Part shown: positions 1 through 44,119 of the stretch, in pieces | Layout of the letters: every line of letters starts with the position of its first letter | Numbering within the stretch: the first letter of the stretch is position 1 | DNA from: a virus | IMG/VR virus record: IMGVR_UViG_3300009702_000005 | Location: 1-44,119 of that record | Direction: 5' to 3' (one strand) | Length of the DNA stretch: 44,119 bases | Notes under the pieces: model-generated | What the model saw: the letters and a program-made list of their open reading frames with translations, nothing else | Told to the model about the DNA's origin: nothing | The model's database searches: none | Translations under genes and position numbers: made by a program

Positions 1-123
1 GATTCATAACTTTGGAGCGCGTATAAGATTAGGCATTCCGTTAGTTAGTCGGGATGGAAAAGGATACCTACCGATAGGGACAATCATACACATTCCCCAG
101 AGAGAGTTTATTGGGTTGTCAGA
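1..123. repeat. 123-bp direct terminal repeat, identical to 43997..44119. It is either the assembly overlap of a circular or circularly permuted genome, or true terminal redundancy.
   Basis: Base-by-base comparison: gattcataactttggagcgcg...ttgggttgtcaga occurs at both ends of the window. Confidence 0.95.
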
Positions 124-187
124 GCGTGCAATCAACAGCGCCGCTAAGTTTATACTTGATGACGCTATTAGACAGTTACGTAAGTAG
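1..187 (+). CDS. 3' end of the wrap-around ORF that starts at 43635 (Mu gpG-like virion morphogenesis / tail completion protein)
   Basis: Frame 2 continues the 43635 ORF through the repeat (..IHNFGARIRLGIPLVSRDGKGYLPIGTIIHIPQREFIGLSERAINSAAKFILDDAIRQLRK) to TAG at 185..187. Confidence 0.8.
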   Translation, partial: IHNFGARIRLGIPLVSRDGKGYLPIGTIIHIPQREFIGLSERAINSAAKFILDDAIRQLRK

Positions 188-201
188 AGGAGTTTACGGT
201 T

Positions 202-1098
202 ATGACGCAATCAATGGGACACCAAGCACGATTCGCGGTTGACGCGGCTACTCCGTTTGACGGTTTAAGTGAGTGGATTGACATAAAGAGCGAAAACCTA
301 CAAAAGAAAGCCGTCATTCTTGATACTGATACCGTAATGGGTACGCGGTCGCATATCGAAGAACGTACACGCGCGGGAGTACAGGACATTAGCGGAACTA
401 TCAATATGATAGCTTCTCCCGCATTACTGGATAATTGGCTTCCCAGAATACTCGGCGGTGCTGAGTCTGTTGATAGTTTTCCGCTTGCGGAAACACTACC
501 AGAGTTTGCCGCTTTAATAGACCGTGTTGCAGACGTATATCTGTACGAGCATCTAAAAGTCAACAAGGCTACGTTTAGAGGAACTACGGGTAGTAACTTT
601 GTTGAGCTTGACATTGATGTGGTAGGTAAGACGGAAACTAAAGGGCAAACTTGGCCTGCCGCGCTTACTACTGCTGGACTTGATATAGCAGCTAATAATG
701 CTCCGTATGTATTCACTGATGGAGTATTAACACTACAAGCTGGAGCGCGTGAGTTTACTGAATTTGAGCTTGCTATAGATAATAAGCTAAATGTAGACTT
801 CCGTAATAGTGTTACAGCGACAGATATAGACGCTGGAGATAGGGAAGTTACGTTGACAGTAAAGGTTCCAGCTATTTCAGGTAATGCTGATTTGTACGAT
901 CAGGCATTAGCTGGTGCTGCTGGAACTCTTGTGTTCACTAATGGAACATATTCCACTACGTTTACGTTTGGGACACTACAGGTTCCTTCTCAATCTCCGG
1001 TCATAGAAGGGAAAGGGCCTATACTCCATACTCTTACTATGATTGCTCGCAAGACAGGATCAACTGACGAATTGGTTGTTACTAATGTGACAGCCTAG
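202..1098 (+). CDS. major tail (tube) protein candidate, 298 aa
   Basis: It sits directly upstream of the chaperone (-1 PRF) and tape-measure pair, the canonical siphovirus tail tube position. GAGGAG lies 9 nt upstream of the ATG. No diagnostic motif recognised. Confidence 0.55.
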   Translation: MTQSMGHQARFAVDAATPFDGLSEWIDIKSENLQKKAVILDTDTVMGTRSHIEERTRAGVQDISGTINMIASPALLDNWLPRILGGAESVDSFPLAETLPEFAALIDRVADVYLYEHLKVNKATFRGTTGSNFVELDIDVVGKTETKGQTWPAALTTAGLDIAANNAPYVFTDGVLTLQAGAREFTEFELAIDNKLNVDFRNSVTATDIDAGDREVTLTVKVPAISGNADLYDQALAGAAGTLVFTNGTYSTTFTFGTLQVPSQSPVIEGKGPILHTLTMIARKTGSTDELVVTNVTA

Positions 1099-1131
1099 TA
1101 GTGATACTAATAGGAACGGGGAGCAAAAATT

Positions 1132-1647
1132 ATGTCTAGTGCATTCATTGATGATGGGTATACGCTTAAAGCTACGATACTTGGAAACGACCAATACCCT
1201 ACTGTCACATTCACTTATCGTCCAGCGTTATCACATGAACGATCAGCGCTTAACGAGCGTATGAGTTTTGCTACTGAAAACTCAGAAGTTAAAGCGCTTG
1301 AACAGGCACGTACTACGCTATGTCTTGGATTAGCCTCTGCTATAGATACAGACCAACGTACTAAGCTACAGCAACAGATTGCTAGATTATCAGATCAAAT
1401 AATACAGGTTGCATCATTACACAAGGAAAGGTTGGAAGCGCACTATGAACAGTCTGAACGATTAGCAGCTAAGTTTATGGCGGGACATATCGTAGAGTGG
1501 AATCTTGATAGACCGCCAACAGAAGATAATTGTTTCAAACTGCATCCAGAGCTATCGGCTAAGTTGTTTGGCGTATTGTACGCCTATCAGAAAAGCGACA
1601 ATGCTGAAGATGAAACATTCAACGAAACGGAGACGTTGGGAAACTGA
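1132..1647 (+). CDS. tail assembly chaperone, short (G-like) product, 171 aa
   Basis: Position between the tube gene and the tape measure. The slippery heptamer GGGAAAC sits immediately before its TGA stop, and an open -1 frame follows. Confidence 0.75.
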   Translation: MSSAFIDDGYTLKATILGNDQYPTVTFTYRPALSHERSALNERMSFATENSEVKALEQARTTLCLGLASAIDTDQRTKLQQQIARLSDQIIQVASLHKERLEAHYEQSERLAAKFMAGHIVEWNLDRPPTEDNCFKLHPELSAKLFGVLYAYQKSDNAEDETFNETETLGN

Positions 1648-1988
1648 TTGACGGGCTGGTTGTGCAACGGAACCATCCCGAAGTAGCTTATCGTAGTTGC
1701 AGCGAATGCCGGACATATCAGTACAATGAGAAAGACGGGAAACGAGCAGAATATCCTCCAAACAGCGGCCGTTTCTCTCCCAGAATAGGGCCGGTTCCTT
1801 GTGAAACGGCTAAGGGTTGTCCGAAAGGGCATTACAACCATCCTAAAGAATTATCTGAAAGGAATAGGACGTTTATTCAACGATACTACGAATGGAAAGC
1901 TGTAGGTGTATTTCCAGATGATGCTATTGTTAGAGCTTTGTCTGGATACATTTATAGGGTTGATGTGCAATCTAACGGCATCATCTAA
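1132..1988 (+). CDS. tail assembly chaperone, -1 frameshift (GT-like) product, about 285 aa (1132..1644 joined to 1644..1988)
   Basis: After slippage the reading continues LIDGLVVQRNHPEV... to TAA at 1986..1988, which overlaps the tape-measure ATG (taATG). Confidence 0.7.
1638..1644 (+). promoter_or_regulatory. -1 programmed ribosomal frameshift slippery heptamer G_GGA_AAC
   Basis: Zero-frame codons are ttG GGA AAC tga. The -1 frame is open from 1614 to 1988. X_XXY_YYZ pattern. Confidence 0.8.
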
Positions 1989-3664
1989 TGTCAGAGACCA
2001 TACGAGACGCTGTTATAAAGTTGTCGGTTGAATCCGATAAAAAACCCGTAAAAGTACCGGGGTTAGACAAGGTACGTAGTAAAGCTAACGATACGGGTAA
2101 AGAATTAGATAAGGTTGCAGACAAGACAGATAAACTGAGAAAGGTCGCGTTAGCTGCTGGAAAGAAAGGGGCAACTTCATTTAATAAGTTTGGTTCGGCA
2201 TCGTCTAGATTGTTAGTGTCATTACGGTTGCTATCTAATAAGTCTGGATTAACAGAACTATCAGAACAGATTGAGGCAACACAAGAATATGGACAGATAA
2301 TAACCGTACTAACTGGTACGATTATTAAGGTAGGGAATGCTATACACGCTATGAGCGCTGCACATGCAGCGTCAACAACTGCAACAACAGCACAAACTAC
2401 GGCTACTGCCGGTGAAGCAGTAGCTGCAACTGCTGCAACAGGAGCAGAGACCGAACTTGCGGCAGCTAATACGGCTGTTGCAGATACCGCAGAAGCCGCA
2501 ACAGTTGCTGAGACTGGATTAAGCATTGCTACAGGTAACTTGGTAGGTGTAATAGGTGGGGTTGTTGTTCTATTAGCTACTGCTGGATTTGCTACGTTTA
2601 AGTATTTTACTAAGGTTAAAAAACAATCGCCTAGTGTCATAAAGGCTATCAATGAGATAACAGCGGCATTTTCACGTATGTTAGCAGCGGTTGACGCACA
2701 GAGTGCTAGCTATCAACGCCTTGTAGATATACGCCAGAAATTAGCAACCCTAAAGACTGGTGGGTTTGATCTTAAAGAACAGACACAAGCTATCAATGAT
2801 AAGCGACTTGCTGTACGTCAAGCTGCAATACTTGCTGGTGCAAATAATACAGCATTGATAGCCGCATCTGGTACTAATACTAGGACTGGAGCATTAGCGT
2901 TTGCTAGTAGCCGTAAAGGTCAGGCACTATTAAATGCTTCACCAGCTAATAAGAAAGCTAAACAGTTTTCGGCAGAGCAATTAGGTACGGTACAAAATAT
3001 AGTATCGGCTTTTCGGACAACTGCAAAGCTACAGGAAAATAGCCGTGATGCGGCATTAGCAATAGCTGACGCGAATCAACGTCAAGTTGACATAAATAAG
3101 GATAAGATACAGCAAGCTCAACGAGAAGTAGAATTAGCTAAGAGTAAGTTAGCCGCAGATAAAGAGGCACTACTTACATCCAAACAGCAATTTCTCACAG
3201 TCAAACAGCGGTTTGGGGCGCTATCTGCTATAGATAAACTGACTGCAATTCGCATAGCTAAAAAGTCTGCCGCACAACGTACCCAAGCTGAGAATGAGTT
3301 TTTAGCGTCAAAGGTAGGGGGAACAGAAGCAACACGTTTACGGAATATAGGTAGAGAAAAAGCCGCAGATAAAGGTGGATTCGGTGCAATAGATGCAAGT
3401 CTTCATTTATCTAGGGATAAACAACAACGTGACGCAAAGATACAAGCAGACATAGCAACACAACAAGGTACAATAGCTTCACAAACAGCACTATCTGCTA
3501 AATTTACATCATTGAACACTAAGCTAAATGCTAACATAAAAGCGCAACTAGAACAAGCTAAGAAAATGGAAGAAGCCTTAATTACTACAACACGAACGCT
3601 TACTAGGTTTAATGATAGATTGGATGAAATGAAGAAACTGAATCAACAAACTACAGAGCCATAG
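1988..3664 (+). CDS. tape measure protein, 558 aa
   Basis: Long Ala/Gln/Lys-rich, coiled-coil-like sequence with a central hydrophobic segment (GNLVGVIGGVVVLLATAGFATF). It lies immediately after the frameshifted chaperone. Confidence 0.8.
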   Translation: MSETIRDAVIKLSVESDKKPVKVPGLDKVRSKANDTGKELDKVADKTDKLRKVALAAGKKGATSFNKFGSASSRLLVSLRLLSNKSGLTELSEQIEATQEYGQIITVLTGTIIKVGNAIHAMSAAHAASTTATTAQTTATAGEAVAATAATGAETELAAANTAVADTAEAATVAETGLSIATGNLVGVIGGVVVLLATAGFATFKYFTKVKKQSPSVIKAINEITAAFSRMLAAVDAQSASYQRLVDIRQKLATLKTGGFDLKEQTQAINDKRLAVRQAAILAGANNTALIAASGTNTRTGALAFASSRKGQALLNASPANKKAKQFSAEQLGTVQNIVSAFRTTAKLQENSRDAALAIADANQRQVDINKDKIQQAQREVELAKSKLAADKEALLTSKQQFLTVKQRFGALSAIDKLTAIRIAKKSAAQRTQAENEFLASKVGGTEATRLRNIGREKAADKGGFGAIDASLHLSRDKQQRDAKIQADIATQQGTIASQTALSAKFTSLNTKLNANIKAQLEQAKKMEEALITTTRTLTRFNDRLDEMKKLNQQTTEP

Positions 3665-3665
3665 T

Positions 3666-4385
3666 ATGCAGTTCAAATACGGCGGTTATGCTCATTCTGA
3701 CAATGAAGTATCAGTTGCTTTGCAGCAACGTGCAGAATTTGACGCGCGTATGATCCGTAAGGTATTACGTAAAACCTTACAACTAGAGGGGAAAATACAC
3801 GGCACTACACAAGCTGACCTAGATGCAAAAATGAAACTGCTTGACGCAGCATATTCAGTTGATAACCGTGATGCAATACTATTATTGGACGATGGTAGTA
3901 CGCACAGTACGCACAGCTTACCGCTTAGTGGAGCGTATGGCGGTGTTAGAGTGACACAACCGCCTAGTTGGGGGCAGTCAGTAAAGGGAGAATTTACGAC
4001 GTGGCGAACATACTCAATTACGCTTGAAGCAGATTATCTAACGCTTCAAGAAGAATTATTAGCGTTCCAAGAAACTCTCAGCTTTGAAGGTACTGGCGGA
4101 CGTAGGGTAGCTTATATTGAAACTGTTGATACCTTCCCAGACAAGCAGCAAGTCAATAGATTCACTGTAGCTAAAATGGTGCAGAGCGGGCAAGCTCTTG
4201 GGCTTACACGGTATCCTTCTCCACCTATTCCGATATTTCCGTTAGATGAAGACGAAGATGTAAGAAATATCGTATCTACTGGACCGACTGTTTTACTTGG
4301 TGTTGCTAGTGAGTTTGGCATGTCGTGGAAGTATCAATTCCGACGTGCTGGACGTGGATTCAATGCACTACCTAACGTGAGATAA
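3666..4385 (+). CDS. distal tail protein candidate, 239 aa
   Basis: First gene after the tape measure, tightly packed. Called by position only. Confidence 0.4.
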   Translation: MQFKYGGYAHSDNEVSVALQQRAEFDARMIRKVLRKTLQLEGKIHGTTQADLDAKMKLLDAAYSVDNRDAILLLDDGSTHSTHSLPLSGAYGGVRVTQPPSWGQSVKGEFTTWRTYSITLEADYLTLQEELLAFQETLSFEGTGGRRVAYIETVDTFPDKQQVNRFTVAKMVQSGQALGLTRYPSPPIPIFPLDEDEDVRNIVSTGPTVLLGVASEFGMSWKYQFRRAGRGFNALPNVR

Positions 4386-4389
4386 TATA

Positions 4390-5664
4390 ATGGCAACGAA
4401 ACTCTGGGTTGGAAATGCTGTAGCAGTTGCACAGGTAGATGATATAACGCCAGCTAATGTTGAAGTTGGTGATATATTCACAGTCACAATCAATGGCAAG
4501 AGTGTATCATATACAGCGGTAGCAGCTACTGTAGCTGACGTAACTGCCGGGCTTGTAGCTGCACTAAATCTTAGTACCATTCAAGAGTTTGCTGAAATAA
4601 CATGGGCTGACGCTACTACGAAGCTCACAGCGACAGCCGATACTGCTGGTAAGCCTTTTACGCTTACTACGTCTACTACTAATGGTGGAGCGGCTGATAC
4701 GCAAACATTAACCCGCACAGCAAGTGTAGCAAACGCTGGACCGAATGTCTGGGATACGCCTAATAATTGGGACGGTGGGGTTGTCCCCATAACTGGTGAC
4801 GATGTAATTATTGGGACAGAGGGTGGTGATATTCTGTACGGGCTTGACCAGTCCGCAGTAACGCTACTAACACTAACAATCTTACAGGGTTTTGCGAACA
4901 CAATTGGGTTGCCAGAAACTAATGCGGATAGCAGCACAGAGTATCCAGAATATAGAGACACGTATCTGAAGGTTGGGGCAACTGACATAGTAATAGGTAC
5001 GGGTGCTGGTAATGGATCGTCTCGCATAAAAATCAATACCGGCGCTGTACAGACTACTATGTTAGTCAAGAATAGCGGACAGTCTAGCGACGATGCTGTA
5101 CCAGCAATTCTATGGAAAGGAACTCACGCAAGTAACGCTGTTAATATCAATCGTGGAGACGTAGGTATTGCTGTATTAGCTGGAGAAACAGCTACAGTAA
5201 AGACGTTACGCACAAGTTTCATTTCTAGTATAATTGGTGACGTAACATTACGTTGCGGTAGTGGTACTATGCTTAATGGCGCTGGTTCAATTACAATAAT
5301 TGCTGGTGGGACTATTAGTATTGAAAGCGATACACTATCTATTTCACAAACTGAGGGAGACCTAACATTAGATGGTAGTAGCGCTCATGCAGAGCTTGAT
5401 ATGGATGGAGGGAACTGTCATTACAACACGGACGGCACACTAACACAAGGTAAGGTAGGTAGTGACGCAGAGCTTGACTGTAGCCAAGATATACGATCTA
5501 GGACATTCACAGACTTAGAACTGCATGAAGGTAGCACGTTCAAAGACCCCAATAAGACCGTGACATTCACAAATCCAATACAGCTTCCACGTACAGGAGT
5601 CGAGAAGCTAAAAGAGCTAGTGTTAGGGGATCATTACACAATACAGCGTGGGACACTAGCGTAG
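4390..5664 (+). CDS. tail tip / baseplate protein with a G/T/S/N-rich, beta-helix-like C-terminal half, 424 aa
   Basis: Position in the tail-tip block. Repetitive short beta-strand-like segments (..GTGAGNGSSRIKINTGAV.., ..GAGSITIIAGGTISIES..). Confidence 0.4.
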   Translation: MATKLWVGNAVAVAQVDDITPANVEVGDIFTVTINGKSVSYTAVAATVADVTAGLVAALNLSTIQEFAEITWADATTKLTATADTAGKPFTLTTSTTNGGAADTQTLTRTASVANAGPNVWDTPNNWDGGVVPITGDDVIIGTEGGDILYGLDQSAVTLLTLTILQGFANTIGLPETNADSSTEYPEYRDTYLKVGATDIVIGTGAGNGSSRIKINTGAVQTTMLVKNSGQSSDDAVPAILWKGTHASNAVNINRGDVGIAVLAGETATVKTLRTSFISSIIGDVTLRCGSGTMLNGAGSITIIAGGTISIESDTLSISQTEGDLTLDGSSAHAELDMDGGNCHYNTDGTLTQGKVGSDAELDCSQDIRSRTFTDLELHEGSTFKDPNKTVTFTNPIQLPRTGVEKLKELVLGDHYTIQRGTLA

Positions 5665-5684
5665 TATGAAAGCACAGGAACTAC

Positions 5685-7304
5685 GTGAGCATACCTAGTC
5701 CACTAATCACATACCCCGGATTATCCGGCATCGTAAGCGGAACATTTAATTTAGCGCAGGGTATACGCCCAAGCCGCGCCAGACTCACTGTTATCCCCCA
5801 GAAACGAACGCCTCCCGCTACTGGCGTACTTGTTGTTCGCTCTAACGATATTATTGCGCGCTTTCCTGAATGTCGTGTAGACATGGCAACATTGACGAAA
5901 CAAGATGGATATGTTGTTAATGTGCCTATTCTAGATCGTCGTTGGAAGTGGAAATATGGTAGTATTCTTGGAGCATATAATATCAGAGATACTAACATTA
6001 GGCTTGATACCGCAACTGAAAAAACTCCGCAAGAATTAGCTACTCTCTTACTAAGAGCTATGGGCGAACGTAGGTTTTCAGTTGGTGAATTACCTAATAA
6101 GTCAAGGCCTACTAAGCGGTGGATATATGCTAATCCCGCGCAAGAGCTAGATATACTATGTCGTGAACTAGGTTGTGTAGTATCTCTTGGGCTAGACAAC
6201 GTAGTACGGATACATAAGGTAGGTGTAGGTAGGGTTCCACCTAAAGGCAAAACAGTTACAGTTAGTTACTCAATCAATCCAGCCGATATACCAGACAGTA
6301 TAGGATATGTCGGTGGAAAAACTGAGTATCAAATACGTTGGGATACCGAGGCTGTAGGGATAGATACAGACGGTAGTGTAAAGTTATTAGATGATTTATC
6401 ATATACACCTAGTAGTGGTTGGTCATCTGAGTTTCCTATGACATTTCCTAATGTTCTAGACCAATTCGGTGAGAAAGAGCATAGTTTAGCTACTAAGTCT
6501 GTCTGGAAAATGTACCGCATTACTAAACCGGTATCTCAGACTAAGCCATTCAATCATAGTAGGCTATTAGTATTACCGATTACCGATAGACTAATAGAAA
6601 CTAAATACAATAGTACAACAGGGAAGTATGACCCTATCCCTGCAATCATACGCGGGAAATACTGGAAGGGGTATAATACTCCGTATGCCGCAACAAAGAA
6701 TACAGATAAGAATACTGAGATAGACGTAGACCATAGTATAGATACTAGCACTGGCATAATCACATTCACCGATCCAGTAATAAAGTTGGGCGATAATAAC
6801 GATATAGCGTCTGCTGATATAACGCTTGAAATGGCGTATAACGCTAAAGGTACAGTCACCAAACCAACAAACATATTCGACCGGGCAACCTACGAACAAA
6901 GAGTTTCCCCCAGACCATCCGGTACTGGACCTATGGTAGTGCGTGAAGAATCTGTTCTACGCACACTACAAGCTAGCGGATATGGAAGTGACGGAATACC
7001 TACTAACGTGAAAGACAATAGTAAGCAGTTTGTTCAACTAGCCCGTGAATTTGTTCAAGCTAAATTAGCACAATTTAGACAGGTAGATAGCTTCACTACT
7101 ACCTATGCTGGATTCAAGGCTGTCAATCTAAGTGGTGCAATCACTCAAATAGCTTGGTCATTTGGCAGACAAGGCGGCACAACAAAGGTAGGCTACAACA
7201 ATGAATTCTTAAACACTGAACTACGCCGTCCGGCTAAACAGCTATTATCACTACAGCGCTCCACAACAGAAAAGCTACATGCAATAGCTAACCAACAGGA
7301 ATAG
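5685..7304 (+). CDS. tail-associated / baseplate hub candidate, 539 aa (GTG start)
   Basis: Large ORF in the tail-tip block. AGGAA lies 6 nt upstream of the GTG. No diagnostic motif. Confidence 0.4.
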   Translation: MSIPSPLITYPGLSGIVSGTFNLAQGIRPSRARLTVIPQKRTPPATGVLVVRSNDIIARFPECRVDMATLTKQDGYVVNVPILDRRWKWKYGSILGAYNIRDTNIRLDTATEKTPQELATLLLRAMGERRFSVGELPNKSRPTKRWIYANPAQELDILCRELGCVVSLGLDNVVRIHKVGVGRVPPKGKTVTVSYSINPADIPDSIGYVGGKTEYQIRWDTEAVGIDTDGSVKLLDDLSYTPSSGWSSEFPMTFPNVLDQFGEKEHSLATKSVWKMYRITKPVSQTKPFNHSRLLVLPITDRLIETKYNSTTGKYDPIPAIIRGKYWKGYNTPYAATKNTDKNTEIDVDHSIDTSTGIITFTDPVIKLGDNNDIASADITLEMAYNAKGTVTKPTNIFDRATYEQRVSPRPSGTGPMVVREESVLRTLQASGYGSDGIPTNVKDNSKQFVQLAREFVQAKLAQFRQVDSFTTTYAGFKAVNLSGAITQIAWSFGRQGGTTKVGYNNEFLNTELRRPAKQLLSLQRSTTEKLHAIANQQE

Positions 7305-7307
7305 GCT

Positions 7308-8312
7308 ATGACTACTCCCAGAAGTCTACACTATGGCGGTAGATGGGTACGCGTAAAGAATGTTTCTGGTGAGGATATTCCGCCGTATAGTGTAGTCGAG
7401 ATTACTGGTGCATCTAGCGATGATGGTATTCTCAATGCCGATAAACCATCATCTTCTGGGGATGATTATAGACACGGATTGAGTGGTCCGGCTACGATTA
7501 AATCAGGCGATCATGGGGATGTAACGTTCGACCTTCCCGCTTGGGCTTCCTTTGATTCGTCTGATGGAACTCCGGCTAATGGAGATTTATGGGGAGCTAA
7601 GAGCGGTAGTTGGAAACTCGGTAATACTGGCGACAGTAATTTTCCAGTATTAGGGAGTGTCGATACCACTAATGAAGTGATGTTGGTAGGGAGCTATTGG
7701 TCGGCTGGAAAGCCTGATGTTGAGTTGTTTGTCTCCGACTCTGATAGAGCTTACCCAGATTTTGCTGGTTCTGTACTATCTGGAAATTTCTACAATCTAA
7801 ATTTACAGTGGGATAGGGCAGGTGATGCTAGACTTCCATTAGTCGGATTGCATGGAGCAATAATTAGCCGCGATACTCCGGTTACTACTCACGATCCATT
7901 AGACTCTCCCTTTGCCTACTATACAGTGAAAAGTGCATACTGGACTCAGCCAATTATACTTGTTGGTACTACAATTTTGTACTTAGTAAGTAAAAGTACC
8001 GGATACGGAGCATACGAATGGTGGATAGGTACATATGATAGTTCATTTCCGGGCTTACTCTTTACTAAGTACAAGAAGTTACCTAACGTTTTTGATAAAA
8101 TTCTTGAAGGAAGTTCTGGATTAGCGTCACCTACGACAATAGATGATAGAGCAATACTATGGTGGACTGAGGACGCTGGATGGATAGGAATGCAGGTAGG
8201 GTATACTGGTGATAAAACAGTAATTACTAACGTGTCGGTAAATCCAGACGGCACAGTAGCATCAGTTACTACAGAGACATGGACATATAATAAAGGGATA
8301 TTACTCCCATAA
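7308..8312 (+). CDS. tail fibre / receptor-binding protein candidate, 334 aa
   Basis: Last virion-like ORF of the tail block. Called by position only. Confidence 0.35.
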   Translation: MTTPRSLHYGGRWVRVKNVSGEDIPPYSVVEITGASSDDGILNADKPSSSGDDYRHGLSGPATIKSGDHGDVTFDLPAWASFDSSDGTPANGDLWGAKSGSWKLGNTGDSNFPVLGSVDTTNEVMLVGSYWSAGKPDVELFVSDSDRAYPDFAGSVLSGNFYNLNLQWDRAGDARLPLVGLHGAIISRDTPVTTHDPLDSPFAYYTVKSAYWTQPIILVGTTILYLVSKSTGYGAYEWWIGTYDSSFPGLLFTKYKKLPNVFDKILEGSSGLASPTTIDDRAILWWTEDAGWIGMQVGYTGDKTVITNVSVNPDGTVASVTTETWTYNKGILLP

Positions 8313-10786
8313 TGAGCCACGACAGACAAACGACTACGTTTACAAAGCACGGTCCTGTTACGGTATACCATGATAGAGGATATACAGAGGGGCCGGAAAT
8401 TCTTACGCTACGGCAGCGGGTGTCAGAGACTCTTTCACGTTTCTGGCATAGGTTGGTAGGACAGAGACCGAAGCCTGTTGTGTCTGTGGCGATTCTCATA
8501 GTAGCGCGTAACAATGGCCGCTATTTGAGCGAAGCTATTGAATCCGCATTACGCCAGACTGTTAGCTGTGAGATAGTATATTATGATGATGCGTCTACAG
8601 ATAACTCTGTAGCAATAGCTGAGCAGTACATAGATAGAGGGGTATCTGTATTACGTACTAAGGTTAATCTGGGAGTGTGCGAAGCTAGAAATCGTGCTCT
8701 TACTGCTGTGCATACAGACTACGTGGTTTATCTTGACGGCGACGATAGACTCTCCAATAACTACGTAGAGAAGCATCTATCGGTTATGTCTACTGGTGTG
8801 CCGTTTGTATATGGGAAAGCTCAACGATTCGGCACAGAAACAACAAAACTGTCCCCTCCTAAAATCTTTTCGCCTACACTATGGCACGGTAACTACATCG
8901 TAGTATCTGCCTTGATTCGGAGAGAACTATTATTAGCTGTAGGGGGTTGGGTACATACCGATGGAACGGTACATGAAGACTGGCATTTATTTCTACGCCT
9001 GAGTAGGTTAGGTACTCCCCAATATAGCGGTGCAGTTTTACACTACCGAAAACATGAAACACAACGTACACAGACAAGCACAACAGAACACCTATCGGCC
9101 ATTCGGCAAAGTCTAGCTAGGATAGTAGTAGGTATAGTCTATTCTGGAAGACTACCGATAGATGTATGCCTATCTCCGTTAGCTGAGTCTATTCCCAGAA
9201 ACCGCGTAGCGGTTGTGGTATTAAACGCTAGTGGTCAATCGTTGCAGTTATCAGACTATGGCGTATTTCAATCGGTTAAGATTGTACCGTGGAAGGTGTG
9301 TGGGAAACTTAATAGAGAGATTTCTGAGTTTTTAGCTGACGCATATACCTATATCATTACGCATACTACACAAGAAATTATTTGGTTTGTTGAAGACGAC
9401 ATAGTATTGTCCAAAGAGAATTGGAATGATATGTATGCGTCTATTACGAGTAATGACATACATGCTACAGGTCTGCAATATGTTAATCGTGGCCTACCGA
9501 CTGAGCTAGTTGGGGATGGTAAACATATTGGTACAGGTTGTTTTATGATGTGGCGATATGCAGCGCCTGTATGTATAGAATGTAAGGGTGACGATTACTA
9601 TGCACACGACTGGTGGCTATGTGATTATCTTGCAAGTACTGGTAGGCCGGTTAAAATACTTGATACTATATGTGGACACGCAAAGACAGCAACGCACATA
9701 CTTAGGCATACCGGGCTTCCCATAAAGCGCTGTACTATGGTGACACAAGCAATAGCCGATGGAGGAGGCCCACGTATTACTATGGAACTAGTTATGCGCT
9801 CAACGCATGATTGGGTTGTGTTTCTAGCATCTGGTACAACTGGACAACGGGTTGATCTAATAGAGGAGTTAGAACATAGTGGAGTTGAAGTAGTATGCTA
9901 TGGGGATATAAGACTTCCACATACTACACATTTTCAATCTAAGCGTGAAGCTATTAACTATGTTACGGCTGGTAGAGATACATTAGTAGGTTGGGGACCA
10001 CCAGTTAGAGACCATGATATATTAACTGGATTTTCTGGAAGAACTATTGCAGTAGCACATGGTAGTTGTGAGCATACTCGGAAGTTAATGCAGTCCGCGC
10101 TGGCGTCTGGGTATCGGGAATTCATCGGTGTCTCGGACCCGGCTACGGCAGTTTGCCCGAATGATCGATTGGTACTTACTATTAGGAACGGGGTAACTGC
10201 TGATAGACTTGCAGTCACATCGCTAATATCACGGCAGTCTAGCAAAGTTGCTGCGTATATAGGTAGGCGTACACCAGACAAGAATCCGTTAGTCATAGCT
10301 GATGCCGTGGATTATCTACCGAAAGAATGGTCGATTTTAATGGCCGGTGACGGTCTACTACTTCCAGTTAATCGTCAACGGGTTCGATTATGTCCTGATA
10401 GAGTAGACGTAGGTAATGTATACGCATCAGTGGATGTAGTGGTGATGGCGTCTCCGAGTGAGGGATGTTCTCTGACTGTGCTAGAAGCGTGGTATCTGGG
10501 AATTCCAGTGGTATCCACGAGAGTGGGTATAATACCAGAGTTAGAAGCTATACTAGGTCCAATGGTGTTTCCGTTGCCACAAAATCCTACTCCCAGACAA
10601 ATAGCTAAAACAATACAGGAAGCGCATACAGGAGACGTGACTGAAAGAGCTAAGAACTGGACTAGGCAGTATGGTATGGTAGACCGGATGATTCAAGAAT
10701 GGGACGGTTACCTATCATGGGAGGGTAGGGCAGTTGTGCAATACTGTCATAGTGGCATGTCAGATTGGCAGAGTATGCCAGATTGA
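8312..10786 (+). CDS. multi-domain glycosyltransferase (N-terminal GT2/GT-A, a second GT-A-like segment, C-terminal GT-B/GT4-like), 824 aa
   Basis: GT2 motifs VSVAILIVARNNGRYLSEAIESALRQT, YYDDASTD and the DXD motif YLDGDD. The middle segment has WFVEDDIV. The C terminus has SPSEGCSLTVLEAWYLGIPVVSTRVGIIPE (GT-B E-x7-E type). The start overlaps the previous stop (TAATG). Confidence 0.8.
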   Translation: MSHDRQTTTFTKHGPVTVYHDRGYTEGPEILTLRQRVSETLSRFWHRLVGQRPKPVVSVAILIVARNNGRYLSEAIESALRQTVSCEIVYYDDASTDNSVAIAEQYIDRGVSVLRTKVNLGVCEARNRALTAVHTDYVVYLDGDDRLSNNYVEKHLSVMSTGVPFVYGKAQRFGTETTKLSPPKIFSPTLWHGNYIVVSALIRRELLLAVGGWVHTDGTVHEDWHLFLRLSRLGTPQYSGAVLHYRKHETQRTQTSTTEHLSAIRQSLARIVVGIVYSGRLPIDVCLSPLAESIPRNRVAVVVLNASGQSLQLSDYGVFQSVKIVPWKVCGKLNREISEFLADAYTYIITHTTQEIIWFVEDDIVLSKENWNDMYASITSNDIHATGLQYVNRGLPTELVGDGKHIGTGCFMMWRYAAPVCIECKGDDYYAHDWWLCDYLASTGRPVKILDTICGHAKTATHILRHTGLPIKRCTMVTQAIADGGGPRITMELVMRSTHDWVVFLASGTTGQRVDLIEELEHSGVEVVCYGDIRLPHTTHFQSKREAINYVTAGRDTLVGWGPPVRDHDILTGFSGRTIAVAHGSCEHTRKLMQSALASGYREFIGVSDPATAVCPNDRLVLTIRNGVTADRLAVTSLISRQSSKVAAYIGRRTPDKNPLVIADAVDYLPKEWSILMAGDGLLLPVNRQRVRLCPDRVDVGNVYASVDVVVMASPSEGCSLTVLEAWYLGIPVVSTRVGIIPELEAILGPMVFPLPQNPTPRQIAKTIQEAHTGDVTERAKNWTRQYGMVDRMIQEWDGYLSWEGRAVVQYCHSGMSDWQSMPD

Positions 10787-10810
10787 CAGTTAGTAGGTTA
10801 ATAAGCTAAT

Positions 10811-10850
10811 AAGCGTAAGTCCTTGTGAGATAGGGACTTACGCTTTTTTC
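10811..10850 (+). terminator. rho-independent terminator ending the tail/glycosyltransferase operon
   Basis: 12-bp perfect stem AAGCGTAAGTCC / GGACTTACGCTT followed by a T run. Confidence 0.85.
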
Positions 10851-11015
10851 ATGGTTTGGCATGGTAGTTGCAACCTATTAAGGCGGCAAGCAAGGAAGTC
10901 TGCTGAGAATGAAACACGCTGATAGTTGTCCGATGCTTTGGTAAGGTCCAAAGTGGCTAACATCCTGCCGGACAATTATCGGGATGTTTCACGAGAAGAG
11001 GAAGGAACAAAGAAA

Positions 11016-11192
11016 ATGAGAGAATATGGAATCTTTGACGACAGCGGCCTGCTGGAAGGTGATTTCGGTTCGCGAGAAGACGCAATGAGCGCACTGAACA
11101 ACAGATATGCGGACGACGGCGCACACGTCGGCATCGTCTGCCCCGAACATGAAGAACAGGAACAGGATTTCTGCGAAGAATGCGGTGCCTGA
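11016..11192 (+). CDS. small, very acidic hypothetical protein, 58 aa, with C-terminal CPEH..CEEC
   Basis: ATG preceded by GAGGAAGGAA. The upstream TTG-started part of the track ORF has no RBS. Sequence MREYGIFDDSGLLEGDFGSREDAMSALNNRYADDGAHVGIVCPEHEEQEQDFCEECGA. Confidence 0.55.
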   Translation: MREYGIFDDSGLLEGDFGSREDAMSALNNRYADDGAHVGIVCPEHEEQEQDFCEECGA

Positions 11193-11303
11193 GAGGTGTG
11201 GGACTGACCGGATTGTCGGGCCGCAACGAGCGGCCCGGCTACCTTGCCAGTCGGCAGGACCGGCCCGGCGAATTCCGGGCAAAAAGAGAAAGGTAGGTGA
11301 CTG

Positions 11304-11513
11304 ATGAACGCTGTTGCAACTAATGCAGGTGTCTTGGGGTACTTGATCAGTACGCGATTTGGGACCAATTTTACGTTGGCGCGTGACTGGTCCCCGGCGT
11401 ATGGTCGATCAATGGAACAGGACGGAGTTACGGTTACGTCTGTTCCCGATTCCCCAGAATGGCGTAGGCTTATAGCTGAACGCTGGCCGCAGCTTGCTGA
11501 TGAACTGTTGTAG
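11304..11513 (+). CDS. hypothetical protein, 69 aa
   Basis: ATG lies 4 nt after the GAAAGGTAGGTG junction motif (11288..11299). Confidence 0.55.
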   Translation: MNAVATNAGVLGYLISTRFGTNFTLARDWSPAYGRSMEQDGVTVTSVPDSPEWRRLIAERWPQLADELL

Positions 11514-11747
11514 GAATCTCCGACGACGGCCGCTACTATGGTAGCGGCCAGATTCGGATGTTCTATCCGAGAAAGGTAGGTAGGCTAGTTGTGGTTGCCG
11601 TGCTGGAAAAGTAAGCGGGATAATTCCTTGATAAACGAACTCATGTAGCGACTTGATTGCGGCTGTTGCTGTGGTCTTGCGTGGGAGTTGTCAGAGGATT
11701 CCAGACCCGTCACGACGACTACTATTACCAGAACAGGGGAGAAAGAA

Positions 11748-12164
11748 ATGAAAAATGCAAGTTACCGCAAACACAATGACCGCACAGATAATTCCAGTAC
11801 TTACCATAAAAAGGACGGTACAAACATCCGTGCGATCCTGAAACGTGAAGCTGAGGAAGAAATGAAAAACGCCATGACTACTACAACTACGACTGTACCG
11901 CGCTATGTGGTGCTGACAGCGGCAGCGCATATGCCCAATAGCTGTTGGGGCAGGTACGGGAAAGTTGCCGTAGTTGAAACAGACGGTAAAGGTATGCCGT
12001 GTCGAATCGACGAGCGTTTGAATTGTGTCAAGCGAATCGTAGAAATATGGGACCGCCAGAATATAGGCATAACTGACCGATGTGCCTTTGCGCGGGCAAA
12101 GCGCGAAGCTGAAGAATTGGCAAACCGTCTGAATGCTCTAGCTGAAACTGAAGGTGGTGACTAA
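11748..12164 (+). CDS. hypothetical protein, 138 aa, with an internal near-duplicate SD+ATG at 11862
   Basis: GGGGAG lies upstream of ATG 11748. The TTG at 11688 used by the ORF track lacks a properly spaced RBS. Confidence 0.5.
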   Translation: MKNASYRKHNDRTDNSSTYHKKDGTNIRAILKREAEEEMKNAMTTTTTTVPRYVVLTAAAHMPNSCWGRYGKVAVVETDGKGMPCRIDERLNCVKRIVEIWDRQNIGITDRCAFARAKREAEELANRLNALAETEGGD

Positions 12165-12484
12165 TGCAGCGCAAGCGAAAACGTCGAAAGGCACACTACA
12201 CTGAGATTGACCATTACCAAGTGTCTCCCAGAGTATCTATTAGACCGGGAGACGTAGTACGGTTCGGCGGTCGGGGAGCTACCTATCAGGGTAGTCGATT
12301 GCCGATATGCGGAAAATTCTCCGTATTGCGTGTATTGCAGACGCGCGGTGGCAAGGTGTTTCTTGATGTGTTCGGCCTTGACAAGACAGGCGGGTTTCAT
12401 ACGGTTTACGTGGATGGTAAGCCGTACTCACGGAACTGCATCAGGTGGTATCCGTACAAAGTGAAGAAAGTGAGGGAGACATGA
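12164..12484 (+). CDS. hypothetical protein with a basic N terminus (MQRKRKRRK), 106 aa
   Basis: The start overlaps the previous stop (TAATG). No family recognised. Confidence 0.5.
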   Translation: MQRKRKRRKAHYTEIDHYQVSPRVSIRPGDVVRFGGRGATYQGSRLPICGKFSVLRVLQTRGGKVFLDVFGLDKTGGFHTVYVDGKPYSRNCIRWYPYKVKKVRET

Positions 12485-12675
12485 CAGAGCGTAAAGTAGT
12501 AATGATCGACAAACAAGATGGTGCAGAGTATATTGTCCCATTTTCTGAGGCGGCAATGAAACTGCACTATGCAACCGGTAGGTCTGTAGCTGATATAACT
12601 GTAGACCTTGAAAATTTTGAACCATTGGAAACATGCTTTGCATGGTATGAACTGAAAAAGGAAGGTGAAAAATGA
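12481..12675 (+). CDS. hypothetical protein, 64 aa
   Basis: ATGA overlap with the upstream stop. GAGGGAG SD directly upstream. Confidence 0.5.
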   Translation: MTERKVVMIDKQDGAEYIVPFSEAAMKLHYATGRSVADITVDLENFEPLETCFAWYELKKEGEK

Positions 12676-12890
12676 CCCGCAAACATTTTGAAACGATAGC
12701 AAGAGCGTTGTTCCTAGCTTCTCCAGATGCGGATAACGAGCCTGTAGCTAGGTTATCATGGTGTTCACTTTGCTCTACGTTAGCTATAGTGTTCGGACAG
12801 ATAAACAGCCGATTTAATCGGGTACGATTCTTTACTACATGTGGGTTTACCCCGCAGGAAGTAGAAAGGTGGCATGATGTACTTAACTGA
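12672..12890 (+). CDS. hypothetical protein, 72 aa
   Basis: ATGA overlap with the upstream gene. GGAAGG upstream. Confidence 0.5.
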   Translation: MTRKHFETIARALFLASPDADNEPVARLSWCSLCSTLAIVFGQINSRFNRVRFFTTCGFTPQEVERWHDVLN

Positions 12891-13272
12891 TGACACAAAG
12901 GCATACTACACTAGTGATGGGAGTCAATATACCACTAGGGGGTTGTTTCTGATGCTAGTACAACCGGAAGGTATTCAAGGTAGTTCAGCGCCTATTAAGG
13001 CTGTGGTTCGTAAGGTAGCGCTACGCCAGTTAGGTCACTGGATGATGGGAAAGGCGCGCATATATGGCCACAATTTCACAGTATCCGGGGCATACGGTGG
13101 GGACGGTCTGACAATGGATGTTCCGCAGGAAGTCTATGACCGTCTACAGGTTGAGTTACCGGATTCGCTGGTAGAAGCGTGGAACAAGGGGGGCGGTTGG
13201 AATAGTGCTGGATCAGAAGCGCCAATGATTCGAGAGTGGGCGCTGGAGAATCTGGACCGTCTGAGAAAATAA
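12874..13272 (+). CDS. hypothetical protein, 132 aa
   Basis: ORF overlaps the upstream gene end by 17 nt. No family recognised. Confidence 0.5.
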   Translation: MMYLTDDTKAYYTSDGSQYTTRGLFLMLVQPEGIQGSSAPIKAVVRKVALRQLGHWMMGKARIYGHNFTVSGAYGGDGLTMDVPQEVYDRLQVELPDSLVEAWNKGGGWNSAGSEAPMIREWALENLDRLRK

Positions 13273-13275
13273 CTC

Positions 13276-13303
13276 TTGACAACTTGACCGCTACCGGTAC
13301 AAT
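13276..13303 (+). promoter_or_regulatory. sigma70-like promoter TTGACA-N16-TACAAT upstream of the methyltransferase. A 7-bp inverted repeat (CTACCGG 13291..13297 / CCGGTAG 13309..13315) flanks the -10 hexamer (13298..13303).
   Basis: Read directly: cTTGACAacttgaccgctaccggTACAATcgtttccggtag. Confidence 0.6.
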
Positions 13304-13340
13304 CGTTTCCGGTAGTGGTAGTGATAAAAGGTGGGACGAA

Positions 13341-14162
13341 ATGACCAAGCGACCATTGACCCTTACAATCGATACAGCGCCGAAATGTCAAATCTATATC
13401 GGCGATTGCCGTAGTATCATGCCGCATCTACGAGAGCAACGATTCGATTGTATCTTTGCCGATCCACCATTCAATCTTCGAGAGCCGTATAGTCAGTGGA
13501 AAAATAGTTTGTCGGCAACTGACTACCGCACTATGACTAAAGAATGGTTGTCAGAATGTGTGCGACTTCTATCTCCTACGGGTTCATTCTGGGTGAATTG
13601 CCCTAATGAAATAGCCGCTAGAATCGTAGTGCATCTGGAAGATAAGCATAAACTTATCCTAGCTGACTGGTGCATCTGGCATTACCGATTCGGGCAATGG
13701 ACAGGTAAGGGATTTATCCGGTCTCACACTAACGCTCTACATTTTGTCAAGAGCCGTAAACTTGCTATTTGGAATCCTACCGATGTACTAGTTCAATCTG
13801 ACCGTGCGACTAAATACAACGATGCACGGACCAAGACTACACGCCAACCGGGGAAGTGTGTACCGCTTGACGTATGGGGAGTAGAATCTGACGGTCCGTA
13901 TTGGGGTAGGGTACAGGGTAACAATGCTGAACGAAGACCCTTGCATCCGAAGCAACTCCCAGAAAAGTACATCGAACGTGCAATACGTGCAAGTACCAGA
14001 CCAGATAGTGTAGTGTTTACGCCGTTTGTTGGGAGTGGTACAGAGCTAACCGTTGCGCGGGCGTTGGGACTGAGAAGTGTAGGAATCGAAATTGGTGAAC
14101 GTGAAGCACGGTCTGCTCTTGATCGTATCAAGAATGGGGCTGTGCGAATCAAAGAAAGGTAG
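13341..14162 (+). CDS. beta-class amino DNA methyltransferase (N6-adenine or N4-cytosine), orphan, 273 aa
   Basis: Motif IV IFADPPFN precedes motif I FTPFVGSGTELTVARALGLRSVGIEI. No restriction enzyme partner seen. ATG 13341 chosen over the non-ATG track start at 13236. Confidence 0.85.
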   Translation: MTKRPLTLTIDTAPKCQIYIGDCRSIMPHLREQRFDCIFADPPFNLREPYSQWKNSLSATDYRTMTKEWLSECVRLLSPTGSFWVNCPNEIAARIVVHLEDKHKLILADWCIWHYRFGQWTGKGFIRSHTNALHFVKSRKLAIWNPTDVLVQSDRATKYNDARTKTTRQPGKCVPLDVWGVESDGPYWGRVQGNNAERRPLHPKQLPEKYIERAIRASTRPDSVVFTPFVGSGTELTVARALGLRSVGIEIGEREARSALDRIKNGAVRIKER

Positions 14163-14169
14163 GTGAGAC

Positions 14170-14625
14170 ATGGCTATCGTGGAAGACTACGATGTACAAC
14201 TGTTTGGTGGACTGTTTACTGAAAGTCAGTTGATAGAGTCATTGCCGCATGGTAGTGGTATTGATTGTAAGTGGACAGTTGAAGTTGCCAAGAATGGTAG
14301 TGTGGTAGCTTATAATAGCTTTCACGTGATGAATGATGTGGGATTCTATGTAGGCTACCAAGATTTCAAGGTTAAGTTGTTTGGTCGCAAGACTGATAAC
14401 ATTCATTATCTACGGGATGGACGCATTCAAATTCTTAGCCATAAAGGGGACATTGAAGTAGTCGTACAGTCTGTAGGTGGTTGGCGCAGGGATCGTGCCG
14501 CTTACGATTTGAGGGAGTATATTTGGGATACTGTTCTGTGGTCGTTGCTGGATGGTGTCTTGAAAGATCAACAGAGAAAGTCTGTCATAGTGACAGCGGA
14601 AGAATACGCTAGTATGCCACATTGA
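14170..14625 (+). CDS. hypothetical protein, 151 aa
   Basis: ATG lies 4 nt after junction motif 14154..14165, which contains the methyltransferase TAG stop. Confidence 0.55.
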   Translation: MAIVEDYDVQLFGGLFTESQLIESLPHGSGIDCKWTVEVAKNGSVVAYNSFHVMNDVGFYVGYQDFKVKLFGRKTDNIHYLRDGRIQILSHKGDIEVVVQSVGGWRRDRAAYDLREYIWDTVLWSLLDGVLKDQQRKSVIVTAEEYASMPH

Positions 14626-14736
14626 CAGGTAGGCATATTGCAGCAATCAACGTAAGTGTAGCTAGTATAATAGATTGTGTGGTTATGGGAGTTTGGCGCG
14701 GTATTAGCTACATCGTCAACTTGAAAGGGGGAGAGA

Positions 14737-14910
14737 ATGAGTAGTAAACGACGGAAAAAACGGGAGAACGTGTTGTGGCCATATGCCGCAGAATGTGAAT
14801 CTGGGGTATTTCGAGTCTTGCAAGCGTATTCGCCAAAGCATATAGTTCAGCGATTGCGAGACGAATACCAAGATAGGGCAGTTACAATCAACAAGGTTAA
14901 CGAAAGGTAG
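14737..14910 (+). CDS. small hypothetical protein, 57 aa (below the ORF-track cutoff)
   Basis: GGGGGAGAG SD then ATG. Sequence MSSKRRKKRENVLWPYAAECESGVFRVLQAYSPKHIVQRLRDEYQDRAVTINKVNER. Its TAG stop lies inside junction motif 14902..14913. Confidence 0.45.
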   Translation: MSSKRRKKRENVLWPYAAECESGVFRVLQAYSPKHIVQRLRDEYQDRAVTINKVNER

Positions 14911-14918
14911 GTGTTACA

Positions 14919-15914
14919 ATGGCGCATGAATTAACGATTCGAGAAAACGGGCTGGTTGAAGCGATGTACGCGCAAAAACCAGCATGGCATGGATTGGGAG
15001 TAGTGTTAGAAGATGCTCCTGATAGTGAAACCGCAATGCGCGAAGCTCACTTAGATACGCTGGTTGAAACGCAACCGATCTATCTGTCTGACGGGCAGGA
15101 ACTGCCAGATAACAAGGCAGTTGTCAGACTGGTTGAGGGAGAAGACCCTTACCCGCTTGGGGTGGTCGGCAATCGGTATGAATGCTATCAGAATGCAGAA
15201 GCCTTTCAATTTCTGGATTCGCTCTTGATGGATGGCGTCATGCGCTACGAAGCGGCGTTTTCGCTTCGCGGTGGTCGAAATGTCTGTCTGCTTGCACGTC
15301 TGCCGAGTATCGACTACGTGACGGACAGTGACCCGTTGTTGCGGTATCTGTTGCTGCACACATCGCACGATGGTAGTTCGGCCATTCAGGTACAGGCTAC
15401 TAGCGTGAGGGTTGTGTGTGCGAATACTCTTTCGCTCGCACTACGTGAGAAGTGTGACCGGTTCAGTGTGCGACATACTGCTAATGCAAAGCGCAATCTT
15501 GATGTGGTGCGCGAAGCGATTTCACAGTACGATACGCAATTCACGCTGCACACTGACAACTGCCGAAAGTTGTTGGCTACGGCAGCCTCAAAGGAACAGA
15601 GTAACGAATACATGAATACTCTGTTCCCAGAAGATGCTGACGCTACTACGCGACAGCAAAACAGTAGAATTCGTAAGTTTGGCGCTTTGCGCGCTGGATA
15701 CCGAAGAACAATACAGGACAATCCCGAAGCGAAGGGTACGTTCTGGGGGCTGTATAATGGTGTCTCTTGGGCTGTGGACCATTCTGACGAATTCTCGCGG
15801 TATCGTGGGACTGAACGGCAACGAAAGGAACGTCGTTTTTCGAGTCTGATTGAGGGAACTGGTAGCAAGCTGAAACACGAAGCGTTTGAATTAGCGCTTG
15901 CATCAGCGTGCTAG
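14919..15914 (+). CDS. DUF932-like (phage/plasmid-like protein) family member, 331 aa
   Basis: N-terminal MAHELTIRENGLVEAMYAQKPAWHGLG.. resembles the PWHGLG signature I recall for this family. Size is typical. Confidence 0.6.
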   Translation: MAHELTIRENGLVEAMYAQKPAWHGLGVVLEDAPDSETAMREAHLDTLVETQPIYLSDGQELPDNKAVVRLVEGEDPYPLGVVGNRYECYQNAEAFQFLDSLLMDGVMRYEAAFSLRGGRNVCLLARLPSIDYVTDSDPLLRYLLLHTSHDGSSAIQVQATSVRVVCANTLSLALREKCDRFSVRHTANAKRNLDVVREAISQYDTQFTLHTDNCRKLLATAASKEQSNEYMNTLFPEDADATTRQQNSRIRKFGALRAGYRRTIQDNPEAKGTFWGLYNGVSWAVDHSDEFSRYRGTERQRKERRFSSLIEGTGSKLKHEAFELALASAC

Positions 15915-15986
15915 GTAACTAACTGTAGCTAGTGTGGCATGGAGGCCACACATTGCTACACACACACAGGAAAGGTAGGTGTCACT

Positions 15987-16349
15987 ATGGTAGAACTGAA
16001 AGAAATTCAAGACCATGTAACCCAGAAGTCTTATCGGTGTCGGAGGTGTGGTAGGCTACACGTCATGGGTTCAAACAGTTACGGAGACTTGCCGATTTCG
16101 CCGTGCTGTGGTGCGATTGCTCAGTGTATGGACCCGCCGCCAGAGGGATATACCAAGCCGAAACTTCCTACGGCTGGTATTGCGATACTGGATAAGTCTA
16201 CCGGAGAGTTGCATATTGTGCCGCATGACGGTGCTACTGAAATGATAGCGGACATGGTACGGTTGTTCGGTGAATTGCTGCACAACGGTAACAACGATAG
16301 TGATGAATCTGAAGAATCTGACACTGACGACTTGACAGAAAGTGAGTGA
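15987..16349 (+). CDS. zinc-ribbon-like protein with an acidic Ser/Asp/Glu tail, 120 aa
   Basis: ATG lies 5 nt after junction motif 15970..15981. CRRCG...SPCCG cysteine pairs. C terminus NNDSDESEESDTDDLTESE. Confidence 0.55.
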   Translation: MVELKEIQDHVTQKSYRCRRCGRLHVMGSNSYGDLPISPCCGAIAQCMDPPPEGYTKPKLPTAGIAILDKSTGELHIVPHDGATEMIADMVRLFGELLHNGNNDSDESEESDTDDLTESE

Positions 16350-16422
16350 GTGAATAGACTCACATATCGACCGAATGGTTCGGTTGATGGTTTAGTGGTC
16401 CTAGAGTGAAAGGAACGGGATC

Positions 16423-16812
16423 ATGGGTACGGTACTGAAGAGTTTCAACTTCCCTGAACGAAGCTGGAACAGAACGGGACACGATTGGGATTCTATTGGA
16501 GACGGCAGAATCCACAAACTCGAACAAGGGGTTGACTATCATGGTCAATCCAAGAATTTTGCAAACTTGTGTCGAAGCAAGGCTGTACAACTCGGCACGA
16601 CAGCACAAACCGCCATCGTTGAAAAGGATGGTCGGGAATTTGTCGTTGTCAAGTTTGCCGTTGTTGAGTCTGAACAGTCTGGCAAGGGCAAAGGCAAGGG
16701 CAAAGGCAAAGGCAAAGGCAAGGGCAAAGCTGAGCCTCCTGAGCCGCCGTCTGACGACGATGACGACGATGATGACGACGACGATTTGTTTGACGACGAC
16801 GACGATTTCTAG
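16423..16812 (+). CDS. hypothetical protein with (GK)8, a Pro/Glu linker and a poly-Asp tail ending in Phe, 129 aa
   Basis: Sequence ..SGKGKGKGKGKGKGKGKAEPPEPPSDDDDDDDDDDDLFDDDDDF*. GAAAGGAACGGGATC precedes the ATG. Confidence 0.65.
   Translation: MGTVLKSFNFPERSWNRTGHDWDSIGDGRIHKLEQGVDYHGQSKNFANLCRSKAVQLGTTAQTAIVEKDGREFVVVKFAVVESEQSGKGKGKGKGKGKGKGKAEPPEPPSDDDDDDDDDDDLFDDDDDF
16681..16728 (+). repeat. (GGCAAR)8 hexanucleotide tandem repeat encoding (GK)8
   Basis: ggcaag ggcaaa ggcaag ggcaaa ggcaaa ggcaaa ggcaag ggcaaa. Confidence 0.95.
16753..16806 (+). repeat. GAC/GAT trinucleotide tract encoding D11-LF-D5
   Basis: Read directly from the sequence. Confidence 0.95.
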
Positions 16813-16862
16813 ACAACTGTTGTTAATTGCGTAACTTTAATAGCGCGATTAACAGCAAACGG

Positions 16863-16900
16863 ACCCGGTTGGAGAGTAATTCTCTGACCGGGTTTTTTTT
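16863..16900 (+). terminator. rho-independent terminator closing the early block. A second hairpin lies just upstream at 16821..16854.
   Basis: Stem ACCCGGT..(extended)..ACCGGGT followed by T8 (16893..16900). Confidence 0.85.
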
Positions 16901-16906
16901 CAACCC

Positions 16907-16934
16907 TTGACCCAGATTCGACAGCCGCTATAAT
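16907..16934 (+). promoter_or_regulatory. sigma70-like promoter TTGACC-N16-TATAAT for the replication/recombination operon
   Basis: cccTTGACCcagattcgacagccgcTATAATgatc, located immediately after the terminator. Confidence 0.65.
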
Positions 16935-16981
16935 GATCGACGCCGTAAACGAACCGCAAAGGAAACGCGGAGGCAAAATAC

Positions 16982-18331
16982 GTGAGAGACGACAAGGTAG
17001 GCATTCCACAATATCGCCGAGTCACTGATTATCAGCGGGCATTTCTGGCCGAAGCCGACAATTACGAGCGTGTATTCCTGCAATGGGATATGCGACTCGG
17101 AAAAACGCTCACTACTCTCAGGTGGTTCGAGCGAGCTTCCTGCAAGAGATTTCTGGTGGTCGGCCCGGCCGCAGTCTTGCATGATTGGCAGCAAGAGGCC
17201 AGTGCAGAGAACATCCCTAGCGCTATCGTGACTAGAGAAGTCACAGATGCCTATACGCTATCACTAGCGTCTATCCCTAAAGGTGTCACTCTAGTTAGTT
17301 ATGCTAGACTGTTACGCTACCCAGAAATACTTGCTAATTATTGGGATGGCATTGCCCTAGATGAATCAACTAGAATTCGCAATCCCAAAGCGAAAGCTAG
17401 CAGGCTATTAGTTTTACGTACAACACACATCCCTAGACGCATCTGCTTATCCGGTTGTCCAGCGCCGGAGTCTTCTCTTGATCTTATCCAGCAATACTTG
17501 TTCTTGTGTTGTGGTACTGTCTTAGACTGTGCGAACTATTGGCAATTTGTGAATCACTATTGCCGTCAAGTCTCACAGTATGAGTACATAATGCCGCAAG
17601 CTATTCTATCGTGTCTACAGGCTATTCCTGATGTGCTAGTGTCTACTAAGACCAAGAGACAATTAGGGTTAGCTAGTCCAGTTACATACCAGACGCGGTA
17701 CGTGGATGTTCCAGCTAATACGATGAAATCTTATCGAAGCGCCGTGAAAGATTATGCTCTCAGCGATAGGGAGACAAAGTATAGATTTGTAGTTGATACA
17801 TGGTTATCACAGTTAGCTGGTAGTGACCATAAAGATAAAGAGCTAATAAACCTATTGACCCAAGAACTATGTCACCAGCCTGTAGTAGTTTGGTTCCGAT
17901 ACAATGACGAACTTCTCCGAATCAAGAAAAAACTAGATGCTCATGGACTACAAGCACTAACTATCTATGGCAATGTCTCACATAATGACCGGGCAAAGCG
18001 TATAACAGATTTTCAGAAAGGCAATGCCCGTATCTTGTTGGTGCAGATAGCTTGTGGAAAATTTGGATTAGACTTTTCAGCGGCCGATACGATGATCTAC
18101 TTTTCTCATACCTACGAGTATGAAGCACACGCACAGTCACTAGAACGAGTACAACACATAGCTAATAAACGCAATGTTCTAGTTATAGACTTAGTATCTG
18201 CTGGAACTATCGACGAAAAAATTAGACGTGTTCTACGTGAAAAAGACGGTGCTGCTAAGTCAATCATGCAGCGTAGTTTTAAGGCTGAACTAGACAGGGA
18301 AGCACAGAAATGGCTAAGTCAAAAGGGGTAG
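16982..18331 (+). CDS. SNF2-family (Rad54-like) helicase, 449 aa (GTG start)
   Basis: Motif I DMRLGKTL, motif II ALDESTRIRNPKAK, helicase C region LLVQIACGKFGLDFSAADTMIYF. GGAGG lies 8 nt upstream of the GTG. Confidence 0.8.
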   Translation: MRDDKVGIPQYRRVTDYQRAFLAEADNYERVFLQWDMRLGKTLTTLRWFERASCKRFLVVGPAAVLHDWQQEASAENIPSAIVTREVTDAYTLSLASIPKGVTLVSYARLLRYPEILANYWDGIALDESTRIRNPKAKASRLLVLRTTHIPRRICLSGCPAPESSLDLIQQYLFLCCGTVLDCANYWQFVNHYCRQVSQYEYIMPQAILSCLQAIPDVLVSTKTKRQLGLASPVTYQTRYVDVPANTMKSYRSAVKDYALSDRETKYRFVVDTWLSQLAGSDHKDKELINLLTQELCHQPVVVWFRYNDELLRIKKKLDAHGLQALTIYGNVSHNDRAKRITDFQKGNARILLVQIACGKFGLDFSAADTMIYFSHTYEYEAHAQSLERVQHIANKRNVLVIDLVSAGTIDEKIRRVLREKDGAAKSIMQRSFKAELDREAQKWLSQKG

Positions 18332-18825
18332 AGATAGTTACAATAGACCCCGGCACTAAAACAACTGGCGTAGCTTTCTGGGATAGGGAAACATGGAAAG
18401 ACTTGGTGCCGCCTACTGACGTGTTTGCTATAGCGGCATCGTCTGCGAATAACTGGTATACGCGCATGGCTGGAATTATTGATGCTCTTGACGGCCTGTT
18501 TGCGGAGCGTACAGTATTACGAGCATACATTGAGTTACCTACGTTTATGCAGTCACACAAAGGACAAACAGCGGCAAAGTCTGGTAGCTTGGTCAAATTG
18601 TCGGCCATGTTTGGCGCGGTCTACATGAGTTGTCACAATATAGCAGCTAAGGTAAAACCAGTCCGAATTGTGGACTGGAAGGGGCAGCTACCGAAAAATG
18701 TAACGGAGCGTAGGATACGGAAACGGTTAGGCAATCTGGAACATGAGGGCGGTATTGGGGTGTCAGTTCCATCCGATTGTTGGGACGCTGTAGGAATTGG
18801 TTTGTGGGCAAAAGGGCATTTCTAA
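18310..18825 (+). CDS. RuvC-like Holliday junction resolvase, 171 aa
   Basis: N-terminal IVTIDPGTKTTGVAFWD and C-terminal DCWDAVGIGLW, which look like the RuvC-fold acidic residues. Confidence 0.7.
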   Translation: MAKSKGVEIVTIDPGTKTTGVAFWDRETWKDLVPPTDVFAIAASSANNWYTRMAGIIDALDGLFAERTVLRAYIELPTFMQSHKGQTAAKSGSLVKLSAMFGAVYMSCHNIAAKVKPVRIVDWKGQLPKNVTERRIRKRLGNLEHEGGIGVSVPSDCWDAVGIGLWAKGHF

Positions 18826-19013
18826 TGAGCGTTGAATACTACCCTGTAATTATTGATGAAGTTATCAAACTAACTAACTTAGCTGTGCTGGTAGACATAA
18901 ATGGCGAGGAAGTTTGGATTCCTAAGAGTGTCATTGACGGCAACGTAGGCGTATATAGTACCGAGATATACGTCGCTGAATGGTTCCTTGATAGAAAAGG
19001 GATTGACTACTAA
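18825..19013 (+). CDS. hypothetical protein, 62 aa
   Basis: TAATG overlap with the resolvase stop. The track extension from 18777 overlaps the resolvase. Confidence 0.45.
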   Translation: MSVEYYPVIIDEVIKLTNLAVLVDINGEEVWIPKSVIDGNVGVYSTEIYVAEWFLDRKGIDY

Positions 19014-19034
19014 GTAGAGAAAGGTGGTAGGATT

Positions 19035-19976
19035 ATGTCACACTACAGAACAGAACCGTGGGATTTTGTAAAGCACGGAGTTAGTCCTAGCTTTGTCAGT
19101 CAATTTTTGCGCTGCAAGTATACCACATATCTAAAGTACGTTGAGGGCTGGAAGTCAAATCGAACATCGGAACCGCTACAATTTGGTAGCGCAGTTCATT
19201 ACGTTTTCGAGCGGGCATACAAACACAAGACTGTACCTAGTAACAAGAAAATAGCTAAATGGCTTGCTAAGTATGAAAAAGCACATAGCGACGTGTTTAG
19301 TAATGAGCGGTATCAGGTCGCACTAGGCACAGCTAATGTAGTGCTCCAAGAATACTTTCGATATTACGCTAATGATTTCTCCCAGATGCAGGATGGTTCT
19401 TTAGTCTGGGAGGCAACGGAGCATAGGTTTGAATTGCCGGTCAATCTTGGAGCGCGTGATGGTCGAACAGTTAAACTAAACGGCATCGTAGACGGTATCT
19501 ATCGGCATACAGATGGTAGATGGATACTGGATACTAAGTGTAAGGGCAGAGTGAATCCGGGCGAGATTTTCGACGGTTTCCCTATGTCATTCCAATTCAA
19601 CGCTTATATGTACTATCTGTATAAACGCTACAATGAAGTACCTACGGGGGTGGTATGTAACGTAGTGCGAATTCCCCAGATAAAGCAGGGTAAGCAATCA
19701 ACTAGGGCTTATATGCAACGTGTGAAGGAAGACGTAGCTAAGAGGCCAGACTTCTACTTTATGCGCCCGTCTTACCGGATTACTAAGGACGAACTAAAGT
19801 ATTGGGTAAAACGCCAGTTACGCCCAATACTAATAGATATTGCAGATTGGGTGAATAATGACTACCAGCCACGATACGCTAACGAAACTGGTCTGATGGT
19901 CGGATATAGACAGAGCGATTATTTTGATGCGGTCTGTCAAGGCGACTTCACAACCTTAGTAAAGAAAGGTAAGTAG
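19035..19976 (+). CDS. PD-(D/E)XK (RecB/Cas4-like) exonuclease, 313 aa
   Basis: GIVDGIY....WILDTKCK (D...D-x-K) followed by a QFNAYMYY (QxxxY) motif. Confidence 0.65.
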   Translation: MSHYRTEPWDFVKHGVSPSFVSQFLRCKYTTYLKYVEGWKSNRTSEPLQFGSAVHYVFERAYKHKTVPSNKKIAKWLAKYEKAHSDVFSNERYQVALGTANVVLQEYFRYYANDFSQMQDGSLVWEATEHRFELPVNLGARDGRTVKLNGIVDGIYRHTDGRWILDTKCKGRVNPGEIFDGFPMSFQFNAYMYYLYKRYNEVPTGVVCNVVRIPQIKQGKQSTRAYMQRVKEDVAKRPDFYFMRPSYRITKDELKYWVKRQLRPILIDIADWVNNDYQPRYANETGLMVGYRQSDYFDAVCQGDFTTLVKKGK

Positions 19977-19977
19977 G

Positions 19978-20229
19978 ATGAAAGCTACACATGACACACA
20001 CGGAATGCTATATAGTAACCGTAGAGACAGCAAACGCGAGATTCGACGAATTCGTAATTATGTACATCCCAGACTAAAGAAATATGAGCGCGACGTAATA
20101 TCTGGGAGAGTACCCTGCCCCTATCGTATTACGTTTATGCGTGCTAACGGTGATGTGATAACAACCAAGCCGATTAGGTTAACAGAGACAGGGAAGCCGA
20201 AGAATAAACAACTATTTGGAGCTATTTAA
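19978..20229 (+). CDS. hypothetical basic protein, 83 aa
   Basis: GAAAGGTAAGTAGG precedes the ATG. No family recognised. Confidence 0.45.
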   Translation: MKATHDTHGMLYSNRRDSKREIRRIRNYVHPRLKKYERDVISGRVPCPYRITFMRANGDVITTKPIRLTETGKPKNKQLFGAI

Positions 20230-20441
20230 TGCTTGTACTCGCATTGAAAGCGGAGCAAGGAATTAAGGTTGATGGACCCGCAACTGTGCGTGTCTTGTCA
20301 GTCGGTAAGGCACGTACTCTTATCGGCATAGAAGCAGATAAATGTGTGTCTATTAAGAGGGTATTTGACGATGGCAAAACACAAGAACGAAAAGACAAAA
20401 GCAGTAGTAAAGTTGCCGCAACAGAAGACAGAACTGGTTGA
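20229..20441 (+). CDS. CsrA/RsmA-like RNA-binding protein candidate, 70 aa
   Basis: MLVLALKAEQGIKVDGPATVRVLSVGKARTLIGIEADKCVSIKR aligns by eye with the CsrA pattern MLxLxRxxGExxxIxxxxxVxVLxVxGxxVxIGxxAPKxVxxxR. Confidence 0.5.
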   Translation: MLVLALKAEQGIKVDGPATVRVLSVGKARTLIGIEADKCVSIKRVFDDGKTQERKDKSSSKVAATEDRTG

Positions 20442-21192
20442 CGAATTTCACAGGTTTGTCACATTGATTTTCGGCGAGAAGAAAATTGGCAAGAGCAGTC
20501 TATGCTCACACTTTGAAGATGCTTTATTCTTACCTACAGAGGAGGGGACCAAGAGTCTTAGTGTTTACCAGCCGCAACAAGACGATGGTACTCCGATGCT
20601 ATTAGATTCATGGGATAGCTTCGCTACTTGGGTAACGGCGTTTGTCAAATCTAAGAGATTTCCTACAGCTGTGGTTGATACAGTCGATGGCGCTTACGAT
20701 CTATGTTACGACCATTGTTGTAATGAGTTAGGTATAGAATCCCCAAGTGAGTTAGGTTGGGGGCAAGGTTGGGATGTTATCTATCGCGAGTTCAAACGAG
20801 TCTTTCGTAAGCTATTCACTTGTCGGAAAGGTGTAGTATTGTTGTCGCATTGTAAAAGTAAAGAGCTTGAACGATGGGACAGTGATGATACTATAGATCA
20901 ACTACAGTGTACAATAACCGGCAAGTGCGGCAAGTATGTGACAGGCGCGGCGGATATTTGGGCATACTATGGATACGCTGGTAATAGCCGACGCTTGTAT
21001 TTACGCGGTTCCCAGAGATTAGACGCTGGAACACGACTCACTGAACATTTCCTACAGCCTGATGGTACGCCGCTTGAATTTGTACCTATGGGTAAGTCGA
21101 GTGAGGAAGGGTATCGTAATTTAATGGCGGCGTTCGACAATAAGTTATGGCTAAAGAAACGAAAGGGGGGCAAAGGCAGGAAGCGTAAGTGA
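20371..21192 (+). CDS. Sak4-like / RecA-fold ATPase (phage recombination), 273 aa
   Basis: Walker A-like IFGEKKIGKSSL near the N terminus. It lies next to the exonuclease and the SSB-like gene. ATG 20371 has AAGAGGG upstream. Confidence 0.5.
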   Translation: MAKHKNEKTKAVVKLPQQKTELVDEFHRFVTLIFGEKKIGKSSLCSHFEDALFLPTEEGTKSLSVYQPQQDDGTPMLLDSWDSFATWVTAFVKSKRFPTAVVDTVDGAYDLCYDHCCNELGIESPSELGWGQGWDVIYREFKRVFRKLFTCRKGVVLLSHCKSKELERWDSDDTIDQLQCTITGKCGKYVTGAADIWAYYGYAGNSRRLYLRGSQRLDAGTRLTEHFLQPDGTPLEFVPMGKSSEEGYRNLMAAFDNKLWLKKRKGGKGRKRK

Positions 21193-21239
21193 GTGAGTGA
21201 GTAAAGAACTTCAATCTCCATTAACTAAGGAACAAGGCA

Positions 21240-22001
21240 ATGGGTAAGAAAAACAAGAAAAACAAGAAAAACAAAAAGCGCAATCAGCAACAGGCTATTA
21301 CGTTGTCGCCAGAGTTGCAGGCGTTTGTCAATCAATCAACTAAACAGTTTCGTAAGGGTAAGAAACAGGCTGAGGCAGAGGGCAATAGCTTTAAGAATCT
21401 GCCGGACGGAGTTTATATTGCGTCCATTACTGACTGTGAAGTTAGTCAATCTCAGTCTAGTGGACGATGGCAGCTTAAGGTTGAGTGGACCGTATTGGAA
21501 GATGACCAACAAGGAAAGACCACGTTTCAATTCTTTGGTCTGGAATCGTCGGATCAAATCAAGTTCTTGAATTGGTGGCTTGCACGATTCGACATTGATG
21601 CGGCCGAAGATGCGGGCGACTTGGTTGTTAAGGCGGCTGAGATACTCTTACGGCATCCGAAATGTCGTATTCAACTGCGAACGCGCGGTGAGTATCAGAA
21701 TTGTCGCGTGAAGAAATTTCTGGAAGACTTGGGTGAGTCTGTGCCGTCTGGGAAGGGAAAGAGTAAAGATACGGAAACAGACACGGACGACGATAATAGC
21801 AATGATGACGACGACGTGACTATTGAAGGTGATGATGAACACGTCTTAATCGCAAAGGGTGATTCGGTCAAAGTGAAATATGGGAAGGGACGGCCGAAGA
21901 AAGCGACTGTCTTAAAGGTTAATCCGAAGAAACACAAGGCTAAAGTCTTGTTGACAGCTTCAGAGGAAACCGTTGTAGTTGCGCTGAGCGCTGTTGTTTA
22001 G
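21240..22001 (+). CDS. SSB-like (DUF669-like) protein with an N-terminal KKN repeat and an acidic segment, 253 aa
   Basis: LPDGVYIASITDCEVSQSQSSGRWQLKVEWTVLEDDQQGKTTFQFF resembles the DUF669 pattern I recall. Acidic DTETDTDDDNSNDDDD. The (AAGAAAAAC) repeat at 21246..21275 encodes KKNKKNKKNKK. Confidence 0.45.
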   Translation: MGKKNKKNKKNKKRNQQQAITLSPELQAFVNQSTKQFRKGKKQAEAEGNSFKNLPDGVYIASITDCEVSQSQSSGRWQLKVEWTVLEDDQQGKTTFQFFGLESSDQIKFLNWWLARFDIDAAEDAGDLVVKAAEILLRHPKCRIQLRTRGEYQNCRVKKFLEDLGESVPSGKGKSKDTETDTDDDNSNDDDDVTIEGDDEHVLIAKGDSVKVKYGKGRPKKATVLKVNPKKHKAKVLLTASEETVVVALSAVV

Positions 22002-22012
22002 TGGTAGTTTAT

Positions 22013-22060
22013 GGGGACATCAGGCCGTACATAGATGCGGCTTGGTGTCCCCTTTTCGTT
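22013..22060 (+). terminator. rho-independent terminator
   Basis: About 15-bp stem GGGGACATCAGGCCG / CGGCTTGGTGTCCCC followed by TTTT. Confidence 0.75.
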
Positions 22061-22084
22061 GTCAGGTAATAGGGAGACATTCAG

Positions 22085-22321
22085 ATGAAGAAAGTCGTTA
22101 GTAATAGTAATGAAATAGTATCACAGGCTACTATAACTATTACAGAAACAGAGGAGTACATACATTGTACAACATTTGGTGTAGGCGATGCTCTAAGAAT
22201 AGCTAAAGTATTAGATAGTATATTTGAGAAGGTGTCTAAACAAAGGAAAACTAACGCCACAAAATGTAAGCAATGTATGGTAATTTATAGCATTAAAACA
22301 AACAGGGAGACATTCAGATGA
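22085..22321 (+). CDS. hypothetical protein, paralog 1 of a tandem pair, 78 aa
   Basis: Shares VSQATI(T/I)ITETE(E/G)YI(H/R)C..FG.G(D/N)AL(R/K)I.K.LDSIF with the next ORF. Both have the same leader GGGAGACATTCAGATGAAG. Confidence 0.55.
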   Translation: MKKVVSNSNEIVSQATITITETEEYIHCTTFGVGDALRIAKVLDSIFEKVSKQRKTNATKCKQCMVIYSIKTNRETFR

Positions 22322-22512
22322 AGGTAGTTAGGAATAATAATAAGTATGACGACGGCGTAGTGTCACAAGCCACCATAATCATTACAGAGACCGAAGGGTA
22401 TATACGTTGTGCAGCTTTCGGTGAAGGTAATGCTCTGAAAATAGTTAAGGCACTAGACAGTATATTTGACGGTCTATGTATTCCAGAAAGGAAGGAATCT
22501 GATGAAGTCTAG
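22318..22512 (+). CDS. hypothetical protein, paralog 2 of a tandem pair, 64 aa
   Basis: See paralog 1. ATGA overlap with it. Confidence 0.55.
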   Translation: MKVVRNNNKYDDGVVSQATIIITETEGYIRCAAFGEGNALKIVKALDSIFDGLCIPERKESDEV

Positions 22513-24583
22513 GCAGCGTATAGTAGCTGTTGATACTGAAACAACAGGACTACACGTCATGCAGGGGGACCGGCCTTTCGCGGTGGGTATGTTGTGGGAT
22601 GATGGAACAGAAGAATACTATGATTGGCCGGTTGACCCATATACGCGCAAAGTATCAATTAGCACGGCAGCATATAAGCGTGTCAAGAAAGTGATGGAAG
22701 ACAAAAACACAATCAAGGTATTCCATAACGCTAATTTTGACCTGTTGATGCTACTATCAGGGTTTGGTATTGGCTTCCGTGGAAAGATAGAGTGTAGCTT
22801 AATCAAAGCTCAGGTTGTGTTGTCTGGGAGACAGTCATACAAACTAAAGGCGCTAGCACATGATCTACTTGGTATACATAATGTAGATGAAAGGGAACTG
22901 AAAGACGCTGTAAAGTCTTTGCGTAGAAATCGAAAGATTGCTAATACCTATTCATTAGGTAGTACCGTAGAGGAAGATTATTGGTTGCCTAAACATGAGG
23001 ATAACGCTAATACTTTATGCCGCAAGTATTGTCTACTTGATGTGAAGCGAACGCTATTACTGAATGCACTACTTGACAATTTAATAAAGGGTAAGAAAAA
23101 CAAGGGGATACGAAAGGTATATAGGCGTGAAATGAAGCTGCTTAAAGTATGTCTCAGGATGCAGCAAACAGGCATTAGGGTAGATATGTCGGAGATACGT
23201 AAACAAATAGATACGGCTAAAGAGACAGCACAGTTTGAATTAGAAGCGCTGCAAACATACTACAATAATATGGTAGGAAAATCAACCAAACCATTCAATC
23301 CCGGTAGTCCCACACAGGTTGCTAAATTGTTGTATGATGGAGCAGGGTTGAAGATAAAGAAACGAACAAAATCAGATAATCCGTCAACAGACATAGAAGC
23401 TCTACGACCATACTTAGACCATCCAGTAGTCATGTCGTTACTACGCTGGAAAGCAGCTAGTAAATCTACTAGCTCATTCTTCGGAAAATACCTATCGCTC
23501 GCATTAGCTGACCGCAATGGAGACTGGTATCTTTACCCAGAATTCCGTCAGAATCGGGCAATCACTGGCCGTATGAGCATGTCTGAGCCGAATCTGCAAC
23601 AAGTATCGCACGGTAAGACGGCAGCACAGAAAGGGGCCGTACCAATTTATGCCCGCCGTCCGTTCATCCCCAGAACAGGTAAGGTGTGGCTGTGCGCGGA
23701 CTACTCACAGCTTGAAGCTCGCATCTTTGCATACTTAGCGCAAGAGCCTACCATGTTGCAGGCATTCGCTGATGGCCGTGACATGCACGCTGAATGTGCT
23801 GATAAATGTTTCGGTGGACGAAGGTATTATTATTTAGGTATGCGAATACTAATGACACGTTTAGGGTTTACTGGAACAGGAAGTGACCCTAAAGCTAAGG
23901 ATGTGTTAAGACAACTAGGACTACACAAGCAGAAGAAACAACGTGTTCGTAAATGGTTAATGAAGATGCTCTATGCCCGCAATTTTTCAATAGTATCTGT
24001 TGAGCGTGAATTGTTTGGAGATAGTGTAGCACGTAATAGAGCTAAGAATATCCTATTTCTTAAAACATATGGTGGTGGAGCATATCGGGCATCGAAAGAG
24101 ATAGGGTGCAGCTACGATGAAGCTAAAGAATTACTCAGTGGATATGATACAGAATTTCCAAAACTAAAGGCTTACCAGCGTAATGTGATAGCATATGCAA
24201 AAGAGCATAGACATATCAATACACTGTATGGTCGAAGAATTACAGTACAGAATCCTTTTGTGTACAAGGGTAAGGTTGTTGATCCAGCGTACAAAGCTGT
24301 TGACTATTCAATTCAGTCTGTTGCAGCCGACCTGATAAAACTTGCAATGATTGATATTGATAAGTGGTGCCGTAGACGGAAAGACCTTGATATTAAGATG
24401 CTACTACAGGTTCACGATGAACTTATCATAGAGATAGCTGAGAATCATTGTAAGCCGGGAATTCTACGACGAATCAAAGATATAATGGAAGACTCTCACT
24501 TAGATGGAATGGTAGCTACACCAGTTGAGTTGTCGCTATGTCGTAAGACGTGGGCAGAAAAGGAAGACGTAGAATTAAACTAG
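22502..24583 (+). CDS. family A DNA polymerase with 3'-5' exonuclease domain, 693 aa
   Basis: Exo I VAVDTETTGL, Exo II FHNANFDL, Pol motif A CADYSQLEARIFAYLAQE, motif B RNRAKNILFLKTYGGG, motif C LLQVHDELIIE. Confidence 0.9.
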   Translation: MKSRQRIVAVDTETTGLHVMQGDRPFAVGMLWDDGTEEYYDWPVDPYTRKVSISTAAYKRVKKVMEDKNTIKVFHNANFDLLMLLSGFGIGFRGKIECSLIKAQVVLSGRQSYKLKALAHDLLGIHNVDERELKDAVKSLRRNRKIANTYSLGSTVEEDYWLPKHEDNANTLCRKYCLLDVKRTLLLNALLDNLIKGKKNKGIRKVYRREMKLLKVCLRMQQTGIRVDMSEIRKQIDTAKETAQFELEALQTYYNNMVGKSTKPFNPGSPTQVAKLLYDGAGLKIKKRTKSDNPSTDIEALRPYLDHPVVMSLLRWKAASKSTSSFFGKYLSLALADRNGDWYLYPEFRQNRAITGRMSMSEPNLQQVSHGKTAAQKGAVPIYARRPFIPRTGKVWLCADYSQLEARIFAYLAQEPTMLQAFADGRDMHAECADKCFGGRRYYYLGMRILMTRLGFTGTGSDPKAKDVLRQLGLHKQKKQRVRKWLMKMLYARNFSIVSVERELFGDSVARNRAKNILFLKTYGGGAYRASKEIGCSYDEAKELLSGYDTEFPKLKAYQRNVIAYAKEHRHINTLYGRRITVQNPFVYKGKVVDPAYKAVDYSIQSVAADLIKLAMIDIDKWCRRRKDLDIKMLLQVHDELIIEIAENHCKPGILRRIKDIMEDSHLDGMVATPVELSLCRKTWAEKEDVELN

Positions 24584-24654
24584 GACCGTAACTCAATGGT
24601 TAGAGTGCCGTCCTTATAAGACGGTGGTTGCGGGTTCGAGTCCCGCCGGTCCTA
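24582..24654 (+). tRNA. tRNA-Ile, anticodon UAU (reads AUA); no encoded CCA
   Basis: Manual cloverleaf: acceptor AGGACCG/CGGTCCT, D stem ACTC/GAGT, anticodon stem CCGTC/GACGG with loop CTTATAA, T arm GCGGG-TTCGAGT-CCCGC. The 5' end overlaps the polymerase TAG by 2 nt. Confidence 0.85.
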
Positions 24655-24676
24655 ATAACTATGAGAGGGGTAGACT

Positions 24677-24880
24677 ATGGAAGACCATGAATTCTGGATG
24701 TGGGCAGACAAAGTAGTTGTTGATAACATGGGATCAATTACAGTAGGCTACTTACCAACAAAGGAAATTTGGCGAATCAGCTTGATTCCTTGTTTAGGTG
24801 AAGAAATTTATATAGAGGATAGGTTTAGGCATATAGCATACAAGCGTGCTATGTCTGCCTATAAACTACAAGTCAAGTAA
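24677..24880 (+). CDS. hypothetical protein, 67 aa
   Basis: GAGAGGGG SD upstream of the ATG. Confidence 0.5.
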   Translation: MEDHEFWMWADKVVVDNMGSITVGYLPTKEIWRISLIPCLGEEIYIEDRFRHIAYKRAMSAYKLQVK

Positions 24881-24916
24881 ACGCTCAATACTAACTTGTT
24901 TCTGGGGAGAAATGCT

Positions 24917-25354
24917 ATGACGCGCAGAAGCCATAAAGTTCCTACGGATGCTGGAATGCAGAGAACGCCGGAAGATAACTACATTCGTAAGGCTGAATTG
25001 ATTCGAGTAATTGACGGCGATACAGTTGAGTTGCGGGTAGACTTGGGGTTCCGTACATCCTATACGGGGCCGTTTCGTCTCGCCCGTATAAACGCTCCCA
25101 AGTTAGGGGATGCGGACGGTAGAGGAGTAGACGCGGCTGTAGCATTAAGTGGTCTGCTAACGTCTGAGCTATTCAGTAGCGGCACAGGAGTAAGTAAACA
25201 CATTTGGATTCGGTCCCACAAGCGAGGAAAGTTCCGCTATCTGGCCGAAATATATGTCGCTATTGACGGTGGCATACGATTTGTCAGTGACGTAATGGTG
25301 TCGTTAGGTCACGCTAAGTATTGGTCCGGGTACGGACCCAAACCGGGAGAGTAA
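24917..25354 (+). CDS. staphylococcal nuclease (SNase/thermonuclease)-like nuclease, 145 aa
   Basis: VIDGDTVELRV....FRLARINAPK matches the SNase pattern (v)DGDT...(v)RL.GIdaPE. GGGGAGA SD. Confidence 0.55.
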   Translation: MTRRSHKVPTDAGMQRTPEDNYIRKAELIRVIDGDTVELRVDLGFRTSYTGPFRLARINAPKLGDADGRGVDAAVALSGLLTSELFSSGTGVSKHIWIRSHKRGKFRYLAEIYVAIDGGIRFVSDVMVSLGHAKYWSGYGPKPGE

Positions 25355-25356
25355 CT

Positions 25357-25620
25357 ATGGGTAATCCGAAGAATGATAACTTGCAGGTTGGACCGATTTT
25401 GTCAAGTCTTAGCTTGATAGATTGGATGGACGGTAACATACACAATATGGCGCTGCGTGTACTGCATGATACTATGGAGAAGTCTCATTGTGACCCTAGA
25501 TATTGGGTACGGCGTGTTGGAGCACACGGCTTTCAGGTCGTGTATGATGGTAAATGTGTAACTACATTCACACATAACCCAGATGAAGTTAAGGCTGTTG
25601 AAGCGAAACAAGATAATTAG
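25357..25620 (+). CDS. hypothetical protein, 87 aa
   Basis: GGGAGAG SD upstream. The non-ATG track extension from 25321 overlaps the nuclease. Confidence 0.45.
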   Translation: MGNPKNDNLQVGPILSSLSLIDWMDGNIHNMALRVLHDTMEKSHCDPRYWVRRVGAHGFQVVYDGKCVTTFTHNPDEVKAVEAKQDN

Positions 25621-25636
25621 CTAAAGAGGAACGGAA

Positions 25637-26071
25637 ATGAAGTCAATTCATCAGCAATATATAGAATTGTTTATGGGCGCTATGGGGCAGTATGTCCCGA
25701 ACGGTCCCACTAAGATTACCCCAGAAACCGCGCGGTTACGTGCAAGACTAATTATGGAAGAAGCGCTGGAAACTATTGCAGCACTAGGGTATCGACCAGT
25801 TATAAAGAATCAGGATGTGAACTTAGTACAACGTACTAAGCCTAATTTCATCGAAGTAGTAGATGGTTGTTGTGACCTTAGTGTAGTCACAATAGGTACA
25901 TTATCTGCTTTAGGTGTACATGATTTGGATGTATTGAGTGAAGTAGATGCTAACAACATTATGAAGATAGCGAATGCTACACTGAGAGACGACGGTAAGA
26001 TAATTAAAGCCGCCAACCATCCAAAGCCAGACCTTGCAGGCGCTATCCGTACCCAGAACAGTACCACGTAG
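25637..26071 (+). CDS. MazG-like / all-alpha NTP pyrophosphohydrolase candidate, 144 aa
   Basis: RLRARLIMEEALETIAALGY ... VVDGCCDLSVVTIGTLSALGV ... NNIMK fits the EExxE...D helix pattern of the family. Confidence 0.5.
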   Translation: MKSIHQQYIELFMGAMGQYVPNGPTKITPETARLRARLIMEEALETIAALGYRPVIKNQDVNLVQRTKPNFIEVVDGCCDLSVVTIGTLSALGVHDLDVLSEVDANNIMKIANATLRDDGKIIKAANHPKPDLAGAIRTQNSTT

Positions 26072-26080
26072 GAGAATACC

Positions 26081-26368
26081 ATGTTGGTTATAGCCTGTAA
26101 TGCACGTGATACTAGGATTGAACGGTGCGGAGATAACTATCTTATCACGCTTCCCGAATCATCTAAGGTAGCTATAGATTCGGTTAGGCGTAGGCCATTC
26201 ATACAAGTCATTGATAGTGTCGATGTTAGTATAAGCAGTAAGGGTACTATACTATTCAATCGTAAGCTAGACAGAAAGTCGGTGAGTAATGAAGGAATCG
26301 GAACTTCCGAAAAGGATACTACCCCTAATAGATCACGGATTCGTAGCTCTAGGGATAACAGGGAGTGA
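26081..26368 (+). CDS. hypothetical protein, 95 aa
   Basis: ORF with AGGAGAA upstream. It overlaps the primase start by 80 nt, so its 3' extent is uncertain. Confidence 0.35.
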   Translation: MLVIACNARDTRIERCGDNYLITLPESSKVAIDSVRRRPFIQVIDSVDVSISSKGTILFNRKLDRKSVSNEGIGTSEKDTTPNRSRIRSSRDNRE

Positions 26369-28400
26369 AGTCTATGGCTGTTGTCCGTTCTGTGGCCGTG
26401 AAAAATTCTATGTTAATTCGGATACGGGACAATGGAACTGCAAGAGTGCTAAGTGTAACCGTAGCGGCAATATGCACACGTTCCTTGATGCTGTGGTCGA
26501 TCACTACGGACCGATAGACCGCGAGAAACGGGAAAAGCTGGCAGAGCTACGGGGCATCCCCCAGAAATCATTTAAGCCCCATCGAATCGCTTGGAATGGT
26601 ATAGAATATCTGATTCCCGTCCGTTCCCCGACCGGCCACATACAAGATTTAGGCCGATATTCCGGCAGCGGTAAGGTCAAGGCAACTCGCAAGGGGTTAG
26701 GGCCGGGAACAGGCTTATATAACGCTGACAAGCTGGTTGAGGCTTCACCTGATGTGCGTGTTTATGTCTGTGCTGGATTCTGGGATGTCGTGGCGCTGGA
26801 AACGATTCTACGGACGGCCGGTAAACCCGGAGTTGTAGTTGGCGTACCGGGGGAGGGCGTATTTAAGCGCGAGTGGATTGGTCTGTTCAGTGGTCGAGAC
26901 GTAACGCTGTGTTATGATAACGATGAAGCTGGTGATAAAGGCATGGCAAAGGTAGGTGGTTGTACTGGGTATCCTAATATAGCAAGTAAGCTAAATGAAG
27001 GGTTACTACGTGGAGTGGCTAAACGGATACGTTATACCTGCTGGCCTATCTCACTTAGTAAATCCGTAGATATAAACGATCTATGGAAACAGGAAGGTAA
27101 AGCTGGATGGAAACTGCTAAAGCAGATGGTGGGAGACTATCATAGACGTGATATAGCGCTAACTGAGCAGAAAGGAACCAAGAAACGGAAGCGTAAGAAA
27201 GGGAAAAAGGTAGCTAGGGTAGGATTCGAGCAGATTCGTAGCGCATACGGTCAGTGGCTACGTATGACCCCAGATATGACGGCAGCGCTTCGACTTGTCT
27301 TCGCTGTTTCTGGCACTACGGTCTTACATGATGATCCTATCTGGTTGTACCTTGTTGGTCCGTCAGGCTGTGGAAAAACTGCCCTACTATCTTCGCTCCG
27401 TAACAGTGACCGTTGTGTGTATCGTAGCTCCCTTAGCAAGGCCGCATTAGTTTCTGGGATAAGAGGAACGGACCCTAGCTTGATTCCAGAGCTAGACGGG
27501 AAGTGTTTCATTACGAAGGATTTTACGGAAGTTTTGCAGACTAATGAAGCTGAACGTAGAGAGATATTAGCTGTATTGCGTGGGGTATTTGACGGCTACA
27601 TCGACAAGTCATATGGAACGGGCGTCTTCCGATCCTACGAGAGTCACTTTAACTTTATTGCTGGTGTCACGCCTATTATTCATCGGTATACGGATCAAGG
27701 GGCAGCGCTAGGCGACAGGTTTCTGAAATTTGATATGGGTAAAGGTAGAGCATTAGCGCAGCCACGTCAGTTAATGGCAGCGTTAGATGGATTGGAATTG
27801 AAACAGAAACAGGATAGTGACCTAGCTGATATAGCAGAAGCGTATATAGAGCAGTTGTATGAGCTAGCTGAGAAACGTATGGCTAAGTTTGAAACTCCAC
27901 GATGGCTTAAAGATAAGCTGATACTAATGGGGGAATTTATCTCTTTGATACGGACTAACGTAGAGAAAGACTATCATGGGGAGTTAGTCTACCGGCCTGA
28001 GAGTGAAATGCCTACCCGTATGGTTAAGCAGCTAGCCAAGTTAGCGGCTGGCCTATGCTTGATTGACGGTAAGGAAATGCCAGATCGGAAAATCTATTCA
28101 GAAATCCTTACTGTGGCAATGGATACGGCAACCGGGTTCCGTCGAGAAGTAGTAGAGACACTACTAAATGGACAGAAGCGCGGTATGACTGTCTCTGAAA
28201 TTGAGGGCATATTGAAATTGCCAGTATCTACGCTGCGAGACAGACTACACGAACTTTACGTGCTAAGGCTTGTGGAGCGTAGAAAGAAAAAACGGAAGTC
28301 TAAGGGTAATGGGATGGAGTTAGGTCCACGTCCTGATTACTGGCGTCTATCGGGCCGATTAAGAGAATTGTGGAACGAATTACAACAAGGGGTAGAGTAA
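26289..28400 (+). CDS. bifunctional primase-helicase (zinc finger + TOPRIM + P-loop NTPase + C-terminal wHTH-like), 703 aa
   Basis: CPFCGREKFY..WNCKSAKCNRSGN zinc finger. TOPRIM motifs VCAGFWDVVALE and YDNDEAGDKG. Walker A LVGPSGCGKTAL. Confidence 0.8.
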   Translation: MKESELPKRILPLIDHGFVALGITGSEVYGCCPFCGREKFYVNSDTGQWNCKSAKCNRSGNMHTFLDAVVDHYGPIDREKREKLAELRGIPQKSFKPHRIAWNGIEYLIPVRSPTGHIQDLGRYSGSGKVKATRKGLGPGTGLYNADKLVEASPDVRVYVCAGFWDVVALETILRTAGKPGVVVGVPGEGVFKREWIGLFSGRDVTLCYDNDEAGDKGMAKVGGCTGYPNIASKLNEGLLRGVAKRIRYTCWPISLSKSVDINDLWKQEGKAGWKLLKQMVGDYHRRDIALTEQKGTKKRKRKKGKKVARVGFEQIRSAYGQWLRMTPDMTAALRLVFAVSGTTVLHDDPIWLYLVGPSGCGKTALLSSLRNSDRCVYRSSLSKAALVSGIRGTDPSLIPELDGKCFITKDFTEVLQTNEAERREILAVLRGVFDGYIDKSYGTGVFRSYESHFNFIAGVTPIIHRYTDQGAALGDRFLKFDMGKGRALAQPRQLMAALDGLELKQKQDSDLADIAEAYIEQLYELAEKRMAKFETPRWLKDKLILMGEFISLIRTNVEKDYHGELVYRPESEMPTRMVKQLAKLAAGLCLIDGKEMPDRKIYSEILTVAMDTATGFRREVVETLLNGQKRGMTVSEIEGILKLPVSTLRDRLHELYVLRLVERRKKKRKSKGNGMELGPRPDYWRLSGRLRELWNELQQGVE

Positions 28401-28567
28401 TGGTACGGGGATTAAAGAGACATATAGCGTACTATATTGGGGTAGAGCAGTATAAGGCGCTGAGATATGAAGCTGCTATGAGGAATACGTCAATGCAAAA
28501 ACTACTTGATAAACAAACATCGAAGTGGTTAGACGGTCTAGTTGAGAAGCATAAGGGTAAAGTGTAG
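28400..28567 (+). CDS. ribbon-helix-helix (CopG-like) DNA-binding protein candidate, 55 aa
   Basis: MVRGLKRHIAYYIGVEQYKALRYEAAMRNTSMQKLL: beta strand then helix-helix pattern. TAATG overlap with the primase stop. Confidence 0.45.
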   Translation: MVRGLKRHIAYYIGVEQYKALRYEAAMRNTSMQKLLDKQTSKWLDGLVEKHKGKV

Positions 28568-28702
28568 GGTTTAGTGTGCTGTATGTCCGTATGGAGGGAT
28601 GTGTTCCCCCCAGAATCGTCGTTTTATCTCTGTATTGTTTGGGGGTGTAAAATGATTTGGAATTGTTTGGTGGGGGGTTTGCTAAACTCGGTCTGGAACG
28701 GC

Positions 28703-28736
28703 CGTAATCCCCTATACTACGTATAGGGGGATTACG
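28703..28736 (+). terminator. strong hairpin (14-15 bp stem with one bulge) in the 28.57-28.81 kb intergenic region; possible terminator or protein-binding palindrome
   Basis: CGTAATCCCCTATAC-tac-GTATAGGGGGATTACG. The downstream region is only weakly T-rich (cccttTccTTcccgTTT). Confidence 0.45.
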
Positions 28737-28808
28737 CCCTTTCCTTCCCGTTTGCAGATTTGATTTTAGGATTTAGTAGCTACTATTGTTCTATATAGGG
28801 AGATAACT

Positions 28809-29099
28809 ATGTTGTGTAACTTCAATACTAGGCTATGTTATATGACTACTGATGAAGTATTCCGTTTAGGGTTTGGTGGTGTGGTTGATGGTATACGTCC
28901 CGGCGCTACACGTACTGGCATCATACCTTGTGTTGATGGTGCCGATATTCACCTTGTTAGACTCTATCATCCTATGTTTGACCATACTGATGATGGACAA
29001 TTCATCGCTAACGTAATGGACAACGGGGAAACTGAGTATGTGCGTAGTAGTAGAACTTTTTATGAGTCTGATATGTCTGAGGGTTGGGAATCGTCTTGA
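28809..29099 (+). CDS. hypothetical protein, 96 aa
   Basis: ATAGGGAGA leader 5 nt upstream of the ATG. Confidence 0.5.
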   Translation: MLCNFNTRLCYMTTDEVFRLGFGGVVDGIRPGATRTGIIPCVDGADIHLVRLYHPMFDHTDDGQFIANVMDNGETEYVRSSRTFYESDMSEGWESS

Positions 29100-29216
29100 A
29101 TTTCTGGGGTAGGGTAAGTAAGCTGTGGGTGGAGCGGCCAGTATTGGAGTGTCGCCCGTTCCGCAGTCTTTACGCTGGCCGTTCTGTTTCTGGGTTGGAA
29201 CGTGGGGGAGTTTTTA

Positions 29217-29567
29217 ATGCACACTATCATCGAACAGGACATTGCGATTATTGTAGGGCTAGTTACGATTGTAGTAGCTTTAGTATCTGCTATCATAGGC
29301 ATTGTTAAGGTTAAGCTAACTGTAGATCGTATCCCTAAGCAGCTACGTGAAACGCATAATGTTACAATGGATAACCAAGCACACTTATGTTCATTGAGTA
29401 CAAAGGTAGACAGTTTGACTGAAGCAGTTGGAAACCATGCTAAGTCGTGCGACCATGACCGGGGGGATTTGAACAAGCTGGTAGCACAGCATTCTGTACG
29501 GATAGGATCGTTGGAAACGACCGTCTCACAGCACATGGACGACCATAAAGGCAGGGGTAAAAAATGA
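29217..29567 (+). CDS. membrane-anchored coiled-coil protein (holin/spanin-like candidate), 116 aa
   Basis: One TM helix IAIIVGLVTIVVALVSAIIGIV followed by a heptad-like region. GGGGGAG SD. Confidence 0.45.
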   Translation: MHTIIEQDIAIIVGLVTIVVALVSAIIGIVKVKLTVDRIPKQLRETHNVTMDNQAHLCSLSTKVDSLTEAVGNHAKSCDHDRGDLNKLVAQHSVRIGSLETTVSQHMDDHKGRGKK

Positions 29568-29581
29568 GAGAAAGGAACGGT

Positions 29582-30565
29582 ATGTGCAAGGTGTTAGCTG
29601 TTGCTCTGTTGAGCTTGCTATGGTGTAAGGTAGGGGTTGCTCAGTACGTCACTGAGATACGAGCTAAGGTAGTTGGCTGTACTAGTCCGTTCGGGTGAAG
29701 TGGAGTTAGTCACGGCAATACCGTAGTTGGAATAAACTATGGTACTGCCGTTCCTATCGGTCAGATAGGTGGAAAGACGTTTCTGATTACAGCCGGGCAT
29801 GTAGTGCAGTATGTAACATCCCCAGAAATAGGTGTGCGCGGTGAGTGGGCGAAGGTGAAAATCGTCGCGGTCTACACTAAAAACAACATAGACCTTGCTA
29901 TAGTAAGCTATGCCGGAAAGCTGGATAGCTTTTGTCTTGCTAAGTCTGTAGCTAGATTGGGAACGGTTGTTACTCTAGCATCTATCCGCGATAAAAAGTA
30001 TGCTTGGAGAGATTCGCGTATAACAGCTAACTCTACAGAACAAGCCGGTAGTCGTGGTCGATTTAAGGCTGAGTTAGTTGAAGCTGGAATAGGTGTAATC
30101 TCAGGCGAATCCGGGGGAGCAATCCTTAATAAGAGCAAACAAGTTGTGGGCATCATCGTAGCCGGTACAGACGCCAGAACGGTAGCGGTAGACTCTGTGG
30201 CTGTTCGTCGTTATGTTTCGCGGATTTTGGGTAGACTTCCCTCTTGTGGGACGCTACAATTACCGCAACGGCCGAAGATTGTGCAGCGCAAGCCGCCAGT
30301 GAAAATAGCCCCAATACCGCCGAGGGAGACCAAACAACTGCAACCGCCAACAGCGTTAAAGGAATTGCAGGCACAGCTTCAAGCTACCCAAAAGGAAGTT
30401 GTGAGGCTACAACAAGAGCTATCAGCTATGGCAGCTAGGCAAGCCAAACCCCTAAAGGTTAGGATACTCACTACTGATGGTAAGTTGGTAGATGAGAAGC
30501 AGTACAAGCCCGGAGAGACAATAGACTTGTATTTGGTTCCGCAGGGTAGCGGCAAAGGAAGGTGA
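29582..30565 (+). CDS. secreted trypsin-like serine protease with a Pro-rich linker and C-terminal coiled coil, interrupted by an in-frame TGA at 29696..29698
   Basis: ATG with AAAGGAACGG upstream. Signal-peptide-like MCKVLAVALLSLLWCKVGVAQ. Same frame across the TGA. Catalytic triad motifs LITAGHVV (His codon 29798..29800), DLAIV and GESGGAI. There is no in-frame ATG/GTG/TTG between the TGA and the GTG at 29804, which lies after the His. Confidence 0.65.
29696..29698 (+). other. in-frame TGA inside the serine protease reading frame (..SPFG*SGVSHG..)
   Basis: Codon-by-codon reading from ATG 29582. Confidence 0.9.
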
Positions 30566-30567
30566 TT

Positions 30568-30843
30568 ATGGAAGGTATCCCAGAAACACGACGCGGCACT
30601 AGGTACTTCGATTGTCCAGAGTGTAAGTATTCGTGGAGTCATGTATCGCGCGACGCAGCATCCCCTAGTGGAAAGAATTGCCCGAAGTGTGGAGAGTTTT
30701 GCCAGCCTACACGGTATGAGCTTGATAGTAGCATCAGTGTTGATAGGCTTGGTAATCTGATAGAAGACAATGAAGACTCTATTGTAGAGTCTACCAGTGA
30801 GGCAGGAACGGAAGATAAGGAACAGGAAAATGGCAGCGGTTGA
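30568..30843 (+). CDS. zinc-ribbon protein, 91 aa (alternative GTG start at 30562)
   Basis: CPECKYSW....CPKCGEFC. AAGGAAGGTG SD. It overlaps the protease stop. Confidence 0.55.
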   Translation: MEGIPETRRGTRYFDCPECKYSWSHVSRDAASPSGKNCPKCGEFCQPTRYELDSSISVDRLGNLIEDNEDSIVESTSEAGTEDKEQENGSG

Positions 30844-31060
30844 CCTGAGTGAGAATGTTGCTAACGCATTGCTGACTGACGCTATGCAGGCTGGTAAGAT
30901 TGCCATGAATAATTTTATCACTGTGCAGAAGTTGGTTGACTATGATTACATGGAAGGTAAACGTGTTATCGGTTTGACTGAAGCTGTTGGTGTACGTGAA
31001 GTTGCCAGCAAGTCAGTACCGGCTGGTCCGGTTAGTCCGGGTACTGCTAATACTCAGTAG
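30830..31060 (+). CDS. hypothetical protein, 76 aa
   Basis: ATG preceded by AAGGAACAGGAA. It overlaps the upstream gene by 14 nt. Confidence 0.45.
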   Translation: MAAVDLSENVANALLTDAMQAGKIAMNNFITVQKLVDYDYMEGKRVIGLTEAVGVREVASKSVPAGPVSPGTANTQ

Positions 31061-31284
31061 CATGTGGTTGTGGTGGCCGCTGGTCCCGGCCTAGCAGCAA
31101 GGGTTGTAGTCGTATGGGTAGAGTCGAGCGGTTTACCTACCTTACGCAAGACTCAGGGGTACTACACGACTCCCCTTGCTGTTTTTACTACATTAGGATC
31201 ATAGCTGTATACTCTCGGCAGTACAGCGCGAGTTTGCATGACGTGAAACTATCAAGCTAACTAGCATGTAACAGAGTAGCAGCT

Positions 31285-31545
31285 ATGGTCCCATTAGTCC
31301 AGTTAATGCGGGAAGGCAGGAAGCTGCAAGATAGGTTCGTAGAGGCTAATGCTAGGCTGGATTACCTACAAGTTTCCGGCGGCATAGCAGACCTTGACCC
31401 GGCGAGCGTAATCGTGGAGCGGAACGATGCAACAATCGACAGAAAACACGTTCCTGAAGTTTCTGACCCAGAAACTCGGCCTGCGAGTGATGCACGACCA
31501 GATAGTAGTAGCGGACCACAAGAAACAAAGGGACCAAGTACATAG
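31285..31545 (+). CDS. hypothetical protein, 86 aa
   Basis: ORF after a 224-bp intergenic gap. The RBS is weak and the C-terminal half is low complexity. Confidence 0.35.
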   Translation: MVPLVQLMREGRKLQDRFVEANARLDYLQVSGGIADLDPASVIVERNDATIDRKHVPEVSDPETRPASDARPDSSSGPQETKGPST

Positions 31546-31576
31546 CCTAGTAGATAAGTATAAGGAACGGCTAGGT

Positions 31577-31873
31577 ATGAACGCATCTACTGACGGCAGC
31601 GATGACAACTTTCAAGTAGGCGACACGACATACCATATATCACAACCAGCCAAGCAGTCATTACTAAAGCCGTTGCTAGGCACCGCATTAACTGCTGGAT
31701 TGTTAGGTAGTGGTATAGGCGCTGCCGCTATTCCAGCGTTGTCAGCTATGGGGTTACTAGGCAATAAGCCGCAACAACAGCAAGTAATTCCCAGAGATAC
31801 TAAGCCAACACCAAAGGTTTCAAAGGCGGTTGATACGAATACGTGGGAAAGTCTCAGATTACACCAACCATAA
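31577..31873 (+). CDS. small membrane protein with a Gly-zipper-like TM segment, 98 aa
   Basis: ATG 31577 has AAGGAACGG upstream, the same SD form as the protease. TM segment LLGTALTAGLLGSGIGAAAIPALSAMGLLG. The longer track ORF from 31427 would overlap the 31285 ORF. Confidence 0.45.
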   Translation: MNASTDGSDDNFQVGDTTYHISQPAKQSLLKPLLGTALTAGLLGSGIGAAAIPALSAMGLLGNKPQQQQVIPRDTKPTPKVSKAVDTNTWESLRLHQP

Positions 31874-31938
31874 GAAAGGGGGTGATTGCTATGTTGTGAT
31901 TTCAGAAACAGCTAAATACGCCAACAGATCGGCGACAT

Positions 31939-31971
31939 GATAGGGCTATGGCATAAGGCTGTAGCCCTATC
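31939..31971. repeat. perfect 10-bp inverted repeat GATAGGGCTA / TAGCCCTATC (13-nt spacer), with a third ATAGGGC half-site at 32002..32008
   Basis: Read directly. It lies in the 180-bp intergenic region upstream of 32053. Confidence 0.8.
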
Positions 31972-32052
31972 GTATAGCTAGTACGTGAACACCAGAATGC
32001 TATAGGGCCATAGCGTCTAACTATGGTCCTAATCTACATAGGAGCGGAACTA

Positions 32053-32409
32053 ATGAAGACTCACAAGACACCGGGACTGGTAATAGTCGCATTGCTTGCA
32101 GCGTATCTGCTTGGAGCAGCTACACATAGCACAATGCTACGCGCTGCTAATGGCATAACTGCATTTGATGATCTAGTATGCCATACGTTCACAGCTTCAA
32201 GGTATGCTGTTATTGGAGACGACAAGACGGGTGATGTAGTTGCGAAAGCAACTAGACAATACACTACTCTAGCGGTATCAAACAGGAGTGGTAAGGTCAG
32301 TTGTGGTTTCGTTGTTCAGGGTGGAGTAGCCTATCTTGGCTGGAAAGATAAAGACGGCACACATAGGCTACGAATGGACGCTCTTGACAAACTGAGCAAA
32401 AGACCGTAG
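32053..32409 (+). CDS. signal-anchored / secreted hypothetical protein, 118 aa
   Basis: AGGAG 8 nt upstream of the ATG. N-terminal MKTHKTPGLVIVALLAAYLLGAATH. Confidence 0.5.
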   Translation: MKTHKTPGLVIVALLAAYLLGAATHSTMLRAANGITAFDDLVCHTFTASRYAVIGDDKTGDVVAKATRQYTTLAVSNRSGKVSCGFVVQGGVAYLGWKDKDGTHRLRMDALDKLSKRP

Positions 32410-32421
32410 TATTGTGGCGTT

Positions 32422-32880
32422 ATGCCTACGCTACCAAAGACAACTCGCAAAGACGACTACTACACTGGTAGGCGCGCCAACCTATCCAAGCGTGAAGTTC
32501 ATTCCGCGCTAGAGAAATCAAGGGGGCGCGTCTATCTTGCCTCCCAGATGCTCGAATGCCATCCAAACGCGATCTACCGTTACATGCAACGGTATCCAGA
32601 GACTAAAGCGTTCTGCGAGGAAATTCGAGAACGAGCTATTGAAGTCGTTGAAGATAAACTATTTGAAGCGGCTGAAGATGGTAAAGCGTGGGCAGTTCAA
32701 TTTTTCCTGAAATGCCAAGCTAAGCATAGAGGCTACGTCGAACGGCAAGAGCATAACGTGACAGCCGATATAGCTGCTACGCTCACTGTTGAGACTGTGA
32801 GGGAGGCATTAAGTGAGCTTAGGAATCTTGGGGCAAGTCAAGCCCTCAGAATTGCTAAAGGCAATGGCGAGTCCGGGTAG
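32422..32880 (+). CDS. terS: terminase small subunit candidate, 152 aa
   Basis: It lies immediately upstream of, and overlaps, terL. HTH-like segment SRGRVYLASQMLECHPNAIYRYMQRY. Confidence 0.55.
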   Translation: MPTLPKTTRKDDYYTGRRANLSKREVHSALEKSRGRVYLASQMLECHPNAIYRYMQRYPETKAFCEEIRERAIEVVEDKLFEAAEDGKAWAVQFFLKCQAKHRGYVERQEHNVTADIAATLTVETVREALSELRNLGASQALRIAKGNGESG

Positions 32881-34240
32881 TTTCGCTGAGACTGTCAGCG
32901 ACTACTGGATAATGGCTAAACACCTAGACGCTATCAATACTGAGCTTACTACGCTAATACTTGACCGTGATAGGCTTGACTACCGCATACTGGTCATAGA
33001 AGCCCCTCCACGACACGGCAAGAGTGATTTCATTTCTAAGCACCTACCAGTCTGGTATCTGCTTCACTATCCCCAGAATAGAGCAATTCTTGCCAGTTAT
33101 GAAGCTAACTATGCGCGTAGTTGGGGGCGTAAGGCAAGAGACCTATTTTCTGAAGTTGCACCGATAGTAGGTCTCTCAGTTAGTGCTGACGTAGCTGCAA
33201 GTTATGATTGGGAAATATCTGGGATACCTAATGCCGGTGGAATGTTGTGTGCTGGTGTAGGTGGTCCGATTACAGGACGTGGGGCTAACTTGTTAATTGT
33301 AGATGATTACTTCAAGAACTCAGAACAAGCTATCTCAGCTACAGTACGAGATAGTATTTGGGAATGGTGGCAGTCTACGGCGTACACACGATTAGAGCCT
33401 GACGGCGTAGTAGTTATCATAGCTACACGCTGGCATCCCGATGGATTGATCGGTCGAATAGGTGAGTCGTTCAACGGCGAGAAAATCAAGGTTGTCAGTC
33501 TACCAGCCGTAAGCAGAGGAAAGGACACTGACTATCTTCATAGACCCAGAGGCCGGGTATTGTGGCCGAAGCGCTGGCCTGCAACTAAGCTAAAGGCAAT
33601 TAAGAATAGCATAGATACCTATTGGTGGAATTCACTATATCAACAGTCGCCTACAGGCTATGGAGTAGCTGAATGGCCGGTAGCATACTTTCAGGATATA
33701 TACGCTAACGTACTACCCTTAGCTTATGATGCTAAGGTGTTAGCCGTAGACCCATCTAAAGGAAAGGTAACTGGCGACTACTGCTCTGCAATTTCCTCTT
33801 GCCTTTGTGGTGGTAAGGTATATATAGATGGGTTTGTTGAACGCTTACCTGTTGAGGAATTGGTGGACCGCGTACTTGACCTGCATGTAAAATATGGGTT
33901 TGACGTGATTGGGGTTGAAGCTAATGCGTTTCAAGATTTGTTAGCTCCCATGTTTGCGCATCGTGCAAGACAGAGACATTTAGGTGTAGTGCCTATTACG
34001 ATGATTCACAACACAACGAACAAAGAGTTACGAATACGAAGGATAGGGCCATACTTAGCTAGTTCACTACTACGATTCTCCCCTTCTCCGGGCATGGAAT
34101 TGTTAGTAAAACAGCTACGAGAATATCCAAACGCACAACATGATGATGGACCAGACGCGCTAGAAATGGCACTACGCCTACTGAACTGGTTGACGAAACA
34201 GAGACTACTAACAGACGAAGACGTACCGGTGATGCTATGA
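32864..34240 (+). CDS. terL: terminase large subunit, 458 aa
   Basis: Walker A-like IEAPPRHGKSDF, Walker B LLIVDDY, coupling motif IATRWHPDGLIGR, and a C-terminal nuclease region with DPS..GDY. Confidence 0.85.
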   Translation: MASPGSFAETVSDYWIMAKHLDAINTELTTLILDRDRLDYRILVIEAPPRHGKSDFISKHLPVWYLLHYPQNRAILASYEANYARSWGRKARDLFSEVAPIVGLSVSADVAASYDWEISGIPNAGGMLCAGVGGPITGRGANLLIVDDYFKNSEQAISATVRDSIWEWWQSTAYTRLEPDGVVVIIATRWHPDGLIGRIGESFNGEKIKVVSLPAVSRGKDTDYLHRPRGRVLWPKRWPATKLKAIKNSIDTYWWNSLYQQSPTGYGVAEWPVAYFQDIYANVLPLAYDAKVLAVDPSKGKVTGDYCSAISSCLCGGKVYIDGFVERLPVEELVDRVLDLHVKYGFDVIGVEANAFQDLLAPMFAHRARQRHLGVVPITMIHNTTNKELRIRRIGPYLASSLLRFSPSPGMELLVKQLREYPNAQHDDGPDALEMALRLLNWLTKQRLLTDEDVPVML

Positions 34241-34401
34241 CACGCGAAGACGACATACTTAAAGATATAGGCCGAACTAAGCGAACTATCTTGTTCGTAG
34301 TTAGATGGCTTACCGCAATAGCTAAGGGACTAGCTACTGTGATAGCTTTTGTAACGCGCAAAGGGAAAGCAAAGGATACTACACATAATGGAAAACTCTA
34401 A
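34237..34401 (+). CDS. small single-TM protein candidate, 54 aa (below the ORF-track cutoff)
   Basis: ATGA overlap with the terL stop. Sequence MTREDDILKDIGRTKRTILFVVRWLTAIAKGLATVIAFVTRKGKAKDTTHNGKL. It overlaps the portal start by 14 nt. Confidence 0.35.
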   Translation: MTREDDILKDIGRTKRTILFVVRWLTAIAKGLATVIAFVTRKGKAKDTTHNGKL

Positions 34402-37400
34402 AGACCTACAAGAGCAGCTAACAGTTGATAAGTTGAAACTTCAACTACAGATGCTTGAAGCGCAGAAACAACAAATACAAGCGGCCGGTCTATTAGAAAC
34501 AACCGGATGGGGACAACGTGTTCCCCAGAGTGAGTATCCGTGGAACGATTCATACAAAGACTTTGGGCTTGGTGCGCCGTCTACTGGTATTGTCACGCGA
34601 GTAGATGATAGGACAGACCGTAAATATCTACCAGTTTATCGTACTGAATACGACTTGCGTAGAATGCGAGCACGTCATAGGTCTCTCTTTCATTTTGTTT
34701 CTGTGATTAGTGGTCTGTCTGATACACTGGTGAACTACATAGTAGGTGAAGGATTCACTGTTGAGATAACACCTAGCAAGCAATTTGAGAGTGACCCGGA
34801 AGCTAGGCGTATATCCAATACGCTACAACTATTAGTTGACGACTTTCTTGAATCCATTGATTTCAACGGTGGGTTGGATAACGACATAGTAAACAGCACT
34901 ATCACAGATGGAGAAGTGTTTTTAGCTATGTATCCAGACTCTACTGGTAAGCGTGGCGGCTTTCCATCAGTACGTAAGATAGAGCCTGATGAAGTTACAG
35001 AGCCGCAAAACCCGCTACCGATTGAGCGATGGCTTGGTACGCTTGACCAATTCGAGAGCTTTTGGGATTTCGGCGTACACACTAGATTCTGCCCAGAGCT
35101 AAAGCGGAATGACGTAGAAAATCCGCTAGGCTATCATGTAGTCTTTAATGACGGCGGAACTGAGTGGGATTACATCCCAGAAGATCGAATGATTCATGTT
35201 AAGCGTAATGTCACGCGCAGAGCTAAGCGCGGAGTGAGCGATATATTAGCAGTCGAAGTTGAAGTTGATAAGACTGCTAAATTACGCGAGCGTACTGCTG
35301 ATGGGGCAATTGCACAAGCTGCTATTGCGTTTATTCGCCAGTGGAACGCTACTAAGTCTGACGTTGAGTCTTTAGTTAGTGAGCAGTTTGGTATTGATGT
35401 ACAACGGCCTAAAGACAGAGGCCTATCAACTAAGCGGGCTGTAGCGTTGGACCGGACAAGAATCATTGATATTCCGCAGGGAGCACAATATCAGGCTGGT
35501 CCGCTTGGTACACTACGTAGTCCGGTGTTTGTTGAAGTTGCTCAGTTTCTTTTGCGGCTTGCGGCTGTTCGTTGGGCAATGCCGGAGTTTCTTATTAGTG
35601 GTGATGCGAGCAATAATAATTTTGCATCTACACTAGTTACTGAGTCGCCATTTGTAAAAGCACGTGAGCGGGATCAGCGATTCTTTAGTAAGCCAATTAA
35701 GGAACTCATTGAAAAGTTTATACGCATCTACCATAGTACGCATAGGTTTGATCGTGTGGCTACTGAATGGAATGTGTTTCGGCGATTGTTCAATATAGTA
35801 ATTACGCCAAGCGAAGTAGCTACAAGGGATAAGCAAGCGGCAGCACAGTATAATAAAGTGTTGAATGATAGTGGAATCAAAAGTAAGAGAACGTGGGCAT
35901 CTGAGGAAGGGCTTGACTACGATGCTGAACAAGAAAATATACAGTCAGAACCGCAACAGGCATCGTCTATGCCGGGCTTTGGTGGTAGCTCACAAAGCCC
36001 TTTCCCTGAGAGTGTGATAGCAGGTATTGAAGCTATCCGCTACCATAATTCCAGTGTAGGATTGTCCGAAGGAACGTCTGGTTGTGGTACTGGCAAAGGG
36101 GGATTTGGTAACGATAATACTTGTGCTGTTGGGCATGGCAGTAATAAGAAAGACCTATTGGGTAGAGACGAGACTGATGTAACGCTGTCTGGTAAACCTG
36201 AGATAGAATTAAGATCAGAAAATGAGGATTATAAAAGAGCATCTAAAGTATTACTCGGCAAAGAAATATCGTCAGAAGACATAGCTAATCTTGTAGGTGC
36301 GCCTGATACAAGCATTGCTCATGTGACGGCAGGGTTTGCAAGTCTTGATAAGAACCAAGAAATAAGAACTTACTACCGCGATCAGTCTTTAGGGATACGG
36401 GCGTCTAGGACAATAAGTTTAGACGAATTTGGACATCCTATAATTAGAAATGAGGAGTTTATAATTTCACCGAGTAAGGAAGGTAAGGGTATTGGTACTA
36501 GAGTCTTTGCTAATGAAGTTGCTGAAGCATCTAAAGCAGGAATATCTAGTATACGTACAAATGCAGCACGAAATAGCGACCTGAATGGGTATTATACATG
36601 GCCGCGACTAGGCTACGACGGTGAGTTGCCAGAGTCTACACAGACAAAAGTACGCGATGCAGTATTCACAGGAAAACTCCCGCATAGTCCTACACTGGAT
36701 AGGGATGGAAACATCCATGTATCAGATTTAATGAAAACAGAGAAAGGTAGGAAGTGGTGGAAGGAAAATGGACATGGGTTAAATGTAGAGTTTGATCTTT
36801 CTAAAGGTTCACAATCGCGCAGAGTGTTACGCAAGTATCTTCAAAAGCGTTTTGGAGATACTATGGGAGTCACTGAATCTCAGACTCCCGCAGGCGTCCC
36901 ACAAGACCCGCAAGACCCGCAGCAAAGGCTGGAATACCCCGATACCCTTACCCCAGAGGAAGATTCGATTCTCGCGTCTGTCTGGGATGAAATAGCGGCT
37001 GAAGATGGCGCTATCCAAGAGGGTACTACAGGCTGTGGTACTGGCAAAGGGGGATTTGGCACAGGCAATACTTGTGCTGTTGGGCATGGGGGGCCGAAGA
37101 CTAAGGTATCGCCAGAGGAGGAAGCGCGTCTTAAAGCGTTACCGACAGACGAGAAGCTGAACATCATAACCGGCAACGCTGCTAAGAGGGCGGTACTTCT
37201 ACGTAACCGGTTGATTGAGAAACATGGCTTTACCTATCAACCATTGAGCGATACAGAGCCGGATAGAGGGTTTGTAGTTAGTATCTTTCCGCAAGATAGT
37301 TTGGTGTTAGAGGGGCAAAGCGCTACGCCTAAGATAATCAAGGATTACATTGTTGACCATGCTAGACGGTTTACCAATACTAAGATTAAGGTTGGTGGTT

Positions 37401-37702
37401 GGTACAGTACAGACGATGATAAGACATTCCTTGATGTGAACGTGGTATTAAAGGATAAAGCTAAGGCAATTCGTCTAGGTAAGAAACACGATCAAATTTC
37501 TATCTTCGATTTACTCACTGGTGAGACTATCTTTATTGGTGGTACTGGCGGAGTACGTGAGAGTGATAATCGCGGTACACCGATCAAATTTACTATGCTC
37601 ACGATTGATCCTAGTACAATGTCTGAAGCTGAAATTGAGACCGCAGCGGAGAAACTCGCGAAGCAATTGAACACGTTCCGTACAGAAGGGCAGGCAGCAT
37701 AG
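34388..37702 (+). CDS. portal protein fused to a ~580-aa C-terminal extension (GNAT-like domain plus an unknown domain, each preceded by a Cys/Gly-rich motif), 1104 aa
   Basis: Position directly after terL. The N-terminal ~520 aa is portal-sized. The extension contains IISPSKEGKGIGTRVFANEVAEASKAGISSIRTNAARNSDLNGYYTWPRLGYD (GNAT motif A-like) and two copies of EGT(S/T)GCGTGKGGFGxxNTCAVGHG. Confidence 0.7.
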   Translation: MENSKDLQEQLTVDKLKLQLQMLEAQKQQIQAAGLLETTGWGQRVPQSEYPWNDSYKDFGLGAPSTGIVTRVDDRTDRKYLPVYRTEYDLRRMRARHRSLFHFVSVISGLSDTLVNYIVGEGFTVEITPSKQFESDPEARRISNTLQLLVDDFLESIDFNGGLDNDIVNSTITDGEVFLAMYPDSTGKRGGFPSVRKIEPDEVTEPQNPLPIERWLGTLDQFESFWDFGVHTRFCPELKRNDVENPLGYHVVFNDGGTEWDYIPEDRMIHVKRNVTRRAKRGVSDILAVEVEVDKTAKLRERTADGAIAQAAIAFIRQWNATKSDVESLVSEQFGIDVQRPKDRGLSTKRAVALDRTRIIDIPQGAQYQAGPLGTLRSPVFVEVAQFLLRLAAVRWAMPEFLISGDASNNNFASTLVTESPFVKARERDQRFFSKPIKELIEKFIRIYHSTHRFDRVATEWNVFRRLFNIVITPSEVATRDKQAAAQYNKVLNDSGIKSKRTWASEEGLDYDAEQENIQSEPQQASSMPGFGGSSQSPFPESVIAGIEAIRYHNSSVGLSEGTSGCGTGKGGFGNDNTCAVGHGSNKKDLLGRDETDVTLSGKPEIELRSENEDYKRASKVLLGKEISSEDIANLVGAPDTSIAHVTAGFASLDKNQEIRTYYRDQSLGIRASRTISLDEFGHPIIRNEEFIISPSKEGKGIGTRVFANEVAEASKAGISSIRTNAARNSDLNGYYTWPRLGYDGELPESTQTKVRDAVFTGKLPHSPTLDRDGNIHVSDLMKTEKGRKWWKENGHGLNVEFDLSKGSQSRRVLRKYLQKRFGDTMGVTESQTPAGVPQDPQDPQQRLEYPDTLTPEEDSILASVWDEIAAEDGAIQEGTTGCGTGKGGFGTGNTCAVGHGGPKTKVSPEEEARLKALPTDEKLNIITGNAAKRAVLLRNRLIEKHGFTYQPLSDTEPDRGFVVSIFPQDSLVLEGQSATPKIIKDYIVDHARRFTNTKIKVGGWYSTDDDKTFLDVNVVLKDKAKAIRLGKKHDQISIFDLLTGETIFIGGTGGVRESDNRGTPIKFTMLTIDPSTMSEAEIETAAEKLAKQLNTFRTEGQAA
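36083..36138 (+). repeat. 56-nt direct repeat, copy 1 (51/56 identical to 37034..37089), encoding CGTGKGGFG..NTCAVGHG
   Basis: Aligned by eye. Identical 26-nt and 22-nt blocks flank an 8-nt divergent core. Confidence 0.9.
37034..37089 (+). repeat. 56-nt direct repeat, copy 2
   Basis: See copy 1. Confidence 0.9.
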
Positions 37703-37703
37703 T

Positions 37704-38663
37704 ATGGCTTTTAGTGTTCCATTAGTGTTTGGTTTACGTTTATCTCTACGAACTGCAATAGAGATACGCGCAGCTAGATTACTAAAGCACGCATTTTCTC
37801 ACTATAAACAATTGCTTGTTCGCGCTACTAAGCCTGAAGATATAGCTGGTGCATGGGACCATATGGAGTCAGAAGTAGCCGAAGCTTTATTTGTTTTCGG
37901 AGAGTCAATGTTTTTAGCTGTAGTAAGGCAGGCTAATGCTGATATGCTGGAAGGGGGTATAGAAGCTGCTATAGTAGCCCATGAGATAGCTAAGTTTGCA
38001 GCTAAAAGAATAGTTGAGCATACTAAGAGAGTGGTAGGTAATTCTCTTACACTTAATGAGTCTCTATTTCGTAGGCTTGAACAGCTTTTAGAGGACCTGT
38101 TTGGTGATAGCCGTGTTCGTAGAATCATAACAACAACAGGTACTAAGATAGAGACTAGGGCTATTGAGTTTATTGCTGAAGATAAAGAAGTTGATGAAGC
38201 TGGTACGCGGGATAGAATCAAGGTTACTAAGCTTCAACGAGCTAAGGATGGGACTATAAAAGCAGTCAATGGAAAACGTATAAAGGCAGGTAGTACGCTT
38301 GGTGGTGTGGTAGCAGATATTGACATAAAAAATGGACTAGCTAAGGCGCTTGGAAAACGTCCTAAGTTCAATAAAGATGGTAGTTTACCGGCTAGTGAAT
38401 TAGTAGAACCGTCAACAGTAGAGGGACATGAAGGTAGGAAGTTCAAAATGATATGGCGGTTAAATCCGTTATGTAATCACTGTAGTTTCTGTCCATTGAT
38501 TGCTGGAACAGATTCACTTTTCTACAAAAGATTTGTCGAAGGTCCGCCCGCACACGTAAATTGCTGTTGCAATGTCGAAATAGTATCTGTAGACTTCCCA
38601 GAGAAGACACGACCGCAAGTAGTTTTGGTATTACAGGCAGCAAGAGAAATTGGGTTGATTTAA
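37704..38663 (+). CDS. MuF / SPP1 gp7-like head morphogenesis protein, 319 aa
   Basis: C-terminal GPPAHVNCCCNVE corresponds to the PPxHxNCRC signature. Position right after the portal. Confidence 0.7.
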   Translation: MAFSVPLVFGLRLSLRTAIEIRAARLLKHAFSHYKQLLVRATKPEDIAGAWDHMESEVAEALFVFGESMFLAVVRQANADMLEGGIEAAIVAHEIAKFAAKRIVEHTKRVVGNSLTLNESLFRRLEQLLEDLFGDSRVRRIITTTGTKIETRAIEFIAEDKEVDEAGTRDRIKVTKLQRAKDGTIKAVNGKRIKAGSTLGGVVADIDIKNGLAKALGKRPKFNKDGSLPASELVEPSTVEGHEGRKFKMIWRLNPLCNHCSFCPLIAGTDSLFYKRFVEGPPAHVNCCCNVEIVSVDFPEKTRPQVVLVLQAAREIGLI

Positions 38664-38665
38664 TC

Positions 38666-39937
38666 ATGCCGTTTGCTGGATTCGCTAACTTTGCAGCATG
38701 TATCGCAGATCAGCGGAGCAAAGGTAAAGACCTAGACTCTGCTAAGAAAATCTGTGGTAAACTACAAGCGAAAGAGGGGTTTGATTCAATAGCTACTCCA
38801 GAAAGTTTGTCTGATACGGTAACACTACAAGAGTCTACTCTATCTAGTAGGGTGGACGAAGACGCTGGTGTAATCCGTAATGTCAAGATTCTAGGCTTGA
38901 CAAGTAAGAATGGTCGTATCTATTCTGTTGATGCGATCAGAGAAGCACAGCATTTGTACGATGGTGTGAAGGTCTACATAGATCATCCAGTCGGGAGAGC
39001 CGACAGACCATACGTTTCTGGGTTTGGTGAGATTCGTAATCCGAGTGTCAAAGAAAGTTCTGGTCTGTATGGAGACCTGTATTACAACACAAGGCATCCA
39101 CAAGCTAATCAAATTGCTGAGGATGCTAGACGGTTTCCAACAAACTTTGGCTTATCGCATAACGCTGAAGGAACTGTAGCAAGGAAAGGTGGTAAGCTAG
39201 TAGTGGACAAGATAAACTATGTTGAATCAGTTGACATAGTAGGGCGTCCAGCAACTAACAAAAGTCTGTTCGAGTCTTATACAGGGAGTGAGTCAGTGAA
39301 AAAATCAGTTGATCGAATTGTGAAAGACGTTCCTAGCAATACGCCGGGGTTGGTTGGATTGCTCGAACAGATGGAAGACGGAACTCTCGCGCCGACTGAT
39401 ATTGTGGACATGCCCGCGCCGGATAGTCCGAGTGAACCGGTTGATCCACAAGAACAGGTCAAGGCGGCAATTAAGGCGGCAATCATTGCAGCCTTTGAAG
39501 ACCCGACTTTGGACATTCAGGGTACGCTTGCGCAAATCAAGAAAATCCTGAAAGCTCACGAAGATATTGTTGGTCCTGTTGGTCCTGATGCGTCTCCAAA
39601 ATCTAATAAAACTCCCGCAGATACTGCTGGAGATACTGGACCAGAGACTCCCGCAGAAGACAAAGAGAAAGACAAGACGATTGAGAGTTTGCAGCGTAAG
39701 GTTAGAGCGCTGGAAATTCTTGAATCGGTCAAGGTGCCGAGTAGTTCAGTTAAGGTCAAGGCACTAATCGCGCTTGATACTGAGCGGGAAATGCGGCAAC
39801 TTGCAGAAAGTTGGTCGGGTGGCAGTATTGGTAGTGGTCGGCCTGCACAGTCCGCAGCGGCATATGGTCGTGGTGGAAGTTTTGACGCGCAAGTTGCCGG
39901 AGAAAACGGGTTTGCTAAAGCTGTTACAGGAAGGTAA
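38666..39937 (+). CDS. prohead scaffolding protein (possibly a protease-scaffold fusion), 423 aa
   Basis: Position between MuF and the capsid genes. Pro/Asp/Glu-rich linker and a C-terminal coiled-coil-like segment ESLQRKVRALEILES. No protease catalytic residues identified. Confidence 0.5.
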   Translation: MPFAGFANFAACIADQRSKGKDLDSAKKICGKLQAKEGFDSIATPESLSDTVTLQESTLSSRVDEDAGVIRNVKILGLTSKNGRIYSVDAIREAQHLYDGVKVYIDHPVGRADRPYVSGFGEIRNPSVKESSGLYGDLYYNTRHPQANQIAEDARRFPTNFGLSHNAEGTVARKGGKLVVDKINYVESVDIVGRPATNKSLFESYTGSESVKKSVDRIVKDVPSNTPGLVGLLEQMEDGTLAPTDIVDMPAPDSPSEPVDPQEQVKAAIKAAIIAAFEDPTLDIQGTLAQIKKILKAHEDIVGPVGPDASPKSNKTPADTAGDTGPETPAEDKEKDKTIESLQRKVRALEILESVKVPSSSVKVKALIALDTEREMRQLAESWSGGSIGSGRPAQSAAAYGRGGSFDAQVAGENGFAKAVTGR

Positions 39938-39945
39938 TAGCAGCG

Positions 39946-39965
39946 CACACACACACACACACACA
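39946..39965. repeat. (CA)10 dinucleotide microsatellite in the scaffold-capsid intergenic leader
   Basis: gcgCACACACACACACACACACAtacgcaca, read directly. Confidence 0.95.
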
Positions 39966-39990
39966 TACGCACATAGAGGGAGAGTGAGTG

Positions 39991-40725
39991 ATGCTTTCAT
40001 TGATGCAGGCAAGCGACCGCTTCGCTAAGTTGCTTGGTAACTATGAATTCATTGACGATTTTGACGGTGAATTTGTTGCTGAGGATTGGGCCGCAGTAGG
40101 TGATGCTACAGCCGCGCCTGTAGCGGGAGACGCTGCAAACGGTACTCTTGTTATTACGGCAGCGGCAGCAACGCCAGCCGATAATAATGAGGAGTACATT
40201 CACCGACCGAATGAGAACTTGTTGTTTGCGTCTACGCGGGAAATCATCGCGCTCTTTCGTTTACAGTACGCTGAAGCTGCAACAAACGCTGCTAACATCA
40301 TAGTCGGAATGATGGACGCAGTTGGAGCTAATGCGCTTCAGGATAACGGCGCAGGTCCGAAAGCAAGCTACAGTGGTATGGTGCTGTACAAGGTTGACGG
40401 TGGGACTAACTGGATTTTCGAGACTTCCATTGGTAGCTCGCAGACAACCACTACAAGTGAAAAGACTGCTGGCGGTAGTGGATTTGTTACGATTGGATTG
40501 ATTGCTCGCGGGTTGTCGTCTACTAAAGTTGAATGCATACCATTGCTTGACGACTCTGGCGGATTCAACATGAAACAATTACGCGATGCTAACGGCAACC
40601 TTATCAAGCACACGCTTGACCCAAGTTCTGCTACAGAAATGGAATTGATGGCAGGGCTTAAAATGGGTTCGTCTACAGCCGAAACTCTAACGCTTGACCT
40701 TGCTGCATGTGGGCAGTCTAGGTAA
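39991..40725 (+). CDS. virion structural protein (capsid decoration / jelly-roll-like candidate), 244 aa
   Basis: It lies between the scaffold and the major capsid gene. AGAGGGAGAG SD. FIDDFDGEF..W motif at the N terminus. Function not established. Confidence 0.4.
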   Translation: MLSLMQASDRFAKLLGNYEFIDDFDGEFVAEDWAAVGDATAAPVAGDAANGTLVITAAAATPADNNEEYIHRPNENLLFASTREIIALFRLQYAEAATNAANIIVGMMDAVGANALQDNGAGPKASYSGMVLYKVDGGTNWIFETSIGSSQTTTTSEKTAGGSGFVTIGLIARGLSSTKVECIPLLDDSGGFNMKQLRDANGNLIKHTLDPSSATEMELMAGLKMGSSTAETLTLDLAACGQSR

Positions 40726-40785
40726 TAGTAGTAACAACTGACAGCTAACAATCAACAAATGTGAACGGGATAGGGAGAGAGTACA

Positions 40786-41985
40786 GTGTGGCGCAATCTT
40801 AGAGAAGCTCAGGCGAGTCGGCGACTGTATGAAGCTGCACAAGCTGACGGAACACCGAACCGATTCTTTGCAGAGCTTGCAACAGCGCTGCAAGAGGGAC
40901 AGCTTGACCGGTCAAGATTCTCAATCCGTAATACCTTTCGACAATTCGTCGAAGACGGCAACGAGATGATCGAATCTTTCTCTCCCAGAAATCAAGCTGA
41001 CGGAATGCGATTGCTTGAAGCTGGTGGAGCAGTTGATACTACCGCATTCAGCAACATTACGGGACAGTTTGTTTACTCAACTGTGCTCGAACAATTCCAG
41101 TCGCCTACGTTTATTGCTGGTGATTTGGCGCGTACTGTACCAACCGAATTCAATGGGGAGAAGATTCCCGGTGTTGGCGGGCTTGGTGATGCTACTAAGC
41201 CTATTGGAGAGGGCGAGGATTACCCGACTGCTGGCGTTGGCGAGGAGTGGATTGAAACGCCTGAAACTGATAAGCATGGCGTTATTGTGCCGGTTACGAA
41301 GTAAGCTATTTTCTTCGACCGCACAAGTCTTGTGCTTGATCGTGCTGGTAAGGTTGCAGAAGCGCTTGCTATCCGCAAAGAGAAACGTGTACTGGATGTA
41401 GCGCTTGGTATCACTACTAGCTACGTCAGAAACGGTGCTACTGCACAAGCAACATACGGTAATACGCACACCGAAGGAGACTTCGATAACCTTGTTGCTT
41501 CTAATGCGTTAGTGGATTACACTGACGTTGAAACGGCATTACTCGCGTTTGATTCGATTACCGATCCGAATACGGGTGAGCCGGTTCTGATTAGTGTTGC
41601 TGATGTGGTTGTGCCGAGTGGTTTGCTATTCACAGCCGCGCGAGTCTTTGAAGCAACTGGAATTGAACAAGGAACTATTTCCGCATCTGCGCCGCGCACC
41701 ATTGGCGGTAATCCGTTAGTTAGTCCGGCTGTGAAACGTGGTAATTCCTTTTCGATTACTACTAATCAGTACGTCGCCAACCGAACGGGTAATCAGACTA
41801 CGTGGTTTATTGGCGATTTCAAAGCTGCATTTCAATACCGTGAAAACTGGCCGGTCAGCGTAGTTCAAGCGCCGGAAAATAGTCACGACGATTTTCACCG
41901 CGATATTGTATCGCAGTTCAAAGTCTCAGAACGTGGTACTCCGGCAGTCATTGAGCCGAGAAAGGTCGTTAAGTGTACTGCCTGA
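40786..41985 (+). CDS. HK97-fold major capsid protein (Mu gpT-like organisation), about 398 aa, interrupted by an in-frame TAA at 41302..41304
   Basis: The two track ORFs (40786..41304 and 41332..41985) are in the same frame. The sequence reads GEGEDYP...TDKHGVIVPVTK*AIFFDRTSLVLDRAGKVAEALAIRKEKRVLDVALG, which is one continuous capsid strand/spine-helix pattern. ATAGGGAGAGAG leader, GTG start. Confidence 0.7.
41302..41304 (+). other. in-frame TAA inside the major capsid protein frame, at a position where related capsid proteins often have a polar or acidic residue
   Basis: gtt acg aag TAA gct att ttc ttc gac. GAA to TAA would be a single substitution. Confidence 0.9.
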
Positions 41986-42043
41986 TATAATAGGTAGTCG
42001 CTAGCATGGAACGGGGATTTCATCGGACAATAGGGAGAGAGAC

Positions 42044-42553
42044 ATGGCAAAGAGGAACAAGAACGGGCACAAACACAAAGACAAGCCTAAAACTGAATCG
42101 TCTTCCCCAGAAGACAATCAACCAGACTTGCCAGATGGGATTGAGCCAATTAACGATAGTACAGCGGTAACTGCTGTACTTGAATTGCCAGCTAAGTCTG
42201 AGCCTGAGCCTGTTGTGCATGCTAAGGCGTACATGGTCTACCCTGTAGGATCAGCGGCACAACAGGCTGGATTAGAGCCAGCACGTATTGACTACGCCTG
42301 TGATGCAAGCGAAGCTATCCGACAGTATGCGGCCGAGCATGTGGGTAGTGGGCTTTCAGCGCAACGGAGAGTAAGTGATTTCACTTACCGTGCTGTTGAA
42401 GTGCTGGATCGTAGGCCACGTACTTCTGAAGGTGCGTTACTTGCACAACTTCCTCCAAAGGAAGCGCAAGCAGTCATTGATAATAAGGAAGTATGTTACT
42501 TCAAGGACGGGTTGTTATGTCGTTGGCCGAAGGGTAAGCAAGTCAAAATCTGA
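42044..42553 (+). CDS. hypothetical head-associated protein, 169 aa
   Basis: Identical ATAGGGAGAGAG leader to the capsid gene. Basic then acidic N terminus. Confidence 0.5.
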   Translation: MAKRNKNGHKHKDKPKTESSSPEDNQPDLPDGIEPINDSTAVTAVLELPAKSEPEPVVHAKAYMVYPVGSAAQQAGLEPARIDYACDASEAIRQYAAEHVGSGLSAQRRVSDFTYRAVEVLDRRPRTSEGALLAQLPPKEAQAVIDNKEVCYFKDGLLCRWPKGKQVKI

Positions 42554-42771
42554 TGGCTACATACTACGATAATCTGCGCACTAGGCGCACAGCAATAGCC
42601 GCAGAACTTGCGGCTATTGACACAACTAAGGCAGGTGGAAAACCTAATGCCTCTGGTGTGGGGGAATCTGTAGATCATGTGGGGTACAAGACAGCGTTAT
42701 ACGCTGAGCTTGAATCAATCAACAAGGAATTGGCAAACGAACCATACGAGATAGAGACGGAAATTCTGTAG
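42553..42771 (+). CDS. hypothetical protein, 72 aa
   Basis: TGATG overlap (1 nt) with the upstream stop. Confidence 0.5.
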   Translation: MATYYDNLRTRRTAIAAELAAIDTTKAGGKPNASGVGESVDHVGYKTALYAELESINKELANEPYEIETEIL

Positions 42772-42775
42772 TGAA

Positions 42776-43141
42776 ATGGCGCTTGACCTTACAGCATTGT
42801 ACGCTAATGATTATCTCAGGTGGGATAATGTTAAGCAGCTTACAGTAACTACAGATAGGCATACTAACGAAGGGGGAGACAAATCAGACATAGTAGGCTA
42901 CTGCAAGCCTGCAACACTACAGCAATCATTAAGGGCGTTTGGTAGCATTCAAGTGTCTGGGGAAGAAATTTCTTGGATAATACCGGACGCCCTTTTGTTA
43001 AATATAGGTAGTCAAGGGTTGCGTAGTGGGGATAAGCTAACAGATTTATCGGTTACTCCGAACATCGTTTACACGATACTTAGAGCGCAGCGGGTGAATT
43101 TTGATACAGCTTGGTTGTTAATGACTATCAAGAGAAAATAG
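42776..43141 (+). CDS. head-tail connector / head closure candidate, 121 aa
   Basis: Position between the capsid and neck genes only. Confidence 0.35.
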   Translation: MALDLTALYANDYLRWDNVKQLTVTTDRHTNEGGDKSDIVGYCKPATLQQSLRAFGSIQVSGEEISWIIPDALLLNIGSQGLRSGDKLTDLSVTPNIVYTILRAQRVNFDTAWLLMTIKRK

Positions 43142-43143
43142 CT

Positions 43144-43632
43144 ATGGCGCTCACTTCACTAATCGGACAACTACTTCTGGATGTTCAATCCCAGATACAA
43201 GCGCTAGCGCTTACTGGTCTGGATTCTGCAAACGTAGTAGTGTTGCCGATACCTATGGACGATAGCTATAAGTTAGTCCCGTCACTTCCAGCCGTTGTAG
43301 TATGCCCATTTGGAATTGAGACAATTAGTGACGGAACTACTCTTAGTGATGACATAGGATACCCGATTCTGGTAGGTATTCTACAGAAGTCAAGTGTAGT
43401 AGAGGAAGCTGCTGACCCTGTTGCTGAGTTAGACAAATATCTATTTTGGCGCGAAGCTATGATAGATGACCAAATACATAACCGTGCTTCAACTAACTTA
43501 GCACCTAATACGCTTATCAATAAGCAGCTAGAACTCAATTCAATTGTGAATCTTGAATCCTACCTACAAGCTGATATGTTTATTAGTAGTTTCGTTGTTC
43601 GCTGCACGGTTCATATAGCTCGACGGACATAG
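43144..43632 (+). CDS. neck / tail terminator-like protein candidate, 162 aa
   Basis: Position. The junction ATAGCTATGG is shared with the next gene. Confidence 0.35.
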   Translation: MALTSLIGQLLLDVQSQIQALALTGLDSANVVVLPIPMDDSYKLVPSLPAVVVCPFGIETISDGTTLSDDIGYPILVGILQKSSVVEEAADPVAELDKYLFWREAMIDDQIHNRASTNLAPNTLINKQLELNSIVNLESYLQADMFISSFVVRCTVHIARRT

Positions 43633-43634
43633 CT

Positions 43635-44119
43635 ATGGGAGCGCTAACTAATGATTTAGGCACACAGATAGTTGATGGACTCAACATAGTAGTGAAGCAA
43701 CTTAGAAATGATGTGCAATCATTACAGTTTCGTGAGACATTATTATCTTTGTTGCCGACAATTCAACGGGATCACCAAACACGATTCGATAATCGAACAA
43801 GCCCAACCGGGGAGGCGTGGGAACCGTGGCATTGGACAAAGATGACCAAACAAGGGCCGTTAGAGCATCCTACGCTCGAATATAGCAAACGACTCAGAAG
43901 TAGTTTGCGCATTGGTGGGCGAGATAATGTATCGGACATAACAGTTGACGGAACTAAGACAACGCTAACATGGGGTACGGCAGTTCCGTATGCGAGGATT
44001 CATAACTTTGGAGCGCGTATAAGATTAGGCATTCCGTTAGTTAGTCGGGATGGAAAAGGATACCTACCGATAGGGACAATCATACACATTCCCCAGAGAG
44101 AGTTTATTGGGTTGTCAGA
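43635..44119 (+). CDS. Mu gpG-like virion morphogenesis / tail completion protein, 5' part. It continues across the terminal repeat to 187, giving 182 aa in total.
   Basis: FDNRTSPTGEAWEPW ... TWGTAVPYARIHNFGARI ... IPQREFIGLS matches the family pattern (W.pl ... YA..hqfG ... ipaRpFlGl). Confidence 0.75.
   Translation, partial: MGALTNDLGTQIVDGLNIVVKQLRNDVQSLQFRETLLSLLPTIQRDHQTRFDNRTSPTGEAWEPWHWTKMTKQGPLEHPTLEYSKRLRSSLRIGGRDNVSDITVDGTKTTLTWGTAVPYARIHNFGARIRLGIPLVSRDGKGYLPIGTIIHIPQREFIGLS
43997..44119. repeat. 123-bp direct terminal repeat, identical to 1..123
   Basis: See the first feature. Confidence 0.95.

Follow-up and report, generated by a model that had tools for sequence, protein, structure and literature searches.

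The window analysed here is a stretch of 44,119 nt from an uncultured phage (IMG/VR record IMGVR_UViG_3300009702_000005), and the contig is a circular assembly; all features given below lie on its + strand. The genes are arranged in the order terminase, portal, head, tail, and glycosyltransferase, followed by a block of small genes and then by SNF2, RuvC-like, PD-(D/E)XK, AAA_24, DUF669, and PolA genes. The block is a stretch of ~6 kb fenced by two strong terminators, and its 13 mostly unknown genes have a codon style of their own. In a first-pass annotation, it had been proposed as a candidate anti-defence island.

The left boundary of the block is formed by the intrinsic terminator at the end of the tail/glycosyltransferase operon (10811..10850; 16-bp stem plus T-run, fold of -22.4 kcal/mol, z = -6.1), and the right transcriptional boundary is formed by another (16861..16903; 16-bp stem plus T8, z = -4.4). 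The genome contains three long-stem terminators of such strength, two of which flank the block, as had been annotated. The promoter reported after the right terminator was also recovered, as a near-consensus sigma70-type site (TTGACC-16-TATAAT, 11/12 matches, 16907..16934) that would drive SNF2 and the replication module. The only other near-consensus sigma70-type site in the genome (TTGACA-16-TACAAT, 11/12 matches, 13276..13303) is located immediately 5' of the methyltransferase gene g8. A promoter-like site (TTGACA-17-TAGACT, 10/12 matches, 16332..16360) was found upstream of g13, and four of the best six + strand sigma70-like sites of the genome fell within the block or at its edge (p ~0.004 by our own binomial estimate). 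The proposal that the block forms a discrete accessory unit, delimited by terminators and placed with the late (tail) operon on one side and the replication module on the other, is supported.

In the promoter scan, no sigma70-like promoter with at least 9/12 matches was detected in 10846-11020 and no recognizable promoter was found in front of g1 and g2, while the sole candidate preceding g3-g7 was a weak 9/12 site at 11595-11624. Thus, the transcription start is unexplained for half of the block. The leader 5' of g1 contains a long imperfect hairpin (10910..10991); the fold of 10866-11015 had a z of -4.3 and was equaled in 0 of 200 shuffles. A stable intergenic hairpin without a U-tract is present at 11514..11563 (z = -3.5), and a motif search placed a copy of the RBS motif 3' of it at 11570-11581. 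This motif, AAAGGTAGGTG, is specific to the block and occurs five times.

The 13 small ORFs described earlier (57 to 331 aa) correspond to the genes called in the ENA annotation. For every one of them, the called frame was the best of six under a codon model built from the rest of the genome, and all 13 are coding. As anticipated, most lack a recognizable family (11 of the 13 match no protein-family library) and several are very acidic, with a pI of 4.05 for g1 and of 4.6-4.8 for g2, g5, g12, and g13. Homologs of g1-g7, g9, g10, g12, and g13 were absent from 72,556 plasmids and 50,697 phage records. The g1 product (11016..11192, 58 aa) ends in a CPEH...CEEC zinc-knuckle-like motif, and g2 (11304..11513, 69 aa, pI 4.8) is preceded by the RBS motif AGAAAGGTAGGTG. 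The g3 product (11748..12164; 138 aa, or 158 aa from a TTG at 11688) is basic with a Thr-rich linker, and that of g4 (12164..12484, 106 aa, pI 10.6) starts with MQRKRKRRK and, judging from its charge, probably binds nucleic acid. Next come the acidic g5 (12481..12675; 64 aa, or 76 aa from a GTG at 12445), g6 (12672..12890, 72 aa), which weakly matches phrog_19432 of unknown function (E = 4e-5), and g7 (12874..13272, 132 aa). Beyond the methyltransferase gene lie g9 (14170..14625, 151 aa), with the RBS motif in front, and g10 (14737..14910, 57 aa, pI 10.0), with an N-terminal MSSKRRKKR. None of g1-g5, g7, g9, and g10 belongs to a known family. The g12 product (15987..16349; 120 aa, or 136 aa from 15939) combines a CxxC...CC...C zinc-ribbon-like motif with an acidic C-terminal tail; its gene has the RBS motif at 15969-15980, and the protein weakly matches phrog_6417 (E = 0.0045).

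The orphan DNA methyltransferase recognized in the first-pass annotation was confirmed as g8 (13341..14162, 273 aa), a beta-class enzyme with a Pfam N6_N4_Mtase domain (PF01555, 9e-40; phrog_67). Its DPPF motif occupies residues 41-44, and an FVGSG lies close to the C-terminus. No nuclease partner was found among the adjoining genes by Pfam. The protein shares the PF01555 domain and the DPPF catalytic motif with its PDB relatives 8urk, M.RsrI, CcrM, and M.MboIIA (1e-21 to 1e-15), and it resembles beta-class orphan phage methyltransferases in having motif IV ahead of motif I and no cognate nuclease. It is distinct from the other deposited phage methyltransferases, to which it is at most 30% identical. 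The anti-restriction role of orphan methyltransferases (METHYLTRANSFERASE) is summarized in PMC11541004; as judged from family membership, g8 is the sole gene of the block with a recognizable role of this kind, established for its class. CCWGG is missing altogether from the genome, as are 25 of the 64 six-bp palindromes. In the block, the observed/expected ratio of six-bp palindromes was 0.47 (z = -5.4), compared with 0.21-0.49 in the other modules, CCWGG was seen 0 times versus 7.7 expected, and GATC had a ratio of 0.54. This extreme restriction-site avoidance indicates that restriction-modification pressure on the phage is real.

The g11 product (14919..15914, 331 aa) is a DUF932/TIGR03299 protein (PF06067, 5e-50; phrog_1221), in agreement with its first labeling. 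The closest of its 2433 homologs is 52% identical, and there are 40 uncharacterized viral matches. An enzyme-like set of invariant polar residues (R70, E111, D138, R164, C167, N169, H186, and D287) suggests that g11 is probably an enzyme. The AF2 model was confident (pLDDT 94.5), and no solved structural relative was found for it in the PDB. Phage records contained the DUF932 subfamily of g11 about six times as often as plasmids did, and among the 118 plasmids in which it occurred, only 18 were conjugative. DUF932 was found repeatedly within small-ORF arrays. In the actinophages Gordonia phage NHagos and Mycobacterium phage Laurie, for example, DUF932 (29-31% identical) sits in an array of small hypothetical genes sharing one orientation, as it does here. 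Unlike the block, these two arrays begin at a distance of 115-165 nt from a defined end of the genome and run inward; their adjoining ORFs are unrelated to those of the block, and the stretches examined contain no adjacent methyltransferase gene.

The last gene, g13 (16423..16812), encodes a protein in which a (GK)7 linker joins an ~80-aa domain to a poly-Asp tail. The SSB-tail-like C terminus ascribed to it was upheld in part: the tail is acidic and ends in DDDLFDDDDDF, but the Pro of the canonical SSB tip is missing. An assignment of g13 as an SSB was rejected, as AF2 predicted a beta-alpha-beta-beta core (pLDDT 85-96) with a disordered tail rather than an OB fold. A fold search with the model gave no match, nor did Pfam or PDB searches, and ~32 genuine relatives were found among 1.84 billion representatives. 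The ~80-aa domain of g13 is new.

The GC content of the block (10851-17220) was 0.4885, versus 0.448 in the remaining genome, and the richest window of 6370 nt genome-wide begins at 10882. By unbiased two-change-point likelihood segmentation, the single best GC-rich segment was 11041-17230 (0.490 versus 0.448; LLR 18.8; left support 9941-11171, right support 17100-17600), nearly the limits first drawn by eye. The left step is sharp and coincides with the terminator. The right boundary lies ~250 nt within the SNF2 gene (GC-rich 5' end, 16982..17230; SNF2 by Pfam) rather than at the terminator, a spillover that had been described correctly. GC values of 0.48-0.49 were also reached by patches at 26.0-27.5, 29.5-33.5, and 39.0-42.5 kb. 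The excess in the block arises because third codon positions differ (GC3 of 0.461, compared with 0.32 in tail genes and 0.42 in replication genes).

CTG, TTG, ATC, and GAA were used more often in the block, and TTA, CTA, ATA, and AGA less often. The shift fell mainly on Leu (p = 1e-15), Ile (4e-4), Arg (0.005), and Glu (3e-4), and six amino-acid families were unchanged. ATA was reduced to 18 of 71 Ile codons (25%), versus 42% elsewhere, so the earlier description of "almost no ATA" was overstated. The ATA share was lower still in the head module, at 9% of Ile codons. The block shift correlated with that of the head module (r = 0.52, p = 2e-5; r = 0.48 after removal of the GC3 effect), a correlation reached by 2.6% of random gene sets. 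A GC excess that is codon-specific and follows the same axis as the capsid module suggests translational selection, with the "host-preferred codons" inferred from this internal comparison alone. The selection model fails to predict the tail tube gene, which is presumably highly expressed yet ATA-rich (9 of 17 Ile codons). Among related loci, the shift was not general: GC3 was higher upstream of SNF2 in 16 of 36 (p = 0.87), a comparison in which the ORF caller was unreliable for GC-rich genomes. As reported previously (PMC5683454), about half of the phages studied differ in codon usage between their early and late genes.

Two known systems are similar in layout. The early (class I-type) region of T7 runs from gene 0.3 (ocr) to 1.3 and is closed by the terminator TE. 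Like it, the block consists of small accessory genes that are closed off by a terminator and precede DNA-metabolism genes; host-type promoters and structured intergenic hairpins occur in both, and an anti-restriction function is predicted for the block as well. Unlike it, the block lacks an Ocr homolog, a phage RNA polymerase, and a kinase, its strongest promoter is internal (13276) instead of at the left edge, and its anti-restriction activity would rely on a methyltransferase rather than a DNA mimic. The anti-defence islands of plasmid leading regions (Samuel & Burstein 2024, PMC11541004; Shaw et al. 2026, PMC13478746) likewise comprise co-directional small genes, including an orphan DNA methyltransferase, adjoin replication/establishment functions, and differ from the rest of their element in a higher GC content and a codon shift. 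In contrast to these islands, the block has no oriT, relaxase, or ssDNA (Frpo-type) promoter and no ArdA, KlcA, PsiB, anti-CRISPR, or true SSB, and the element itself is a dsDNA phage. Since the 11 unannotated ORFs have no plasmid homologs and the DUF932 subfamily of g11 is commoner in phage records than in plasmids, the leading-region analogy drawn in the first-pass annotation is weak at the gene level.

We consider it moderately probable that the block is a pre-replicative ("early-type") accessory module native to the phage and not an imported island; our verdict is an ordinary early-type accessory module belonging to a novel phage lineage. In agreement with this reading, arrays of smaller ORFs 5' of SNF2 are general among relatives, being present at 30 of the 36 related viral loci compared (p = 1e-5). 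A dedicated anti-defence island, in which most of the 13 genes inhibit host immunity (restriction-modification, BREX, Abi, CBASS, or others) and are clustered and expressed first, like plasmid leading regions or the T7 gene 0.3 region, seems unlikely to us. The terminator-bounded unit, the orphan methyltransferase, and the extreme restriction pressure fit this proposal, several small, very acidic proteins could mimic DNA, and a poly-Asp tail is present as well. In addition, the genes are confined to the lineage and seem to evolve fast, which is typical of anti-defence genes. Leading regions are moreover GC-rich and codon-adapted (PMC13478746) and enriched in orphan methyltransferases and SSBs (PMC11541004). 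However, searches of Pfam, PHROGs, NCBIfam, and PADLOC linked none of the 12 proteins other than the methyltransferase to a known family of anti-defence or defence proteins. The g13 product is no SSB, and DUF932 has no known function; one hint links a plasmid-borne DUF932 experimentally to phage-infection outcome, possibly as defence and not counter-defence. Genes for host takeover and regulation are found in early phage regions, too. That the block holds such generic genes, with no particular link to defence, is possible though doubtful; they would be small regulators binding DNA or RNA, proteins that inhibit transcription, replication, or division of the host, or replication accessory factors. 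The strongly basic g4 and g10, the zinc-ribbon-like g1 and g12, and the small-ORF arrays that precede the replication genes in relatives are consistent with it. The tails of T7 gp2.5 and gp4 dock on the phage replisome, and the acidic, Phe-terminal tail of g13, encoded immediately 5' of the replication operon, could do the same. Nevertheless, Pfam and other profile searches detected neither an HTH nor any other regulator domain in the block proteins, no ORF is homologous to known takeover proteins, and the methyltransferase together with the restriction-avoidance signature shows that defence evasion matters to this phage.

Import of the block as a unit from a GC-richer phage or mobile element whose composition was kept is quite improbable. 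The sharp GC step at the left terminator, the wide mobility of the DUF932 and methyltransferase families, the mosaic of GC-richer and GC-poorer modules across the whole genome, and the database relatives of DUF932 (best 52%), nearer than those of core genes (25-38%), would agree with such an origin. Yet palindrome, CCWGG, and GATC avoidance equals that of every other module, and the shift is codon-specific, with Glu reversed against the GC trend (GAA 0.78 in the block versus 0.60), instead of a uniform GC3 drift; the block is for these reasons not regarded as foreign, and its composition does not support such an origin. The dinucleotide signature is ordinary and within the genome's range, the shift remains when the methyltransferase and DUF932 are left out (GC3 0.465), the GC-rich segment reaches 250 nt into the conserved SNF2 gene, and no integrase, att-like repeat, or flanking tRNA was found. 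An old transfer from a phage infecting the same host population is a possible variant.

As an early-type module of the phage itself, at least the methyltransferase-to-g13 unit would be transcribed by host RNA polymerase early in infection. The methyltransferase would then modify phage DNA, allowing progeny to escape host restriction enzymes and complementing the genome-wide loss of restriction sites. DUF932 and the small proteins of acidic, zinc-ribbon, or basic type would help to establish infection by acting on the nucleic-acid machinery of host or phage, and some of all these proteins may counter host defences. The GC excess would stem from selection on particular codons, as genes that need fast or abundant translation from the host tRNA pool would avoid slow codons, with the capsid module shifting in the same way. 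The ATA-rich tail and replication genes could draw on the phage tRNA-Ile(UAU), which reads ATA and is located outside the block (24581..24655; ARAGORN; Rfam tRNA, 73 bits).

The block at 10851-17220, a run of 13 plus-strand ORFs (g1 to g13), has a GC content of 0.4885 versus 0.448 elsewhere, and the maximum-GC window of 6370 nt begins at 10882. A two-change-point likelihood segmentation, run independently of the first-pass annotation that had singled out this region, returned 11041-17230 (LLR 18.8), with support intervals of 9941-11171 on the left and 17100-17600 on the right. Both the compositional distinctness and the proposed coordinates were thus reproduced, including the spill of about 250 nt into the SNF2 helicase gene that starts at 16982, and the computed GC and codon profile contained the predicted discontinuity, GC3 also being higher in the block. 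The description of the block as clearly GC-richer than the rest of the genome holds for the block itself, but three other patches also reach a GC of 0.48-0.49. The terminators said to bound it, at 10811 and 16861, were recovered as 16-bp stems with T-runs (z = -6.1 and -4.4), and only three terminators of this type occur genome-wide (10811, 16861, and 22013). The promoter annotated at the right edge (TTGACC-16-TATAAT, 16907-16934) is indeed one of only two sites in the genome that match at 11 of 12 positions. All 13 ORFs were upheld: the ENA gene calls agree, each ORF has an SD-like site, and, with a codon model built from the remainder of the genome, the called frame was the best of six for every ORF.

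The first 123 nt of the window recur at its end and the source is a 44,135-bp MEGAHIT k141 assembly (ENA ERZ27249683), which makes the window a single complete phage genome, circularly assembled, of approximately 43,996 bp. All genes lie on the plus strand. From packaging to tail, the order is large terminase (32.8 kb), portal, head genes, and tail tube and other tail genes (0.2-8.3 kb). Between the tail genes and the block lies a gene for an 824-aa GT2+GT4 glycosyltransferase (8312-10786). This fusion protein is the last gene product of the tail operon, its gene abuts the left terminator of the block, and its substrates could be virion proteins, the host surface, or DNA. To the right of the block are the SNF2 helicase, a RuvC-like resolvase, a PD-(D/E)XK nuclease, AAA_24, and DUF669, followed by DNA polymerase A (PolA), tRNA-Ile(UAU), and primase. 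The lineage is very isolated: PolA is only 25-27% identical to any deposited phage, and the closest relatives of SNF2 among 5.8 billion proteins are 36-38% identical. The block had no megablast match in phage records, and the relatives of its methyltransferase and DUF932 protein pointed to no consistent host taxon. In a distant relative on a 68.7-kb contig (locus L005, 20033-21443), the DNA polymerase A gene carries an intein (Pfam Intein_splicing).

The GC excess of the block is an excess of GC3, GC1 and GC2 being ordinary, and the underlying codon shift is not uniform but concentrated in Leu, Ile, Arg, and Glu. For Leu (p = 1e-15), the block uses more CTG (0.31 versus 0.10) and TTG (0.31 versus 0.16) and less TTA (0.07 versus 0.24) and CTA (0.11 versus 0.25) than the rest of the genome. 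ATC is higher and ATA lower for Ile (p = 4e-4), AGA is lower for Arg (p = 0.005), and Glu moves against the GC trend, with GAA at 0.78 versus 0.60 (p = 3e-4). Codon use for Phe, His, Lys, Gly, Ser, and Gln is unchanged. The shift persists (GC3 of 0.465) when the methyltransferase and DUF932 genes, which are widely mobile, are left out. The earlier remark that the block has almost no ATA was an overstatement, since ATA accounts for 25% of its Ile codons versus 42% elsewhere and is rarer still in the head module (9%); the share is 52% in the tail module and 41% in the replication module, and the packaging module falls within 41-52%.

Relative to the remaining genes, the block and the head module, the latter including the major capsid gene, deviate in a correlated manner (r = 0.52, p = 2e-5). 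The correlation, 0.48 after removal of the mean GC3 effect, is reached by only 2.6% of random gene sets. Read most economically, the shift reflects selection for codons well translated by the host in genes needed fast or in bulk. The phage tRNA-Ile(UAU), which reads ATA and is encoded at 24581-24655 directly after the PolA gene, would then serve the ATA-rich tail and replication genes. This suggests that the accessory and capsid genes are tuned to the host tRNA pool, while ATA is read by a tRNA that the phage supplies itself; the tail tube gene, which is ATA-rich, runs counter to this model. Early and late genes differ in codon usage in roughly half of the phages examined (PMC5683454), and the shift in the block matches this. 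Plasmid leading regions are GC-rich and codon-adapted (PMC13478746; Shaw et al. 2026), and the GC and GC3 of the block, raised relative to the other genes of this genome, would fit that pattern.

Two relatives with proper gene calls share the codon shift (L005, p = 7e-7; L003, p = 8e-4). As a general trait of small-ORF arrays upstream of SNF2, the GC3/TTA shift was rejected on 36-48 IMG/VR loci, drawn from 80 SNF2 loci that an alignment-based scan recovered and a single-protein pattern scan missed altogether. GC3 was higher upstream of SNF2 in 16 of 36 related loci (p = 0.87), a negative that is provisional because the simple ORF caller mis-frames GC-rich genomes. The only general trait was smaller ORF size upstream of SNF2 (30 of 36 loci, p = 1e-5).

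Compositional distinctness can be separated from foreign origin by restriction-site avoidance, which, measured per module, serves as an internal clock for residency and marks the block as native. CCWGG is absent from the whole window, in which 45-61 copies are expected. Six-base-pair palindromes number 278 against 641 expected, and 25 of the 64 are absent, compared with 1.3% of non-palindromic hexamers; GATC is found at 70 sites where 162 are expected. Among non-palindromic words, depletion is strongest for CCCAGC, ACTGGG, CTCTTC, CTCAAG, and CACTGC, which we take to resemble type IIS sites. This avoidance signature is among the strongest one can see and, read from sequence, shows restriction to be a dominant selective force on this phage. 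When depletion was measured by module against dinucleotide-preserving shuffles, it was common to all modules, the block included: the observed/expected ratio for six-base-pair palindromes was 0.47 in the block (z = -5.4) versus 0.21-0.49 in the others, CCWGG was absent from the block against 7.7 expected, and the ratio for GATC was 0.54. The dinucleotide distance of the block lies inside the range of the genome and is no outlier.

A horizontally acquired island would be compositionally distinct, as the block is, but the block keeps the site avoidance of the genome, has an ordinary dinucleotide signature, and is without mobility hallmarks; neither integrase or transposase domains nor flanking repeats were found at the block, and the sole tRNA gene is 7.7 kb away. 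A recent import from outside the restriction environment of the phage is unlikely, because both the avoidance and the dinucleotide signature match the genome. A much older transfer, from another phage of the same host population, is conceivable. The block is best described as a native, pre-replicative accessory module of the phage. In kind, it is the early/accessory region to be expected in a tailed phage; this one belongs to an uncultured lineage that is very divergent.

Transcription signals are clustered in this module. The second 11/12 promoter of the genome (TTGACA-16-TACAAT, 13276-13303) lies in the block, just upstream of the start of g8 at 13341. Six sigma70-like sites on the plus strand match at 10 or more of 12 positions genome-wide, and four of them (12506, 13276, 16332, and 16907) fall in or at the edge of the block (p of about 0.004 by our binomial estimate). 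The clearest unit we infer would run from the promoter at 13276 through g8, g9, g10, the DUF932 gene, g12, and g13 to the terminator at 16861. No convincing sigma70-type promoter was found upstream of g1 or g2. On this left side, the leader and the next two intergenic regions are occupied by stable, GC-rich hairpins without U-tracts (10910-10991, 11215-11280, and 11514-11563; z = -4.3, -2.4, and -3.5). They look more like elements for processing or stability than like terminators; mRNA processing or stability and the binding of a regulator are possible roles.

The RBS motif AAAGGTAGGTG occurs in five copies, all in the block (11287, 11570, 14153, 14901, and 15969), and the motif ATAGGGAGA precedes several genes elsewhere, including the capsid gene (22069, 28795, 40770, and 42030), so that the genome has two RBS "dialects," one within and one outside the block. 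Downstream of the AAAGGTAGGTG copy at 11570 there is only a micro-ORF (7-19 codons). The region from the terminator at 22013 to PolA contains a segment of about 240 nt that is tandemly duplicated within 22068-22469 (22068-22110 versus 22301-22343, 79% identical; 22116-22227 versus 22358-22469, 77%), and both copies open with ATAGGGAGA and a small ORF.

The orphan DNA methyltransferase reported in the block was confirmed. g8 (13341-14162, plus strand) encodes a beta-class DNA methyltransferase that matches PF01555 (E = 9e-40) at 137.4 bits, above the curated cut-off of 26.7, and its PDB relatives are M.RsrI, CcrM, M.MboIIA, and 8urk. In the sequence, DPPF (residues 41-44) is N-terminal and FVGSG lies near the C-terminus, so that the catalytic (D/S)PP(Y/F) motif precedes the FxGxG AdoMet motif, the order that marks beta-class N6-adenine/N4-cytosine methyltransferases. 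Its neighbors g7 and g9 contain no nuclease domain, and the only nucleases found are the RuvC-like and PD-(D/E)XK recombination genes, 4-5 kb away; g8 is thus an orphan, with no cognate restriction endonuclease adjacent. No deposited phage methyltransferase is more than 30% identical to it. Since its class has an established anti-restriction role, one gene of the block is in such a class.

The DUF932-like protein was also substantiated: g11 (14919-15914, plus strand) is a full-length DUF932/TIGR03299 protein that matches PF06067 over profile positions 1-222 of 227 (170.8 bits). With 2433 homologs at E < 1e-10, the best 52% identical, it is much nearer to its relatives than the core genes of the phage are to theirs. 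Eleven columns are invariant across 120 DUF932 homologs, among them W23, R70, E111, D138, R164, C167, N169, H186, and D287, and the invariant polar residues suggest an enzyme. The AlphaFold2 model is confident (pLDDT 94.5, pTM 0.85) and matched no solved structure (best E of 0.12, TM of about 0.14); its 40 viral structural matches are all uncharacterized, and a fold-derived function was dropped. We found no paper assigning a function to DUF932, although a preprint describes a plasmid-borne DUF932 gene of Variovorax that mutated recurrently after phage exposure.

The subfamily of g11 is found in 527 phage records versus 118 plasmids, 18 of them conjugative. Among the loci that carry it, DUF932 lies within long arrays of tiny same-strand ORFs in two (L007 and L009). 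Its neighbors in L008 are methyltransferases of the Dam-like and MT-A70 types, RusA, and a PD-(D/E)XK nuclease, and in L010 it belongs to a chromosomal island that also encodes an integrase, a transposase, and a TacAT toxin-antitoxin pair. In Gordonia phage NHagos (L092, 2031-3038), it comes seventh in an array of small hypothetical genes that is read inward, and in Mycobacterium phage Laurie (L093, 2276-3346), it is likewise seventh in an inward-read small-ORF array; the arrays begin 115-165 nt from the right genome end, and the ends of these actinophages are defined. Further phage DUF932 matches also lie 1-3 kb from the right end. DUF932 could be a widespread establishment enzyme of mobile elements, acting early against host immunity.

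The protein described as having an SSB-tail-like C-terminus, g13, ends in (GK)7-AEPPEPPS-D11-LF-D5-F. The likeness stands insofar as the tail is acidic and ends in Phe, as does the SSB tip (D-D-D-I/L-P-F), but the Pro is lacking and the protein is not an SSB. When its first 86 residues were used in an exhaustive HMMER search of 1.84 billion representative proteins, about 32 genuine relatives emerged, mostly stand-alone and of 78-125 aa, with W22, G28, G36, and D38 invariant. The tail architecture recurs in one of the 32 (P0242), which has a Lys-rich linker and an acidic tip ending in DSDDF. The family has no relative in Pfam or PDB. AlphaFold2 predicted a small beta-alpha-beta-beta core (pLDDT 85-96) with a disordered tail, and Foldseek returned no match to the model. 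A second SSB was ruled out by this fold, which is not OB, and Pfam, PDB sequences, and Foldseek likewise gave no match to an SSB or an OB domain. The C-terminal tip of the phage's own SSB-like protein, DUF669, does not match the g13 tail. g13 may found an undescribed domain family of about 80 aa. Its poly-Asp tail could be a mimic of DNA or of the C-terminal tip of SSB, and host SSB partners (RecQ, ExoI, PriA, and similar), or the defense sensors that monitor them, might be titrated by it. That g13 and DUF932 should both represent new biology is a long shot; if it were true for either, the block would be a functional anti-defense island of unknown parts.

Besides g8 and g11, the block encodes eleven proteins of 57-151 aa. 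None had a significant match in Pfam, PHROGs, NCBIfam, or PADLOC, except that g6 matched one PHROGs family of unknown function. Queried by tblastn as one concatenated sequence against 50,697 phage records and 72,556 plasmids, the eleven ORFs gave only spurious matches spanning segment junctions and hence no homolog, and none was found in the small-ORF arrays of related loci. The first-pass annotation had noted very acidic small proteins, and these are present: g1 (58 aa, with a CPEH...CEEC motif) has a pI of 4.05, and g12, which has zinc-ribbon-like cysteines, and g13 carry acidic tails. g4 and g10 are strongly basic, with Arg/Lys-rich N-termini.

The same annotation had proposed an anti-defense island. 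If an island is taken to comprise at least two recognized anti-defense genes side by side, the block holds only the methyltransferase; the other 12 proteins matched no anti-defense family in Pfam, PHROGs, or NCBIfam. PADLOC and NCBIfam gave nothing significant, and the folds predicted for g11 and g13 matched no characterized structure. The likeness to plasmid leading regions did not extend to gene content, since eleven ORFs are without a plasmid homolog, and g13, despite its tail, is no SSB. To call the whole block an anti-defense island therefore exceeds the evidence, and the idea is a reasonable hypothesis rather than a finding. The concrete candidates are the orphan methyltransferase, the DUF932 protein without a solved structural relative, and the new poly-Asp-tailed small domain of g13.

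Outside the block, the major capsid gene (40786-41985) is broken by one in-frame TAA at 41302-41304. With the stop read through, the 399-aa product aligns along the full length of Phage_capsid_4 (positions 7-261 of 262, 64.5 bits), and the N-terminal ORF alone scores 22 bits. With TAA closing 13 of 50 tabulated ORFs, a code-wide reassignment of this codon is unlikely. The stop could reflect programmed read-through, a defective variant, or an error in assembly, and no other copy of it was found in viral contigs of IMG/VR. The portal ORF (34388-37702) is unusually long (1104 aa), and the portal match is limited to residues 84-527. A 71-nt repeat within the C-terminal part of this ORF (36068-36138 versus 37019-37089, 85% identical) points to a repeated extension domain. 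Two large ORF-free stretches upstream of the packaging genes, 28401-28808 (408 nt) and 30844-31426 (583 nt), sit in a GC-rich patch at 29.5-33.5 kb (GC of 0.48) and are candidates for an origin, a pac/cos site, or a regulatory RNA.

Follow-up and report, generated by a model that had tools for sequence, protein, structure and literature searches.

Protease gene and neighboring genes

The window, the whole 44,119-nt stretch of the virus record IMGVR_UViG_3300009702_000005, encodes on its plus strand a predicted secreted, trypsin-like protease whose reading frame contains one in-frame TGA (Table 1). The translation from ATG 29582 was MCKVLAVALLSLLWCKVGVAQYVTEIRAKVVGCTSPFG*SGVSHGN...FLITAGHVV...DLAIV...GESGGAI..., and the predicted read-through peptide around codon 39 was VVGCTSPFG-U-SGVSHGNTVVGINYGTAVPIGQIGGK. 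Another start in this frame is ATG 29564; it forms an ATGA overlap with the stop codon of the preceding gene and gives an extra basic n-region, MRERNG. The read-through product would comprise 333 aa from ATG 29564 or 327 aa from ATG 29582. Public gene callers cut the gene in two, a 44-aa ORF for which ATG 29564 was taken as start and a 253-aa ORF. The predicted signal peptide consisted of a basic n-region, the hydrophobic stretch VLAVALLSLLW and GVA followed by Q, the family consensus being A-x-A then Q.

Table 1. Features of the protease locus (positions in the window)
Feature	Position	Strand	Remarks
Protease gene, putatively recoded	29564/29582..30565	+	in-frame TGA 29696-29698; true stop TGA 30563-30565
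Signal peptide, predicted Sec-type	29564..29641	+	sequence and family alignment; cleavage site inferred
S1C (HtrA-like) chymotrypsin-fold protease domain	29651..30229	+	Pfam, invariant triad, AlphaFold2, Foldseek
Cys1 (C33) codon TGT of the C-x(3-5)-C pair	29678..29680	+	presumed bonding partner of residue 39
Candidate selenocysteine codon TGA (codon 39)	29696..29698	+	on the family Cys2 column; three assemblies
Insertion region, 14 codons from TGA to conserved G-T-A-V	29699..29740	+	alignment-dependent placement
SECIS-like stem-loop	29712..29751	+	6-bp lower stem, 1-nt symmetric bulge, 10-bp upper stem
Pro-rich linker, long helix, small C-terminal beta domain (KVRILTTDGKLVDEKQYKPGETIDLYLVP)	30230..30562	+	AlphaFold2 secondary structure
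Small conserved gene after the protease	30830..31060	+	module member
Membrane-protein gene, third in the module (protease, small protein, TM protein)	31427..31873	+	L016 match

An in-frame UGA thus lies within a conserved ORF that is otherwise free of stops for 45 codons upstream and 288 codons downstream. The parts on either side share the same frame, therefore no frameshift is needed and a frameshift at the TGA was rejected. The full-length homologue P0002 aligned over 97% of the read-through product on both sides of the TGA, which agrees with the preliminary description of a single interrupted protease gene. That description had also found no usable start downstream, and indeed the first in-frame ATG, GTG or TTG past the TGA is GTG 29804, which lies two codons beyond that of the catalytic His. 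The out-of-frame GTGs 29695 and 29700 open very short ORFs only.

The window, ENA ERZ27249683 and Logan SRR6056608 all carry the TGA with an identical 63-nt context. These three near-identical assemblies came from different pipelines and are separated by SNPs at other sites. The in-frame TGA is therefore real and reproducible. Among the 63 tiled plus-strand ORFs, 25 ended with TAG, 21 with TGA and 17 with TAA. The only tRNA of the phage is tRNA-Ile(TAT), and neither a suppressor tRNA nor a tRNA-Sec was encoded; only one candidate for a gene split by TGA was found in the window. The phage does not belong to the stop-codon-reassigned phages, since TGA is an ordinary terminator, the split is single and a suppressor tRNA is absent. 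The earlier exclusion of a genome-wide TGA reassignment was thus correct.

The catalytic codons are located at 29798-29800 (His), 29891-29893 (Asp) and 30110-30112 (Ser, in GESGG), and the corresponding H73, D104 and S177 were invariant in the family alignment. Pfam Trypsin_2 matched residues 61-191 (34.2 bits, cut-off 27.6), and Pfam Trypsin was also above its cut-off. Codon 39 therefore lies N-terminal of the Pfam-matched core. In an AlphaFold2 model built with X at codon 39, with pLDDT >90 across the protease domain, the strand before the TGA (residues 24-33) paired with the barrel strand 47-62. The earlier view that the TGA splits the catalytic domain is therefore structurally reasonable, though the Pfam core begins at residue 61.

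The best Foldseek matches were DegP, DegS, HtrA1 and Rv3671c/MarP (E-values 5e-11 to 1e-9, about 210 aligned columns). The protein shares with HtrA, DegP, DegS and MarP (S1C) the Trypsin_2 domain, the His-Asp-Ser triad and the predicted export. However, these proteases have PDZ domains, whereas no PDZ domain was matched by Pfam in the window protease, which instead carries a Pro-rich/collagen-like linker, a coiled-coil-like long helix (residues 257-287 in the AlphaFold2 model) and a small beta domain. It is thus an S1C/HtrA-like serine protease but not an HtrA proper (DegP/DegQ/DegS). The C-terminal motif was conserved throughout the family, and many homologues have collagen-like GXY repeats at the equivalent place. 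MarP activity is reportedly disulfide-dependent.

The gene belongs to a family of secreted HtrA-like S1C proteases from phages and Planctomycetes genomes, of which a profile search detected 2,845 members. Near their N termini the members share a C-x(3-5)-C pair that is nearly invariant, a clasp peculiar to these phage and Planctomycete proteins in comparison with HtrA, DegP, DegS and MarP. Other searches gave less: generic HtrA proteases swamped the output of the profile search with alignment A3 (word-indexed), the P0030 scan of IMG/VR returned collagen-repeat matches only, and the related-locus search with the window protease against IMG/VR found no relatives. Blastn of positions 29000-31000 against the INPHARED phages gave zero matches. 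The terminase was <30% identical to that of any deposited phage, and its related-locus search against GTDB genomes retrieved nothing.

The small gene following the protease was 78% identical to the gene following the protease in locus L004, and at 69% identity it matched two Planctomycetaceae MAG loci, in each of which a Cys-form protease was located directly upstream. It had a distant counterpart in L001 and L016. The third gene of the module showed 30% identity to a 145-aa gene located two genes past the protease in L016, a Planctomycete chromosome; this 145-aa gene was 44% identical to its L001 counterpart. Relatives of the protease itself were thus found in Planctomycetaceae MAGs and on one Planctomycete chromosome. 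Several Planctomycetes have complete Sec-insertion gene sets, Gemmata obscuriglobus and Isosphaera pallida among them, and selenoproteins, and tRNA-Ile(UAU) is typical of this phylum (PMC4807772). The tRNA-Ile(TAT) of the phage was counted toward the plausibility of a Planctomycete host. The protease gene lies in a cluster of small membrane-protein genes immediately before the terminase, a position that may point to a role in the envelope or in lysis.

The Cys2 column and TGA in related proteases

Aligning homologues, a check proposed in the preliminary description, placed the TGA on a nearly invariant Cys (27-sequence MAFFT alignment), five residues after another such Cys. The latter corresponds to C33, which was nearly invariant in alignment A2 and was Cys in 40 of 47 homologues in alignment A7. 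A profile HMM of 47 Cys-forms also placed the TGA on this Cys2 column, C scoring 4.3-4.7 bits above X, A, G or W. Homologues therefore have Cys at the position aligned with the TGA in these two analyses; a 48-sequence MAFFT alignment gave an alternative placement, with the Cys2 of the homologues on T47 of the window protein and the TGA within an insertion. The change from TGY to TGA takes one base, and nonsense mutations arise easily at Cys columns.

TGA also occupied the Cys2 column in four more members of the family, which represent at least two additional lineages. Their contexts were QGCRGFT-TGA-QIGHRVGSAV in L005, QGCRGYS-TGA-QLSERLGSAV in L006/L007/L008 (three samples including Tara Oceans), CRGFT-TGA in L014 and CAGFG-TGA-KTQYGYGTVV in L010. 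As in the window, gene callers split L005, L006/L007/L008 and L010 each at the TGA, the products being an ORF of 34-44 aa and an N-terminally truncated, apparently dead protease.

L005 and L006 were 52% identical, that is, the TGA was kept across 48% amino-acid divergence in this clade. Over the whole ORF, the clade of L005, L006 and L014 displayed a pS of 0.65-0.75 and a pN of 0.22-0.35. The pN was 0.17-0.31 before the TGA and 0.09-0.27 from the TGA to the next ATG. The low pN both before and after the TGA shows purifying selection on both flanks in this clade, and both sides are therefore translated. For the window gene, only near-identical copies and no diverged close relative were found in its own lineage.

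The hairpin downstream of the TGA

The earlier proposal to search positions 29699..29760 for a SECIS-like structure was rewarded by a stem-loop of 16 bp in total, which begins 13 nt downstream of the TGA. Its apical loop GGAAUA is located at 29729-29734, 30 nt from the UGA. The energy was -23.8 kcal/mol for the whole hairpin and -12.3 for the upper stem, with z = -7.6, or z = -4.2 in an 81-nt context. Among the 44-nt local folds of the 44-kb window it ranked 6th in stability. According to PMC13188914, the bacterial SECIS consensus of Zhang and Gladyshev has a loop of 3-9 nt with G in the first two loop positions, an upper stem of 4-16 bp, a distance of 16-37 nt from the UGA and an MFE <= -7.5. 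The window hairpin falls within all four constraints as quoted there. A qualifying hairpin at <= -12 occurred at only 0.6% of window positions.

The 5' arm and the loop of the hairpin consist of 6-8 extra codons, while the 3' arm is coding sequence for the conserved N-Y-G-T-A-V. The equivalent interval mostly comprised 6 codons in Cys-form relatives, 8 codons in L004, the nearest, and 14 codons in the window. The insertion of 6-8 codons is thus lineage-specific, in frame and missing from Cys-form relatives.

A mini-hairpin, CAGUGCA-GUY-UGCAUUG, was found in L005, L006 and L014, its five stem codons being identical at the nucleotide level versus 27% of conserved-residue codons overall. The small hairpins of the TGA forms other than the window gene were borderline (-7.2 to -7.6 kcal/mol). 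Cys-form loci folded about as well as these TGA forms in terms of hairpin energy, and some hairpin passed a relaxed shape filter in three of the six Cys-form loci. Given these borderline energies and the passing Cys-form loci, the evidence for SECIS elements outside the window is weak.

Rfam detected no SECIS family in the whole window (gathering threshold) or in 29560-29860 (E up to 10), the matches being a tRNA and a chance miRNA-like match. The Rfam models of bacterial SECIS elements are narrow. In the E. coli element, SelB contacts a G-U dinucleotide in the loop, which is absent from GGAAUA. Other roles of the hairpin were also considered. A mobile palindromic element that brought in the stop was rejected since the hairpin sequence occurs once in the window, and a transcription terminator was rejected since the hairpin has no T-run and was not called as terminator-like. 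A bypass of the T4 gene-60 type, or tRNA hopping, was unsupported: the first Gly codon past GGG-TGA is GGA 29702, before the hairpin, there is no matching GGG past it, and the hop would remove the Cys2 position.

Interpretation of the TGA and comparison with known systems

The TGA at 29696 is probably a selenocysteine codon, the most likely of the readings considered, with the host machinery inserting the residue. Recoding was one option offered in the preliminary description, and the homologue alignment and the SECIS search were decisive for it; as to the mechanism, the proposed SECIS search proved useful, while selenocysteine itself had never been named. The host would be Sec-competent, probably a member of the Planctomycetaceae, and the hairpin would serve as a bacterial SECIS during infection, bringing host SelB and Sec-tRNA(Sec) to a ribosome with the UGA in its A site. 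Sec insertion would compete with RF2, and translation would run on to the stop at 30563. The signal peptide of the 327/333-aa preprotein would direct export over the cytoplasmic membrane, and the mature HtrA-like serine protease would carry a coiled-coil stalk and the small C-terminal beta domain. The Cys-Cys pair of the family, presumably a disulfide clasping the first beta-hairpin, would become a Cys33-Sec39 selenenylsulfide. If Sec were not inserted, a peptide of 38/44 residues would be the only product, so that protease output would be tied to the Sec machinery and the selenium supply of the host.

A fresh pseudogene or a sequencing error, as suggested earlier, is unlikely given that the TGA is present in three assemblies, lies on a Cys column and recurs in four diverged family members. 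An assembly or sequencing artefact can practically be dismissed: the TGA is one base from a Cys codon, nothing specific favors an error, and the 63-nt context is identical in three differently built assemblies that differ at other sites. A plain TGY-to-TGA nonsense mutation in the window lineage, that is, a dispensable accessory gene inactivated recently, with an unrelated hairpin arising for example by template-switch mutation, is improbable. It would fit the presence of only near-identical copies of the window gene, by which selection is unmeasurable in this lineage, the one clearly private nonsense change in the window sequence (the capsid TAA), the alternative alignment with the TGA within an insertion, and the fast evolution of the protease relative to its neighbor (about 30% versus 78% identity to L004). 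However, such a mutation would by chance have struck the codon where four other members keep TGA, and one that also precedes, by 13 nt, a hairpin ranking among the top six local folds of the 44 kb in stability; the coincidence with a stable hairpin alone is roughly <1%. Moreover, the 288 downstream codons remain stop-free with no frameshift, the insertion is in frame, and all three assemblies carry the TGA, whereas they differ over the capsid TAA. Slightly more credible, though still unlikely, is programmed leaky termination not involving selenium, in which a near-cognate tRNA (Trp or Cys) would read the UGA at low frequency for a small, regulated full-length output, with possible help from the hairpin downstream and from the UGA-A context. 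In E. coli, an A after UGA makes termination leaky, the A1 protein of phage Q-beta is made through UGA read-through, and the distance of 13 nt from the UGA to the hairpin is about that to the mRNA entry into the ribosome. The intact ORF on both sides and the TGA conserved in other lineages need read-through but not necessarily Sec, and outside the window the SECIS filter separates Sec from Cys forms poorly. On the other side, replacing a nearly invariant Cys of the pair by Trp would probably do harm, and we know of no established bacterial mechanism of efficient UGA misreading by Cys-tRNA. Low expression alone would allow a TGA anywhere, but all five genes have it on one Cys column, a pattern that is the hallmark of Sec/Cys exchange.

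The preliminary description had also linked the TGA with a TAA in the capsid gene and considered a host-dependent or regulated suppression of the stops read by RF2 (UGA and UAA) in these two late genes. The window indeed has an in-frame TAA at 41302 inside the capsid gene 40786..41985 (Phage_capsid_4), and the joined product gave a single Phage_capsid_4 match stretching across it. However, both other assemblies have GAA (Glu) at 41302, with an uninterrupted capsid gene of 399 aa, and therefore the TAA is a private variant or an error and the link was abandoned. In addition, both stops are in ordinary use (21 ORFs end with TGA and 17 with TAA), and the phage lacks a suppressor tRNA gene. Such general suppression is very improbable, and it is not needed since selenocysteine insertion is site-specific. 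A capsid split at 39988/40786 was rejected as well; many stops lie between the ORFs 39988 and 40786, which are thus separate genes, the actual split being at 41302. The 217-aa C-terminal ORF of the capsid gave no record on look-up, and its counterpart was reached via the neighboring gene.

With the selenocysteine reading, the gene can be compared with bacterial selenoprotein genes that have an intragenic SECIS, of which E. coli fdhF is the archetype. It shares with them the UGA at the Cys of homologues, agreement with the bacterial SECIS constraints and a nearby partner Cys. It differs in being located on a phage and in encoding a hydrolase in which Sec would replace an apparently structural rather than redox-catalytic Cys; the loop is GGAAUA instead of GGUC-like, and the element matches no Rfam SECIS family.

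A precedent is offered by the trypsin-like serine protease selenoproteins (COG5640; 9 Sec and 128 Cys sequences) predicted from the GOS marine metagenomes, as described in PMC2398784. They are likewise secreted chymotrypsin-fold serine proteases with a predicted Sec at a conserved non-catalytic Cys. However, the GOS proteins are S1A trypsins with GDSGGP and a dockerin-like tail, and are not recognised as viral in that description (PMC2398784). Their Sec follows the catalytic Ser by about 25 residues (SWGYGU, late in the domain), whereas that of the window protein would lie in an N-terminal C-x(4-5)-U before the catalytic His. The window protein, having neither the S1A domain nor the SWGYGU Sec, is not a member of that family. 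Part 1 of 3 of Dataset S2 of PMC2398784 (seven family headings and some of the 74 GOS_C sequences) contained none resembling the window family, and the GESGG motif was not found in a search of all four supplementary files.

As for the coat/A1 read-through of Q-beta and the stop-reassigned phages, the full-length product of the window gene needs stop decoding. The reassigned phages recode TAG or TGA in their late genes. In contrast to these and to Q-beta, the window has a single site on a conserved Cys column, TGA is normal elsewhere and a suppressor tRNA is absent; the short product is only a signal peptide plus 18 residues. Selenoproteins of eukaryotic viruses have a SECIS in the 3'-UTR and are oxidoreductases of the glutathione-peroxidase type, whereas the window element would be bacterial-type, intragenic and in a protease. 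A few eukaryotic viruses redefine UGA as Sec according to PMC8310308, and the borrowing of the host Sec machinery by a virus would be common to both.

No report of a phage-encoded selenoprotein was found in the literature searched, which included the 2022 and 2026 prokaryotic selenoproteome reviews and the deep-Sep paper; as far as we found, this would be the first phage selenoprotein gene reported. More generally, we lean slightly toward the view, drawn from these sequence comparisons, that phages of Planctomycetes and marine relatives may encode genuine selenoproteins, with their own intragenic SECIS elements, use of host SelB and tRNA-Sec, conversion of a structural disulfide of a secreted protease into a selenenylsulfide, dependence of this envelope-acting enzyme on host selenium and repeated Cys-to-Sec switching inside a single phage protein family. 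If confirmed, Sec decoding would extend to bacteriophage genes. Since gene callers split every such gene for which calls exist, present databases would systematically conceal viral selenoproteins. Productive expression of a phage gene with a Sec codon would be limited to Sec-competent hosts, which bears on host prediction and ecology. The proteases would also add a Sec/Cys family of secreted hydrolases in which Sec stands in for a Cys that seems structural rather than redox-catalytic, and whose numerous natural Cys and Sec forms lend themselves to comparison. The window hairpin, being very stable and compact, would lend itself well to testing how SECIS elements function in Planctomycetes, as a natural example and a tool for synthetic biology. 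Sec in place of an apparently structural, non-catalytic Cys of a hydrolase is unusual.

The interrupted protease gene and its TGA in three assemblies

From ATG 29582 the frame reads MCKVLAVALLSLLWCKVGVAQYVTEIRAKVVGCTSPFG, TGA (29696-29698) and SGVSHGNTVVGINYGTAVPIGQIGGKTFLITAGHVV. Beyond the TGA the frame stays open through DLAIV and GESGGAI, then encodes a Pro-rich segment and a long helix before ending at the stop codon 30563-30565. The sequence bears out the preliminary description of this frame and of GTG 29804 as the only start after the TGA; this codon is the first in-frame ATG, GTG or TTG and lies just 3' of the catalytic His codon. An alternative start, ATG 29564, forms an ATGA overlap with the stop of the upstream gene and adds a basic n-region (MRERNG). 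Public gene callers report a 44-aa ORF from ATG 29564 and a 253-aa ORF from GTG 29804. The read-through product matched Trypsin_2 (residues 61-191, 34.2 bits; cut-off 27.6) and Trypsin in Pfam, with no PDZ domain. All genes of the window are located on the + strand, and the tiled ORFs end in TAG (25), TGA (21) or TAA (17). Therefore the standard code applies, in agreement with the earlier exclusion of a genome-wide TGA reassignment. The sole tRNA found by ARAGORN was tRNA-Ile(TAT) (see table).

The downstream-ORF product is also on record in ENA ERZ27249683 k141_1329830 (44,135 bp) and Logan SRR6056608 (14,238 bp), each >99.9% identical to the window and differing by a few SNPs and one 2-bp indel. 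Because the TGA has an identical 63-nt context in all three assemblies in spite of these differences, an assembly artefact is very unlikely. A TAA in the capsid gene had been proposed as a second stop requiring suppression. This TAA (41302-41304) is present in the major capsid gene of the window, where the joined 40786..41985 matches Phage_capsid_4 in one stretch across it, but the ENA and Logan assemblies have GAA (Glu) at 41302 and an uninterrupted 399-aa capsid gene. Either the window carries a private G-to-T change here or its sequence is wrong at this base; in neither case is a suppression mechanism needed. That it is private, while the protease TGA is fixed in 3/3 assemblies, strengthens the case for a functional TGA.

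Relative to ENA k141_1329830 the window is circularly permuted and therefore represents a complete phage genome, and locus L017 aligned across its end and start (1 and 44119). The genome is circular or terminally redundant, with a size of ~44.1 kb. Over the ~20.8 kb compared (L002), the window differs from the ENA contig at 14 SNPs, nine of which fall within 90 bp (26657-26747) inside ORF 26289..28400 (703 aa). The changes are not adenine-specific, and this is a locally hypervariable or recombined patch; the Logan contig starts past it, at window position 26748. The 2-bp (CA) indel, at 39946-39947 relative to both other assemblies, lies in the interval that separates ORF 38561..39937 from ORF 39988..40725. 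No deposited phage has a terminase that reaches 30% identity to this one. The product of ORF 34388-37702 contains a lambda-type portal domain (Phage_portal_2) and is unusually long (1,104 aa), which points to a putative large fused extra domain.

The TGA column in the protease family

A single distant homologue of full length, P0002, came up in a word-indexed search; it is uninterrupted and encoded on a syntenic, phage-like contig. It displayed 25% identity over 97% of the read-through product, with aligned sequence on either side of the TGA. Searching 1.84 billion representatives with a profile detected 2,845 family members at E <= 1e-3 and 97 at E <= 1e-10. Their architecture is constant: a signal peptide ending A-x-A then Q, ~12 residues, a C-x(3-5)-C pair (Cys1 and Cys2), usually six residues, then G-S/T-A-V-x-I-G, L-T-A-x-H, D-L-A and G-E-S-G-G. 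These motifs are followed by a Pro-rich linker, often collagen-like (GXY) or coiled-coil, and a small conserved C-terminal beta domain. In many homologues (P0004, P0008, P0012, P0017, P0018, P0024 and others) collagen-like G-X-Y repeats connect the protease to the C-terminal domain, which suggests a putative trimeric stalk; the corresponding segment of the window protein is a Pro-rich linker plus a coiled coil. In an AlphaFold2 model (pLDDT 85.7), residues 24-33 before the TGA form a strand paired with barrel strand 47-62, and residues 38-43 are of low confidence. The best solved-structure matches by Foldseek were DegP, DegS, HtrA1 and MarP.

In a 27-sequence alignment the TGA occupied a nearly invariant Cys column (Cys2), C33 being the likewise nearly invariant Cys1, and an 8-residue insertion directly after the TGA was unique to the window. 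Alternatively, MAFFT with 48 sequences placed the Cys2 of the homologues on T47 of the window and PFG-X-SGVSH in a gap; MAFFT scores X as nothing. With a profile HMM built from 47 Cys-forms alone, the TGA position aligned to the Cys2 column, and C at this position beat X, A, G or W by 4.3-4.7 bits. The closest relatives, L004 and two Planctomycetaceae MAG loci, all have the Cys form (see table).

Further TGA forms were sought among N-terminally truncated matches, the expected rendering of a TGA-split gene by a gene caller, and four were detected (see table); the callers had split the P0030 gene into 34-aa and 276-aa ORFs. None has the insertion, so the alignment of their TGA at Cys2 is unambiguous. 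Three other candidates were rejected: P0075 and P0117 are truncated by a contig edge, and P0011 has a frameshift and retains the Cys. The frame of one Cys-form, L011 (Logan SRR15827330), shifts soon after the catalytic His, which reflects an assembly error or else a copy that is truly frameshifted.

The TGA forms L005 and L006 are only 52% identical. In the L005/L006/L014 clade, pS was 0.65-0.75 (near saturation) and pN 0.22-0.35; pN was 0.17-0.31 before the TGA and 0.09-0.27 from the TGA to the next ATG, constrained like the remainder. With pN low on both sides and pS near saturation, the TGA has been kept in a translated gene under selection, and a pseudogene is therefore excluded in this clade. 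The comparison argues strongly for TGA at the Cys2 column as a functional state of the family.

Features of the window and related loci
Feature	Locus or position	Detail
Three-gene module	window 29564-31873; L001; L016 10001-11871	
tRNA-Ile, anticodon TAT	24581-24655	only tRNA in genome
Cys-form	L004	C-ENGS-C-RISTVRSY-GTAVPIG
Cys-form	two Planctomycetaceae MAG loci	C-TPNG-C-QQISGT-GACA
TGA form P0119	L005, Logan ERR2752155	...AQTYPLRVEVQGCRGFT-TGA-QIGHRVGSAVCIGEHDDRWWFLTVGHAY
TGA form P0030	L006-L008; three contigs, three samples incl. Tara Oceans assembly	...QGCRGYS-TGA-QLSERLGSAVCIGEH...
TGA form P0142	L010, ballast-water metagenome SRR23576959 (PMC10415351)	...EKCAGFG-TGA-KTQYGYGTVVSIG
TGA form	L014 (JGI contig)	QGCRGFT-TGA-QTTHRAGSAVCIG
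Hairpin in other TGA forms		CAGUGCA-GUY-UGCAUUG; spacing 27; -7.2 kcal/mol
Hairpin in other TGA forms		CGGGAC-GGUC-GUCUCG; spacing 23; -7.6 kcal/mol
Strong hairpins between ORFs	22011-22054, 11215-11258, 11507-11550, 31931-31974, 16853-16896, 10803-10846	-22 to -33 kcal/mol
Strong hairpin inside ORF 12164..12484	12263-12306	

The hairpin downstream of the TGA

A stem-loop (29712-29751) begins 13 nt past the UGA, with a lower stem of 6 bp, a symmetric 1-nt bulge, an upper stem of 10 bp and the loop GGAAUA. Its energy is -23.8 kcal/mol (z = -7.6 against dinucleotide shuffles; z = -4.2 in 81-nt context). Among 44-nt local folds across the 44-kb genome it ranks sixth in stability, and those above it lie mostly between ORFs; its sequence occurs once in the window and lacks a terminator-like tail. 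The strong hairpins between ORFs are probably transcription terminators.

The bacterial SECIS consensus has an apical loop of 3-9 nt with a G within the first two positions (mostly G, then G or U), an upper stem of 4-16 bp, a UGA-to-loop distance of 16-37 nt and an MFE <= -7.5 kcal/mol (PMC13188914). The window hairpin fits every constraint (6-nt loop starting GG, 10-bp upper stem with an energy of -12.3 kcal/mol by itself, 30-nt distance); qualifying hairpins occurred at 2.6% of window positions, and at <= -12 kcal/mol in 0.6%. Its 3' arm is the conserved N-Y-G-T-A-V coding sequence, while its 5' arm and loop are encoded by residues extra relative to the Cys-forms. The arrangement resembles a SECIS incorporated into the coding sequence during a Cys-to-Sec switch.

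The hairpins of other TGA forms are small and follow the SECIS shape rules with borderline energy; they add little alone because three of six Cys-form loci also passed the relaxed filter. In a post-hoc test, five stem codons were nucleotide-identical in L005/L006/L014, the loop wobble base alone varying, whereas only 27% of conserved-residue codons overall were identical in all three. This post-hoc result supports a putative RNA-level constraint on the stem.

Probable host, gene neighbourhood and proposed decoding of the UGA

The small gene following the protease (30830-31060) shares 78% identity with its L004 counterpart and 69% with loci in two Planctomycetaceae MAGs, CALOEF010000088.1 and JAJDEK010000235.1, in both of which a Cys-form protease gene lies immediately upstream. 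Another family member is annotated in a Planctomycetaceae MAG (HUG91379.1), and one in the 7.8-Mb chromosome GCA_021651095.1 adjoins PSCyt1/PSD1/DUF1501 genes, neighbours that we take to be typical of Planctomycetes. Together with genes for a small (76-97 aa) protein and a membrane protein of 137-148 aa, the secreted protease forms a conserved three-gene module that was found in phage contigs and a Planctomycete chromosome. In the latter the module (L016) stands alone, flanked by folate-biosynthesis genes on one side and a DUF2237 gene on the other; the window version is interrupted after the protease by an additional ORF, 30562..30843, which is zinc-ribbon-like with two CxxC pairs. The protease gene is surrounded by genes for small membrane proteins and closely precedes the terminase; lysis cassettes are often found at such a position.

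Some Planctomycetes have complete Sec-insertion gene sets and several selenoproteins, including two of three new isolates described, Gemmata obscuriglobus and Isosphaera pallida, and several planctomycete genomes carry a tRNA-Ile(UAU) gene (PMC4807772). The phage tRNA-Ile(TAT) is thus consistent with Planctomycetes as the probable host phylum, and a Sec-competent host is plausible.

The best-supported reading, which we consider moderately probable, is a phage-borne bacterial-type selenoprotein gene with UGA 29696 encoding Sec. The UGA would be decoded through hairpin 29712-29751 and the host SelB system, and the product would be an exported HtrA-like protease in which the conserved Cys-Cys pair becomes Cys-Sec. 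Selenium-independent leaky read-through of the UGA takes one main share of the remaining probability; the other falls to a lineage-specific nonsense mutation at the TGA of the window.

Full-text literature searches found no report of a phage-encoded selenoprotein. Neither phages nor proteases are mentioned in the deep-Sep paper or in a 2026 review covering prokaryotic selenoproteomes, and phages are also absent from a 2022 review. A trypsin-like selenoprotein family was predicted in the GOS study (PMC2398784). Its published members belong to the S1A trypsins and carry Sec in the motif SWGYGU, C-terminal to the catalytic Ser. They differ from the window protease in both family and site, yet they are a useful precedent for placing Sec at a conserved, non-catalytic Cys in a secreted serine protease.

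Follow-up and report, generated by a model that had tools for sequence, protein, structure and literature searches.

A phage portal protein extended by a predicted GNAT-like domain and a widespread cargo module, each preceded by a conserved Cys/Gly peptide

Results

The window, that is, the whole stretch of 44,119 nucleotides analyzed here (IMG/VR record IMGVR_UViG_3300009702_000005), has a terminal overlap of 123 nt and encodes terS, terL, a 1104-aa ORF, a MuF-like ORF, a scaffold-like ORF and the major capsid protein, in this order (Table 1). As the initial annotation had claimed, the 1104-aa protein lies directly downstream of terL in a single open frame (34388..37702, + strand), in which position 35948 is codon 521 and the extension beyond the portal comprises residues 521-1104 (584 residues). 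The architecture described at that time (a Cys/Gly motif, about 300 aa, the motif again, about 200 aa) held as well, with the two segments measuring 293 and 203 aa. More specifically, the tail consists of a hinge, a Cys/Gly junction peptide, a domain of ~230 aa, the junction peptide again, a domain of ~140 aa, and a terminal helix, located at positions 155-178 of the AF2 model of residues 926-1104. Scans of residues 521-1104 against Pfam, PHROG and NCBIfam returned nothing significant, and the hinge had no family match in Pfam or PHROG.

Table 1. Coordinates of the features discussed in the text (positions in the window).
Feature	Residues	Position	Strand	Basis
Large terminase		32813..34240	+	Pfam Terminase_6N; phrog_38, E 5.8e-90
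Portal domain	1-520	34388..35947	+	Pfam PF05136, phrog_21
Gln/Ser/Pro/Gly-rich hinge	~519-560	35942..36067	+	Read from the translation
Junction peptide, copy 1, EGTSGCGTGKGGFGNDNTCAVGHG	561-584	36068..36139	+	
Predicted GNAT-like domain	~600-830 (homology span 586-831)	36185..36877	+	Homologues, AF2, Foldseek, profile
Pro/Gln/Asp-rich spacer	831-877	36878..37018	+	Translation; without homology
Junction peptide, copy 2, EGTTGCGTGKGGFGTGNTCAVGHG	878-901	37019..37090	+	
C-terminal domain (uncharacterized phage cargo domain)	~926-1066	37163..37585	+	Conserved GGW..D...YLD and Q..FDL
Amphipathic C-terminal helix, plus stop codon	~1067-1104	37586..37702	+	AF2 model
319-aa ORF directly after the portal (MuF-like)		37704..38663	+	Position and C-terminal PPxHxNCxC-like motif

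The N-terminal half, previously described as portal-sized, is a true portal, since Pfam PF05136 (Phage_portal_2) matches residues 87-415 with 57.3 bits, above the cut-off of 32.9 (model positions 20-339 of 354); phrog_21, a portal family, matches residues 84-527 (E 1.3e-34). The NCBIfam equivalog model for lambda gpB (TIGR01539) scored only 20.1 bits vs. its cut-off of 172.7, the portal-domain profile had no match among PDB sequences, and the whole portal had none by tblastn in 50,697 GenBank phage records. By sequence, this portal is a distant member of the lambda-type superfamily and not a gpB orthologue.

A tblastn search of IMG/VR recovered 70 relatives of the portal, and a survey of their lengths, as suggested by the initial annotation, showed that 56 of the 62 whose 3' end is complete continue for 60 aa or more beyond the portal match (in one case because of an inserted intein and not a tail). 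The layout of portal plus cargo is shared by many relatives, and tails in the same clade include ADPrib_exo_Tox (following the same junction peptide), InPase and ART-PolyVal. Hence, the rarity that had been implied for such a fusion was overstated, all the more so since portal-effector fusions have already been published, and fusion to effectors seems to be the rule in this portal clade. It is important to note that most relatives carry a conserved, non-enzymatic-looking tail domain of ~110-210 aa (WRDEHGD...GWTRA...WLGWGG), which suggests a portal-associated, as opposed to an effector, role for at least some of the tails.

The ~300-aa region between the junction peptides had been proposed, from a motif, to carry a GNAT-like enzyme, and both the structural and the profile searches agree. 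The AF2 model of the domain (pLDDT 90, pTM 0.87) found only members of the GNAT superfamily among its best 50 Foldseek matches in the PDB (probability 0.8-1.0, E 1e-4 to 3e-3), with low TM-scores (0.25-0.37). The nearest structures were the protein N-acetyltransferases NatD, Rv0998 PAT, Naa50 and RimI, and others among the best 50 were polyamine and antibiotic acetyltransferases and acyl-homoserine lactone synthases. Most of the 20 matches of the domain's profile to PDB sequences were also GNATs, aligned on KGxGxG/alpha3/beta5 (motif A), and a single-sequence search of the PDB gave a weak match only, to puromycin N-acetyltransferase (E 1.5).

The peptide quoted in the initial annotation, IISPSKEGKGIG, starts at residue 692; the motif A-like KEGKGIG lies at residues 697-703 and is followed by NGYYTWPRLGYD at 733-744. 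The loop itself (E698-G-K-G701-I-G703) we count as conforming to the Q/R-x-x-G-x-G/A pattern, with Glu at the position where motif A usually has Gln or Arg and most relatives have Q, R, K or H. G701, N733-G734, W738-P739 and G742 do not vary across the 19 members of the family, and G703 hardly does; a family-specific C-terminal elaboration of ~90 aa carries a WWKENG motif (WW and G invariant, K and N near-invariant) and an FDL..GS.S motif. The window copy scores below the Pfam cut-off (Acetyltransf_7, 13.1 bits vs. 27), one relative (L078) passes that of Acetyltransf_1 (21.2 bits vs. 20.7), and sub-threshold GNAT matches occur in 5 of the 19 members, GNAT families being the only Pfam families that recur among them. 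Based on the structural model, the middle domain most likely adopts a divergent GNAT-like fold; its activity is not assured, given the sub-cut-off Pfam score of the window copy, the Glu in motif A and the low TM-scores. A Pfam-positive GNAT segment, that of P0045, served as the single hhalign partner for the profile of the family.

A homologue search with the domain yielded 18 proteins. The fusion partners of its homologues are MuF (PF04233), ADPrib_exo_Tox, ART-PolyVal and portals, and most homologues reside in MuF-fused, ART-containing virion cargo proteins. The portals to which the domain is fused belong to four Pfam portal families. Overall, the family occupies at least 120 metagenomic loci, and 40 of its 50 genomic loci are in Planctomycetota MAGs. 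No match was obtained by tblastn in the 50,697 GenBank phage records, so the domain may not belong to either of the GNAT families of Iyer et al.

The ~200-aa segment that the initial annotation could not assign, in which FTYQPLSD starts at residue 948 and VGGWYSTDD at 1002, contains a very common, uncharacterized module of multidomain phage cargo proteins. An exhaustive search with this C-terminal domain recovered 1954 cluster representatives at E<=1e-3, vs. nothing with a word-indexed homologue search, and it co-occurs with ART-PolyVal, Peptidase_C39, InPase, Zeta toxin, topoisomerase IB, MuF and portals. Its AF2 model (pLDDT 89) had no Foldseek match in the PDB at E<=1e-3 and 23 matches in BFVD, all to uncharacterized phage proteins; its profile found nothing meaningful among PDB sequences, and tblastn against the same GenBank phage records gave one marginal match. 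The domain matches no Pfam LPD family and is linked only weakly to DUF3293, of which a literature search found no mention.

At the DNA level, the two copies of the junction peptide (EGTxGCGTGKGGFGxxNTCAVGHG) share 85% identity across 71 nt, including uninterrupted identical stretches of 26 and 23 nt. The consensus, [D/N]-C-G-T-G-x-G-G-F-x-x-G-N-x-C followed by a Gly run, has a sister form, C-P-T-G-x-G-G-G-x-D-P-x-C. CGTGxGGFxxGNxC also lies between the domains of the proteins P0003, P0004, P0058 and P0140 and is found with the Gly run in at least 119 IMG/VR contigs, and the junction peptide is present up to six times per protein. DNA recombination sites as the sole explanation of the repeats can be rejected because other phages preserve the peptide with different codons. 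The passages of Iyer et al. 2017 (PMC5512222) that term searches retrieved contain no reference to a linker or a junction peptide.

Around the portal gene, the separate downstream MuF gene that had been reported could not be confirmed, as the 319-aa ORF has no significant match in Pfam, PHROG or NCBIfam and its C-terminal Cys/His motif matches MuF ends only weakly; its location is typical of MuF genes, which usually follow portal genes (PMC5576092). Within the ~17 kb examined, which include the head module, no prohead protease was recognized. The following 423-aa ORF (38666..39937) had no match in Pfam, NCBIfam or the PDB and only a PHROG match of unknown function, and an apparent resemblance to S78-type proteases found no support. 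The ORF at 29804..30565 carries a GESGG motif and a weak PHROG match to proteases (E 0.0019).

Discussion

The core of the initial annotation, a portal with a polyvalent-protein-like extension carrying a GNAT-like enzyme, agrees with the data presented here: the portal is Pfam-positive, a GNAT fold is predicted for the middle domain, and its homologues reside in virion cargo proteins. We consider it probable that the portal doubles as the carrier of virion-internal cargo whose modules are delivered with the DNA, with the GNAT-like domain acylating a host target early in infection. Portals are dodecamers whose C-terminal crown, to our knowledge, points into the capsid in all solved structures. 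With the tail attached there, ~12 copies of each module, at ~64 kDa per chain, would lie within the head, beside the DNA exit channel. From there, the GNAT-like and C-terminal modules would enter the host with the DNA, as proposed for polyvalent and MuF-fused proteins, once they had been released, probably through cleavage at the junction peptides or close by. As the nearest structural neighbors are protein acetyltransferases, a protein would be the favored target. One phage GNAT, Rac, acetylates the alpha subunit of RNA polymerase, according to work cited in PMC7824862.

Alternatively, the tail might stay attached to the portal, either as a structural plug or crown that controls DNA retention or ejection, or with its enzymes active in the cell that produces the virions, ahead of assembly or while it proceeds, and not be injected at all. 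An uncleaved tail would remain tethered and could not reach the host, which counts against injection, and both the lack of a recognizable protease in the genome region examined and the conserved, non-enzymatic-looking tail of most portal relatives are consistent with this alternative. However, the GNAT-like and C-terminal domains are also found on MuF proteins, on portals of four unrelated families and as solo proteins, and they adjoin effector domains such as ART, Zeta toxin and InPase, a recurrence more in keeping with portable cargo than with a structural part specific to portals. In addition, the modules are separated by flexible hinges and Gly-rich junctions. We regard this alternative as doubtful.

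A different question is what the GNAT-like domain would acylate. A role as a TacT/AtaT-type toxin that arrests growth by acetylating aminoacyl-tRNA, an activity that the initial annotation had given as a precedent, would be compatible with the predicted GNAT fold and with the polymorphic toxin domains that are common on MuF carriers (PMC5576092), but it appears very unlikely here. That is, no aminoacyl-tRNA-acetylating toxin is named among the best 50 structural neighbors in the PDB; the ORF has terL on one side and the 319-aa MuF-like ORF on the other, neither being a small gene that resembles an antitoxin, as opposed to the adjacent cognate antitoxin gene that marks TacT, AtaT and ItaT; and the polyvalent-protein GNATs are placed in a RimI-like, protein-modifying clade by Iyer et al. 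(PMC5512222). Finally, the idea that an assembly or frameshift error fused several genes into the long ORF, for which only its unusual length speaks, is effectively refuted by the near-identical ORF (sole difference, R78G) in an ENA contig (44,135 bp) and a Logan contig (14,238 bp), i.e., in three assemblies altogether, and by homologous portal-cargo fusions in dozens of independent contigs.

Returning to the portal as a carrier of delivered cargo, it is tempting to speculate that the junction peptide is an undescribed, widely conserved signal marking the boundaries of separately released modules in polyproteins packaged into virions, and that the GNAT-like family is then a dedicated injected acyltransferase of phages infecting mainly Planctomycetota; we consider this extended model unlikely as it stands. 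Under it, the peptide could serve as a site of maturation cleavage, as an element that cleaves itself or as a tag for head targeting, and, if true, cargo boundaries would be predictable from sequence and the mechanism of release directly testable.

The window provides a clear, complete-genome example of a portal as a carrier of enzyme cargo and involves two protein families, neither of which has a dedicated Pfam model or any experimental characterization that our searches found, together with a short, strongly conserved peptide that recurs between cargo modules in a large number of viral contigs (at least the 119 mentioned above). Should this peptide be a processing or targeting signal, it would offer a handle on how phages load and release injected effectors, and a dodecameric carrier with fixed stoichiometry would make a convenient model. 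The conceptual advance is small, since the idea of effectors borne by portal or MuF proteins has already been published.

Comparison with known systems

Specifically, Iyer et al. (2017 and 2022) proposed that effector domains fused to portal or MuF proteins travel in the virion and are injected, and described GNATs in polyvalent proteins as well as portal fusions with PBECR, 2H, InPase, Nudix and ART, as far as the portions of PMC5512222 and PMC9503650 available to us go. The polyvalent proteins of Iyer et al. 2017 are, similar to the protein described here, multidomain proteins of the terminase-portal module that join a structural domain to recombining modules. Consistent with this class, the 1104-aa ORF combines disparate domains from a shared pool (portal, GNAT-like and C-terminal, both cargo modules being recurrent) and lies in the portal-terminase packaging module beside virion genes. 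The specific combination of the three domains was not found mentioned in those same portions of PMC5512222 and PMC9503650.

The MuF polymorphic toxins of temperate phages (Jamet et al. 2017, PMC5576092) likewise combine an enzymatic domain, which varies and is C-terminal, with a head-internal carrier whose gene lies next to the portal, but their carrier is MuF, whereas here it is the portal itself, with no immunity gene evident and no match to PF04233 within the 1104-aa ORF. With the RimI/Naa-like GNATs, the window domain shares the predicted fold and the motif A-like G-x-G-x-G loop before alpha3, and differs from them in its sub-cut-off Pfam score, its ~90-aa C-terminal elaboration and the low TM-scores. 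T4 Alt, a precedent for a head-packaged, delivered protein in the accessible text of PMC5512222 and PMC9503650, the T4 internal proteins and the P22 ejection proteins share the concept of head-packaged proteins entering the host with the genome, but these are separate, head-targeted polypeptides as opposed to a covalent extension of the portal. Therefore, rather than a new kind of system, the window protein is a new example of the virion-carried polyvalent effectors described previously.

Results

The window begins and ends with the same 123 nt (positions 1-123 and 43997-44119), and hence appears to be a complete genome of about 44 kb (~43,996 bp), either circular or with redundant termini. 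Codon 521 of the 1104-aa ORF lies at nt 35948, so that the region singled out by the initial annotation (35948-37702) spans exactly the part beyond the portal; the sequence features quoted there are all present in the translation at their positions. An assembly frameshift that had joined two genes is ruled out for practical purposes, since the ORF recurs, with R78G as the sole difference, in two other assemblies, one from ENA (on a 44,135-bp contig) and one from Logan. The major capsid gene of the window is split by an in-frame TAA at 41302-41304 vs. GAA (Glu) and an intact 399-aa Phage_capsid_4 gene in the ENA twin contig; this single G-to-T change is either a sequencing error or nonsense variation within the population. 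These two contigs also have one CA unit of difference in a (CA)n run (~39945-39965) that lies in the gap between a scaffold-like ORF and ORF 39988..40725.

Coordinates of the portal-cargo gene and of other features in the window
Feature	Position	Strand	Remarks
1104-aa portal-cargo ORF	34388..37702	+	single ORF directly 3' of the small and large terminase genes
MuF-like ORF after the portal	37704-38663		Cys/His-rich C-terminus, ...CNHCSFCPL...PPAHVNCCCN
Protease-like candidate, 253-aa ORF	29804-30565		chymotrypsin-like GESGG motif; weak PHROG protease match, E 0.0019
Major capsid gene fragments	40786..41304 and 41332..41985		in-frame TAA between

The N-terminal half is indeed a portal, matching Pfam Phage_portal_2 over residues 87-415 (57.3 bits vs. 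a cut-off of 32.9) and PHROG 21, annotated as portal, over residues 84-527. Orthology to lambda gpB was rejected (TIGR01539, 20 bits vs. 173); sequence search with the portal domain detected no solved portal, and tblastn with the portal protein matched no GenBank phage. The survey of portal lengths that the initial annotation had proposed was run on IMG/VR, where 70 portal-domain relatives were retrieved; the 3' end is complete in 62 of them, and 56 of these run at least 60 aa beyond the end of the portal match, one (contig L070) solely through an intein interrupting its portal domain. The insertion in this L070 gene (~6001-8739) is intein-like, follows the portal domain's conserved ...NNNYAC motif, and has a Cys at the junction and a weak LAGLIDADG_3 match under the Pfam cut-off. 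Tails are 111-210 aa long in 37 relatives and 211-400 aa in 14, and their contents include a conserved ~100-aa domain, ADPrib_exo_Tox after the same junction peptide (the Cys/Gly peptide preceding cargo domains, below), InPase and ART-PolyVal; GNAT-like or C-terminal domain (C-dom) modules occur in 0 of the 70. The ~100-aa domain (...PPEAARNNARRVLKWRDEHGD...GWTRANQL...WLGWGG...), common to most related portals (L005, L020, L025, L028, L032 and others) and often followed by a Cys-rich end, had no match in a Pfam scan. The window's 584-aa tail is the longest within this set, and a longer relative, P0140 (1385 aa), consists of portal, two junctions, C-dom and Zeta toxin.

Searches with residues 521-1104 returned 18 homologues, all aligned to residues ~586-831 and carried mostly by MuF (PF04233) fusions, the other carriers including ADPrib_exo_Tox, ART-PolyVal beside MuF, and a portal of another family (one each). 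The family is well conserved, the 19-sequence alignment revealing a G-x-G-x-G loop, an invariant NG..WP..G core inside the NGYYTWPRLGYD motif, and a family-specific tail (WWKENG...FDL..GS.S). Five lines of evidence agree in pointing to the GNAT superfamily: (i) a profile search of PDB sequences gave 20 weak matches (E 0.02-2), mostly GNAT acetyltransferases aligned over the motif A/alpha3/beta5 segment; (ii) the AlphaFold model is confident (pLDDT 90, pTM 0.87); (iii) the best 50 Foldseek matches in the PDB are all (50/50) GNAT-superfamily enzymes, including NatD, Rv0998 PAT, Naa50, RimI, Ard1 and SpeG, with probabilities of 0.8-1.0, modest E-values (1e-4 to 3e-3) and low TM-scores (0.25-0.37); (iv) GNAT families are the only ones recurring in Pfam searches of family members, the window copy being entirely below cut-off; and (v) an IMG/VR relative, L078, exceeds the Acetyltransf_1 cut-off. 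Based on profiles and predicted structure, we conclude that the ~300-aa region, where the initial annotation had proposed a GNAT-like enzyme, represents a divergent family with the GNAT fold. A relative at locus L106 (4497-6389) is a 631-aa protein with an N-terminal Tis1 immunity-protein-like domain (PF24154, E 3.9e-14) and two tandem GNAT-like copies by sequence inspection, of which HMM coordinates cover one.

This family is not rare, with 71 loci in IMG/VR and 50 in GTDB species representatives (L147-L196). Planctomycetota MAGs (Planctomycetaceae, Thermoguttaceae, Pirellulales, Tepidisphaeraceae) account for 40 of the latter, a hint at the host range of phages using such cargo; tblastn found no match among 50,697 GenBank phage records. 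The 130 carrier ORFs recovered include fusions to four Pfam portal families (Phage_portal, Phage_portal_2, Phage_portal_3, Portal_Mu) and at least 18 MuF fusions, and 3 of 9 otherwise unassigned carriers, sampled at random, were portal fusions.

For C-dom, a word-indexed homologue search found no match, and an exhaustive one found 1954 cluster representatives (E<=1e-3) over residues ~941-1051. It occurs alone in 120-250-aa proteins and within proteins of up to 2215 aa, and its sampled neighbours include ART-PolyVal, Peptidase_C39, canonical GNAT, InPase, Zeta toxin, topoisomerase IB, MuF, and portals of two families. The C-dom model is confident (pLDDT 89) and had no Foldseek match in the PDB at E<=1e-3, nor did its sequence match PDB sequences. 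In BFVD, it matched 23 phage proteins, all uncharacterised; its only named link, DUF3293, is weak, and our literature search on DUF3293 found nothing.

Residues 561-584 and 878-901 each carry the junction motif, EGTxGCGTGKGGFGxxNTCAVGHG, with 293 aa between the copies and 203 aa after the second, as first annotated. The copies share 85% DNA identity over 71 nt (with uninterrupted matches of 26 and 23 nt), which points to recent duplication or gene conversion inside the gene. Different codons encode the peptide in other phages, indicating selection on the peptide and not on DNA alone. It also parts domains in homologous proteins, i.e., P0004 (linker-ART-linker-GNAT-like), P0058 (six copies) and P0140 (two), and has a sister form, CPTGxGGGxDPxC. 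A degenerate DNA pattern for CGTGxGGFxxGNxC matched at least 119 IMG/VR contigs; among the matches listed, 126 distinct instances gave the consensus [D/N]-CGTG-[A/S]-GGF-[K/Q]-[P/E]-GN-[T/D]-C-[A/G]-x followed by a Gly run, with portals, MuF, GNAT-like, Zeta, ART and C-dom as recognisable neighbours. A cargo gene of contig L073, translated separately from its own Shine-Dalgarno sequence, opens with an 18-aa leader and then the junction peptide, an arrangement that speaks against the peptide being purely a linker. Gene order in L073 (1839-7497) is a Phage_portal_3 + Zeta toxin fusion (963 aa), MuF and, 3 nt past the MuF stop in the same frame, this gene with its GGAG ribosome-binding site, encoding junction-ART-junction-GNAT-like (P0004); thus, portal cargo and MuF-adjacent cargo coexist in one phage.

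As for the MuF gene annotated downstream of the portal, the ORF has an end reminiscent of MuF C-termini but matches no MuF model; it could represent a MuF-like family not yet modelled, such families being defined by position (PMC5576092). Across the ~17 kb covered by the analysis (29804-44119 of the window), no prohead protease was recognisable, and the sole protease-like candidate there has no obvious catalytic His within the called ORF.

Discussion

The domains identified here are modular and associated with head-internal carriers. In established portal structures, the subunits form dodecamers whose C-terminal crown faces the capsid interior; the head would accordingly be expected to enclose about 12 tails with a combined mass of roughly 770 kDa. 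Most likely, by analogy to what has been proposed for polyvalent and MuF-fused proteins (PMC5512222, PMC9503650, PMC5576092), the modules would be delivered together with the DNA. The GNAT-like domain would then acylate a host target; the model's nearest structural neighbours suggest a protein, as does the phage GNAT Rac, a precedent that PMC7824862 cites. To be delivered, the modules would have to be released from the portal, which is the weakest link of this model. No prohead protease was recognisable; we conjecture that cleavage at the junction peptides could free the modules. The main rival reading keeps the tail tethered and places its action either at the portal or in the producer cell.

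Fusions joining portals to PBECR, 2H, InPase, Nudix and ART have already been described, as have GNATs in polyvalent proteins (Iyer et al.; PMC5512222, PMC9503650), and the window's family could be either one of the two GNAT families of Iyer et al. or a different one. Hence, the initial annotation was right about what the protein is but overrated how unusual it is, most related portals being extended as well. Portals carrying effector cargo are a known class, and the window's protein, with a portal/GNAT-like/C-dom combination, a GNAT-like family and a junction peptide not encountered in the available text of published accounts, shares the architecture that defines the polyvalent/portal-effector class.

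Follow-up and report, generated by a model that had tools for sequence, protein, structure and literature searches.

In the virus contig IMGVR_UViG_3300009702_000005, whose whole stretch of 44,119 nucleotides is referred to here as the window, the gene for the major capsid protein is interrupted by an in-frame TAA that is very probably a non-programmed, private G-to-T lesion. The gene lies on the plus strand at 40786..41985, belongs to the HK97 fold (PF25209, Phage_capsid_4) and holds 399 sense codons if the internal stop is counted as Glu. Its frame opens with a GTG start codon at 40786 and runs for 172 codons to the TAA (codon 173, 41302..41304), after which a further 226 codons (41305..41982) follow in the same frame up to the TGA at 41983-41985; translated across the internal stop, the peptide reads ...HGVIVPVTK-stop-AIFFDRTSLVLDRAGK... 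The arrangement of two ORFs of 172 and 226 codons parted by a single TAA had been described with exact coordinates in an earlier reading of the DNA, made without database searches (the sequence-only reading). In the mechanism proposed here, a single G-to-T transversion at 41302 would have turned the codon GAA of an invariant Glu-173 into an ochre stop in one assembled genome, and the gene as written would yield a fragment of 172 residues that ends before the spine helix and would be unable to form a capsid. For the 226 codons downstream of the TAA there is no start signal.

The two ORFs are one gene and not chance neighbours, since the joined product fills a single Pfam domain and matches from relatives span the TAA. 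The joined product scores 64.5 bits against PF25209 (cut-off 27) and covers profile positions 7-261 of 262; the N-terminal half by itself reaches 22.3 bits, under the 27-bit cut-off, and the C-terminal half alone has no Pfam match. When the relatives' ORFs were searched against the window by tblastn, 15 HSPs crossed the TAA without a break. No extra nucleotides lie between the halves, where the TAA stands in for one conserved codon. The only in-frame start after the TAA is the GTG at 41332, ahead of which no SD-like sequence was found, in agreement with the earlier statement that the downstream half lacks an SD of its own. An uninterrupted ORF for the whole fold is thus missing from the window, in which the TAA occupies codon 173, and the window copy is a null allele of a member of the PF25209/HK97-fold family. 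Frameshifting was considered as a cause of the interruption and rejected.

Upstream of the capsid start codon, an RBS-like motif, ATAGGGAGAGAG, is located at 40771..40782 on the plus strand, and an identical copy precedes the next gene at 42031..42042. In both cases the 12-mer lies 3-7 nt 5' of the start codon, while TAGGGAGAG occurs at just two places in the window, namely upstream of the capsid gene and of the next gene. Judged by its sequence and position, ATAGGGAGAGAG is probably a strong RBS-like (or late-promoter-like) element shared by the two genes.

A search of a large protein collection returned 806 homologues of the capsid protein, and length, domain content and column composition were counted in the 120 that were listed. 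These proteins are 362-411 aa long and every one carries PF25209. Alignment with capsid homologues, a check that the sequence-only reading had proposed, identifies the residue at the TAA column as Glu in 32 of 32 aligned homologues, within the motif VTKEAIFFDRT, and in 120 of the 120 listed, in which strict invariance is confined to 13 columns, this one included. The conservation extends to the DNA: five of five more distant relatives have GAA at this codon, and a codon-degenerate scan for PVTK-x-AIFFDR, run over IMG/VR and a JGI metagenome collection of 241 million records, found 71 IMG/VR contigs with GAR at the position and none with TAA, TAG, TGA or TGG among the IMG/VR or JGI metagenome contigs.

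The position of the residue within the fold was read not from the window's own sequence but from P0002, the nearest homologue with an intact gene (69% identical), which was modeled with AlphaFold2. This model has a pLDDT of 87.5 and a pTM of 0.83, and in a Foldseek comparison against the PDB it matched the HK97-fold capsids of D3 and phiXacJX1, HK97 gp5, GTA particles and encapsulins with a probability of 1.00; spine helix, P and A domains and extended loop are all present in it. Together with the PF25209 match, it upholds the assignment of the gene to an HK97-fold major capsid protein in the sequence-only reading. The Glu is found where a long beta-strand (163-172) joins a short helix (173-177) that is followed by a 27-residue helix (181-207), which supports the earlier statement that the stop falls within the conserved core, at the signature of strand and spine helix. 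Mapped onto this model, the N-terminal fragment (40786..41301, plus strand) would comprise the N-terminal helices, the extended loop and the strand before the spine helix, and the remainder of the gene the spine helix along with what is left of the P and A domains. The 172-residue product would accordingly have neither the spine helix nor the greater part of the P and A domains, and is presumably non-functional.

Other assemblies of the same phage were reached through the window's gene call for a peptidase: contig k141_1329830 of ENA assembly ERZ27249683 and several Logan contigs of SRR6056608. The ENA contig measures 44,135 bp, has a terminal overlap of 141 bp and is rotated differently from the window. 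At the site of interest the ENA and Logan siblings read ACGAAG-GAA-GCTATT and encode an intact capsid protein of 399 aa. The flanks of the changed codon are identical to the sibling, with no inserted or deleted sequence, and the proposal in the sequence-only reading of a single G-to-T change from GAA thus agrees with both the siblings and the five more distant relatives. That reading had also named reads with a sense codon at this site as an observation that would speak against it; in the sibling assemblies, GAA does stand there.

The whole ENA contig was rebuilt and compared with the window over ~44 kb. The two are 99.95% identical and differ by 23 substitutions (18 transitions and 5 transversions) and one CA-repeat indel. 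Among the coding changes, 14 of 22 are synonymous, as opposed to ~30% expected (p = 0.0012); nine of these synonymous changes are clustered as a single tract in the primase gene, and once they are left out the excess loses its significance. The G-to-T at 41302 is the sole nonsense change between the two genomes and the sole difference in the capsid gene, while the other differences look like natural strain variation filtered by selection. The TAA, absent from a genome 99.95% identical to the window and from every relative scanned, is private to the window's assembly. Its introduction after assembly was considered and rejected, since the deposited JGI/IMG record of 44,119 bp already contains the 172-aa product (VWRN...PVTK, P0124); it is the only record with a truncated product.

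Several searches for further copies of the window's strain or its close relatives gave negative results. Exact look-ups with the capsid half-proteins (with an M start) and with variants of the portal and of a 151-aa protein that are specific to the window revealed no second assembly on record. An exact 50-mer at the site, with N at 41302, had no match in JGI metagenome contigs, IMG/VR or GTDB, whose searchable content apparently lacks the contig of the window itself. Neither megablast nor tblastn found close relatives among deposited phage genomes.

Some of the differences between the siblings deserve mention for themselves. A (CA)10 microsatellite at 39946..39965, intergenic between a gene for a 423-aa protein in scaffold/protease position and a gene for a 245-aa protein, exceeds its counterpart in the ENA and Logan siblings by one CA unit. 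In the primase-like gene, a run of nine differences from the ENA sibling, all of them synonymous, is packed into 91 bp (26657..26747; also 26459), and Logan contig _303623 ends exactly at 26748, the edge of this tract. The pattern suggests either a recombination tract or two haplotypes co-occurring in SRR6056608.

The proposal that the capsid gene is naturally split, or interrupted by an intron or an intein, has next to no probability, and nothing apart from the two ORFs speaks for it. At the junction zero extra nucleotides are found and the TAA replaces exactly one conserved codon; the second half has neither an SD nor a good start. The break moreover falls inside a single domain, at the junction of strand and helix. 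In the sequence-only reading, homologues that encode the two halves as separate genes had been named as the finding that would overturn it. No such case was encountered: the capsid gene is a single ORF of ~400 codons in all 120 aligned homologues and at all loci of relatives examined, and in the metagenomic relatives with a syntenic head module the capsid ORF is always single, with 396-400 codons.

A different class of explanation holds that the stop is decoded. The sequence-only reading had raised dependence on ochre suppression or readthrough, together with an altered prfB, and had linked the TAA to a second in-frame stop elsewhere in the genome. In 59 genes of the window, TAG serves as terminator 25 times, TGA 18 times and TAA 16 times. 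TAA ends both genes just upstream of the capsid gene, one of them at exactly the length of its homologue, and the TGA of the capsid gene itself follows the conserved C-terminus ...VKCTA. Since TAA and TGA are both ordinary terminators here, neither of them is reassigned. An alternative genetic code with genome-wide reassignment of a stop codon, for which the bare presence of in-frame stops in two genes might be cited, can therefore be given hardly any weight: terminator use is balanced, gene ends coincide with homologue lengths, and in-frame internal stops amount to one TAA and one TGA in ~41 kb of coding sequence. TAA is thus neither rare as a terminator nor found in-frame in many genes, as in recoded phages, and it is not common to the relatives. 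In a survey of phage recoding, the clades described, with suppressor tRNAs, are recoded at TAG or TGA, and none is named that is recoded at TAA (bioRxiv 10.1101/2021.08.26.457843).

The decoding equipment of the phage points in the same direction. Its only tRNA is a tRNA-Ile with anticodon UAU (24581..24655, plus strand), whose anticodon loop C-U-UAU-A-A reads AUA; the phage genome encodes no suppressor tRNA, as the sequence-only reading had correctly remarked of this tRNA. An Rfam search found no RNA elements other than the tRNA, and a Pfam search found no release-factor domain among the 30 larger ORFs. The tRNA gene is positioned directly 3' of the DNA polymerase gene. Among the Ile codons of the genome, ATA comes first (307, vs. 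289 for ATT and 163 for ATC), and the tRNA fits a role in codon-usage compensation.

The stop might still be decoded by means outside the phage genome, if an ochre suppressor tRNA of the host, a weak release factor or readthrough dependent on context supplied enough capsid protein. In favor of this explanation, a 44-kb genome that is otherwise intact contains two in-frame stops, and the second of them, a TGA at 29696, is inherited across siblings and compatible with a stop that is tolerated or read through. We nevertheless regard it as unlikely on several grounds. A programmed stop is expected to be conserved, and with the TAA missing from a 99.95%-identical genome and from all relatives, nothing has selected for it and a programmed reading is not supported; neither the stop nor its context is conserved in the relatives. 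The short product of a programmed readthrough site should in addition be complete and functional, whereas the 172-aa fragment stays below the Pfam cut-off, ends before the spine helix and would presumably have no function of its own. The natural ochre suppressors that are known insert Gln, Lys or Tyr, at a position where an invariant Glu is needed. TAA and TGA together end 34 of the 59 genes, and efficient suppression would lengthen much of the proteome, including the C-terminus of the capsid protein itself. UAA followed by G is a strong termination context in E. coli, and the phage brings no suppressor of its own. Finally, each particle requires hundreds of copies of the capsid protein, a demand that low-level readthrough would meet poorly.

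The second stop lies in a gene for a trypsin-like peptidase (29582..30565, plus strand), in which TGA occupies codon 39 (29696-29698); it is not part of the capsid lesion. The gene opens with ATG at 29582, preceded by AAAGGAA, begins with a sequence resembling a signal peptide, and continues in frame through the TGA into the trypsin-like domain. The first internal start (GTG 29804) comes only after TAGHV, the motif of the catalytic His, and the Trypsin_2 score in Pfam rises from 25.2 bits, under the cut-off, to 34.2 bits, over the cut-off, when the parts are joined. The TGA sits in a non-conserved linker ~22 residues before the trypsin-like domain. A search of a big protein collection identified one distant homologue (P0122), which is uninterrupted and aligned from residue 5 to 321, and in which the residue at the TGA falls in a gap, so that the alignment gives no ancestral residue. 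No relatives of the peptidase were found in viral contigs. The sequence-only reading had counted this gene as an interrupted protease gene: the TGA is real, and the gene encodes a trypsin-like peptidase and not a prohead protease, an identity rejected because the gene is positioned upstream of the terminase genes and is trypsin-like.

The peptidase TGA is identical in the ENA and Logan assemblies. With the TGA common to the siblings and the TAA private, the two stops have separate histories, the TGA being a feature of the lineage. The argument that both stops are RF2 codons is weak, since TAA is read by RF1 as well as by RF2. The peptidase gene may be either a tolerated pseudogene or a gene with a leaky UGA (UGA-A). 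It is conceivable, though very improbable, that the lineage as a whole lives with leaky termination, the peptidase TGA being read through at a low level and a host suppressor or weak release factor being strong enough for working capsids to be made despite the ochre codon at the invariant Glu, so that the TAA genotype could dominate one sample. Among the options listed in the sequence-only reading, a defective or minority genome and a sequencing error thus stay live, and ochre suppression or readthrough has lost ground.

The window is a complete, circularly assembled siphovirus-type genome of ~43,996 bp and not a decaying prophage in a chromosome, given that a comparison of its ends reveals a 123-bp exact terminal direct repeat (43997..44119 = 1..123) and that one tail gene wraps across them. 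All genes are on the plus strand. Pfam matches comprise a tail tube protein, a tail chaperone, a lambda-type portal, a large terminase, a family A DNA polymerase with exonuclease, an SNF2 helicase, a PD-(D/E)XK nuclease, AAA_24, a DNA methylase and a fused GT2+GT4 glycosyltransferase. The capsid gene is placed within a head-morphogenesis module whose order (terminase, portal, 319-aa, 423-aa in scaffold/protease position, 245-aa, capsid, connector and tail genes) is syntenic with that of relatives, and tblastn with the relatives' ORFs detected no frameshifts or other stops in the structural module.

The TAA has features of a simple nonsense mutation or base error: it is one base away from the sense codon of the relatives, is accompanied by no indel, and is private to one assembly. 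It is a serious though less favored possibility that the phage in the sample has GAA and that the T is a wrong base, arising from damage of the 8-oxoG type, an error duplicated by PCR or a path of low coverage. G-to-T is the classic artefact of oxidative damage during library preparation, and the change is a single transversion of precisely this type. Both other assemblies of the phage read G, the capsid gene contains no other change, and the exact protein look-ups retrieved no second assembly with the T allele. A consensus without a capsid in an otherwise intact and complete genome is biologically awkward. Nor is a stop produced by a random error far-fetched, as ~3-4% of random single-base changes in coding sequence here create one. 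On the other side, no frameshifts are seen elsewhere, and where the sibling otherwise differs, the changes are for the most part synonymous transitions. De Bruijn assemblers retain k-mers that recur and resolve bubbles in favor of the branch with more coverage, so that an error in a single read seldom ends up in a contig.

That the T at 41302 is a real null allele, carried by a defective variant and complemented by wild-type siblings, has in our judgment an even chance of being correct, and within the non-programmed reading we estimate that it takes slightly more than half of the weight, the artefact taking the rest. The lean toward a real allele is based on the absence of signs of poor quality in the rest of the contig and on the 123-bp overlap. 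This overlap fits a de Bruijn assembly with a k-max of 123, which we take to be the MEGAHIT setting used at JGI, and under which a base in the contig needs repeated k-mer support from reads. In this account the T would most likely have been present in the sampled DNA as a recent null allele, and the defective variant would spread only together with co-infecting wild-type siblings that supply the capsid protein in trans. Intact genomes nearly identical to the window exist in the ENA and Logan assemblies. A capsid-null genotype would be unusual as the assembled, and hence normally the majority, path of a lytic-type phage.

Compared with known systems, the lesion is of the same kind as the classical ochre mutations of phage head genes and is in this respect an ordinary, familiar kind of event. 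As in laboratory nonsense mutants of T4 gene 23 and lambda gene E, one base change creates a stop in the major capsid gene while the rest of the genome is intact, and viability depends on suppression or complementation in trans. The T4 and lambda mutants were selected in the laboratory on suppressor hosts, whereas the phage described here is uncultivated and represented by a metagenome assembly in which the stop may be a base error. There is also a likeness to defective or "cheater" genomes that have lost a trans-acting structural gene whose product a co-infecting wild type can supply; classical defective interfering genomes, however, carry deletions, while here the lesion is a point stop, and the intact siblings are known from other assemblies. 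Recoding within or at the end of a capsid gene is familiar from the UGA readthrough of the Q-beta coat/A1 gene and the frameshift of T7 gene 10A/10B. The signals of Q-beta and T7 are conserved, lie after a complete coat protein and yield a minor extended product; here, by contrast, the stop is unconserved and cuts the fold at residue 172 of 399.

An in-frame stop in a structural gene is likewise shared with recoded phages such as Lak and crAss-like phages, in which TAG is read as Gln or TGA as Trp (PMC9523058). In recoded phages many in-frame stops of the same kind occur, the codon concerned seldom serves as a terminator, a suppressor tRNA is often encoded, and the stops are common to relatives (bioRxiv 10.1101/2021.08.26.457843). 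The window differs in each of these respects, with one TAA, frequent use of TAA as a terminator, no suppressor tRNA, and GAA in the sibling. The capsid TAA should therefore not be counted as evidence of stop-codon recoding or of dependence on a suppressor. The finding has a bearing on annotation, since in the JGI record the capsid gene is split and a 172-aa fragment is listed; the correct form is the 399-aa protein with Glu-173, as in the ENA record. If the T is the majority base in its sample, the window would represent a natural capsid-defective "cheater" at high frequency in an environmental phage population, which is of modest interest. The TGA inherited in the peptidase gene is the more curious lead and is separate from the capsid TAA.

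A number of further observations concern the remainder of the genome. The terminal overlaps of 123 bp in the window and 141 bp in the ENA contig fit circular de Bruijn assemblies at k = 123 and k = 141, respectively. Base 43996, just 5' of the terminal repeat, differs from the sibling and changes K to R in a Phage_tail_S-like tail gene. Besides the capsid gene, several pairs of ORFs lie in the same frame with a single stop between them, namely 5685..7304 / 7308..8312, 18777..19013 / 19035..19976, 24677..24880 / 24896..25354, 25637..26071 / 26081..26368 and 32023..32409 / 32422..32880. No HSPs of relatives cross the stops of these pairs, the relatives' loci covering the structural module only and allowing some of the pairs to be tested, and the ENA gene calls keep the pairs separate. 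They look like ordinary abutting genes.

The portal gene (34388..37702) has 1104 codons in the window, as against 452 aa in one relative and 646-698 aa in the equivalent ORFs of the two closest relatives, one of which is cut by the end of its contig. Two copies of a Cys/Gly-rich motif, EGTxGCGTGKGGFGxxNTCAVGHG, are encoded at nt 36080 and 37031 (aa 565 and 882). Each copy precedes one of two extra C-terminal modules, and different relatives match different modules, from which it would seem that cargo domains have been fused to the portal in modular fashion. The ORF at 8312..10786, located where the tail module ends, encodes a protein of 824 aa in which a family-2 glycosyltransferase is fused to one of family 1/4; the location is unusual for such an enzyme.
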